In this document: piece after piece, positions 1-55,318 of the stretch
Layout of the letters: each line of letters opens with the position of its first letter
Position numbering within the stretch: position 1 is the first letter of the stretch
Source: Rhizaria sp. SCN 62-66
Lineage: Eukaryota
Length of the DNA: 55,318 bases
Assembly (NCBI GenBank): GCA_001724265.1
Contig: MEDY01000185.1
Span: 1-55,318, forward strand
Direction: 5' to 3'
Notes under the pieces: model-generated
Database searches by the model: none
Told to the model about the DNA's origin: nothing
The model's input: only the letters and a program-made list of their open reading frames with translations
Program-made: the position numbers and the translations under genes

Positions 1-1
1 G

Positions 2-175
2 CGCTCCCGTATCAACCCCCGCCACATCCAGCTCGCGGTCGGCAACGATGAGGAGCTCCGCAAGCTGCTCGGCTCTGCCACCATCGCCTCCGGTGGTGTC
101 CTCCCCCACATCGAGGAGGCCCTCCTCCCCAAGTCCAAGAAGGCTGGCAAGAAGGCCAAGGCCGAGTCCAAGTAA
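2..175 (+). CDS. H2A: Histone H2A, C-terminal part (5' end lies outside the window)
   Basis: Frame from base 2 reads [57 protein letters not shown] then TAA (173-175). It matches the H2A motifs RIxPRH..LA..NDEEL..LL..TIA.GGVLP. This frame is not in the supplied ORF track. Confidence 0.97.
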
Positions 176-308
176 GTGCTTTAACCTGCACCTTACAGAA
201 GCTCTCTTCTCTTCTTCAAAAACCACAGCTGCTTAAACTGAGCGGACTGATGGCAACAGTAAACACTGTTCAGAAAAAAACACACAAAAAACTTACAAAA
301 TTACCCCT

Positions 309-324
309 GGCGTTTTTCAACGCC
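309..324 (+). promoter_or_regulatory. Histone mRNA 3' stem-loop, variant GGCGTT-TTTC-AACGCC (H2A)
   Basis: A 6-bp stem with a TTTC loop lies 133 nt after the H2A stop, behind an A/C-rich tract. The 23-mer CCTGGCGTTTTTCAACGCCTCCC is identical to the one after H4. Confidence 0.9.
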
Positions 325-1723
325 TCCCTTAATCAAAACAACAAACCAAAGCCATACAAACTCTTAACGTGAAATGAAGTTCAAACACTGGGGTGAATCG
401 AATCGCTTCGTATCCGTCTGCATCACTTGTGACTACGTTAAGTAGCGTCTGTTGGTGAATCCCTTCTGCGTCTCAAGAAGTGATTTTTTAGTTGTTGGAA
501 CATTTATTGCTCGAACATTTTTTTACACTTGATTTGTGATTAGTTTCTTTGGTTGTGCTGTGACTACTCTGTCGTGCAACTCCGCTGCTTTGTAACCTGA
601 CTGAAAGGAGCGTACACGGACACTTCAATGATGGCTGCTCGCTCGATCGCGTGTCCGCCGTCGTGGCAATCGGCGCGAACAGGAACCGTTGTGATAGCTG
701 TGCCTTCGTCCACATATCTGCATCTAGCAACAGTGGTGAAGCAGCGTGCAAACTGCGCAATCGCAGCAGCTGTAGCAGTCGTTGCGGGACACATTTGATG
801 GCGGCAATAAAGCCCGATGCCTTTATTATAATCAAAATCAGTACGATTTACTCAGGCAGTACCATTCATTCAGTTCACCTGCTATAAAGCAAAACAAAAC
901 GTGACTAGACGCACGAAATCGTTTAATGTCGCTGATGCGCGCTCTAGCTACGCTCTACGCCGCGAGATGTCCAGCCCGTCCCCATGCTTGATACCCAGCG
1001 CCAGCATAGTCACTTGTCAATGAGACGCTTTGGCACCAGGGGGTAGTATCACTATAAGCTCAGCTTGGACGATGGCGATGGCGGCATCGTTAGCGGCCTT
1101 AACAGCTTGCATCGTGATTCCTCCATGGATGCTACCAGAGAGCCACCTGTCACAAAACAGGCACTATCACAAACGAAATAGTGCCGTCACATTCTTTCAT
1201 TACACACATTCAGTATGCCAGAGTTACAGTTTACATTTGGTTCATTGAGCCCGGTATACACCGCAAACTGCTTCGGCTCCACGAGCATCCGATCACTGTT
1301 AAGAACCTCGTTGGGAAACAATGAAGACCTCAAACCCAAGGCATATTATAAAGAAACCATACGCAACGTAACATATTCAAACTATGAAAAGCAACCGCAT
1401 ACGCACGTGACGACTGATAGTCTCAATCTACAACAGTCTTGATCCTCGCCCATAGCTTCCGGTCTGACTGTGGGGCTCATCTCGGCCACTCACAAGGAGC
1501 CCAGTCGTCGAACTTCAAGCACCAAATCAACCATATTCCTTCCGTCCACTAGGGATGGCTTGTCAGATTCCTTAATGCCACTTGCGTTTTGTATTTGGTA
1601 GCTTCATTGAATCGATACCAGCTTCATTCTACCCTGCGTCTTCGTTGCCACAAGTAGGCCCAGTTGGCTCCTCTCTTGAACCCTCCTCTCACTCTCCTTC
1701 TTTGTTCCTCTGCTTCTCCATAG

Positions 1724-4700
1724 ATGTGTCGGTCAACAACGACACTTGCCATTTGGCTAGTGTTGTTGGGCCAAATTGCGTCCATTTGCTGGGCTTTACC
1801 AAGTACGTCTTTATTTAGCCCCTACGCCCACTTTCCCTCGCCCCAGTTACAGCTTGCTCCCCAACATCCGTCCTCCTTCTCTCCCACCTCTCTCACACTC
1901 CACCACTTTCTTCTCTCGCTCTCCCTTCAGGCGCAGCAGATGGTTCCGCAGAACCCGTGTCTCTCGGGCGCGGCACCGGTGCTAATCCATCGCGTATCAC
2001 CGCCGCCTGGTATGACACAACCCTCACCGACCAGTCTAACAATCACCACCCTTCGGCCCACTCTCACGTGCTATCTCAGCGCCGCGGACTGGCCGCTGCC
2101 GCCTCTGCGCCCGTGATTATCACCGTCGCATTTGACAGCCCGCTGTACATCCTCCCCGTGACTGCTGCTGCGGCGACCGAGGGTGCTGCACTGCCGCGCC
2201 CGATCCTGCCCGCGTCCGGTGACGTTGCCGCCGCGCGCGAGTGGGCGCGCACCGTCTCGGCCGCGGCCCAGGGCTCCGTGCTGCGTTGCGGGCGCGCTAT
2301 CTACACGGCGCTGACGCCTCTGCTGCCTGCAGTGCCCGAGTTGAGCGCGGGCGAGGGTGAGGGCGAGTTTGCGGCTGAGGATTGGGCCTTGTTTGAGTCC
2401 AACCTTAAGACCCTCTCATTCACTCTCCTCAGCTCCAACAGCAATAGCAACAGCGACAACGGCGACGTGTCTGCGCTGCCTAAGCGGTTGTCTAAGTGCC
2501 GCCTCGCTCTGCCTGCGTCAAACGTGCTTACAGACGCCAACGGTGCGCCGTTACTGCCCGCTGCTGCGGATTCCGCTGGCGGCGCAGTGTGGGCCGCGCC
2601 GTCCCCCCGCCTCCGCCATAGTAACAGCGGCGGCGCCCCCCATATGCACCGCACGGGCAAGGGGAGCGGTGACGAGTCTGCTGCTCACGGTCATGTGCGC
2701 CGCCGTGGGTATGACCGCGAGGATGACCGTGCTCGTCACGTGTTGCGCACTAGTTCTCCGTCCGACTATGCTGACTCAGCAGCGACACAGCAGGATCAGA
2801 GTGCTGCTGACGCCGCGGCTGAGTTTGCGGAGGACTCGCTGCTTGCGCCCGTGTTGCTTGAGCTATCCTCCCTCATCACCGACACGGCTCGCACTCTGAC
2901 TAAGCAGCAACAACAGCAACAATCACTCAACAACAACAACACTAATGCCGATGACACTGTTAGTGCTGGTCAGAACACGGAGACTGAGAGTGTGTTTCTG
3001 GAGGCATCGCTGCACGTTGCGCCCCAGGAGTCGTCTTTCGTCCGCGAAGCCCGCGCGCGCGTCAAAGCCGCCGCGGCGACTGCGAACAAGCTCAACGCCG
3101 TGCGCTACAGTCGCACCCCCGGCGCTGCCGCTGATGCTAGCGGCGGCACTGGCATCGAGCTCGCGCCCGGCGGCGTCGTGACCGGCCAAACGCTGCTGAC
3201 TGACGCCGTGGTGCTGCTGCAGACTGGCCACCGCGCGGGCGCGACGGTGCACACGCGCGCCTCGGCGGCCGCCGCGCTGCAGGCACGCCACGCCGTGCGG
3301 CAGGCGCAGCGCATGGCGACCGAGTCCGCGGCGTTCTTGCGGCTGGCGAACCAGCTCGAGTCCGCGGTGCGGGCGGGCGCTGTGGTGTCGCACGGTGTCG
3401 TCTGGCAGGTGATTATCCGTCCGTTGATGGTGATGGCTCGTGATTATATCCGTAAGTCGACGCAGGAGATCATGTATCAGGTCGTCAAGGCGTCGGCGCT
3501 GCCTGGTGTCACGTGCCTCATCTGTCAGGGCAAGGCTGCGATTCCGGAGGGCACGTCACCTGATTTGCCCAAGGTTGCGGACCTGATCGATCCCGAGGAT
3601 GTTCAGGCCACGGCGGCCGACGAGTCGCACGTTACGCCCACGCCCGAGGAGGCCGCCGCAGCCAAGGAGAAGGAAGAAGAGGAGGAGAGCTTTGTTGAGA
3701 TGGGCAATGCACAGGACTTGGACCCTGCGTTCTTGCAGTATCACGCTAAGATCACCACGGCCGCCTCCGCTAAGAACAGTAACCTTAGCGCGAAGGGCAA
3801 CATCACTGCCGTTGACGCTGAGGACGAGGCTGCTATCGACGCCCTCTTTGCCGCATCGTCCTTCCTCGAGATCGATCTCGTGACGCAGCAAGTTAAGCCG
3901 CACCGCCGCTCTTCAGCTGAGTCACAGCTTGGTTCTTCACTGAGCGCAGCTGATCTTGACGCCGCACTGGCTGAGATCGAACAGAGCGAGCGCGCACAGC
4001 GTCTCATCGCCGCCGTGCGCGCCGGTCACGCCGCGGCTGAGCCAGAGCTCAAGGGACTGGTCGCGTCGCAGCTCGCGCTGTATGAGGAGCGCGTGGGCCT
4101 CCCGGTCACCGACCGCTCTGTTTCGACACACGGAACATCGTCGGCGATGCACAACAGCGCGCGCACGGGCAACCTCTCGGCACAACGGGAATCTGCGAGT
4201 GGTCACGGTGCTGCGCAGGCGCGGTCCGTGCTGTTTGGCGCCGCCGCCAACGCGTTCGATCACCTCCCTGCCCGTGTCGCCGCTGCGAAGCGGAAGCAGC
4301 AGCGCGCTGCCGCGGCTGCCGGCGCCGCCGCGGTCGGTCTGAGCGAGCTTGACGCGTTCATCGTCTCCGACACGGCCGATCTCGCGGATAGCAACGATGC
4401 ACTGCGCTCGCGGCAGCTGGCGGGGCCGGCGGCTGCGGTGGCCGCCTCGGCCGCGAGTCTGATTGACCGTGCCGCGCAGGCGGAGCATTTCGAGCAGCAG
4501 CAAGCCGCGCTGCAGGCTGGGTACTCGCGGGCCACGGGGACCCGTGAGTTCCCGTCGCTTGCCGAGATGGACAGCGAGCACACGCCCGAGGCGCGCAAGC
4601 CCGGGAACCTGACGAAGCAAGTCGCGGCGGGCTCCGGCGACGATGAGACGTCCTCGTTCGCGCTCGAGATCGTCAAGTGGATCGTTGACCCGTTGGTGGC

Positions 4701-5331
4701 GAACTTGGAGCCCGCGATTGTGGGCGCGGTGCAGGAGGCGAGTATTCAGTCGATTCAGTTCGACGTCGAGGACAAGCTGAAGCGCACGCTAAACGCGACT
4801 CTCGTGCGCGAGGTGACTCGCACCACTGTCACGATGGTGACGCACCGGTTGAGTTACGCGTTTACGCACCGTATCTCGCGCGGCCTCATCCACCGGTTGA
4901 TCCCTGAGGTAGTTGCACTGACTACGGGGCCGCTGTTCTCGGCGCTGTCGCACTCGCTGGCCATGACGCTTACGCGCGCACTGACTCGCAACCCTAAACA
5001 CGACGAGGACTGCTACTTCTGCTCGCCCACCGAGCTGGCGACACGGCCGTGGATTGTTGAGGCTGGGGACAAGACGAAGCACTGCAACGTGTGCAAGGCG
5101 GCGATGTGGAATGAGTACTACTTGGACTACTATACCAGTTATTACACGCAGTACTTCTACGGCTATTATGGGTATTACTACGGAGAGTATTTCTCACGTG
5201 TCTTTGCTGAGGAGCAGGTTATGATTCTCGAGGAAGCGCAGATTCTGTCTATCGTACGCCAGGATAAAAAGGACGCCGAGGCTGCTGCTGCGGCAGCGCA
5301 GGGTTCTAATATTTCCGTGTCGTCTGGTTGA
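1724..5331 (+). CDS. Secreted protein of unknown function (~1159 aa) with a Cys/Tyr-rich C-terminus; exons 1724-1802 and 1931-5331
   Basis: Exon 1 encodes a signal-peptide-like sequence (MCRSTTTLAIWLVLLGQIASICWALP). A phase-1 GTACGT...CTTCAG intron (1803-1930) joins it in frame to the 1124-aa ORF. The C-terminus contains CYFC..CNVC and YYLDYYTSYYTQYFYGYYGYYYGEYF. Ends in TGA. Confidence 0.85.
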
Positions 5332-5845
5332 GGTTGAATCTTTATTGTGCTTTGTTTTACGGCGCAAGTATCTCTTTTAAAGCTTTCTCAGATTGTGGAA
5401 AAGTGTTTGTGGTGGAATCGATTAGGTCGATGCGCGGGCCAGAAGGTACCGACTACGTGGAATAATAACAATACATTACAATTTTTCAAACTTTTTTAAG
5501 CCTTAATCTACTCGAAGTTTCATGTTTTAGCGTGCATATAACGAGTACGGCTCGCGAAAGTGACTCAGAGACCGTAAGTGACCGTGAGCTAAGGGAGCCA
5601 TTGGACTGGGGGCAGTGGGAAGGTTCCGGAGAGACGACTTTCGAGGTTTATTTGAGGTCCTTGACGGTTTGCCTTTGAGCAGTTTAACGGTTTTTAGAGT
5701 TTACTAAAGCTTCTTAAGTCGTAAGAACTTTTCAGGCACTCTTTTTGCCCGCCTCTGCGCCACGCGCATCCACTTTTTCCCAAAGTCCTTGTAGCCCGCC
5801 CCCACAGTCCTTCGACTTGCTTCTCAGCGTCCTTACCGCCCCAAG

Positions 5846-7219
5846 ATGACTCGTAACAAGAACAAGATCTGGCACGGCCGCAGCCACCGCAATGCTCTCG
5901 GTACTACCCCTCGTCACATCACAGTGACGGTGCGTACACCCGCTTCGGAGTCCCGCAAGGCTGCCTCGCCGTACACTCGTCACCGTGAGCATGGTGCCCC
6001 CACTTCGCCTCTACGCTTCCAGATGGCCGAAGAGGATGACCACGCGCCTTGCAACCACGCCCACGACGACGATGCCGACGACGACGACGATTCTCGCACC
6101 TGCTGCGGCCATCGCAGCTCCGGCTCCGCCGCTGTGTCCGACGCCAACGCTTCTTCTTCCCTCTCGTCCCCGACTGAGCCTGCGCCCTTTTGCTCGCGCC
6201 AGAACGTACCCTCGCACGCCATGTTCGCCCTCACCAAGTTCGCGTCTCTGCTGCAGTACGTCGCGCCGGGCGCCCTCGTTGCGTTCGACATCGATGACAC
6301 CTTGGTCAAGAAGCGCCACTTCTCCTGCTCTCTCGTGACGGCCGAGGGTGTGCGCCAGTTCCACGCCCACATCCAGCGCAACCTCTCCACTCTGCCTTAC
6401 GCCGAGAAGCAGCGCCTCGTCAACGCCCTCCACCAGGAAGTCAAGGCCTTCACACTGGCCGAGGACGAGACGGCGCAGGTTGTCCGCGCGCTCCAGGACC
6501 GCGGCGCCTGCGTCTTCGGCCTCACCGCCCGCGCCTCCACGATGGCGCTGGCCACGGTCACCTCGCTCGCTGAGATGGGCATCGACCTCAACCGCGCTGC
6601 CCCGGCGTCGCTGCCGCAGCGCGCGGTCGAGCCTAGCACGGGCGCCGCCGTTGTCGACGGCGTCATCTACTGCAACGACGTCGACAAGGGCGTCGTTTTC
6701 CAGAAGATGATGCAGCTCGGCTGGATCACCTGGCCGAACACGTCTAACGCTGCCAACAGTTCGAGCTCTCTGTCGTCTCTGCCCTCCGCGGGCTCCGATC
6801 TTGCCGCGCAGGGCCACCACGCGCCCACCGACGACGGTCGCGGGTGCCCCGACCGCACGGTGTGGTTCGTCGACGACTCGCTGCCCATGATCACCGGCAT
6901 GGTCAACTCCTGGGTCCAGATGGCGCACGCACAGGCGCAGCTCTACCAGTCGCTTGGCCAATGGACGCAGCAGATCCCGTGCCGCGGCAAGCTCGCGCTG
7001 GTCTGCTGCCATTACACGCACCCCACTGCCGCCGCCGCCGCCGCCGCGCCGGCGGTTGTGGCCACGGTGGAGGATGCCGCCGCCGTGGTCGAGGCCCAGA
7101 TCAAGCATTTCCTTGACACGGGCGCGATCATCTCCGACGCTGAGGCCGCGGCTAAGCTCAACGGCACGGTCTGCAGCGGTGAGCCTGAGGTCAAGCGCCA
7201 GTCTGTCTTTGCCTTCTAA
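5846..7219 (+). CDS. HAD-superfamily hydrolase/phosphatase, DUF2608-like
   Basis: HAD motifs are present: I (VAFDIDDTL), II (FGLTAR), III (DKG) and IV (WFVDD). The start may be ATG 6023, or 5846 with a possible in-frame 93-nt intron at 5930-6022 (GTGCGT...TTCCAG). Ends in TAA. Confidence 0.8.
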   Translation: MTRNKNKIWHGRSHRNALGTTPRHITVTVRTPASESRKAASPYTRHREHGAPTSPLRFQMAEEDDHAPCNHAHDDDADDDDDSRTCCGHRSSGSAAVSDANASSSLSSPTEPAPFCSRQNVPSHAMFALTKFASLLQYVAPGALVAFDIDDTLVKKRHFSCSLVTAEGVRQFHAHIQRNLSTLPYAEKQRLVNALHQEVKAFTLAEDETAQVVRALQDRGACVFGLTARASTMALATVTSLAEMGIDLNRAAPASLPQRAVEPSTGAAVVDGVIYCNDVDKGVVFQKMMQLGWITWPNTSNAANSSSSLSSLPSAGSDLAAQGHHAPTDDGRGCPDRTVWFVDDSLPMITGMVNSWVQMAHAQAQLYQSLGQWTQQIPCRGKLALVCCHYTHPTAAAAAAAPAVVATVEDAAAVVEAQIKHFLDTGAIISDAEAAAKLNGTVCSGEPEVKRQSVFAF

Positions 7220-8228
7220 ACGCACGCACAGTTCTGAACGCCAAGTTTTCTTTGCAACTGTGCGCTGAGCTGCGTTGCAATGTTCTCATCAACAAAGAGG
7301 TGTATATTTATGAGCAAAGGGGTTCCGACCGTGAACACTTTTCGCTGCATCACACTTCGTCATGAGGTCAAGCTTGTCTTCGTTTCTTCTTCGTTTGTTT
7401 TGCCACTTTCTTTTTCTTCCAAGCACACATGCTATCTTGTGCTTGTGTCTCTGTTTTTGGTTTACACTGTTTTTAGTAATATGTTCGGTTTCACGTATGC
7501 TGATGTGTCGAAGTAACACCGATATTAGTAACAAACAAAATGCCTAAGCAAATAGGATCAACAAAAACGCCAACAACCACAAACAAACAAATTCTTTTCA
7601 TAGTTTTAACATAATAGTCTTCTTTAGCATCGGCTTTGTCTTTCTTCTGATATGTCTTGCTGTTGTTTTTTTCCTCATGTGTGCATGGTATGGTGACACT
7701 CAATAACTTTAAAAATACAACGCCACCATTCCAAAATTCACCACTCGCTTTGTAGTGCCTGCTCGAATATATCTACTTCATAGTTAGCTCTATGTACTCT
7801 GTACTGCGAGTTTAGCTCGTACGTCTGGTCGCATCGTTGTGCATCCGTCTCTGCGTTCGCAAGGATGTTACGCGCGCGGGTGTCGACAGCGGGGACTGGA
7901 GACCCCGCCCGTATGTCAATCGTAACACTGCACTATTAACGTGTCTGTGGACTTATGACCCATACCTACTGGGTGATATTTGAATATATTATTGGAAAAT
8001 ATTGGTGAATGTAATATCCAAGTATTGCTGTGAAATCACTTGACTAATATGTGTACAATATGAAATGTGCTTCTTTGCAATGATGGACTTTTGGAATCTT
8101 GGCGGACTTCGGTCGGGCAACGGATCGGTCGGTGCGGGCCGGGGCTTTGCGGGTCATTTTCAAGTGTTGATGTGAGCTTGTTTGATCGTCATTGGAGATT
8201 TTGTTCCTTGTAGACTGCTTATATTACC

Positions 8229-10606
8229 ATGGGCGCTATCGGAAAGATTATCTTTGCGACGCTGAGTCTCGCAACACTTTACAGTACGTCTTATCTTAAA
8301 CCCTTCTTCGCACTTCAAGCGACGTCGCTCTACTTCGCACCGCTGCTTTACCTGTTTTCTAACCGCCGGTTGACTTGATTTGGTATGATTGCTTTGATCA
8401 CATTTTTTTGTAGGTATGCGTAACTTCATTGCGCGTTACCTCGCGACCGCACCTGACCAGCAGTTCCCCATTGCGTGGTCGACTCACAACACGACGACGG
8501 ACAACATGGCTTTCCACTCGCGTGTGCGCCGCAGTGACTACACTGAGCACGACCAGTTCTACCTCCAGTGGTGGAACTACATCATCTACGATGCCGAGAC
8601 CCACAACCACTACAACTTTGCCTACATGGTACGTTTTCGCTTTGGCTTTTCTCCGCCTTTGTGGCTTTGATCACTCTGACTGGGCGGCCATCGTCCGTTC
8701 GCCGCAGCCCGACTGCGGCGGGCGTGGCAGACGTGGACACGGTGTATGCGCGCCTCTTGCGGCTTAAACACGTGGGCGCCGCCGACACGGGCTTTGGGCT
8801 CCCCAGCCGCGGAACGTCCCGGCAGCGCTCGCGGCTCCGGGGTGCTCCTGGCTGCGGCAGGCGGCTCCGGCGGCGGCTCGACCGGCGGCGCTTTCTGCAA
8901 GACCTTAGTGGGTGACTGAGCCGCCGTTGCCAACTAACAACTGTTCGTGTTTGTGTCGGACGGCCACTGACCACAGAGCTGCAGTGCTATCTGTTGCAGT
9001 CGCCGTCAAGCCCCCACTTGCTCTATCATTCACAAAGCAACTTTGATGTGGCTCTACACAACATATTCACTCACTTTTGGATTTTATTCTTCATGATGTT
9101 TCCTTTAATCTGTTCTAGATCACTGATTATCCGAGCAATGTGACGACGGAGACCGACTTCGGCTCTGTGTCGATGGCAATCCTGAACCGCAAGACGATCA
9201 TCACTGCGGGTGTCGACGAGATCCCCTTGGACCAGGTGGCTGTGAGCAAGTACGCCGATCTCTCCTACGATGTCCCAGGTGAGCCTGCGCGTCACACGCA
9301 CCGGTTTGTTGATGATGACACTGTCCACATGACCGCGCATTACCCCGCCGACAAGACTACTGACAAGCAGCCGATGAGCTGGGACTTCACTCTCACGCGT
9401 ATCCACGGTGTGTTCACCGCCGAGGACAACGAAGCTGCAAATGACCGCACCATCTGCGGCATCGGCGGCTCAGTGCACTACGGGTACAACTCGCTTGTCA
9501 AGGGTTGGATCGCTTTCAACGGGCAGAACCACACGTTCACGCACACGAACCGTTTCCGCGCGTACGGCGCCGGCTCCTGGGGCTGCTCGCTGCCGCGCGG
9601 CGACCCCGCGATTGCGCACCCGTGGGCGTGGCTGTGGCTTGTCGTCCCCGGCCAGACCCCCGCCGAGGACCTGAGTATCGAGTTCGGCGATGGCCGCGTG
9701 GCGACGCAGAGTGCAGGCAGTATCTACGGCGCGACTGGCATCGTCGGCGGGTATCTGCCTGACGGGAAGATGTGGGACGCGCGTAACATCTACCTGTGGA
9801 ACAAGAACCACAACGACCGCGGTCTTCTGTTCCAGGCGACGGGCTCCGACGGTGGACTCTCGCATCTGAGCATCATCCAGCACGACTGGGCGAACTTCAC
9901 CGACGAGCTCGGGACGGCTGCTATCCCACTGCGCCAGGTCTTCACCATGGAGACGCTTGAGGCCAAGATTGTGGTTGACTGCCGCACCACGCTCGACAAC
10001 TTCTTCCGCGCGCGCATCAACGTGTTCAACCCGGAGACCGGCAAGAAGACTCGCTTCTCCGACTTCCGCGCTGTCGGCGTTGACGCTAACATTAAGATCT
10101 ACAAGAAGGTCCGGATCACCGCGCCGCGCACTGCGGTGATGGCGCTTGTTACCGGCTCGCCCTCGCAGACCGTGGCCGTTGACTACGTGCTTGACCGGGA
10201 GGTGAACACGAACCTGCACAATGCGATGGAGTATGCGTACGTCGCGCCCATTGCGGAGGACGAGGAGGCTGCCAAGAAGGCCTGGAATGACAAGATTGCG
10301 CAAGAAAAGGCTGTTAAGGACGCTGCGGAGGCAAAGGTTGCCGCGGAGGCCGCTGCCGTCGCCAAGGCGAAGCAGGACGCTGAGATCGCTGCCAAGAAGG
10401 CCAAGGCTGACGCTGAGAAGGCTGCGGCTGCTGCCAAGGCGAAGCAGGACGCTGATAAGGCTGCCAAGGCTGCGGCTGAGGCTAAGAAGCTCGCGGCGGA
10501 TGCGACTAAGGCTGCTGCTGCGCAGAAGGCAGCTGCTGGTGCTGCTGCTGATGCTTCGAAGGCTGCGCCCAAGAAGGCTGCGCCTGCACCCAAGACTGAG
10601 CTGTAA
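8229..10606 (+). CDS. Tocopherol cyclase/CrtC(AttH)-like secretory protein (~585 aa) with an Ala/Lys-rich tail and C-terminal KTEL; exons 8229-8283, 8414-8628, 9119-10606
   Basis: The N-terminus is hydrophobic (MGAIGKIIFATLSLATLYS), and two GTACGT...AG introns keep the frame. Motifs FYLQWWNYII and GWIAFNGQNHTF..AYGAGSWGCSLP..WAWLW resemble the tocopherol-cyclase family (EWWYF; G.I...G..Y.F...Y.EKNWG.SFP..W.W). Ends in TAA. Confidence 0.7.
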
Positions 10607-11862
10607 AGTAAACCAGCTTTACCTTCATCATTCTTAAAGAAAACACTGTGTTGTTGATGACGAAATTAACAAGAGCCGTGTGGATTCACTTGATATACAC
10701 AAAATTCCTATTTGTATTGATATATTTCTGAACTGACATCTTTGAGACGACGTGACACAGAGGGACCGTGAGTGCGGAGTGGGGGGATGATCTTCGAGTC
10801 GTCTTCAAGTCTATAGACTTGTGAATTGACTGCGCATACTAACTACATTGTCAAATCCTGGCAGGTGCTTTGTTCGTAAATGTGGTGATTTCTTTTACTT
10901 TTCAGTAGTTGTCCGTCGGGAAACAACGCATGTAGTGAGCTCTCTGGTCCCTCGGGTCAGGTCAAATCACCAACGCCACGCTTCGGTTTTAAACGGGTCG
11001 TCCACTTTGGAAGCATGCGATTTGAAGATATCTTGCTTGAATCGTTTGATTTAGTAGTTATAACAGTTCTTGCCTTAGTGTCATGCTTTTGTCAGTAGGC
11101 CAGCGAGTTGCTGAGTGACTGTGACTATTTTAATAGCATTGGCAGCAGTGTTGTGTCGCAGCATTAGAGAGCATGAATCAAACACACACGCTGCTGTTAG
11201 AAAGCCATGTCTAACATGTATTCTAGTATGATAATGACCGCCATGAGGCATGACCGCTATCTGATGTGGGTAGTAGCTGCCGTAGCTTCTAACACTGAAC
11301 CTTCAAGTTGGCTGAAGCTTGCCACAGAGGCGTGATGAGCCTCAAAATGGATCACAACTGTACCGGCATTACGTCACAACAGTCACGGGGTGACCAGGTA
11401 CGTAAAGCATATTTGTACCAGCTGTAGCTTGTTAAGTTCATAGTTGTGTTGAGATGCCTTCTGTTTATTTGTGAAATTTTAACACGCGGTGAAGACACAT
11501 TAGAAATATAAATAATTTATTCCTGTTAAAATTAACCTTAATAATTATATTACTCTAAAGAAATCACTATCTAGTATGATTATAGAGAGATATAATTAAT
11601 TTTTCAATACTACAATTTGACTCACTCTTGTAATTTGGAAAATGTTGGCTGCGGCAGTTGGGCTGATTAAAGGTTGGGTCGTTAAAAGACCTAGTGAGGT
11701 ACCCTATTTTGAGAGCGAAAGATAATATCAGATCAAAACAGGCAGCTCGCTCAACACAAGCAACCAAATCAAACCGAAATTTGTTAACAAGTCAAACAAT
11801 TCACTCATTAAAACCTCTATACTTCTTTTTACCTCTTTCGTGTCACAGCTAAAACAAGCAAT

Positions 11863-12183
11863 ATGGCTGGTTCTGGTAAGTCCGGTAAGGGCCTCGGCAA
11901 GAACAGTGTCGCTAAGCGTCACCGTGCCACCAAGCAGGGTGGCGATTCCCTCAAGGGCATCACCAAGCCTTCCATCCTCCGTCTCGCGCGTCGTGGTGGT
12001 GTGAAGCGCATCTCCAGCGGCATCTACATCGAGACCCGTGGCGTCCTCCGCGTCTTCCTCGAGTCCATCGTCCGTGATGCTGTCACCTTCTGCGAGCACT
12101 CCTCCCGCAAGACCATCTCTGCTCTCGACGTCGTCTACTCCCTCAAGCGTCAGGGCAAGACCCTCTACGGCTTCGGCTTCTAA
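11863..12183 (+). CDS. H4: Histone H4, divergent
   Basis: The H4 fold is clear: [71 protein letters not shown]. The gene is intronless and ends in TAA. Confidence 0.97.
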
Positions 12184-12283
12184 ATTGCCTGACCGTTCTA
12201 GAGTCTCCTCTCCGCAGCGCTGCCAACAAGCAGCGCGAGCAAACTAACACAAAATACCCCAAAAACAAAACAAAAAACAACCT

Positions 12284-12299
12284 GGCGTTTTTCAACGCC
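12284..12299 (+). promoter_or_regulatory. Histone mRNA 3' stem-loop, variant GGCGTT-TTTC-AACGCC (H4)
   Basis: Identical to the hairpin after H2A. It lies 100 nt after the H4 stop and is preceded by an A-rich tract. Confidence 0.9.
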
Positions 12300-12884
12300 T
12301 CCCAACGACACACAAAATCAAGTCTTATAAACATCAAACTCACATCTTGAAATGAATTTGACGCACAAGCATATTTATGTGAACATGGCTTCTCTGAGCA
12401 CTCTTCAAGCGGCCGGTGCTGACGTTGTTAAACGTTTGTTGACGTCTTGCTTTGTGGTCTTCCGCGCGCTGTCGTTCGTCACACTTAATCAGCGTATTCC
12501 GTACGTCGCGGCAGATACAATTGCTGTTAATGATCTTTGGTGGTTCGCTTTGTGGTTCCGCTTTTGGTGTTCGGAGTGATCTCATTTCTTCACATCCCAG
12601 ACCGACAGTGTCCAGTGACCACGGTGTAGATTAAGCAAGATATGCACACAAAAAAGCTAGTCTAACTACGAAGCCATATTTTACTAAAACTCCTATCCCA
12701 AAGATAACTGAGTCATCTGCCTGTGATAGTCTTATGATAGTTGAACTCGGTTCTGGAGCTGAACATCTTGCCAGCCCAAGACGTTCCTTTAGTGACATCC
12801 AGGGAAAGATATCAATCGTCAATAGTCGTGAAAGGAAACTATATATAATCTCACATATACTACTATTTATTCTCTTATTCAGAG

Positions 12885-15128
12885 ATGTCCGCTCTTCGTT
12901 TGGGACGCGTGGCATCACGCCTCGTTCCAACGATTGCTCCAGTTGTCTCATCGACTGCAACCCTTGCTGGACTAGCCTCTAAGCACGCGACATCAACCCT
13001 CTATGGTCCTGCGCAGCTTTTTAATTCTACATTACATGCTTAGCTTTCCACCTCGGCGAGTAGTAACAGTCCTAGCCTGAATGTGGCTCATGGCACATCT
13101 TCTGCGAGCGCAAGTGCGAACTTACCATCCGACACCGCCGTTCCCTCGACGGCTTCACCGACAGCATCAGCCGCAGCGAAAAGCTCTGAGCAACCGCGCA
13201 ACAGCACGTGGGCCGATATACTAGACGGTGAAGCTGGCTTAGACGACGAATCCATGCCGCAAGGCCGCAACACCCGCCTGCCCACGCCCACAAGTCCCAT
13301 CGCAGCCTCTATCTTCAGCAACGCCGCCGGCCCCGCCAGCGGCATCTCCGGCGCAGGTGATATCAAGACGACCGCGGGTCTTGGCAAGACGAACGAGCTA
13401 TACGGCCAAATCGGGTACCCGCCGAACGCAAACCACGCGACGCTAGCTTTATGGTTCGCAGTATCCAAAAACGACTTGAAAATGGTTGAAAACGTGCTGA
13501 ACCAGTCTGATTCCCTCCTGGACCTCGACGCCACTGACCCCAACGGGTGGTCGCTCATGCACCTCGCCGCCTACACCGCGTCGCCCCGTCTGATTATGTT
13601 TTTGCTGCAGGTTGGCATCAGCGCAGATGCAGTGTCAAACCGCGGGCACTCGCCGCTGCACGTCGCAGTCGTCAAGGGCAACGCGGACGCCGTTGAGTTG
13701 CTCTTGGAGGCCGGCGCTGACCCGTCCCGCGCTGCCCCGGGCGGCAGCACGCCGTACTACATGTGGTGGATTGACTCCACGTCGACGGACCCGGCGATTC
13801 CTTTCAAGCTTATCAAGGCGGGGGCGGATATGACCACGTTGCACGGGACATCCGGCGCGTCACCCATCACAGTCGCCGGGTTCCGGCAGGACCGTGGGCT
13901 CGAAGACGTTGTATTAGCCGCGATGGACGCGCCGGGCGGGATGACCCACGCGAGCACCGCGATCACGATGCATCACCACGGCTACACGAGTCCAGCCGGT
14001 CAAAACCCCACTCAACACGCCAGCTCGAGCAGCTCTAACGCAACGGCAGCGACAGATAACGGCGCCACGGTGCACCCTGCCAGTATGGCTGCGACGCTCG
14101 ACTACGGGCGTGTGCTTGAGCGTCTGATCACCGCGGGTGCAGTGACCAAGGGTCCCGGCGGCAGTCTCACTGCACCGGCGTACGACGGCAAGACGCTGAT
14201 CGAATATGCCGTCACGAGCGACTCTGTCAACGCGATTCAAGTACTTCTCAAACACGGCGTCTCAGCAAACGCGCCGTATACCGACGCGCATCGTAATGCA
14301 AGTACCTCGGGTGTAAGTGCTGCTTCCGCGGCGGGCGCGGATGCGACCACATCTGTGCTTGTGCCGACAACTCCTTTGGCCCTGGCGGCCCGTCTCGGGC
14401 ACAGCGCGGCTGCGCGCGCTCTGTTGGCCGCGGGCGCCGACCCCGACGGCAGTGACCGTGAGCGCATCAAGCTGTGCGACTTAAACGCGGTCATGGACCC
14501 CGATCCGAGTCTTGTGGTCACGCCGCTGGTGATCGCATCGGCGCGCAGCGATGTCACTGGACCCGCACTGCTCCGCGAAATGCTCACAGCGCATCTAAGG
14601 ACCCACACGCATGATCTAAGTACCTCTACCTCGACTGCAAACGCAGACGATGCTGCCGCTGAAACTGTTTCTGAAGTGGCGAGTGTTCGGTCGGTCGATG
14701 GTGGCGCTCGTACAGTCGTTGACATCAACATCACGGAGTCCAAAGCAACCGTGACTCCCGCCTTACCATCGTATCTCGTCCCCGGTGCTCCAGAGAGCGT
14801 TGGCGCAGCGTACCGTTTTGCAGCGCAGTTAGGCCTTCAGAACAACGTCGACGCCCTACTTGCGTTTGCATCCGAGGAGTCGTTGATCGCCAACGCGCGC
14901 ATGCTTGTCGCCGGTGCTATCGTAGCCAGCGCGGACCCGCAGTCGTCGACCGCGGCCGCTGGCGCTTTCGGCGGCGGCGGCGGCAGCGGCGCGGCGGGCA
15001 CGGCGGTGGGCAACGCTGCGGTGACGGCGGCGGCAGCGACGCTCGGCTGGGCAGGCGATGGCAGCGGTATCGTGCGCAACCGTGAGAAGTCTGTCAGTGG
15101 AAAAGCGCTTGCGAACCTCTTTAAGTCT

Positions 15129-15160
<32 letters not shown>

Positions 15161-16115
15161 GAGCAATGACAATAACGCAAACGATGAAGCCACATCTGCG
15201 ACTGTTATGCCGTCGATCCTTGCGCTGCACAAGCTTGTCGGCTGGAATCCGAACTTGTTACGTGGGTTTGCTGACCGTTTTGGCGCATACTCGATCGCTA
15301 CAGACGCTGGTGGTGGCGGAAGTCAAGCCGCGCTTAAGTATTTATACTTAGCGGGCGCGAACATGTCGCTCTCGGACCCCCGCGGCACTGCGCTGCACAC
15401 TGCCGTGCGTGGCCGCAACACTGCGGTTGACTTGGCGACTCTCGTCGGTGAGCTGGGCGTCCCTTTGAACGTGGTCGACGTCAACGGCTTCACCGCTGCT
15501 GAGGCGGCTGAGAAGGAGGACAACGGGCCTGCGAAGACCTTCTTTAACCTCTTCTCGAACGCCGGCAACAGCGATGCGGGCTCGGTCCGCGCGAACCCCG
15601 TTCTATCGCGCCGCACTCTGAAGCCCTATGCCGAGCGCGGCTACACTGAGGACGAGGTCGATGCTGCTCTGGCGCGGGCGAAGCGGGGAATGGCACCTGA
15701 GAAAGGAACGCTCCCGAGCCGACTCACTGCGCTGGCGGCGTATATCGCCGTCGTAGAGAGCGCGGGCAAGGCCACGGTGGCGCCTGAGAACGTCGCGTGG
15801 GCGCCTGCTGAAGTTAAGGCGCGGGCGAGGCGTGCTAAGGCTGCGGCAGACGCCGCGGCGGAGGCGGCGCGTGTCAAGTCTAACTCAATCGCGAGCATGT
15901 TGCTGCACCAGGACGGGATTGACCGGGCCACCGGCGCTGTGACTGTTGAGGTTAAGAAGGGTGGTGGCCGTAGCGCGTCACTGTTTGATCAGATGAAGAC
16001 AGCAGCCTCAGCGGCGGCGCAAAGTGTGGCGAGCACGATCGGTAACAAAGGCACGACTGCAAGTAAAACAGCACATAACCAGCCAAGCAAGGGTCGCAAG
16101 CGTGCATCCAAGTGA
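12885..16115 (+). CDS. Ankyrin-repeat protein (~1076 aa) with a putative mitochondrial presequence and an in-frame TAG at 13041-13043
   Basis: Ankyrin repeats are visible (GWSLMHLAA, GHSPLHVAVVKGNADAVELLLEAGADP, TPLALAA, GTALHTAV). ATG 12885 is in frame with the track ORF and encodes MSALRLGRVASRLVPTIAPVVSS..., which is R/S/L/A-rich and lacks acidic residues. The only interruption is one TAG. Ends in TGA. Confidence 0.8.
15129..15158 (+). repeat. (AAC)10 coding microsatellite, poly-Asn
   Basis: Seen directly in the sequence, inside the ankyrin gene. Confidence 0.9.
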
Positions 16116-16450
16116 TTTATTAATTTAAACCTATTTATTACGTACTATATACACAATCTATTACTATATCACTCAATCTTGGAAGTTGAAGTTGTCCTTT
16201 ATGAGCCCCGCTGACGGTATCAAACTCGTTTGTGGTTGCCAGATACTCACGAGAAGCCAAGATAATGCCGTCTCCTCTTAATGACCGTCACACCATGCAG
16301 TTTCCGTGTAACACCAATGCGACGTAATTGAGCCTTGTATCATCACGATTCCTAACATATTTTGTGAACCATCTTTCTACTATTGTTTTCCTGACAGTAG
16401 TCCAATCCACAGAACTTCAGCTCTAGGTCAGCTTATCGCATCAGAGTGCG

Positions 16451-19400
16451 ATGTCAACCTCTACCGCAACTGCAACGGCTGTTGTGGTGACTCCGGGATG
16501 CGCGACCGCTCTTAACACGTGCCTTAACGAGGTCCGTGCGCACCTGTTTCAGTCGCGTTGGGAACAAGCTGTTGAGGCTGCCCGCAAGGGTTGGGCCATT
16601 CACAGCGAGACTGTTCTGGCTGCTCTGCAGGCCCGCTCCTCGTCCTCCAGTAAGAGCGACAAAAAGGACAAGAAAGATAAGAAGGCTGACAAAGACGGCA
16701 AAAGGGATAAAAAGGACAAGACCGACAAGAAGTCCGACAAAAAGGACAAGAAGTCGGACAAGAAAGACAAGAAGAGCGACAAGAAGGACAAAAAGGACAA
16801 GAAAGCTGACCACAGCGACAGCGACGACGACGACAGTGATGACGACGGCGACGACAACAGCAGCACGCCTCAGCCCGCATCCACCGCGCAGATCACGATC
16901 CCCACTGCGACGCTCGACGCTATCGCTGTCACCGCGCTCGCATCGACCCCTGTTGCGACTCCGCTACTCTCGCTGCTGCTCACAGCCAAACCCAGCAAGG
17001 CCGCGACTGCAGACTGCGCTGACGCCGCCGCCGTGGCGTTGCACGCGCTCTGCCTGCTTGCCTGTGACGCCGCACTGTCGGGCTCGCTTCCCGCGCTTGT
17101 CTCGCTGCACTGGGCACACTGCGCGCGGCTTATCTACCCTGCATCAGCACCCGCAGCCGTCGCGTTTGCGCGCGGTCTCGCACAAGCCAACAGCAGCGGC
17201 GCGAACCGCAACGCGAGCGGGGCTGCGGCGGAGCCGACGATTGAAGTTGCGAGTATTGCGTACCGCACTGGCCCTGCTGCTGCGGTGGAGTACTTACACC
17301 AGGTACTTACATCCGCTGCTGCCGCGATCAATGCAGTCAACGCTGGCATTGTTGCTGATAACAAGAGCACCGCCGGTACTGCAGGCGCCATCGTGAAGCC
17401 TCTGAAGGAGATCGCCGCCGAGGCAGTCTCGCTGATCCACGGTGTGCAGGGCGAGCTCCTGTGCCAAGTGTCTTCGCCGATTACGGTCGAGCTTGGTCAG
17501 AAGTCGTATGACATGGCTGGTGATCACCAGGTCAGTGGCGCTGCTGCTGAGGCCGCTGTTGCGTACACACTCGCACTTGCGCCCACGGTAACTGCGCTTG
17601 CTGTCAGTAGCGGTGCTCATTGTGGTGCCGATAATGACTGGAACGAGAACAGGAAGGCGATTGCGGGTGCGCTAGGCTACATCAACTGCTTACACGAGAG
17701 TCTTAGCTCTTCTTCCAGCGACAGCTCGTCTGAGGAGCGCATCGCAAAAGTTGCCGCTGCTGCTGGTATTGAGAACCTTGACGGGTTTAAGTCTAGATGC
17801 ATCTTCTCAACGTCTAAGTACTTGCATACTCGTGAGATCCCCGGCGTGAGCAACCAGGCAGAGTTTGCCCGCGCGCGTGGAGTGGCGTGGTCTGGGGTAA
17901 GTACCATCGAGGCCCTTAGTCAGACCCTCGCCTCAGCGTCCGCGTTGGCGACCCTGCTTGAAGCGACAGCAACCAAGATCAAGACTACGACTACGCCCAC
18001 GGTCACCAAGGAAGCTGTCACCGCCGCTCTCGCTGCGATCACCGCAGCGCAGTCACCGTCTGCGGCGACGTCAACTGCGCCATCCACCGCCAGCAAGACC
18101 AGTAGTAGCCGCGTGGTCGGCAAGGGTATCATTGCCACTGACCCATCTGTTGCGACACCTGCGGCCACCGAGGCCACTGCGACCGCGCTGGCACTCGCCG
18201 CCGCAGAATCTGCCCGCTGGCTCGCTGCCGAGGCCCCCGTCACTGTGATGGCCGCGAGCACGCTCACATCGATGACATCTCCCTCAACGAACGCGACCGT
18301 CGCACACTGGCCCCTGCAGCAAACTATCTCAGCGACGTCTCTGCCGCTGTCGACGCCAGGTCTCCGCGCGAGCCCCGAAGCGCTGTCCGCCACCCTCCCG
18401 CCACTCGCATGGCTGTACGCGCTCTGCGCATTGCTCCGCGCCCGCGCGTCATTGCTGCTGGCCGTGACCGCGCCCGTGCGCGGCGACTGCGAGCAGTCGC
18501 CGTGGGCTCGCGACGCAGCCGCTGCGGAAGCTGCTGCGGCCGCTGCGGCTGCCGGACTCGGCTCTGCACTGGGCGCGTCTGGCTCAGCGTCGTCATCAGC
18601 GGCGCCTGTGCGGCCGCCGATTGCCCAGCGCCCCGCTATCGCGCCGCGCCCGCCTCTCAGCAACAGCAACGCTACCACAAGCACGTCGACAGACGCAGCG
18701 CGTCCCATTGGTTTCCGGCGCACTGTTGCGGCTGAGATCGCGGCGGGTCTTGATGCGGCGACTGCGGCGGCCACAGCTGCCGCGGCGCCCGCGCCGGTGG
18801 CTGCTGTGGTGACTGTTGCCGAGGCGGATAGTGATGCTGTATGGACGAAGCCGGCGCGGCTCAACTTTAAAGCGCCGTGGTCTGCGCGCGGTGTCACTGA
18901 GAGCGAGCGCTTGGCTGTGCTGCGTCGCGCCTTACCCGCAGATTCTGACTGTGGTGACCATGTTAAGGCTGCTGCTGATACTGCTGCACCGTCACTGCGC
19001 TGGGTCACTGATGTGAGCATCTTGCGTGACGCGCAGTGGCAGTGCAAGTATCTCAGCACAGCAGTTGCTGTTGCACGCGCGCATGCCACTGCTTCTGCTT
19101 CTGCGTCTGGCAACGCTGTCGGTAGCAAAGTGCCTGCTTTCGTCCGTTCTGCTGCGACGGAGGCTGCGTGGCGCGTCCTCACCCCGTACAATGGCGCTAA
19201 CCCTTACACAGCCGTTGCCTCGACCGCTAGGGCTACTATTGCGCGTACTGAGGCTGAGGCTGATGCTGTGGCGGCGTCTCTTGTCCTGTGTGCCGAGCCG
19301 GCGACAGTTTCGATCCCGACCGGTCCTGTCCCGCCTGCCAGTGCTTTCCCGGACTCGAACACCGGGCGGCTTAACTTTTTGGCGGAGCAGGCGCGCTTGC

Positions 19401-22400
19401 TGCTCAAGGCCAACGCAGCTCGCGTGATGCCTGTTGCGTATCAGGCTGCACGGCTTCTTGCTTCTTTCGCCGCGTTCCCCTGCGCTGAGGACATGACTGA
19501 TGAGAAGGTTCTTGCACTTGCGCTGACACCGCTTAACGCACATATTAATCATGACGACAGTGATGAGAACTCTGCTCAACCTTCTTCATTGGCATCTTAC
19601 CTTCGCACTGCGCGCTGCGTTGCAACGCGGTTGTCAAACCTTGCTCCGGGTCACTGGCTTGCAAAGTGTCTTGTTCCTTCCGTCACTGCACCCGTCCTTG
19701 CTTCTCTCACACTCACCGGCTCGACAAGTGTAGCTCCCACCCTTCCTGGCAGTGTAACCCTGCCTGCTGCGCTACACGCTGTCGCATCGACGCTGTGCAC
19801 TGAGCTCCAAACTGCAATCGCGCCATCTACTGGTGCTCTACTGCCGAACTTTGTGATCCCGTTTGCTGGAGACGACGTATTCGCGCCCCTTCGTCACGCA
19901 CGCACCGCTCTCGCTCTTGCTGCGGCCGCTGCGTTGAGTGCGAATGCCTCTTCCGGCGACACCGCGGTGGTTGATGTCATTTCATTAAACGGCGGCTACG
20001 GCAACGTGAGCCGCACCGCAATCATCGCAGCCGCTGCCAGCGCCACGGGTGCTGCTGAGGGCTACGCAGGCGTTGCCAGCAGCGCGCTCGAAAGCAAGAT
20101 TGCTCTCACGCGCGCGGTTGTCGCAGCGTATGGCAACGTCACCACAAGCGCTAAGGCAAACGCGGCTGCGCGTGTTGTGCAAGTGCTTGATTGCGCGTTG
20201 CGCGTGTTCACAGCCACGAAGGGTAATACCAACGACAGTGTCGTTGCCGCTCTTGATGATAGCGTGGGCGCGAAGATGTCTGCTGTCAGCGACGCACTCT
20301 CAAAGCTCCTCTGCGTCTCCCGCAATGCCGGTGGGGGTGACTCACATCAGCATGTGCCCGTGCTATTGCTCGCGCTGCTCCTTGGCGTGTGCAATAGCCC
20401 AGTCGTCACTGCAGCATGCCCCGCTGTCGCTGTCGCCGTGCGTGTTACGTGCCTCAAGCTCGACACGACTGGCGCGTTAACCGAGCTGGCGCTCACAGAG
20501 GCAGTAACTGCGAATGTGGCCACGGTCACTCCGGATCAACAACTACTGGGCACGTCGATCTTCCAGACTGCTGTAGCGGCGAGCACCAGCGTGACTGACT
20601 ACGCGGCCAAGCTTCCCGCGTGGGCGCGGCCTCACTTCGAGCAGAGCTCTGTTGCGGCTGAAGTGGCGCAGTTTGTCACGCACGCTGCTGGTACGCCGGA
20701 GGGTGGACTTTACTACATCTCGGCGCAACACGTATCTGTGCTGTCATACATTATCAGCGCAGGTGAGGTCTCAGCGGAGGCTATGTCTAGTTCTGTTCTT
20801 GCACTGTCACCCGCTGCGACACTGGCACTGCTCTGGCACTCCGTCACTGCCCTCTCACAGTCACGCCGCTCACAGTCGCCCGGCGCTGCGGCTGCTGGAG
20901 ACGACTCAACTTCCGCAGTGACTGTGGGCGCTGAGATGGCGCGGTGGGCATTGCTTTGGGGTTTTGGTCTTGCGTCACAAGAGCGTCGCATTGATATGAC
21001 AAGCGCACTTGCCGCACCGGATCTTAGTAACAACGCTCATAGTCACTTGTCCACAGCGATCGCATCCGGTGCTGCTGATCTAATCACTCTCATTAACGGT
21101 AACGCACATGTGAACAGCACAGTGACCGAGACACGCAGCGTGATTTGGCCTCCAATGATGTCGTTGTTGCAGGGCGTGCTTACGCGGTCACCGACGCACG
21201 CGGGCGCTTTGACCGGGCTCGGTCACTTGCTTGTGTTTAACGCTGCGACCACTGCCATCTCCAAGAATAGTGAAGCGAACGCGGGTAGTTTTACATCTGA
21301 CGACGTAGAGTCCAGCTCTCTGGAGCATACCCACGCGGTCATGGCGTTGTTGCGCCGTGCACGACTTGTATACTGCGCTGCTTACACTGCAGGTGTGCGT
21401 TCTTCCTCTTCAGCAGCTGCTGCTTCGCGGGCTGCAACTGCAACGGTAAAGAGCAGCAGCGACGCAGATGCAGCGGGTGCGGCTTTGGTGCGGCTCACCT
21501 TTGAATACGCTGCGTCTGTAAAGAACTTCCCTACAGACAAGGCGCAGATGGCTGAGGTTTGTACTGTATTCCCGACAACATTCCTCAGTTCCAAGGCTGC
21601 GATCACCGGCATTGTCCCAACTGGCGTCAGCCCTCGTGGCGAGGCGTCTGCAGAGGAGTCCCGTTACAACGCGTTTGCGCTCATTGACGCTATCTGTCAG
21701 CCGCCGCACACTCCGGTTCTCACGGCTTCCCATTCAGCGTGGGTATGGACCGCACGCGCCCAAGCGATGGCTCTGCAGGCACAGCATGCGCAGACACCTA
21801 AACTGCTGCTTGTCGCCGCTCGGCTCACTGCGGCTGCTGCTGAGCGCGCCGCCGCTGTGCTCAGCTCCACCACTGACACTGCGAGCGAGGGAACCGATGC
21901 AGACGCCGCCGCGGTGAGCGTGCGCGCGGCGGCCGCGAACGCGGCGGCGACGGCGGCTGCTGCTGCGAGCGTTGGCGCAAGGCTCACAGATGCATATGCC
22001 GAGGCTGGACAAGTGCTGGCTAGCATGAATGCTGCTGTGATCGCATGCCGTCACGCCGCGCCGCTGCTTGCTACCGTGAATGGCTCAGAGACTGGGCTCA
22101 GTTCTTTTTCCAGCACCGGCGCGACCTCAGTTCCTGTTGGACTGACGCCTCTTGTTGCAGGTGGAGAGCTTGTGGTCGCACCGTGCACTAATCAGTCTAA
22201 CTTCTGCGCGACGCGGCTTAACTTCGCAGCGTGGGGCTTATGGGTGTACTCAACGGCGTCTGCGCAGGCACGTACTGGTAGCTTGACTGACAGGCTTGAT
22301 GCTGTGTGGAACTTGCACTGCCTTCTCTCGACCGCTCTTCAACACGCCACTGCCAATGATGACAGCACTGCGGCAGCTGAGTTACCTGCCACGGGGGCCG

Positions 22401-25400
22401 CATTTGGCGTCACTGCTGCAGCTTTGTTGCCATTGCTTAAGAACACATGCGCGTTTGCCACGCTCACGCGTGCGCGTGACTCTGGACAGCAGCAGGTGAC
22501 TGAGAGTGACTGGGCGTGGGTGCTTCCTGCATGCCATCTGCTTTCAACACTGTATTTACGCATTGCTATGCAAACACGCCGCGCTCGCACCGCGCCACCG
22601 ACTGTTCCCACTGCTCTGCTTCTCCGCAGCTGTCACTTTGCTGCTGCGGCCACTGCGATCGCAGGTTCTTCTTCCGCGGTTCCCGGTGTCGTTATTGCAG
22701 TGCACAAGACCGCTGCTGATGCGCTTATTGCTGCAGCTGACGCACCGGCGAGCGCTGATCCTTCACTCTTTGCTCGCGCGTTTAGCGTAACCAGCCACAA
22801 CGCAATTGTGGATGCAAGTCAAGCAGTGAGGCGTCTTAGCTTGCTGAAGCTTGCCGACAGTCAACTCGCACACGCGCTGGTTTTTGCACCGCATTTGGGT
22901 TCGCTGTGGGCTGATCGTGCTTTGTGCTTGCGTGCAGCTGCATGGGAGAGCGGTCCGCTGAATCCCGTCGAGTCTACAGCTTTACAGCGCCGCGCTCTTC
23001 GTTGCGCTAAGGCCGCGGTCAATCTCACACCGCGCGATCCTTCGCTGTGGCGTCTGCTTGGTCTCTGCGCGCCCACGCGCGTACTGCACCAGCACTGCGT
23101 GATCGAGGCGATTAAGCGTGCGGCGAGCAACGCCAAGAGTGATAAGTTCGGCTTCTCGGCTTCTGAGATCGCGCGCGGTGAAGGTTACGCGCACTTGGCT
23201 GTGGTCGCACTTGATGCGGCAGCCGCGGCTGCTCGTTCGCTCCGTAGTAACAGCAACGACAACGGTCTTAATACTGGCATTGAGTGTGTTGGTGTGAATC
23301 TTAACGTCGCACGCAAAGCAGTTTCTATCGCACGTACGTTGATCCCCTCAAGTCCGCTGGTTTGGCTGGCAATCGCTGCTTGGCAAGCGGCCACCGCAGC
23401 TCATACTGCGTTCCTGGCTACGTCTGGTTCCTCGTCAGCGACACTCAAGACTATCGCTGCGCTTAGCGCAGGTGGAGCTAAGGGTGATCTGAGCGACCTC
23501 ACCACGAATGCTGTGTTGACGCACGCCGCCGACCTCATTGCGGACCCTGTTCTGGCAGCTGAGACTGCGAACCCGCTCGCGTCAGCGATCCGCACAGCGC
23601 TGGCCTCGACTGCGGCTTCTGGTGGCGCGGGTGCGCGCGCTGCTGTGGAAACTGCGACGTTTGCGGCTGCTGCGGCTGAACATGAGCTGGCTGCGGCCGG
23701 CTTCCCGTCGGCTGAAGACGTGCTTTCTCTCGCGTCTGCGGGCACGTTCACTGACGTCAATGCTTTCCTTGCCTCGCTTCTTCCGACTTCCGGTGTGACG
23801 GACTCTGCTGCCGTGAGCGCTGCTGCGTTGTACATGACTGTCGGTGCGACTGCCGAGCTTAAGAGCCGTATTTCGGTCGCGTCTGCTGCTTTTGCGATGG
23901 CACACATGTTATTGTCGCTCACAGTCACTTCCTTGGATGCGACCCTCGGTGATCAGCCGCTCCCCAACGGCTCTGCTGCTGTCATCATCACTGCCGCGAC
24001 TGGCAACGGCGCTGAGGCTGCAACGCAGTCCTTGACTGTCCGCACGCTTGCGGCACGCGCCAGTCTTGCCCGCGCTTTTGTATCCTCTGGCGACAGTGTG
24101 AGTGCCACCACGCTCTACGCAACGCTTCTGGACCCGTACGCCGCATCAAACGCAGCTGCCACAGCGGCCGCCTCGCTCTCCGCTGCTGCGTCCCCTGTGC
24201 CGGTGAGTGTTGTGTTCACCACGGCCGTACTTACGTCTGCGCCCGCGGTGCTTTCCCCTCGACTGCTGGCGTTGGCTGAGAATGCCCCGTGGCTGTGGGG
24301 CGCTGCAGCTGCCGCGTTTCGTGCTTCTAGCAACGTAGATCTTGCTCACACTGCCGTTGCGCGTCAGCTCGCGCAACTGCAGACTCACGCCGCGTCCGCG
24401 CACGCCGCAGTGCAGCGCGCGTTGCTAACGGCTGCAAAGTACGACGCAACGAACGTATCCGCAACAAATAGCGCTGCTGCAACATTGCATGCGGCTATTG
24501 ACGCGCGCAGTGAAGTGCTCGCTGCGGTTGCCGAGGCGAACGCATTGCGCGCGTCACTGTACCTCGAGCAAGGTGAGCTTGAGAATGCTCACACTGCCGC
24601 ATCTGCCGCTTCCACGGCACCGCTGCTGCCTCACTTGCCCACGGTGCCTGAGCTTAGCGCACTGGTTTCGATCGCCAATGCGTCCCCGGACACCTTTAAC
24701 GAACGCTTGACTGCGAGCCAGCAGGCTGCCGTCACTGCCGCGGCCGCAGATCTGGCCGCACTTGACGTCCGTCCCCCCGCAGTCGTGCTCCAGGCGGTGT
24801 TCATTCAAACCGTCTGCCTGTTGCGCGCGGCGCATGCTCAGGCTGCGCAGAGCGATGCACAGGCTCAGGGCGCGGCTGCACTGGCGCGGCTGCGTCGGCT
24901 CGAGTCTGCGCTGCACAGTCGTGAATGCACGTTTAATGTCGAGGCGATCAAAGCCGTGCTTGACGGTACTACTAACAGCTCTAGCTTAGGCGCTGCTGAT
25001 AGAACTGCCAAGGTGGGCCGTCCGATGCTGACACTGCCGTTGTTCTGCGCCCCAGGGGATGACAAGCCTGAGGCAGACGCCGCGTTTCAAACGGCACCTG
25101 TCGCAGCCCTGACTATCGTGCCGACAGTCACCGCAGTCACTGCGGCGGCCACTAGCGATGCGCTCGCCGTGCTCGCAACGCAGATCGCGGTTCTGGAGGC
25201 CTCGTTCACCGCATCTCTTGCTCAGCAGCACGATGGCACCGGTGCATCTGTGACAGCGTCTGCTCGTGCACTGCGCCGTGCTGCCGCGAAGGCTCTGCTG
25301 CTGCGCCCCGAAGTTACACCGCTTCGCCGTTTGCTGTATGCCACTGCAGCGGCAAGCAGCGCGCGCTCCAATGTGGCTTTGCTCGCACAGCTCGACGACG

Positions 25401-28400
25401 ATTTCGCATGCCCCACGGACGCCAGCAGTGTGTACGATAACACGTTCGGTACGAACAGCATGAGTGCAGCACTCACGGCGCGTGCCGCGGAGGCTGCGTC
25501 GGCGGCCGCTGAGTCAGCGTTTGCTGTTGCGCTGATCACTTTGTACCCGACCCCGCGTCAACAGGGCCGTTGGGCACACCCCACGGCTCCCGGCCGGCGG
25601 CTCAACTTGCTGCAGCGCGTCACGGCTGTCGCGCCCACGCCAACTGCGGCGTGTTTTGTGGCTGATCTCTCTGGCAATGCTGCGACCACAGTCACTGACG
25701 GTGTTGCTGGCAGCCGCTGGGGCTGGCTGAGTGCCGCCGACTCTGCGCTCTGCACCGCCTATATCGACGGCGTTAATACAACCACGCAGAGCAACAAGTC
25801 ATCGTCACTTGTTTCTGCTGCCTCGGCATCCAGCCATGCACTTGCACGTGCACTGCTGTCGCTCGGTTACATTGCGCCTGGCCCGCGCGCGCCTGCGCTG
25901 CTGCCTGCGCTGATGCCTCTGACTCAGGCCTCGTCGTCATCAGCGGAGGCGGCCGATATGCCCGGTCGCAAAACTGTGTTCCCGCCGATCACCGTTGTTG
26001 AGCATGTCCACCGCTCCATCAAAATGCGTGTCCGGTTTTCTGCCAAGGGTAGCACGAGCGCGAGCAACGCAAATGCTAATGTCCCTGTTGACACGGTATT
26101 GCTGCTTGAGGAAGCGACTGCAGACGCACTCCTCTCTGATTTGTACTCAATGTCCGAGAATCCCACGGTTCCCGGCTCTCGCGCCAGCGCACTCACGCAC
26201 GCCACCGCGACCGCGGCCTCCGGCGGCGGCGTCGACCCGAGTGCCCGCGGTGCGCTGCGCGCCAGTGCGCGGGCGCTGTTGCTAGACCCCACTGACCCGG
26301 CGCGCTGGGAGACGTTGAGTCACGCTGCCTACCGCAATGCGCTGTTCGCGACAGCTGCAGTCTCGGCCGCAGCTACAGGTGCATCGAGCGCCGGTACAAA
26401 GGATAGGGCTGTGGAAGAGAATGATGCAGAAGATGGTGGCAAGAAGAGTGGCCGGACTGCAGCTTCTCCCAAACTGCCTGGCAGCACTGCGACGATGCAT
26501 ATGTCGCTTTCTCGCGCACGGCTCAACTTAGATGAGGCGCATAAGATCAATTCGATGCCATTGCTTGCACCGGTTGACGAGTTCACTGAGGAGGAGCACA
26601 GCGACGAAGCTAAGTCATCTTCTTCCGTTGCCGATTTACTCTCGAACGCACCGCTTTGTTCGAGCAACAGTAGCAAGAACGGCGCTGCCGTGTCCGAGAG
26701 TAGCCTGAAAGAGGCTGCTGATGCCGCAGTACAAGCCGCAACATCTGCCTCGTTTTCCGCAATCGCCACCGTTGGCCCCGTGGTCGGCTCTCTCGGCGCG
26801 CTGTCACGCACTGTCCGCACTCTCGCTGCGCTAAACAACACTGCGTGTGCCAGCGCTAACAGCTCTCTGTGCAACGGCACGTCGCTTCGAGGCAAGTACA
26901 CGGCGAGCCCAGGTGCGCTGGTTGCATTCCTCTCTGCTTCAGCGCACGCTGCCTCCGCCGCTAGTCGCTTGCAGCGCGCGGGCGCTAGCGCCGGCGGCAG
27001 CGTCAGTGGCGCCGCTGCTGCTGTCGCCGCTGTGGCCGCGGCGCTTGCGCTCGCGCTTGCCCAGAGCGGCACGTGCGATGCTGCGACTGCCGCTGCCGGC
27101 GTCGCCCTTATCTGCACCAACAGCAACCGCAACAGTGGCAGCGCGGGTGATGTGGCAGATCATGCTGCACCGGTCGTCGCGGCGGCGGTGAGTAGCGCCG
27201 TTGCGATTAAGGCCGCAACCATTGTTCGCGCGAGCGCGGGCGATAAGCTCGGCTCCGCGCTCGCTCGTCTCAGGGGTTGTCGTATCTGCGTGTCGGCGTT
27301 CAATCCCAGTCAGCTCGCCACTTACTATAGCTGCGATGACACCACTACACCGAGCAACGCAATGAGTAGCAACAGTAACGCAAGCAACGAAGTCTCTGAC
27401 CCGCTCGTGTTGCTACTGCGCTTAGCCGTTGCGCTGTTGTTGAACGGAGATCACACAAACGCACGCCGCATTGCTGAGCTGGCCTCCGAGTCCCAACAAC
27501 AACAACACGCTGCAATGCGCGACTGGACCGATAAGATCGTCTCTGTCGGCGTGCCGTCAGTCACCACTCTGTGCACGGCTGCACAAAGCACGATTGAGGC
27601 GTCGTCTCCGGAGATTGCGAACATCGCAGTCTCCGCGGTTGAAGTTAAGCCGCCTGTCGTGTGGACTCGTGGCGCGTGCGTTCTGACTCAGCAACTGCTT
27701 GCGTGGTGCGAGATTATGCGTAGCGCGTGCTCGCAGACGCTTTCTGCAGAGCCCACGGTCCCCAAGCTCTCTAACGAGTCCTTCGCTGTCGTCATGCGTT
27801 ATATGCGTTGCGCTGCGGAGACTGCAAGTGCCATCCCGATCACCCTTTTCGAGCGTGCTCAGCAGCAACAGCAACAGGGTGGTGATATTGCACTGTCGAC
27901 GCTTACACGGCGCTGCCCCAGTGCCGCCGCTTTGGCGCTGCACGTGTGGCAAGACATCGTCGTTCTTGCTGAGCAGCAAAGTCAGTCCACCGTGCTATCC
28001 GCAGCAGCTGTAACTGGCGACCTTGACATCGACGGTGCTGCAGTGCCCGCGCTTGTGTCTGCTGCCCTTGCTGGCGCGCTGACTTTTGCGTACGCAATTG
28101 CGCCGGCACAACGCACTTTGTCGCGGTCTGCCGCGGCGGCCGAGGCGCAATCAACTGGCGCCGCGGCCTCCGGCTACGAAAGCGACTGTGAGCTGCCGGA
28201 GTACGCCGCGATGACTTCTGCGACTGACGCTGAGCTCAGCGCGGTGGAAAATGCCGCGTTCACCTGCAGCCCGCTGTCGCCGCTCTGGCACAGGCTCTCG
28301 CTCGCGCATTTCAGCGGCAACGGAGAGGACGGCGATGCGAGCTCCCACTCTAACGCGGTGTCCGTTGCCGTGGCAACGTTGCACGCGCGTGCTGGTGCGG

Positions 28401-29248
28401 CGTGCATTCGCGCTGCGCAGCGCCGTCCGCACGCGCTTTCGCGGCTCGATTTATGCGTGTCTGCGGCTCATAGTCACGCCGCGGCGGCGCTGCGTCTGCT
28501 GGCTGCGTCCCGCGCCGGCGCTGGTGCCGCGGCAGTCGCGTCGTTGTGCCATTTGATGCTGGCTGCGACCACGGGCGCCATCGCGAATACCGACAAGAAC
28601 GCTGACAAGGGTATCTCGACGATGACTGCGACTAAGCTTAAGGCGAGAACGCAGGCGCGCGTTCTCTGCCACTTGCGCGCAGCCCAACATTTAGATACGA
28701 CGGACAACTCTAACGCACAGACACAATGCACCGCGCCCACATCGCTGACTTCCGGGCCGTTGTCGCTCGGCCGCGCCGGCTCCGTCACGCTCGTGCAGTC
28801 CGCGGCGTACTGGGAAGGCACGGCGCTCACCACGGGCAGCGAGGCCGAGACGGGCGCGGTTGATCTGTTGCTCCCGATGGCCGTTGCGGCTGCCGGTGAC
28901 ACTGCTGGAGACCCGGCGGCGCTGGTCCAGGCTCAGGGCGCCATTGCCAAGGCCACGGGTGCCGTTGTCTCGCGCGTTAGGACTGCGGGGGCGGCGGTGC
29001 TGGCGGGCGTGCAGCCTGTGGACGCGGTGCGTGTCGCGCAGCAGACCGGCGCCAATGTCGAAGCGGCTCTGACCACGGCGGGAGGCTGGCCCGACAAGGA
29101 AGTGGACAAGGTTGTCGCGGCGGTGTCGCTCGTTACGAAAGCTGGACTGCTGGATGAGGCCAGGGCCGACAAGCTTGAGCAGAGGATTGCCACAGTGAAG
29201 AAGGACACTGATATGGCGAGGCAAAACTGGCTCAAGCCTTCGAAGTGA
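16451..29248 (+). CDS. SKI3: Giant (4265 aa) Ala-rich TPR protein, likely Ski3/TTC37 (SKI complex)-like
   Basis: A single uninterrupted 12.8-kb ORF. The segments AVNLTPRDPSLWRLLGLCAPTRVLHQHCVIEAIK and ARKAVSIARTLIPSSPLVWLAIA resemble the conserved Ski3/TTC37 block (A..L.P.....W..LG......LAQHCFI.S; A..A...A..LDP.....W). Ends in TGA. The coding call is firm, but the family assignment is moderate. Confidence 0.6.
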   Translation: MSTSTATATAVVVTPGCATALNTCLNEVRAHLFQSRWEQAVEAARKGWAIHSETVLAALQARSSSSSKSDKKDKKDKKADKDGKRDKKDKTDKKSDKKDKKSDKKDKKSDKKDKKDKKADHSDSDDDDSDDDGDDNSSTPQPASTAQITIPTATLDAIAVTALASTPVATPLLSLLLTAKPSKAATADCADAAAVALHALCLLACDAALSGSLPALVSLHWAHCARLIYPASAPAAVAFARGLAQANSSGANRNASGAAAEPTIEVASIAYRTGPAAAVEYLHQVLTSAAAAINAVNAGIVADNKSTAGTAGAIVKPLKEIAAEAVSLIHGVQGELLCQVSSPITVELGQKSYDMAGDHQVSGAAAEAAVAYTLALAPTVTALAVSSGAHCGADNDWNENRKAIAGALGYINCLHESLSSSSSDSSSEERIAKVAAAAGIENLDGFKSRCIFSTSKYLHTREIPGVSNQAEFARARGVAWSGVSTIEALSQTLASASALATLLEATATKIKTTTTPTVTKEAVTAALAAITAAQSPSAATSTAPSTASKTSSSRVVGKGIIATDPSVATPAATEATATALALAAAESARWLAAEAPVTVMAASTLTSMTSPSTNATVAHWPLQQTISATSLPLSTPGLRASPEALSATLPPLAWLYALCALLRARASLLLAVTAPVRGDCEQSPWARDAAAAEAAAAAAAAGLGSALGASGSASSSAAPVRPPIAQRPAIAPRPPLSNSNATTSTSTDAARPIGFRRTVAAEIAAGLDAATAAATAAAAPAPVAAVVTVAEADSDAVWTKPARLNFKAPWSARGVTESERLAVLRRALPADSDCGDHVKAAADTAAPSLRWVTDVSILRDAQWQCKYLSTAVAVARAHATASASASGNAVGSKVPAFVRSAATEAAWRVLTPYNGANPYTAVASTARATIARTEAEADAVAASLVLCAEPATVSIPTGPVPPASAFPDSNTGRLNFLAEQARLLLKANAARVMPVAYQAARLLASFAAFPCAEDMTDEKVLALALTPLNAHINHDDSDENSAQPSSLASYLRTARCVATRLSNLAPGHWLAKCLVPSVTAPVLASLTLTGSTSVAPTLPGSVTLPAALHAVASTLCTELQTAIAPSTGALLPNFVIPFAGDDVFAPLRHARTALALAAAAALSANASSGDTAVVDVISLNGGYGNVSRTAIIAAAASATGAAEGYAGVASSALESKIALTRAVVAAYGNVTTSAKANAAARVVQVLDCALRVFTATKGNTNDSVVAALDDSVGAKMSAVSDALSKLLCVSRNAGGGDSHQHVPVLLLALLLGVCNSPVVTAACPAVAVAVRVTCLKLDTTGALTELALTEAVTANVATVTPDQQLLGTSIFQTAVAASTSVTDYAAKLPAWARPHFEQSSVAAEVAQFVTHAAGTPEGGLYYISAQHVSVLSYIISAGEVSAEAMSSSVLALSPAATLALLWHSVTALSQSRRSQSPGAAAAGDDSTSAVTVGAEMARWALLWGFGLASQERRIDMTSALAAPDLSNNAHSHLSTAIASGAADLITLINGNAHVNSTVTETRSVIWPPMMSLLQGVLTRSPTHAGALTGLGHLLVFNAATTAISKNSEANAGSFTSDDVESSSLEHTHAVMALLRRARLVYCAAYTAGVRSSSSAAAASRAATATVKSSSDADAAGAALVRLTFEYAASVKNFPTDKAQMAEVCTVFPTTFLSSKAAITGIVPTGVSPRGEASAEESRYNAFALIDAICQPPHTPVLTASHSAWVWTARAQAMALQAQHAQTPKLLLVAARLTAAAAERAAAVLSSTTDTASEGTDADAAAVSVRAAAANAAATAAAAASVGARLTDAYAEAGQVLASMNAAVIACRHAAPLLATVNGSETGLSSFSSTGATSVPVGLTPLVAGGELVVAPCTNQSNFCATRLNFAAWGLWVYSTASAQARTGSLTDRLDAVWNLHCLLSTALQHATANDDSTAAAELPATGAAFGVTAAALLPLLKNTCAFATLTRARDSGQQQVTESDWAWVLPACHLLSTLYLRIAMQTRRARTAPPTVPTALLLRSCHFAAAATAIAGSSSAVPGVVIAVHKTAADALIAAADAPASADPSLFARAFSVTSHNAIVDASQAVRRLSLLKLADSQLAHALVFAPHLGSLWADRALCLRAAAWESGPLNPVESTALQRRALRCAKAAVNLTPRDPSLWRLLGLCAPTRVLHQHCVIEAIKRAASNAKSDKFGFSASEIARGEGYAHLAVVALDAAAAAARSLRSNSNDNGLNTGIECVGVNLNVARKAVSIARTLIPSSPLVWLAIAAWQAATAAHTAFLATSGSSSATLKTIAALSAGGAKGDLSDLTTNAVLTHAADLIADPVLAAETANPLASAIRTALASTAASGGAGARAAVETATFAAAAAEHELAAAGFPSAEDVLSLASAGTFTDVNAFLASLLPTSGVTDSAAVSAAALYMTVGATAELKSRISVASAAFAMAHMLLSLTVTSLDATLGDQPLPNGSAAVIITAATGNGAEAATQSLTVRTLAARASLARAFVSSGDSVSATTLYATLLDPYAASNAAATAAASLSAAASPVPVSVVFTTAVLTSAPAVLSPRLLALAENAPWLWGAAAAAFRASSNVDLAHTAVARQLAQLQTHAASAHAAVQRALLTAAKYDATNVSATNSAAATLHAAIDARSEVLAAVAEANALRASLYLEQGELENAHTAASAASTAPLLPHLPTVPELSALVSIANASPDTFNERLTASQQAAVTAAAADLAALDVRPPAVVLQAVFIQTVCLLRAAHAQAAQSDAQAQGAAALARLRRLESALHSRECTFNVEAIKAVLDGTTNSSSLGAADRTAKVGRPMLTLPLFCAPGDDKPEADAAFQTAPVAALTIVPTVTAVTAAATSDALAVLATQIAVLEASFTASLAQQHDGTGASVTASARALRRAAAKALLLRPEVTPLRRLLYATAAASSARSNVALLAQLDDDFACPTDASSVYDNTFGTNSMSAALTARAAEAASAAAESAFAVALITLYPTPRQQGRWAHPTAPGRRLNLLQRVTAVAPTPTAACFVADLSGNAATTVTDGVAGSRWGWLSAADSALCTAYIDGVNTTTQSNKSSSLVSAASASSHALARALLSLGYIAPGPRAPALLPALMPLTQASSSSAEAADMPGRKTVFPPITVVEHVHRSIKMRVRFSAKGSTSASNANANVPVDTVLLLEEATADALLSDLYSMSENPTVPGSRASALTHATATAASGGGVDPSARGALRASARALLLDPTDPARWETLSHAAYRNALFATAAVSAAATGASSAGTKDRAVEENDAEDGGKKSGRTAASPKLPGSTATMHMSLSRARLNLDEAHKINSMPLLAPVDEFTEEEHSDEAKSSSSVADLLSNAPLCSSNSSKNGAAVSESSLKEAADAAVQAATSASFSAIATVGPVVGSLGALSRTVRTLAALNNTACASANSSLCNGTSLRGKYTASPGALVAFLSASAHAASAASRLQRAGASAGGSVSGAAAAVAAVAAALALALAQSGTCDAATAAAGVALICTNSNRNSGSAGDVADHAAPVVAAAVSSAVAIKAATIVRASAGDKLGSALARLRGCRICVSAFNPSQLATYYSCDDTTTPSNAMSSNSNASNEVSDPLVLLLRLAVALLLNGDHTNARRIAELASESQQQQHAAMRDWTDKIVSVGVPSVTTLCTAAQSTIEASSPEIANIAVSAVEVKPPVVWTRGACVLTQQLLAWCEIMRSACSQTLSAEPTVPKLSNESFAVVMRYMRCAAETASAIPITLFERAQQQQQQGGDIALSTLTRRCPSAAALALHVWQDIVVLAEQQSQSTVLSAAAVTGDLDIDGAAVPALVSAALAGALTFAYAIAPAQRTLSRSAAAAEAQSTGAAASGYESDCELPEYAAMTSATDAELSAVENAAFTCSPLSPLWHRLSLAHFSGNGEDGDASSHSNAVSVAVATLHARAGAACIRAAQRRPHALSRLDLCVSAAHSHAAAALRLLAASRAGAGAAAVASLCHLMLAATTGAIANTDKNADKGISTMTATKLKARTQARVLCHLRAAQHLDTTDNSNAQTQCTAPTSLTSGPLSLGRAGSVTLVQSAAYWEGTALTTGSEAETGAVDLLLPMAVAAAGDTAGDPAALVQAQGAIAKATGAVVSRVRTAGAAVLAGVQPVDAVRVAQQTGANVEAALTTAGGWPDKEVDKVVAAVSLVTKAGLLDEARADKLEQRIATVKKDTDMARQNWLKPSK
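16652..16810 (+). repeat. Lys/Asp (KKDK/KSDK) coding tandem repeat near the N-terminus of the Ski3-like protein
   Basis: Translates as KSDKKDKKDKKADKDGKRDKKDKTDKKSDKKDKKSDKKDKKSDKKDKKDKKAD, followed by a poly-Asp run. Confidence 0.9.
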
Positions 29249-29521
29249 CGTTCCCACCACAAACGCTTTCTTAGGCGCATGTCTGGAAACCAGTCAAGTG
29301 GCGAGCCATTTTATGAGTGTCCGCAACGCCTATTATCGTCGTTAAATGTATTTCAGTAGCCGTTTTCTAATCCAATATATATGCTTATACATAAATATGA
29401 ATTTCATTTTCTTCCAATCCTCCTGTAATAATGCTAAATTGCCAACGTCCCTCTTCTGGTCTTGCTTCCCCTTTTCTCGTTTGTGGCACGCTTCAGTTTA
29501 TGCATTTAGCCCGTTCAAACG

Positions 29522-32500
29522 ATGTCTTCACAGTTCAACATAACACCTTCCGTGGGTGACTCGGCATTTTCAACCTATATCAAGACGACTCTGGCCGCGG
29601 CGACAACGCGCTTCACCGCAGCCATCGCTGCATGCTCTTCAACAACAGCAGCTTCAGGAACAGCTGCAGTGCCCGTCCCATTCTACCCTCCTGAGTGCTA
29701 CACCGGCAACTGCGAGTACAAGTGGCAACTTGTCTCCGTCTCCCCGAACAAGATCATTTCTCTCTCAACGCAAATGAGGTATCGGTTGGCCGAGGGCAAC
29801 GGTGTGGCGACATACCGCCTCGGCGTGATGGACTCCGGCGAGCCTGTCGGCTGCACTGACTCAGCCCTGCTCTCGTCACTCCTCGCGCTCCAGTGTTGCG
29901 CGCTCGTGCTCAACGCGCGCAAGGTCGGAATCATGTGCGATATTACGCCGCTGCTGCTGCCGAGCGCGAGCTTCTCCAGCAGCACAGGCCCGCGCCCCGC
30001 CGACGACTCCACGTCGCCGTACAACACTACAGCCGCCGCGGTCGCTGTGAACAACGCCGCCGTGGCCGCCAAGCTCGCCACCGAGGCGCTGGTTGACCTG
30101 GCGACCGTGACCGTGCTGCCCGCGCTCAATGGCCACAAGCTCGCCGAGATCTCTCTCCTCGTGCGCCGGGCACCGCTGCCACAGCCGTTCGCGCTCGCCC
30201 CCACAGTCGCCCTCGCGGGCCCCTCTGGCAGCGGCAAGTCGACGCTGCTGAGTCTGCTGGCTAACCGCGCGGGCTCGGAGGGCGACGACGGGTGCGGCCG
30301 CGCGCGCGCTGCGGTCGCGAGGCACGCGCACGAGCTCTGGACAGGGCGTTCATCCAGTGTTGGCATCGTGAGTGTACCGATAACATCGCTGCTTACGGTC
30401 TCTGGCGATGATAACACTGGCAACGCTATAAATGCTAATTGCTCAGTCACGGACCCGGATATAGGTTGTGGTGTCTGTGAGCGCAACGCTGGCTACCGCT
30501 AGACCTCGGTGACTTCTGCTTTTGAGACTGCAGCAACGACTCATGGGAACACTGCAACAGAGACTGCGCCGGTGACCGTGGGCGCCGCGGGTACCGGTGG
30601 TTCCGCTGCCGCTGCATGTGTGACGCTGATTGACTTAGCGGGACACGTGGGTTACCAGCGCACGACACTGGGCGGACTCATGGGTGCTGTGCCCGACGCT
30701 GTTGTCGTTGTGCTCGCTGCGAATGCGTGCGACAACCACAACAACACCGTCAATCATAGCAACAACAACAACATGAGCAACAGCAACAGTAACCGCATGA
30801 ACAGCGGAAACAGTACGACTGCGACCGCGGCTGCTCCTGTCGCGGCATCGTGTGTGGTTGGCTGCGAATCAGGTTCAGTGTCGAATACACTTGTCCCGAT
30901 GCTCGTGCCCGGCATGCTGTCACGCACGCAGTCGATGCGCACACGGCCGCACGGCCATGACTTCGCCTTCATCACTGCAGCCCACAAGAACAGCGCGAAC
31001 GCAGACGCTGAGACTGATGCTGCGGTGGTGTCGACTGCGGCGGCGACTGTGTGCCCGGTGTATCAGGCCGCACTGCAGCTGCGCCTGTGTGCTGCTCTCG
31101 GCGTCCCTGCCATTGTTGCACTGACGCATGCTGACTGCGCAGCGAGCGAGGAGGGCGCGTGCACTGGTGAAGATGCAAATTGCACACGTGCTGGCATAGT
31201 GGACCCGGAGGACGACTCTAAGGACGGCGCGGTTAAGTGTGAAGAGGGTCCCAGTGCTATATTAGCGAACGCGGGTGGCTTCGCATTGAACGCACCTCTT
31301 CTTACTAAGTACCCCGTGGTCGAGGTACTTAGTCGGACTCTTGCCGCGCTCGACTCAGCTCTTGAGACTGCAACAGAGTCTCGCGACGCCAGAGACAAGT
31401 CTAAGGGTGCACTTACACGTCGCTCCGTTGTCCTTAGCCGCGACACTCGCGTATTCCCTGTGTCCGCAGTCACAGGCTCCGGTCTCTCAGCACTCGCGCG
31501 TGCGATCGCCACCGCGCCTCTGCTGCCCTGGCGCCGTAACACGTCCGCTGCGCTCACTGCAGCGACTGACTGCGAATCAATTTCACACGCCACTGTGCAG
31601 ACAACGGCCGCGACGGCTGCTGATGACACGTCTGCAACGGCGGCTGTCCAGGTCAACGAGGAGCACGACGGCGAGAGCAATGAGTCGGTCGTCGTGCGTG
31701 TAACTGGCCGTCGTGCAGTGCGCCGCGCTGGCACGATCCTCTCCGTCCACGTCGTTCGCGGCCGCCTGACCGTGGGCACTGTGCTCTACCTGTCCCCGCC
31801 AACAACTGTGGGTGCATGCTCACGGTCACTCGGCTCACAGTCGGCTGCGGCAAACAGCACGGCGCAGTCGCGGACGCAGTCGAAGCAGCAGTCGCGCGTG
31901 CAGTCGCGCTCTCAGTCGCACTCGTGTCTCCAGTCCCTCTCCTCGGAGTCAGCAGCGACAGAGACCACTGCGAACGTGAGCGTGACTGCGCAGAACACGC
32001 CTGCGTCCGCCCCCTCAGCTGTCATTGGTAGGACTGCAATTACGACAGCATCGGTGGCGGCGGCAGAGCTTTGCGCAGTGACTGTGCGGACTCTGCGCGT
32101 CCACCGCACAGACGTCTCCGCCGCGGTGGCAGGCCAGTCCGCGTCGTTCCGGATCGATCGCCGCGACTGTGAGCGCTGTGACCCGCGTCGCGGCATGGTC
32201 GGGGCCAGTGATCCTGCCGCCGCGCTGTATCTCTGCACAGGCGGCAACGGCAACGAGGAGAACGTCGAGAACGATAACAGCGCGGATGCGGCCAATGTGA
32301 GCGCGAAGAAGAAGGCGCAGCAGTTTGGCTTGCGGTTTGGTGTGACGAAGGCGATCGGTGGTGTTGTTGAGTACATGATTCCTACACAGCTCGCATCGAC
32401 TAACAACAACAGCAACAATAACAACAACGTCAGCAGCATGTGTTCTAGCATGGGTACGCGGTGCGCAAGCCCTGCTGCGGCAGGTAAGCCGCCACGGGTA

Positions 32501-33116
32501 CGCTCGCCTGCCGCGCTCACGAGCACGTACCCCGTCTCCGCCGCAGTCACGCAGATCTCCAGCTCTGGAGTGCCCGGTGAGTGCGCGACGACTGTGGGGG
32601 CCGCAGTGAGTGCGGATGGCACGTGTGTGAACTCGCAGCTCTTCCACTCGGCATGGTCGCGGCTTTGCACGCAGCACAACGACAACAACATCGGCGCTGA
32701 CACTGACAGCAACACTGCTAAGAGCGATTCGAACTCTGCTGCGGTTACAATGCAGCAGATAAAGAAGCCTGCGGCGGTTGCTGTGAGCAGTGGCACGGAG
32801 TTCGTTGTGCACGGCACAGGCATTTCACAGTGCGCCAGCCTCTACACTCTTACACCGAGTCTAAGTACCCCGTTAGACCACGCCGTGTTTGTGCCCGCAC
32901 TGTGCGTGTTCCGCTACCACCATGAATCCATTTCGTGCGGGCAGCGGCTTGTATTACGCCAGGGCCGCAGAGTCGTTGCTTTATTACGTGTGACTCACGT
33001 GTGGCCTGTCCCGCTCACAGTCAGCAGCACCACGCGCACTGCGAACACAGCGGCGGCCACATCACCTGCACAGAAGGCCAAGAAGTCTGCTGCCACAGCA
33101 ACTGCTTATGCGGCCG

Positions 33117-33149
<33 letters not shown>

Positions 33150-34075
33150 GTGTAGCTGTTGCGCGGACGAGTAACAGCGTGCCCGTCGGTAATGACAGCA
33201 ACAGCAACGACACAGCGACTGCTACTAAGCTCGGCAAGACACCGACGAAGCCCAGCGCGGCGACGCGTGCGTGCAGCGACGGCAATGCAATGACCGCGCT
33301 TGACTATGTGGCGAGTGTCGCGACTCCGATCGCGACGGTCGGCACTGGCTTCATCGGCAGTGCACCTGAGTCAAGAGCTGTCGCCGTTCCAGAGACCGAC
33401 TCTGAGCACTCTGACACTGACAGTGACAGCGATACTGCCAATGACACGGGCCCAGACTCAGATTGTGGCGGCAACGGCGTGGGCAATGACAGTCACAATG
33501 TACGCTTTGCTGGTTCGGCGATGGGAGGTGGCATACGCTCATTAGCTGCTCTCGATTCTGACTCCGACTCGGATTCTGCCACTGACAATGACGGCGACAA
33601 CGACATTGACAGCGAGAGTGACAGCGACGCGGGCTCGGACTCTGCTGACTCCACAAGCAACTGGAATAATAGCAACAGCAATCGTGTGACTGGCGCAGGT
33701 CTGTGGGGCTTCACCAGCCCGACGACCACGACTAAGTCCTCATTAGCCGACGACTCTGACCCGTTCACTGCTGCGAACTCAAGCATGCACGCCAACGTTG
33801 CTCTGCGCAGTAACGTCGCTATCCCGAGATCGGCCGATGACACGACTGCGAACAGCACAAGCCGCGGCGACCGTGGTGGCAGCGTCGCCGATAGTAACGG
33901 GGCGGAGGACAGTGAGGCCGGGCAGGGGTCGCTGTGGGGCACTGGCGAACTGTTCGGAGGGCTGTCTGACACGAGGGACTGGATGGAGATTAAGCCGCAG
34001 CAGCAACACAAGGCGAAGGCGAAGACGCAGCAAGGGGACAGCAACAGCAATGCAGTTTTCAACAAGAAGACCTAA
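29522..34075 (+). CDS. GTPBP2: GTPBP1/GTPBP2-family translational GTPase (~1517 aa) with an in-frame TAG at 30500-30502
   Basis: The N-terminal PPECYTGNCEYKWQLV..LSTQMRYRLAEGNG...YRLGVMDSG matches the GTPBP2 N-domain. G1 (GPSGSGKST) and RHAHELWTGRSSS precede the TAG. G3 (LIDLAGH), G4-like LTHAD, G5 (FPVSAVTGSG) and EF-Tu-like beta-barrels follow in the same frame, since ORFs 29522 and 30509 are co-frame. Ends in TAA. Confidence 0.85.
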
Positions 34076-34578
34076 GATATTACTGCGGTCGTAAAAACAA
34101 TAACAACAACAACACAAACTACAAGACAGTTAAATATCTGTAGTATTCTCTCACACATTCATCATTGTTCGCAGAGGTAGCAATTTGACACAATTGTGCA
34201 AGAGCGTTCTAGACGACTGACTGAAACAAGGTCATGATCGATCTAAATATCATACTTTCACTTTTAAATTTTAACACATAACTTTTATCACAACAATAAT
34301 CACAATAATCACAAATATAAACCTTATAAACAAAGAACCGAAGCTTCGCTATCATCGAAAGAAAACATGCATTACTGTATTCTGTATCCAATGCATTGCT
34401 TAGCAGAAAAAATCAACTAGATAGCTCGTCATTTCAGAACAAACATCCGTGCACTCATGCTCAATTGCCGATACTGATTTAATATAGTCAGAAAGCTGGG
34501 CTCAGTGTGAATGCTCACATGTGATGTACTCTCATCAGTTGTGGCCAGCGGTCACTTGCGTGCGCTGCTCACAGTCGC

Positions 34579-36018
34579 TCAAGCGCTCAGACCGGCGCGG
34601 GCACGGTTCATCCGCTCCACCTCCCTCTCGTGTTCAGCGTCAACGGCAGCGGGCTCGTCGCGAGGGTCAGCCTCCCCTTCGTACTCATCCTCATTCGCAC
34701 CCGCATTCGCGCCAGCAGCAACAGCATCATCGCCTCCTTCCTCTTCATCGTCACCACCAGCTGCCTTGCCAGGCTTACCCCCCGCAGCAACACCAGTGGT
34801 AGCGGTGCCAGAGCCCGCGCCCGAGCGGCCGCTGAGCACCGCTGCGTTGCCGGCCCTGAGGTTCCCCCTCTGCGGCAGCCTCGCCGACACGACCCTGACG
34901 CGAAACACACATCCCTGGCGCAGCGCGGCCCAGCCAGCCTCGTCGAGCCCGCCGCCGGCCCCCGCGCCGCCGCCGGTGCCCGAGCCCGACCCCGAGGAGT
35001 AGCCCTTGCCGCCGGCGTCGGGCGCCGCCACGGTGATGTATTGCAGCGTCCCTTCGGTCACGAGCGCGCAGGACGGAGTGCGCGGCACGTCTTCGAGAGC
35101 GGCGGTGATGGCCAGAGCGGAAGCTGCGGCCGCCGCGGGATCAAGCGGAGCTTGTTGCTGGGCGCCGCGGGTGCCCGGCGCGGTCGCGGCAGAGGCGGCG
35201 ACGGCGCTCGCGTCATTTGTGCTGTTGTTGTTGCTTGCGGAGGCTGCGGCGGTGTTTGGAGAAGGGGCAATGATACCACGCAGTGTGAACGTGCAGTTAG
35301 CCTGCGTCACCAGCTTCAGCGAGTCCTCCGTGATTGAGGTGGGGATACCGGAGGACTGTGACTCGCCGAAGACGTACGCACGGACGCGTTGTGTGAAAGC
35401 GAGGTCCTTGGAGAGGCCGCCCATGGAGCGCTTGAGAGTGGCGTCGGTCCAGTCTGAGTTGGGCTGCATGCAACTCAGGCAAATGCCACCAGAACTGAAC
35501 AAAAAATGTACGCAATACGTAACCGTAAGTTGTGATATATGGAAGAGATGTTTCGATAAGCATACGTAGAAAGAAGATACAGTGAGTTAGTGATGAGGTG
35601 AGAAGATTCGTACCGATTCCACGCTTGGGGGAAGTTCTTGTCGCAGCGCTTGTTAGGACATGCTGAAAACCTATGTTGGCGCAACAAACGGCGCGTGGAT
35701 GATGGAAATGTTTCGTCGGGCGCCATGTAGATGCCGTCAAGGATACCAGAGACAACCTCGACTTGGACGAGAAACGATCGCTCAGAGCCCAGTGTCGAGT
35801 ACGCAGGGATCGGGAGCGTGAAGAATGCGTTCTCGCCCGGACCAACGCTATATAAAGCAAAGAAGAAAGCATCATGTGCGCGTGTGTAAGACCTAAAACT
35901 GGTTTAAGGGTAAAATAATGTTACAATGTGGCCGGGAAGAGATGACGTACGCTCGTTCAACCCAGTCCTCATTGAAGTTGAGGCTGGTGGCGCTGACGGG
36001 GGCCAACGTGTTACCCAT
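34579..36018 (-). CDS. Unknown protein (~405 aa), possibly N-myristoylated, with a CxxxxC..CxxC cluster; exons 36018-35951, 35847-35614, 35494-34579
   Basis: Starts MGNTLAPVSATS. Two phase-2 GTACG...AG introns (35950-35848, 35613-35495) give a continuous frame containing CPNKRC..GICLSC. Ends in TGA. Confidence 0.75.
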
Positions 36019-36419
36019 CGTTTATAATTTAAACACCAAATAGAATATTCACTATTTATTCGTGACAAAATAGTCTGAAGTGTACAGACGGAAGGTTGAT
36101 GTCTCAGAAGAGCCCCAAAGTTGTGAAATTTGGTGTTGAGTCAAGCAAGATTTTTCGCGAACCGCATGCCATCGGATCGCCGACCACGTCGTCAACGCAC
36201 CCTGTGCGCATCAGTTTCGTGTCTTAATCTTCCGTTGACGGAAACAACAGTAAGACAACCAGCAACCAAGTTGTGTGTTGTACTTCTTGCTTATTTTTAG
36301 TAACGCCAGAAGTCGTTTAACCCCGTTACCCAGCCTTCGGTTTACAGGCAGCCCCAGCCCCTCGCGCACCGCACCATCGACTCCGCGCCCCGAGCCGCCC
36401 ACGCTTGACTTTTCGCGCT

Positions 36420-39400
36420 ATGGCCAGTGATACCGTGGACAACGCTCGCCGCGGGCGTCAGCTTATCACGCGCATTGGCTTTATCATCGTCCTTTGCTTT
36501 TTCGTCGCGCTCGTGACTGTCAGGTACGTCCCACCACGAAATCAACCCGATTACTCAGCATCTTGCCGATCCCCGTCCTTTGCATTTCCTCATCACAACA
36601 ACACTCTCGTGCGCTCTGATTGTTCCCTCGTTATAGCATGGCTCCTGTTGGTACTGGTAACGCGTTCATGCGTTCGTCCCTCACCTCTGCGCCCGGCGCC
36701 AGCGGCGGCGGTTTAGCCACGGGCGTGGACGGCACTGCCGCCTCGGCCGCCGCCGCCGCGCCGTCTTACTATGAGCACATTCAGGGTGCCCTCGCGCGCG
36801 CGTCGTCCGCGCTGCCGTTCTTCGGCCCAGCCGCGCCGCAGGACCCGCTGGCGCATCTGCGCGCGCGTCCGCGCGTCATCGTCTCCTTGACGACGATCCC
36901 GGACCGCATTTTCCTGCTGCGCAAGACGATCGAGTCGCTTTTGGAGCAAACGGCGCCCGCAGATGAAATTCTCCTTAATATCCCTTACAAGGTACGCAAA
37001 GCGCATTAAATCCTTTGTACCAAACTCCGTTTCATCGATTTAGCTTTGTATGACTTTTCATCTCATGTTTTCTATGTCTTCCTGTGTTTCTTTGCTTGTG
37101 TTAGTCTCGTCGTTTCGTTGACGACGACGATAAGCCCCTAGAGTATGTGATCCCATCGTTTATTGCGAACGAGCCACGCGTGACGGTGCACCGTATCCCC
37201 AACGACTCTGGTCCGGCAACGAAGTTTATCCCCGCTATTGAGCGTGAGCTTGACGAAGGACGCTGGGACAGCATCATCGTCATTGGTACGTTCCACAAAA
37301 CACTGAAATAAATGAATAAGATATCATGTCTTTAGCATGATATGTATTTATAATGTAGTAGTTCATTAATATTGTTTCACTTTAGTTTTGTCTCAATATG
37401 TTCTCATCCTGGTGTTTATTCATCAAAACATTGTGTGCGTGTTTTTAAACTCTCATAGCGGACGATGACGTTGACTACCCTCCTGGGTGGCTCGAGACCT
37501 ACCTCTCCCACTACCTCTCCGATCCGTCACTGCATGGCTCAGCTCTGGGCATGCGCGGCTACTGCATCCCTCCGGCCAACATCTGGGACTGGAAAATCAT
37601 CTCTCAAATCGCGCAGACAGGCGTCAAACTCACTGAGCGCGCCAAGGTGGACGTTTTGACCGCGAATCACGGGATTTTGCTGCGCCCGTACTACTTCAAG
37701 TACATGGGGCCCGCGATCAAGGATGATTCACCTGAGTCTGCGTACTACATGGATGACATCTGGATCAACGGTATCCTCGCTATCAATAACGTCACCAAGT
37801 ACGTCATTCCCGCAGCCGCTGACCCGACGCACCGCAAAGTCGTCCAAGTCGCCACAAACACGCTTGAGAACGTGCCCGCTGGCCGCGCGTACCACAACAA
37901 CATCCTCATGACGCATTTCGAGGATCACTGGTCCAACTGCCCTCTCCCGGCGGACGCAGAAGTCGCGAGCTACTACATGCGCTACACCGCCCCCAGCAAA
38001 AAGCACCTCAACCCGCCCCGTGAGTTGCCCAAGTTTGAGTGGAACACCGAGCGTTTGGACACCGTCGCCAAGGCCCACCAGGCCGACAAGGACGCCGCGG
38101 CCGCGGGCGACGGCGCCGGCGTCGGTGGCAGAAAGGGCGGCGCGCTGCTCGCAGCGCTCCAGTCGATCCAGGCTGAGGCCGTGAAGGAACTCACTCAAGG
38201 CACCGCGGGTACCTCGGGCTCCGCCGGTGAGGTGAGTGACGCGACAGTGGATGAGGTCTTCCAGCGCACGCTCTCGCGGCTCGCGGCTGCCAAGAGTGGC
38301 GACTCCACGGGCAGCGGCGGCGCGTTGGGGGCCGTTGTGGATAAGGCGTCGATTGCGTCGTTGTTTGCGGAGCGGAAGAAGCTTAGGGAAGCGATGGCGG
38401 CTCGCCAGGCCGCCGCCGCGACTGGCAACGCTGCCGCCTCCGACTATAGTTCGAGCTCTAGCTCTACTGCTGGCTCTAGCACTGGTTCTGCCTCTGGCTC
38501 TGCGAAGTCTGGTTCAGGGAGCTTTGGTGACACCCAGTCGATTCTCGCGGCAATCAAGGGGTCCACAAAGGACACTTCGAGTCAGCTGCCACCGTCCCCG
38601 CCTGCGTATGTCCCTCCGTCCACTGCCACCAACACTGCATCTAAGTACGCGAGCGGTTACGGCAGCGACAACTACGGTGCCGGCTCCGTCAAGAGCATCC
38701 TTAACAGCGCCAGCGCCAATAAGAAGGATGGCGATGAGGGCGCGGTCTGGTTCGGCCCCCGTCCTACTGCCGGTCGCGCCGGCAGCAGCTCTGACAAAGA
38801 CAAGGCGGACAAGGAGAGCAGTGAAAAGAAGACCAGCCCCGGCGGCGGTTATGACTACGGCGGCGGCGACTACGCTTACTACATGCGCCGCGTGACCAAG
38901 GGCATCAACCTCAAGGACCTCGCGGCGCAGTTTGACGGCACGGCGCGGCCGCCGACCGACGCTGAGCTTGCGGCGATGATCAAGAAAGAGAAGGAGGCGG
39001 AGGAGAAAGCGCTGGAGCGCGAGCGCGAGCGCGAGCGGGAGATGTTTGCCGCAGAGCGTGAGGCGCGGCTCAAGACACGGCTTGAGCGCGAGCAAGCCGA
39101 CGCGGACAAGGACAAACACGGCGATCAAGACCGCAGCTTGAGTCAGGGCCACAGTGCACGCGAGCGTGAGAGCGCGCGCGAGGAGAGTGAGGCAGCGGTG
39201 GCCAAGGCAAAGCGCAGTGATTCGCTTGAGAAGTGGTTCTCTGAGCGCGGTGTGCATTTGCCCATGAAGCCCGCGACGGGTGCCGCGGGTGTTGGCGCGA
39301 GTACGGGGCTTTACGATGGGTACCGTTCGGATAAGATTTCCGCCTCCGCGCTCCTCAGCTCAACTGCGCCCCCGACTCTGCTCTCCAAGTCATCCAACGG

Positions 39401-39548
39401 CAATAGCGAGAGTAACGGCAATAGCAAGCCCAGTGCGTCGAGTACGGAGGGCGGTGCTGGTGGTGATCGGAAGATTTCACTGAAGAACGGTGGGGAAGTG
39501 TCGCTGGAGGAGGTTCTGGCCGCGCTGCAGCAGATGCGCAAGAAGTGA
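36420..39548 (+). CDS. Type II membrane GT-A fold glycosyltransferase (~909 aa) with a long disordered/coiled C-terminus; exons 36420-36523, 36637-36991, 37105-37285, 37459-39548
   Basis: The N-terminal TM segment is IGFIIVLCFFVALVTV. Motifs include VIVSLTTIPDRI, IESLLEQT, DSGPATKFIP, the DxD motif IIVIADDDVDYP, and MDDIWING. Three GTACG...AG introns preserve the frame. Ends in TGA. Confidence 0.85.
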
Positions 39549-40156
39549 CTCGTGAGCAACTGAAGCTAAACTGTATAAAAATAACTTGAAGTGAGGGTCG
39601 TTTCATTGTGATGGCCATTCATTTTTTGGTGGATGATGTATTTTGTTGTGAGTATTAATAACAATATGTTTGTAGTCTTCGTTGACAATACATTAGAACC
39701 AGACCATTGATAATGTGAGTTTTGTTGATGAATCAGGGAAACTGAGTGGCTTCTAGTCTATTTGGCATACTCGTACATCTGTATGCGACTTTGATCTACA
39801 ATCAGGGAATTGCGTCATGTAAACATGGCGAGAGTTGATATCTTTGAAGTATTATCTATATTATTATATACAGCAAAGTGATAACGCATATGATCCTCTT
39901 CAACTGTTTCTTTTGTTGATTCATGTAGCGGACATTGCGAGGAAAAGGTACTCCTGTATGTCGGGACAGTAATTTGTATTAAAACCAAAGTCATTAATTT
40001 CGAAGGTAGATTTACATTACACATACACACAGACATGTTCATATGATGAGGCCTACACAAACATCAATACAAAGCATACACAAGCAACACAGAAGTGCAG
40101 TAAAGTCACCAGTTCGTAACACGTGTTTCAACTTGCACTTAATCACAGTGGGCTTA

Positions 40157-43126
40157 TTAAACGAGTCCAGCAATTGCAAAGACAATTGCGGCGGCGCTTG
40201 TTGAAACTGCAGCAAGCCAGCCGACTTGACCGCCACTGCCCGCAGTCACCGCGCTGTTTTGTGCTGTTGCTGTGGCGCTGTATGCAACGCACAGTCCCGC
40301 GCTGCCGCAAAGCGAGCTCGCGCAATCGGCATGCGCAGAGCAGCGGCGACCCGTTACGCAAGGAAAGCAGCCGCCGCCGCAGTCCACATCGGTCTCTTTA
40401 GCGGTGATCTTGTCGTCAAGGCACGTCGCCGGGAGCGAGAACGACTCCGGGTAGCCAATGTCGACAATCACGACGCCGTTCGTCGTTGCCGTAGTGACGG
40501 AACCCGCGGACACGAACATGCCCAGCGCTTTGCCCACCGCCTCAGCGATGGCAGCACGGCGCGCGGTAACCGTAATTTTCCCAGTTGCGAGGTCCGCCAG
40601 CGACGCGAGCTCAGTCACGGGACCAGTGGGGATGCCCACAGTCACTTCAAGCGACTTTGTGCCGACTGTGGTTGAGCTCGACCCAGTGGCGGAAGCTCCA
40701 GAGGCAGTGGTGGCCGCAGTTGCGGCACGGGCGGGGTCGACCATGCGCTCACGCACAATGCGGGGCTTGCCGTCGTCGCGGGTAATCGTCGCAGACTGGC
40801 CAAGTGCGCTGGCGACGGCGGCGGTGACCGCGGCTGACTCAGCGACTGTGAGCTGGCGAGTGAGGGACGGGATAGACAGCGGCAGAAGCAGGAAGTCGGT
40901 GACCGCAAGCTTTGAGAGATCAGTAACCGACGGAGTGGTCACTGCGGGCGTGGTTGTGGTTGTTGGTGTCGTAACGACTGCGGGCGTGTCGGGCGCAATG
41001 CGGGAGATGAGCACATTCTGGGAGAAAAAGATTGGCTTGATCTCGCTGTTAGTGCCCACGACAGCGGTAACGCGCACTGAGTCGGCGTCGATCTCAGGCG
41101 CAAGCATGTTGTTGCAGATGAGCTTCAGTGTTGCCGATGAGGAGCCGGCGAGGCGCACTGAGGTTGCAGTAATGCGGTGCACGAGCGTGTATTGATGGTA
41201 CGCAACTGCGGTGCGCATTTCACTCACGCTCATGTCAGTCGACAGAGTCGGCGTCGCTGTTGCCGTTGTGCCAGCGCTGTCACCCACAGGTTCGAACGAA
41301 GTGAGCCCGCTCGCAGTCGTTGTGACGCCGGAGTTCAAAGTCAGCTCGAGGTGACACGCGTCTTCGCCCTTGCCAGCGCCGGTGTAATGGTACCATCCCT
41401 GCGGCAGCCCAAGCAGTAGCTGGTCGCCCTCGGCCATTGCAGTGGGGAACGCCGCAAGAGTGAGCTCCACACGCGCGAGCCCGGTCTCAGTGCTAATCTT
41501 GGCGGTTAACGTGGCGGTCGAGAACATGCTCGGAGCAGGTTCGATCGCTGGGATAACGACGGTTGCGCTCGTGGCCTTGACTCCCGCATCAGAGAACATT
41601 GCAGCGGCGGCAATAACTTGCGAACGCGCAGGACCCATATGAGCGCCGGCACAAGTGACTGCGACTGCGTTACTGACGCCCGACTCTGAAATGGCGGCAA
41701 TGTCACCAGGATACGACACTGCGAGCGTGTTGTTGATGAAAGCGCCGGTAGCACCGGGGACGTTGTTGATAACGCACTCGATGTGGTTGGGGTTCGCGAA
41801 AACAAAGGGCGCATCTGTCGTGCTGACAGCAGCAGTCGTCGTGCTTCCACTTGTAACCGTAGCACTGGGGAGCGCAAGAGCGATGAAGTCGCCCTTCTTG
41901 TAACCCCCAGCGATGCCCGCGAAAGCGACCACGATGAGAGAGCTGGCGTGGGCGTACGGGTGCGACAAAGCGACACGCGTGGTGGAGCTCTCAGTTGCAA
42001 TAGTGCTGGGGAAAACTGCGATGTCGTCAGCGACGGTGATGTGACGGCCCTTGGTCTTGTACAGCTGCACGATGCGCGTCGGTGTCTCAGCGGAGCTCGC
42101 GTAAGACGGGAACTGCACCGTAGAGCAAGTGACTGTGTCGATGGGGACACCAGTGTTGTCGCTGTAGGATCCGTTTTCCGGCAGTGCAACGCCGTACCAC
42201 GGCAGCGCTGCTGATGTCGTGTTGTCAGTGCTGCTGGAGCCAGATGCGCCGAGAGCGCCGACATACACGGGCGTGAGAGGCAGCACCATTGCCGCGCTAA
42301 CTGTACACACGGTCTGGTCGGTGAGCGCAAAGCCAGTGGGAAGCTGGAAGAAGAACGCGCTTCCGGGCGACAGAGGGCGCGCAAAAGGCGTAATGCGCCA
42401 CTTAATCGAATTGTCGTAGACTGAGTTCGTGTGGCCGGTAATGGTGACTGTGGCGCGACCAGAGTAGCGGCTGGACTGGAACGGCACGGTCATCGTGCCG
42501 GAGCGGAGGACAAGCTCAAACGCGTCGACGCGGAAAGTCAAACCATCCTCTGCGGAGGACACGGGCACAGTAAGCGGCGAGCAAATGATGACGACGTTAC
42601 TGCCACGCGCAAAGCTAGAGGCAGGCGTAAGCTCGACGCGAATGTAAGAGATCTCCTCACCATTGCGGTTCGGGAACGTCGTGAGCAAAGGGATGCCGTT
42701 GCCAAGGCAGGAAGCCTGTGACGCTCCGGTTGTTCCCTCAGGAACCTCAAACTGGAGGTAGTGGCGCGGCAGGATGGCGACGGAGAGCGAGTTCAGCGTG
42801 AGGGTGAGTGTGGCGCCAGTGGAGAAAGGACGCGAGTTGAATGCCATGCTGCCGCTCATCGCGAGCGTTGTGCTCGGCGAGACCACAGGCGGAGTCGAGT
42901 CTGTAGGCAGACTAGGAATTGCGATAGACGCGCTAGTTGCTAACGCGATCGCGAGCAGGGACTGGGAGAAGAGCGAACGAGTTGTTGTTGTTCAAGTGAG
43001 CGCAAAGACTGATTTCATGTCAAAATAGCAACGACAAGATTAAAGCTGCTTGTTAAAACGTACAGAAAATAAAGCTGCAGCAAACAATACAGCCCTCGCT
43101 TTGAAGGTGTGCAGACCGGGACGCAT
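40157..43126 (-). CDS. Secreted or GPI-anchored surface protein (~955 aa) with a C-terminal ETDVDCGG Cys-rich module; exons 43126-43064 and 42961-40157
   Basis: A signal peptide (MRPGLHTFKARAVLFAAALFS|SLLAIALATSA) spans a 102-nt GTACGT...CCCAG intron. The body is Thr/Ser-rich and beta-rich, and contains CLDDKITAKETDVDCGGGCFPCVTGRRC....DCASSLC. The C-terminus is hydrophobic. Ends in TAA. Confidence 0.82.
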
Positions 43127-43702
43127 TGTGTCCCTCATGTCTGCAATGTAAAGTGGCGAGAACAAGTTGGCGACTTGAAGCTGTGAGTGAAAAACAAGAC
43201 GGTTTATAGCAAGAGACATCACATATGAACATAGTACAAGCGATAGAGATTTACAAGAGCATATGCTCTACCCATATATTTGTATGCATTTTGCTACAGT
43301 TTATTTCAGCGGACTATTCCACCTGAACAAATCGTGTCAAGAGTGGCCTCGAAGTTCATGACGGCTGAAAGCAACAAACGAGTTTATGCTCACAGTCGTT
43401 TTATTGTCAGAGATCATCACTCACGCGAAGTCTAAGTCGTGAGGATATGCGTATGAGAACTTGAAGTCATACTGAAAAGAGTTTCCGTTATTCAAGGAAT
43501 AAAGTGTATTTTTAGTTGGAGTTGACTGAGTGCAAGAAAACATTTCCGTCAAACGCACATTGCCGTTTTGTCAGTCAGCTTTTGGAACAAGAGTTCATTC
43601 CCGATTCATTATCTTGATTTGGAGAACAGACAATAAACAGAAGGTATCGGCACACTTCCGTGCCAACAGCAAGATAAACGGACTTATGAAAACGAAATAT
43701 AT

Positions 43703-44541
43703 TTAGATCTGACGGTAAACGTCGTCGTCGTTGAGCAGAGCAGAGTTGGCCTGCTGGCGCTGCTTCTTGCGGCGCACAATAACAATAGCAACCACCACAA
43801 GCACGATGATGCCAATGACAATCGCGGCAATGGCGCCGTCAGACAGACCGCCGCCGCTCGCCGCCTTCACGACGGTGAACTTCGCGGCAGTGATGGTGGC
43901 GACGACGCCGTTGTCCTCCAGCGCGAGCGCATAGACGCCGAGGGCCGGGACGGTCACCTTGGGGAAGACGACAGTGGTCGCGGTCTCCTGCACGCCGACG
44001 CCGGCGGTGGGGACGATGTTGGCGTTGCTGTCGACGATGACAAAGCGGTAGGGAAGCACAGGGGAGATCGCGGACTTGAGGGTGAAGGTAAGCTGGGCGG
44101 CATTCTTGATCGTAACCTTGCTCTCCTTGCTCTCAGCAACAACCTCGGCAACGGTGTTGACGCTGAACGTGGCAAACTTGGGCGGCTTGCCCTCGGCGAC
44201 GGCAAGCTTCAGCGTGAACGCGGCGGTGCCCACAGTGGCGGTCTCCGGGAGAGCCGGGAAGTCGCAGGTGACCAAGTTATCTTCCGTGCTGTCAATGCTG
44301 GTGCAGTGCACGGCCTCGGCGAGCCCAGGAACAGTGGCGTAGATGTCGGTCACACCCTTGAGGCCCTTGCCAAGGAAGCGCAGACGCGGGGTAGCAGTGG
44401 CGGACTTAAGGAAAAGCGCGTGCGGCAGCGTCTTCGTGACGTAGGCGTCCGTGGAGATGTCCTCGGAGGCGGTGACGGTGAAACCGGGAATGTCGCAGTA
44501 CACGACGTCGTCGTCGGTGCGCTCGCCAATCTGAATGAAGA

Positions 44542-44576
<35 letters not shown>

Positions 44577-46038
44577 GAACAAAATGAGCAGTATATCGAT
44601 GAGATGACGATGGTTCTCGATATAACTTTGAATTTATACGTATAATCAACAAATATATAGTTTGGTAGAAATTTACGTTACAATGTGGATAAATCATTGC
44701 GCTATGATGAGATAAGAGACGTACCTGGAAGGTGATGCGGGCGGCACCGGGAGCGATGACCGAGCCCTCAACAGGGGTGACAAGCATGACACCAGCCTTA
44801 GTAGACAGAGGGAACTGCTCAACCGTCGCGGCGGCCTCAAAGTAGCCAATGCGGGTGGTGATCTTGCGCGTCAGAAGGTCCTTGGTCATGCGGACAACGA
44901 ACTCGGCCGAACCCGAAGCGACAGCGGCGGCCGACGCGGTTGCCGGGAAAACATCCGAGGCGAAGTCGCAGGCGGGCAGGGAAAGCGCGCTGGGCTTGGC
45001 GGCCGTGACGACAGCGCCGGCGACGGAGTTGTCCTCGCCGATACCGAAGATGTAGTTACCAGCGGTACACTCCTCGCAATAGAAGCTGAAGGAAAGCGAG
45101 AGGCCGTCAGCGGCCCAGGCGGCGTTCTTGGCGTTGCTGGCGTCGACGCCCGTGAGGGCCGTGTCGAGCAGGATGGGGCGCCACGGCTGCTGGGTCAGAG
45201 TGGGAATGGCCTTGGCGAGCTTGATGGTGACGAGGGTGGGCACAGTCGCGTCGACCGAGTTGGGCTTGACCTCGACGATCTCAGGCAGCTCAGTGCCAGC
45301 GAGGGACTCGATGTCGAACGAGAAACCCTCGGTGAACGCGGTCGCATCAATGGCGTCGCGGAAGCCCGCAAGCGCGAGCGCGGCGGTCTGCTCGGCGGTG
45401 CGCTCAGCAGCGGTGTAGAGAGACATGCGGATGGGGGCGTTCTTGGGGATCTTGTCCTCGACAAGCTGGGGCAGAACACACGACAGGATGAGCTTCGCGG
45501 CGTTAAACTGGAGGTTAGTGCAGGCGACGCCGGCCGCGGTGGGGTCGGCGGAGCCGGCGAGGGCAACGTGGGCGACCTTGTTGAGGTCGGCGCCCTTGAT
45601 GCGGATGCGGGTGACGGCCTTGGCGGCGGGGTAGTAAAAGGACGGCGAGTACTCATTCACGGCGGGAGTGCCGGCAGGGTTAACAATGAACGACAGGGAG
45701 CCGCCCTCGAAGGCCTTCTCGCCCGTGGGGGTGAGAAGCGCGAGCTTGCACTCGGCGGCCTCGGTCACGCGGTCGCGGAGACGGACGACGGCCGAGAGCG
45801 CCGTCGTGCCGGAGACGAGGATGACAGGGAGGTCGCAGACCGTAGCGGTGTACTTCACCGCGGGGTCAAAGTTGGTGAAACCGGAGAGCTGGAACCGTAC
45901 GGGAGTGGGGTAAGTGGTGCCGGTGATGAAAGTCCGCGGGTAGTTAACAGCGGTGCCGGCAGCCGAGGCCACGGAGGCCAGCGCGGCCAGCGCGGCGACG
46001 AGCAGGGCGCTCGAGGCGAAGAGGGACTTCAGCGTCAT
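43703..46038 (-). CDS. Type I membrane protein (~713 aa) with Ig-like/IPT-type beta domains; exons 46038-44725 and 44530-43703
   Basis: The signal peptide is MTLKSLFASSALLVAALAALASVASA. A phase-0 GTACGT...TTCAG intron (44724-44531) joins the two track ORFs. The TM segment AIAAIVIGIIVLVVVAIVIV is followed by RRKK. The cytosolic tail has LL and a terminal YRQI (YxxPhi sorting signal). Ends in TAA. Confidence 0.88.
44548..44575 (+). repeat. Poly(A)28 tract, which is poly-T on the coding strand, inside an intron near the 3' splice site
   Basis: Seen directly; it lies within intron 44531-44724. Confidence 0.9.
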
Positions 46039-46974
46039 GGGGACGGCAGCGAAGCTCTTCTGCGTGGCGCGAGGCAAGGGGCGAGGGGAGAGCGAGAGCG
46101 TGGAGTGGGCGAGACGGCAAGAGGCGACCATGCGATGATGCGATATGGATGTGAGGTTGGGATAGGAAAACGGCGAGCACGATGTGATATTGCGGATGAG
46201 CACGGAGAAAGCAATTTGAACACGTATTTCGCACAGCTTTCATGCTAAAATTCGTAGTATCATCGGCTTTGATGAGCAAAAACCCTGCATCAAAAGGTTC
46301 AAGAAGCAGTAAGATGCATCACGCCTGACACGACAGTGTAACAGCAATCGATGTGCAATTTAAGAAGCCAGAATCATGGCTGAAGGTTCCGTAACGTGCG
46401 AACAAAGACATCCCAACGTGAGACTCGCGGATCTAAACGCAAAATCCCCATTGACAGAGTTCATATGTCAGATATCATGATGGCTTTGGGTGAAGACGTG
46501 GCCTCATCTTACAGCGACGTCTTCGCGCAAGGCGGACTGGAGGCCAATGAGGTAATTTAAAATCCAGTCATTGTGACCGGTCTCTACTGTCAGTTGTGTT
46601 TTTATCGTGGTGATGTGTGTACTCCGCGTGAAATGCTTTTATTTCTTCATTTATGCAATCTCGGGGTGTCCCTATGATGTACTGTGTATGTGAAAGGATC
46701 CTCGACTGATGCGCGTCGGCTGGTCCTCGCTGCACCTCACTCACTAGTCAGGTTTCTCATAAGCTTGACACTCGCAGTGCTATGAACTGTACCACTTGCA
46801 TATCTTGACAGGGAGCGGCGCCATACTATTTTTCACTTATCGTGCTTCATTCTGCTGCTGCAGGATCCTTCTGTTTCCCTCTTCTCTCACGTATCTTGCT
46901 TGCTCCTTCATCATTTCCTCCCGTTCACTCTCGCATTCCGCATTCCAGCGCTTTTCCCGTTTGTCCCGCGCCCC

Positions 46975-49900
46975 ATGGACGTTACTGAGCGTGAGCAGCT
47001 CCGCCAGGCGCGCGCCCGCCGCCACAACCAGGCTGTTTTGCAGCAGCAAGTGATCCCCAGTGACTTCAACGACCCGTTCAAGTACCGCGCCCCCGTGCGC
47101 CGCCGCGTCTCTTCCGTCTCGGCGCGCCCCGCGGGGAGAGCCTCCGGCGGCGCGGGCGCTGGCCGGCACGCCGACGGCGGCGGCAGCGACCACGACGACG
47201 ACGATGACGACGACGATGACGAAGGCGTGAACCACGCCTACAACCCCTATGGTGACGACGACAATGATGCCACGAGCGCTGGCGACGCGCCGCGCGGGAT
47301 CGGCGGCCGCAAGCTCGCCCTCGCCATCACGGCCACGCTGTACCAGTACACGTCCGCGACGTCCGCGACGGCGATCGGCCCCCGCAGCGTCGCGCTCGTC
47401 GGCAGCACCGGCAGCAGCGGCGGCCATGCACTTGTCGTGTCGGACACTGCACGCAAGACCCAGTTCCTCACTGTGCCGATCGATGCCAACTTCAAGTTCA
47501 CGCTCGTGGCGCCCGATGACCTTCCCGCCGCTCTCGCACAGGCCACCGCGAGTAACAACAGCACAGGCACGAGTACCCCCATGAGTACGTCCACGTGCAC
47601 TGTGCCTCCAGTGGCGCGTTTCTCCGACGGACTCAACACGTGGCTCGTTCTCTTCGCCCAAACGCCCCATCTGGCAGATTTCGCGCTCAACATCGCCCTC
47701 GCACGCAACGCTGCGTGCCACCGCGCGCGCCCCGGCACGCCCCGCGCCATCATCGCTCAGGATCTGTGCCTCCTCGCTCCCCCCGCCGTCGACAGCGCAA
47801 ACAACAACAACAGCAACATCAGTAGTAGTAGTGCGCTTACGTCGGCGCCGCCCGTGCGGATCGGCGACAAAGTGCGTATCCGCTACTCGATGCAGACCGT
47901 GAGTGCGGACGGCGGCGCCCTGGGACCCACCGCCATCGCATGTGACTTAACTAAAGTCTTCGACGTCGGGACTGGTGTTGGCGCTGTGCCGAGCGGGGTT
48001 GAGCAGGGTATTCTCGGCATGCGCAAGGGCGGGGTGCGTTTCCTTGTTATCCCGGCTGTGATGGCGGAGGCCGCGGACGACTGGGGACCGCACGTGCCGA
48101 CCCACGTTGACCTCGCGGTGGAAGTCACGCTGGAGAAACATAAGAGCATCAACGCGACGAGCGCCAACACTGACGCTGCTGCCGCCGACCCTGTCACTGT
48201 CACCGCGAGTACGGGCGCCAGCAATGGCGGCAAGGCGAGTGCGACGAGCGGTGCGTCTGTGCCTGAGTCAACATCGTCGTCCTCGAAGGGTGCTGCTGCT
48301 GGTGCTAGTAGTGGGCGTGGTGCCAAGGCGCGTCGCAGCTACGGCTACGCGTCGTCGTCGGTGCAAAACGACGACGAGGACGATGGACAGAGTGCGTTCT
48401 TCGACGCTGAGCCCGTCTCCGCGTCGGCTGCAGTGGCGGCCACGTCGAATGCGGCCAAACGGCGCGCCGCTGCCGCCGCCGCTGTCGCCGCCGCGACCGC
48501 CGAGGCCGAGGCGGAGGCCGCCGCGGCTGCCGAGGCGGAAGCTTCCGTGGTGGCTCCTGTCCCGTTGCCGGTGCAGTCGTCGCCTGTCCCGGAGCCAGAT
48601 CAGGCCGCATTCGTCGCGCCCCTGTCCTTGGCCACGAACACCAGCATCAGCGCCAACGGCTACGAAGCCTCATCCCCGACCGCGGCCGTCACTCCTGCCG
48701 CTGCGGCGGACAGCGCCGAGGCCAGCGAAGCCGCGTTGCGCGAGCGGATGCGCAAGATCAGCGCAGCCGCACACGCCGGCCACCACGCGATGCCCTCCGC
48801 AGGCGCCGCGGGCGCCGCCGCCGTCGCCGCCGCCGCCGCGACCGCGATGGCCGCCGCGCAGGGGTCGCCGGGATTCACTGCAGTCAAATCCCCCTCTGGC
48901 TCTGGCTCTGGCAGCGCCGCCGCTCACGGTCACGGTCACGCGGCGGCGTACGGTCAGTACCCGCAGGGCCGGCCGTCGCTGTCGGGCGCCACCGCCTTCG
49001 CTCTGTTATCACCCGCTACGACTGCGAGCTCGGGCGCTTCCGCAGCAGCAGTTTACGCTGCCAGCGGTGGTGGTAACGCTAACCTGAGCCCTGTCGCGGC
49101 CACTGTTACGCCTGGCGGTGTCGCTGTCTTTTCCCGCGCCACCCCTGTCTCCGCCGTGCTCCGCTATCTCGCCATGGACCCCTTCGCCTCTGCTTTCGCG
49201 GCGCACGCCGTGGACACCCTCGACGATCTGCTGTTGCTCGAGGACGAGGACTGGAAACTGATCGTGCCGCAGATCGGCGCACGACGCAAGCTGCAGCTGC
49301 GTGTTGGGGAGATTGGTGCGACGATGAATCAAAGTCAAGCCGCGGCGGGGGTGAGCCAGAGCAGAGCCGCGAAATACGCGATTCAAGCCCTCGCACAACA
49401 ACAACAGCAACAACAGCAGCAGCAGAGCGTTGCCGCGACTGCGAGTGCCACTGCGGCTGTCGCGGCTGCTGCGGCGGCGAACGCGGCGGCGAACGAGGTT
49501 GAGGCCGCGGGATCTGCGGTGCCGGAGCGCGATACTGCGCGCATTGACGCAGACGCGTACGACCGTGGGCGCGCTGATGTACGTAGACTTATGCCGAACA
49601 AAAACACACGATATCTCACCCATATATCCATATATCTCACAAATATGATAAAATCATATTTAATTATGTTTTCTATCTAACTATCTTAAATTGTGTTCTC
49701 TCATGGCTTCATATGCATTTGTATTTGTTCTTTTGTAGGCGACTGCGGCGGCTAAGGCCAAGATTGACACAATGAAGGAGATTGCCAATGAGAAATTCTC
49801 TTCTCTCACTGCAGAGCTTGAGGCTGCACACAAGGTATGTGGATAATCCATTATATCCTAATTAAGCTCCATAACGCATCTCCATTCTGTAATGTGCTTG

Positions 49901-50521
49901 AGATGACTCTTATGAGCATGTTCCTCACGGTTGTTTACTTTTTCTGAAATTTTTGTTGTGTAGGAGATTGCGCGTCTGCGCGCTGAGCTTGACGTTGCGC
50001 AGAAGGACGGCGCTAAGACTAAGGAGACGATGCGCGTCTACGTTGAGCAGATGCGTGAGACCCGCAAGGAAGAGACCAAGGTACGCTTTGCAGTCACTTC
50101 TTAATTTGACTTCACAAAATTCGTCTTGATAAGCTATTCTCACAATTGCATGGATCATCAACGCATTTAGTGATATCACTCGCTTCGTAACGCAACTTTA
50201 TCAAGTTGATCATATCTTTGTTTTTAACTGTTTCAATTCGTATACTTTCAGGAGCTTGAGCGTGCGACTACCGAGGCGGCCGAGGTCCGTGCCGAAGCAC
50301 TGCGCTATAAGGCGCACATGCGTGAGCAAGCGGCCGCGCTTAAGGCCACCGCGCGCGCTGAGCTCAAAAACCAGGTCAAATCGTTGTCGGAGTCAATTTT
50401 CGTGCAGATTTCGACTGTGTTCAACGCCAATGATGTGATGGATGGTGAGACGGTCCGGCTTAAGATGAAGGAGTGTCTGCGCACCACGGCGGCGGAAGCG
50501 CTTGCGAACATTGGCGAGTGA
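46975..50521 (+). CDS. FKBP15: FKBP15-like protein (~1028 aa): PH/WH1-like region, FKBP domain, SAM domain, coiled coil; exons 46975-49578, 49739-49834, 49964-50080, 50252-50521
   Basis: The FKBP domain reads VRIGDKVRIRY...GVEQGILGMRKGGVRFLVIPA...VPTHVDLAVEVTLEK. The C-terminal VKSLSESIFVQISTVF...MDGETVRLKMKECLR resembles the FKBP15 C-terminal helix. Three phase-0 GT..AG introns keep the frame. Ends in TGA. Confidence 0.75.
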
Positions 50522-50999
50522 GTACTTAATGGCATCTACACAAAACTAAATTCCTGTGTAGTCTAAGACAATGTGGTTTATGCCTCTTCATCCGCATTAA
50601 TGTGATCAAACTGCCCGATCTGTGCACCATACGAATCACTTAATGACTTTAAATATGGCAGATCGTGCGCTAATGCCCCAGTTGTGCCACGTTGTGTGAT
50701 GTGAATGTCAGTGATGCACATTTGAGAGGGAAATCTGCAATTTTGCTGGCGGAGTGGGATGCGCGTCGCTTGCCAGTCGCTGCGGCCCGCGAGTGAAGGG
50801 GTTTCTTAAATGAGCCTGTATCAGATTATTGCGAACGTCAAATGAGATAGGGTCACTTTCTCTCAATATAAACAATGTATTTATCAATAATTCTTTAATT
50901 ACCGACCTCTGAAACTTGATCTCATTTTGTAATGTCTCTTTGTACACCTACCTGGTTCAACAACTCATCGGCACGACGCTCAACACTTAAAAGAGCATC

Positions 51000-52310
51000 A
51001 TGGTTGACTTTATCGCAGTCAAATGTCATGCTTGCAACACATTCCAGGTACATTTTGGCTGCAATTGCATGACTTGTGTGAACATGTGTCGTTGCACTGC
51101 TGTCTGTCTTGCGTGTACGCTCATGGTGGTTAGGTGAACAAGGAGCAGAGACGGAAAGTGAGCGAAGCAACACTTCGGCTCGTTCGAGAGACGCTACACC
51201 GCGTTTGATGCTGTCATACGTAGCAGCTACGTCGGATATATGTGTGTTTAATTGTTGGCAGGCTTGAACTGACCGCCGGTCGTGCCCTATACAACTCTGA
51301 CTCAGCTGTCGGATCTGACAGCTAGGGCTCGCATTCATCCTTTGGCACGGAAGCAGGCTGCCTGAACAAACATGAACGCAACCTATGTTTTCACGGGAAT
51401 CATTGTGAACGTATATCTTTCTTGTAATGGGGTTACTGAACCTGAAGCTTACATCTTAGATCCCCTATCGTAACCTTACCCCACTTTCTTGCTGTTTGAC
51501 CTAGGTTCAACAACAAAACAAAAAGGCAGTTTTCCAGTGCAAGATGTGCGGTGAAAAGCAAGGCATCGCACGGGTACGAAAAATAAGATCGTATATATAA
51601 TATATTTTGTCTCTCATCCTAGTTCCGAGTCTTCAAGTGCTCATCGAGATGATCCTCTTCGGTATCTTTTGTGGTCATTGTAGGTGTACTGCTTGTCGAC
51701 GAACGCTGCCGAGCTTCGTGAGCTTGTGATGCGGCTTAACTATGCCAAGGGCGAAGCATAGACAACTGCATCGATGGCTCCTGACACTGCGAACATGATG
51801 ACTGATTGCAATAAAGGCAACGGTAACAGTCAACAACAACGGCAGCCACCGCTGCCGCAGCAGCAACAAGGTTATGGAAGCTCACAATCGCGCAATCATC
51901 ACACGTACATTGGCGCTACTGCGGGTGCCTATTCGATCTCGACCTTGATGCCTGCGTCTACTGCTCTTGCCCTTGGCAAGCAGACCGCTAGCTCTGGAGC
52001 ATCATCAGTAACATCAGCCAACAGCAGCTTTGGCAGCCTCCGCGCACCGACTGCAAACAACAGCACCGACTTTGGCTTTGGCTCTGCAACGAGCAACGAC
52101 TTTGGCACGTACACCGGCGAGAACACAACGTCGTTTGCCCGCAAGCAATACGCAAACTCCCAGTCGCGGCACAATAACTCGCTGTATGATAGCTACAACA
52201 GCATTGAGGATGAAGACGACAGTGATGAAGACCAGGGCAATGGCTACGGCTCGGGTGCAGCGTTCTATAGCAAGATGGCTGCGAGTCAAACGATGACAAT
52301 GGTCCCAGTT

Positions 52311-52342
<32 letters not shown>

Positions 52343-52910
52343 AATGCCGCAGCCTATGGGCAGTCGCTACAGCAACCAAACCAACAACAACAATAGCTCT
52401 CACGGTTACTCAAACAGTAGCGCTGCCGTCAATAGGCGCATGTACAGCAATAGCAATAATAATGTCCCGAATAGCACGAGCTCTAGTACGAGTGCCTTGA
52501 ATGCCCCTGTTGGAGCGCGCAGTCTCTATAGCTCTGCTCACGGCCACTCCGCTGTTCACGGTCATCATGGAGCTCACGGTCACACTCAAGCACACAGTCG
52601 CATGCTCGGTCGTGTGCAAGCGACACCGCCATCGACACCCGTCACGGCCACAACCCCGCCTGCTTTCTCCGCTGCGAACAACAACATTTACCGCAATACC
52701 GTGCATGACAACACCAGTGTGTTTGCCAATCAAACGTCGAATAGCAAGTCTGGTAACGCGAGTGCTGTCTGCGGCCCGTCGCCACCTCGGTCATTCGGAC
52801 ACGGTGGCGCTGGTCGCATCACCCCTGCGTATGGGTTATCTCACCCGTCACAGTCGCTCTCCACTGAGCCGCAATCGCTCTCCACTCAGCCGCAGTCGCA
52901 ACAAGAGAAA

Positions 52911-52949
<39 letters not shown>

Positions 52950-53540
52950 TAGCAGCAAGGACAGTTTGGGCAGCAGCTCTCGTCACAGTCGTGGCCGCCA
53001 CCGCAAACACTGCAGACGCAGCAACAACAACAGCAGCAGCCACCACAGCAGCAGCGGTCAACACCTGCGCAGAAGCAGACGTCAAATGCAAGCATCTTCT
53101 CTGCTCCCTCTGTTCACGGTCCATCTGCGGCTCCCAGCGGTGGTGGTCTTTACGCCACCTCCACAAGGCAAGTCAGCGCGAAGCGCACTGCGCCGGACAG
53201 CGACTACAATGACGTGCAACCACTGCGTAATGCGCCCGCTGGAAACAACAACGACGGTAGTCATCACGCGGGGAACGCTTCTGTGCAAAACTTCCAGGGC
53301 CAGAGTCAGCATCCGAATCAGACAGGATAGCCACTGCTTGGACAGCAGTTTGGACTCGGCTTTGGGGGCGCAGGAGCGCAGCAATGGACTCCGAACGCTG
53401 GGCAGAATCAGTGGGGCGACCAGCAGCAGCAGCGGCACCGTCGTGTCAATGTTGACGATGATGATGACGACGACGATTACGATGAAGCGGAGCGGAGGTC
53501 GCAGGCTGGTGCTGCATTCTACGCCCGGATGGGAATGTAA
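51000..53540 (+). CDS. MRNIP: MRN-complex-interacting protein (MRNIP/UPF0544)-like (~657 aa) with three in-frame TAGs (51759, 52950, 53328); exons 51000-51047, 51505-51573, 51684-53540
   Basis: The spliced N-terminus MVDFIAVKCHACNTFQ|VQQQNKKAVFQCKMCGEKQGIAR|VYCLSTNAAELRELVMRLNYAKG matches the MRNIP zinc-ribbon pattern (C..C..FQ..Q..K....CK.CGEKQ....Y......R..V..LN). The same frame continues as a Q/N/S-rich region to TAA at 53538-53540, interrupted only by TAGs. Confidence 0.82.
52911..52958 (+). repeat. (CAGCAA)n polyglutamine tract containing an in-frame TAG
   Basis: Sequence reads CAG CAG CAA (CAG CAA)5 TAG CAG CAA. Confidence 0.92.
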
Positions 53541-55162
53541 TTGATTTATTTAGACACATGTAACACTCATATTTCCACAATAGACTACTTAGCAAACAGT
53601 TTTATTCTCAATTCTGACATGTATCCAAGGGAAGCTTGTTATCATTTCTGTACAAGCTAATTTCCCCCCACTCCCGTCTTGTTGATATGTGTGTTGTGCT
53701 TTTCGGCCCCCAATATGATAGTATTTCCCCAGTTTATTAAACGCTACTCAACTAATGGTGATACAAGTTTAAGTAGTCAAAGCTGTTCAAATATGTAAAT
53801 GGTGGTAAATCAATGTAATAATTAACTCGTCAAAATAGGACCTTTGACCAAAAATAACAACATATTTTATTAGATTAAAGCAAAATAGGTCCGGATTTAA
53901 TGTATTTTAATCTAAACATAATATATTGGCAAGATATCACTTGCAATCCACTTGAAGCAGTGTGACTGCTCACATAGCTGATACAGATGAAGATGCACCG
54001 GATGATAGGAAGGTTTAGAGAACGAAACAACTAATTTATAGGATCACAACTGGCGTTTAAGCACTGCAATACCTGCTACACCAGCATACGCTTTCTTTGT
54101 TGGGCTACACTCAACCCTTGTTGGGCATCGGGACTAACACCACGACAGAGATGCGTTGATGAAGAGATTGAGCTTCAAGCTGTGGCTTCAAAATTGCCAA
54201 TGGACATGGTTATACAATGACATGCTTGAACGCAGTGATACTTATCAGCGTCAGGGCCGCTGTGGGACAACCTTGTATTAGTCGGAACTGGCGGAACTAC
54301 TGACTCCATCCTTTTGACTTAGAGCGGAGGTTGGGCGTTTAACAAAGCCCGTTATCAATAACTTTGGAGCACATTATATATGAATAGATTCATAGCATCC
54401 CCACACTTATTTTCATTTCTCTAATTCCACCCATCCGAACCCAACCTCTTACAGATGCATGTCGCTGGCTCTGACACGAACGGAAGCCAGCCCCCCGCAC
54501 TCCTCGTTTTGAATTTCAATCCCAAATTCAAAGACATATCCACAACTTTTACTCAATACACATCACAATTATGAGCTCGAATTCTAAATCTTGCGCATAG
54601 CAGGAATGCTATGTAAGGCCTGTAAAGCAAATAGCCTGGTCTGCGTGCATCTTAAGCAGGTTTTGAGTCCCCGGATGTCCATAAACGGCAATGAGGCAAA
54701 AAAGCCAACTGATAACGGATTGCCAACGATCGCGTATACATCGAGATAAGAGCTAACACCACGATCCATCCTCACGTTTAGCGTCATTTCCCTCTCTTCG
54801 AAATTACCATCATTGTTCGAGGCAAGCTCTAGATCGTCACGAGCTTGGGTTGCTCAGTTTCGAATCACTACGGGAATAATTAAAAGATTGTGTTTTCAGA
54901 GACAAATGATCTCAGAGAAAAACATACGTTTTCGCTCGTTGACGGAGAAGACATCGAGGAAAGCATCTCAGTTATGCGCCTATGCTCCAAGCCGAGACAT
55001 TTACCCACGGTCAATGACTGTGAGTCGCTACGATAAAAGTAACGCAGCCAGTATTTGCGGAAGCCTGTAGATGGAGCAGGGGTCGTAAAAAATCCTGGCG
55101 AACACTCTCACATTTTCATCGCTAGTACTTTCGAAAACCCGAAAGGCAGTTTCATTTCAACA

Positions 55163-55318
55163 ATGGCTCCCCCTCGCAAGTCCACTGGCTCCAAGCAGCC
55201 CTCCAAGACCCCCGCCGATGGCTCCAAGAAGAAGGCCGGCAAGCGTGGAAAGAAGCGCACCGAGACCTACTCCTCCTACATCTTCAAGGTCCTCCGCCAG
55301 GTTCACCCCGACACCGGC
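55163..55318 (+). CDS. H2B: Histone H2B, N-terminal part (runs off the window)
   Basis: Translates as [52 protein letters not shown], which contains the H2B signature KR.ETYSSYI.KVL.QVHPDTG. Confidence 0.97.

Follow-up and report, generated by a model that had tools for sequence, protein, structure and literature searches.

Three in-frame TAG codons in an MRNIP-like gene of Rhizaria sp. SCN 62-66: a possible recent nonsense truncation or possible rare UAG decoding

The window analysed here is the whole stretch of 55,318 nucleotides of contig MEDY01000185.1 from Rhizaria sp. SCN 62-66 (assembly GCA_001724265.1). It carries a MRNIP-like gene with three exons; all features described are on the forward strand. 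Exon 1 (51000-51047) comprises 16 codons up to a GTACAT donor; its ATG is four codons downstream of an in-frame stop. It encodes the first CxxC pair, CHAC. The second pair, CKMC, is encoded by exon 2 (51505-51573; 23 codons). Intron 1 (51048-51504; 457 nt, GTACAT...TAG) keeps both exons in frame, has a GC content of 0.49 and a pyrimidine share of 0.75 upstream of the TAG. Intron 2 (51574-51683; 110 nt, GTACGA...TAG, GC 0.36) has the consensus donor and acceptor of the source organism and fits the exon boundary at 51684. Both introns were predicted from the DNA, not from RNA. Exon 3 covers 51684-53540 and ends with a TAA.

The family assignment came from exon 2. Its 23-residue fragment matched the Pfam profile PF15749 (MRNIP) at positions 12-33 of 106 with an E value of 1e-4 and 23.5 bits, below the cut-off of 27 bits. 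Exon 3 alone had no match to Pfam with E values up to 1, and its low-complexity tail contains no Pfam domain. Human MRNIP has two CxxC pairs, then a helix and then a long disordered tail. The gene has this layout in its two CxxC pairs and a long low-complexity tail.

In translation, exon 3 has three stops and no more upstream of the terminal TAA; each is a TAG, as stated by the original prediction. The first, TAG1 (51759-51761), is located in the context GEA*TT. The second, TAG2 (52950-52952), closes a (CAGCAA)n run, with 13 Gln codons on its 5' side and QQ on its 3' side. The third, TAG3 (53328-53330), is found in NQTG*PLLGQQ. The other two forward frames of 51684-53540 have 7 and 36 stops. 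Reads with a cytosine at these sites had been named as an observation against UAG=Gln. No differing letters were found at TAG1 and TAG3. Both were confirmed by contigs of the public runs X2 and X3, which are apparently a single data set, and of X4, a run of a different study. This agreement of independent assemblies rules out an assembly error at TAG1 or TAG3. TAG2 is known from the assembly of the window only; no contig of the other runs spans it, because it is inside the repeat. Contigs of an RNA-library run (X6) cover 52214-52422 and 53367-53700 in the tail; exons 1 and 2, the introns and the TAG sites are outside this cover. Joints listed in the contigs of other runs had sides of only 20-23 low-complexity letters and were taken as repeats of other organisms.

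The TAGs divide exon 3 into four segments. The head upstream of TAG1 (51684-51758; 25 codons) has a codon-usage score of 0.315, within the span of 0.19-0.49 of whole reference ORFs. Segment B (51762-52949) comprises 396 codons and is rich in Ser, Asn, Ala and Gln. Its score of 0.195, compared with -0.23 and -0.31 in its other frames, exceeds that of all off-frame and non-coding windows and corresponds to about the 1st percentile of true coding windows. Segment C (52953-53327), with 125 codons, is Gln-rich and scores 0.019 versus -0.17 and -0.15 in the other frames. The 69 codons of segment D (53331-53537) score -0.044, about equal to frame 2 (-0.08). Thus, the score declines along the exon. 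Pooled segments C and D (-0.003) score lower than any true coding window (1st percentile 0.136) and higher than 99% of the non-coding windows. Frame 2 is open between 52501 and 53544; a switch to it was rejected on its negative codon scores. The terminal TAA (53538-53540) is located on a compositional boundary: GC is 0.60 in the 200 nt on its 5' side and 0.36 in the 200 nt on its 3' side. There is no drop after TAG1.

The C-terminus repeats an internal motif. Copy 1 (52197-52277, in segment B) and copy 2 (53448-53531, in segment D) each consist of an acidic run followed by GAAFYSKM and GAAFYARM, respectively, with the GAAFY cores beginning at 52254 and 53508. An alignment of the C-terminal 32 residues to residues 172-198 has a score of 56, which was reached by 1 of 2000 shuffles of the C-terminus (NSIEDEDDSDEDQGNGYG-SGAAFYSKM versus NVDDDDDDDDYDEAERRSQAGAAFYARM). 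For the final 14 residues alone, 3 of 2000 shuffles reached the observed score. The claim that the repeat is kept as protein with different codons was borne out: three of the five identical GAAFY residues differ in their codon. The frame-specific absence of stops, the score of segment B, the repeated motif and the GC drop identify the tail as present or very recent coding sequence. The original prediction of a translated distal region holds in the sense that the frame is coding up to the TAA now or was until very recently. The sequence is compatible with a gene shortened recently as well as with TAG read as an amino acid.

Relatives of the tail were sought widely. Searches with exon 3 and segment B among 5.8 billion clustered proteins returned none. 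The ORF of the window itself was also not returned, probably due to a word index swamped by low-complexity words. An exhaustive HMMER search for the tail in 1.84 billion representatives had 0 matches. Nothing related to exon 3 or the neighbouring FKBP-domain gene was found in JGI metagenome contigs by back-translated scans, and scans of IMG/VR with exon 3 and the ORF at 9119-10603 were equally negative. As no searched library contained a homologue of the tail, no TAG is aligned to a conserved residue.

TAG is nearly absent from the other genes of the window. Ten other long ORFs, one of them free of TAG over 4,273 codons, comprise 12,190 codons with 260 CAG and 85 CAA, thus 345 Gln codons. They have no in-frame TAG or one, depending on an ambiguous case at 30500. 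Zero of 345 sets a 95% upper bound of 0.9% for the TAG share of Gln codons. Under equal TAG usage across genes, the probability of 3 of 79 in the MRNIP-like gene versus 0 of 345 elsewhere is 0.006, or 0.02 when the TAG at 30500 is counted. If TAG were a synonym of CAG and neutral, the TTG/CTG ratio would predict about 102 TAGs. The off-frames of exons contain 33 and 67 TAGs, compared with 53 and 113 expected. This depletion characterises TAG as an avoided word and not as a free synonym. Among the 11 gene models, only one or two have an in-frame TAG. All 11 terminate with TAA (seven) or TGA (four) and never with TAG, an observation of low power (P = 0.09 at a TAG share of 20% and 0.31 at 10%). 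The GC content of the window is about 58%, and the ORFs of the source genome have a GC3 of 0.63-0.83. Scans of the whole window for stops flanked by coding-like sequence detected no sense-strand excess of TAG beyond 30500 and the MRNIP tail. Other stops flagged in these scans overlapped larger genes, on the opposite strand or in another frame. The window has no eRF1 gene and no tRNA gene, hence no suppressor tRNA.

The TAG at 30500-30502 is the only other one in a frame joining two coding-like ORFs of the window. It is located in a GTPBP1-like GTPase between the G1/G2 and the G3 motifs, inside a segment without counterpart in GTPBP1, a weakly constrained insertion. This GTPase is stored only as its post-TAG fragment; a 209-kb contig of the organism exists. 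Either this TAG is a sense or nonsense codon, or an atypical in-frame intron, beginning at 30368 or 30374, ends with it at 30502. Introns were predicted by direct reading of GTACG sites; a permissive search for spliced exons was unspecific (552 candidates), and a literature search on the GTACGT donor found nothing useful. The 13 predicted introns have 110-563 nt, a GC content of 0.29-0.59, AT-rich, T-rich sequences and uniform GTACG...TAG signals, with 11 of 13 ending in TAG and none with a length divisible by 3. The candidate at 30500 has a GTGAGT or GTACCG donor, a GC content of 0.52, a pyrimidine share of 0.50 and a length divisible by 3. It fails in donor, pyrimidine tract and length class; the intron signals of the organism explain this TAG poorly.

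The three TAGs had been considered the strongest evidence for UAG=Gln, with three nonsense mutations that are all TAG as an unlikely pattern of decay. The counts supported neither argument. TAG accounts for 53-57% of all single-base nonsense changes possible in the tail. As the commonest possible nonsense product, it makes three of three not remarkable (P = 0.15-0.19), and the all-TAG pattern is weak evidence. The second argument against strong evidence is that other ORFs are nearly free of TAG. These counts give no support to an established UAG=Gln code. What survives is only a rare-use or early-stage form, roughly as likely as an ordinary truncation.

Our first choice, held tentatively and with less than even confidence, is a standard code and a tail recently truncated by nonsense. 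The source organism would keep the standard stop codons. The MRNIP-like gene would formerly have encoded a zinc-ribbon head, a long disordered tail rich in Gln, Ser and Asn, and a short C-terminal motif, together about 680 residues. Later, C-to-T changes in Gln-type codons would have created the three TAG stops. Translation would now stop at 51759, yielding a protein of 64 residues that retains both CxxC pairs. The remaining 1.8 kb would be an untranslated relic, too young to have lost frame, composition and motif. The ten other long ORFs unbroken by TAG, the codon score falling along the tail and the avoidance of TAG as a word argue for this truncation. Low use of TAG as terminator is also known under the standard code: in Euthynema mutabile, 7 of 170 genes end with TAG in the reported set (PMC9161772). 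The near-absence of TAG terminators therefore needs no code change. Unlike in the MRNIP-like gene, no in-frame UAG is reported in the coding sequences of Euthynema.

The gene resembles a young unitary pseudogene in its single C-to-T stops in Gln codons, with one or two genes hit and the other coding sequences free of TAG. Such a pseudogene normally also gathers frameshifts and mixed stops, whereas here one stop type, an intact motif and an unchanged composition were observed. The mutational load is a difficulty of the truncation. Nonsense changes are 4-5.6% of the possible substitutions in the tail, so three of them imply about 50-75 substitutions in 1.85 kb if the tail is neutral, by our own arithmetic. 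Despite that load, the 618 codons of exon 3 have three TAGs as their only lesions, no frameshift, TAA or TGA; the C-terminal motif is intact and GC falls only at the TAA. A second gene with an in-frame TAG among 11 gene models, together with the lack of TAG terminators, also speaks against it. By extrapolation from exon 2, termination at 51759 would correspond to about position 59 of 106 in the MRNIP profile, which is a further point against it.

Alternatively, UAG may be an inefficient terminator that is decoded, yet very rare (~1% or less of Gln codons), in an early or weakly tolerated reassignment. This is possible, and we give it slightly less credence than the truncation. Decoding would most simply be as Gln, via a tRNA with the anticodon CUA or a near-cognate tRNA-Gln. 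CAG to TAG changes would then occur in fast-evolving, weakly constrained segments, and the full MRNIP protein of 680 residues would be made. In this form, an uncultured, GC-rich, non-ciliate wastewater protist may be at an early stage of UAG reassignment, in which UAG was lost as terminator, is read as Gln and has re-entered coding sequence only where evolution is fast and constraint weak, with three cases in the MRNIP tail and one in the GTPBP1-like loop. All four in-frame stops in otherwise intact genes of the window are TAG, without frameshifts. The frame remains open as far as the C-terminal motif, which is significant and codon-divergent, and closes where GC drops. TAG2 is located where the alternation of CAG and CAA predicts CAG. 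The TAG at 30500 is part of an insertion under weak constraint, and the candidate intron for it is atypical. No gene model ends with TAG, and TAA is the commonest terminator (7 of 11) despite the high GC3. A preference for UAA was also reported for known UAG-reassigned lineages (PMC5304391, PMC11687900). The RNA-library contigs on parts of the tail agree with translation, but are equally expected of a 3' UTR. Against rare decoding stands the contrast between 0-1 of 345 Gln codons in other genes and 3 of 79 here, with about 102 expected at neutral equilibrium. The window has no suppressor tRNA, no TAG is aligned to a conserved residue given that the searched libraries had no homologue of the tail, and the prior for a new nuclear code outside ciliates is low.

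Described UAG=Gln lineages use UAG far more, for 8-32% of Gln codons in the reported data (PMC5304391, PMC11687900). Iotanema spirale reads UAG as Gln while UAA and UGA stay stops, the pattern of NCBI table 15. Its report gives 0 UAG terminators in 119 complete transcripts and 204 in-frame UAGs in 126 genes, about 8% of Gln codons and many at conserved Gln (PMC5304391). At 8% usage, the probability of 0 of 345 is 3e-13. The window is like Iotanema in that only UAG would be affected, Gln is the natural reading, UAA is preferred and 0 of 11 gene models end with UAG, a count of low power. It differs in having only 0-1 TAG for 345 Gln codons outside one gene, with none aligned to a conserved position; a wide spread of in-frame UAG among genes was not found in the window. 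The phyllopharyngean ciliates Hartmannula sinica and Trochilia petrani are reported to have UAG=Gln only, with UAA as main stop, UAG as 18.5-31.8% of Gln codons and internal UAG in 78-84% of genes (PMC11687900). Their genomes have 27-54% GC. The window, with about 58% GC and introns of 110-563 nt, is not ciliate-looking. Reassigned stops that are distributed unevenly are known from Amoebophrya sp. ex Karlodinium veneficum, where they are reported absent from about half of the transcripts (PMC6394959). In contrast to the window, Amoebophrya involves all three stops, an AT-biased genome and much higher absolute numbers.

If TAG is translated, the organism would be a further independent nuclear case of UAG and UAA with different meanings, at the stage of very low usage predicted by the codon-capture and ambiguous-intermediate models. 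This stage is unrepresented among described lineages, all with widespread use. The organism would then represent the first sparse intermediate, resembling codon capture, in a nuclear reassignment that concerns UAG only. Gene callers would truncate the proteins of the organism, as with the fragment stored for the GTPase. If the code is standard, the locus shows an ordinary truncation, of young age, in a dispensable accessory gene of DNA repair. Its main value would be the caution that all-TAG stops are expected from nonsense mutation in a Gln-rich tail.

Translation of the tail as separate polypeptides, for instance by reinitiation at the ATG at 51774, 12 nt past TAG1, or an assembly error in the repeat that concerns TAG2 only, is improbable. 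The ATG is close behind TAG1, and TAG2 has no confirmation from other assemblies. Reinitiation after an ORF of 64 codons is inefficient in eukaryotes and leaves TAG2 and TAG3 unexplained, and the independent assemblies confirmed TAG1 and TAG3. Programmed readthrough under a standard code is very unlikely. The 64-residue form would be the main product, with extended forms at a low level. Readthrough extensions are described in insects, and the coding-like frame and conserved motif downstream of the stops would fit, but three successive events multiply to a very small yield and the stops share no common 3' context (ACA ACT, CAG CAA, CCA CTG).

Least credible is a removal or change of the TAGs before translation, by U-to-C RNA editing or by unrecognised introns that end at them. 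The organism usually has TAG as acceptor (11 of 13 predicted introns), but introns ending at the three TAGs were rejected on donor, phase and composition. None of the three has a GTAYG donor on its 5' side at a distance and phase that splicing could use, and the sole consensus GTACG in the tail (52486) would, in our own phase reading, shift into a stop-rich frame. The tail has a GC content of 0.56 and no pyrimidine tracts and is not AT- or T-rich like real introns (GC 0.29-0.59). Removal of TAG1 needs a donor at or before 51726, adjoining the conserved MRNIP head.

Further annotation of the window concerned other genes. Rfam found nothing in the window, and Pfam identified only a histone fold in six further ORFs. 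A search with the histone H4 of the window yielded 53 loci on genome contigs and 14 on viral contigs, none more than 71% identical except for one fragment of 36 residues (L052) with 81% identity. The DUF2608 protein of the window matched only bacterial and giant-virus clusters.

The MRNIP-like gene starts with an ATG at 51000 on the forward strand, as read from the open reading frames (ORFs). Exon 1 (51000-51047) and exon 2 (51505-51573) encode one CxxC pair each, and exon 2 aligns to positions 12-33 of the 106-position Pfam profile MRNIP with E 1e-4 and 23.5 bits, which is under the 27-bit cut-off. Exon 3 starts at 51684, directly after a GTACGA...TAG intron, and its frame comprises 618 codons up to a terminal TAA at 53538. 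The original prediction of three stops in this exon, all TAG, matches the frame translation, which contains exactly these: TAG1 at 51759, TAG2 at 52950 and TAG3 at 53328. The remaining two forward frames have 7 and 36 stops. Comparison contigs came from runs X2/X3, apparently one data set, and from X4, a separate study. TAG1 and TAG3 have identical letters in contigs from other runs; TAG2 is located within a repeat and is covered by none of them. Contigs of the poly(A) RNA library X6 span 52214-52422 and 53367-53700. The tail is thus probably part of a transcript, although a 3' UTR would be covered equally well. An in-frame length polymorphism in a GCT (poly-Ala) repeat at 52305-52350, one codon between the window and the contigs of X4 and X6, was the sole difference seen across 2.8 kb.

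To evaluate whether the tail is coding, a log-odds score for codon usage was trained on the window's remaining ORFs. Segment B between TAG1 and TAG2 (51762-52949) scored 0.195 in the claimed frame, while the alternative frames gave -0.23 and -0.31. This exceeds all off-frame and non-coding control windows and puts the segment at about the 1st percentile among true coding windows. The following segments C (52953-53327) and D (53331-53537) together scored -0.003, under all coding windows (1st percentile 0.136) and over 99% of the controls. The motif GAAFY[SA][KR]M, preceded by an acidic run, is present in the middle of the tail and at the extreme C-terminus. The proposal that this repeat preserves the protein sequence with different codons held: the alignment score of 56 was equalled in 1 of 2000 shuffles, and of the five core residues that are identical in both copies, three are encoded by different codons. 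At the final TAA, the GC content changes from 0.60 (preceding 200 nt) to 0.36 (following 200 nt). Codon scores, motif repeat and GC boundary together indicate that the frame is coding up to 53540, or was so until very recently. Searches of clustered proteins, protein representatives, JGI metagenome contigs and IMG/VR yielded no homologues of the tail.

The interpretation of UAG as a glutamine codon stood in part. The tail extends the coding sequence in frame, or did so until very recently. As evidence for UAG=Gln, however, the window is not strong, and a widely used UAG=Gln code of the known kind is ruled out. Ten other ORFs with 12,190 codons, including 260 CAG and 85 CAA, have no TAG interruption; one covers 4,273 codons. 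The 95% upper bound for the TAG share of their Gln codons is 0.9%. In Iotanema, UAG is given as ~8% of Gln codons (PMC5304391); at this usage, none among 345 Gln codons has a probability of 3e-13. Published usage is stated to reach 18.5-31.8% of Gln codons, with UAG in ~80% of the genes of two ciliate lineages (PMC11687900). As a neutral synonym of CAG, about 102 TAGs are expected from the TTG/CTG ratio of 122/290. The chance of finding all three TAGs in the MRNIP exon under equal usage is P = 0.006. The gene models terminate with seven TAA, four TGA and no TAG (n=11). The missing TAG terminators are weak evidence for a translated TAG, because P is 0.09 given a TAG share of 20% and a standard-code fornicate is reported to terminate with UAG in just 7 of 170 cases (PMC9161772). 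Genes for tRNA or eRF1 were not found within the window.

Thirteen introns were predicted from ORF structure and composition. On the forward strand, they are located at 5254-5794 (541 nt), 8284-8413, 8629-9118, 12501-13063, 36524-36636, 36992-37104, 37286-37458, 49579-49738, 49836-49963 and 50081-50252, and in the MRNIP-like gene at 51048-51504 and 51574-51683. One lies on the reverse strand (44724-44531), with a run of about 30 T immediately before the acceptor. The intron signals of this organism are unusually uniform. The donors are ten GTACG on the forward strand, one GTACAT, one GTATGT and, on the reverse strand, one GTACGT. The acceptors are TAG (11) and CAG (2), the pyrimidine share before the acceptor is at least 0.60 in 10/10 tabulated introns, and no intron length is divisible by 3 (0/13, P = 0.005). 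These rules exclude the splicing out of any of the three MRNIP TAGs. The ORF-bounding TAGs upstream, at 1816, 5792, 9116 and 13041, were discarded as in-frame codons, being intron acceptors or intron-internal (13041, inside 12501-13063). Across nine gene models, the TAG trinucleotide is depleted in both exon off-frames: the counts are 33 and 67, whereas codon shuffling predicts 53 and 113 (z -3.9 and -4.9). The depletion likewise speaks against an established reassignment and may reflect an avoidance of cryptic TAG acceptors.

A further in-frame TAG is present at 30500 in a GTPBP1-like GTPase gene (29522-34075), between the G1/G2 region and the DLAGH (G3) motif. The public protein record of the GTPase is the post-TAG fragment alone (P0001, 1167 aa). 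Either this TAG is a codon, sense or nonsense, or an atypical in-frame intron with a length of 129 or 135 nt ends here. An intron from 30368 (GTGAGT) to 30502 is possible: the homology to GTPBP1 (9ypg) ends exactly at 30368, excision of 45 codons leaves a spacing of 37 residues in place of 82 (32 in GTPBP1), and both the GC and the codon score of the segment rank at the 4th percentile of coding windows. It is not an easy explanation, however, with an off-consensus donor (GTGAGT or GTACCG), a pyrimidine tract share of 0.50 and a length class, divisible by 3, that is wrong for this organism.

A recent nonsense truncation of the MRNIP tail under the standard code and UAG as a rare sense or leaky codon fit the data about equally well. 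The truncation would be our tentative choice. A standard code explains the virtual absence of TAG elsewhere. The argument that three TAGs are an unlikely decay pattern was too strong: TAG accounts for 53-57% of the possible nonsense substitutions in the Gln-rich tail, hence P(all three TAG) = 0.15-0.19. However, nonsense is just 4-5.6% of the possible substitutions there, so three such changes in a neutral tail imply, by our own arithmetic, several dozen substitutions. Frameshifts, TAA and TGA are nevertheless absent, the terminal motif is intact and the composition is unchanged. Truncation requires this unlikely clean decay, by our own estimate a few per cent, and, for 30500, either nonsense in a second gene or an atypical intron. 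A rare sense or leaky UAG, possible if somewhat doubtful, accounts for the intact tail frame, for stops of just one type in two genes and for the absent TAG terminators. In Amoebophrya, use is described as very uneven between transcripts, which sets a precedent (PMC6394959). The usage needed is, however, far under every described case, and the prior is low; the rough likelihood estimates range from 20% to 60%, depending on the pseudogene rate and prior assumed. Readthrough specific to this gene, hidden processing or editing, and reinitiation or a repeat artefact are unlikely even when taken jointly.

The window is eukaryotic nuclear DNA. Long ORFs have ~62% GC and a GC3 of 0.63-0.83, spacers are richer in AT, and spliceosomal introns and one histone H4 gene are present. 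Metagenomes of bioreactors, wastewater and activated sludge contain near-identical DNA. The H4 gene (11863-12183) is a divergent copy, with at most 70-71% identity to all H4 from the genome and viral contig scans, except for one 36-residue fragment at 81%; this divergence suggests a fast-evolving lineage. The majority of the large proteins lack a Pfam domain and have long Asn/Ser/Ala/Thr/Gln runs. The uninterrupted 4,273-codon ORF (16427-29248) scores strongly for codon usage, but none of its Pfam matches rises above noise. The ORFs 1819-5253 and 5795-7219 appear to be a single gene (1819-7219), fused in phase 0 by the 541-nt intron. Its C-terminal part contains a DUF2608 domain (E 1.8e-17). 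In the Atlas, this family is mainly found in Chlamydiota, Pseudomonadota and giant viruses. This distribution is a hint of gene transfer into an amoeba-like host.
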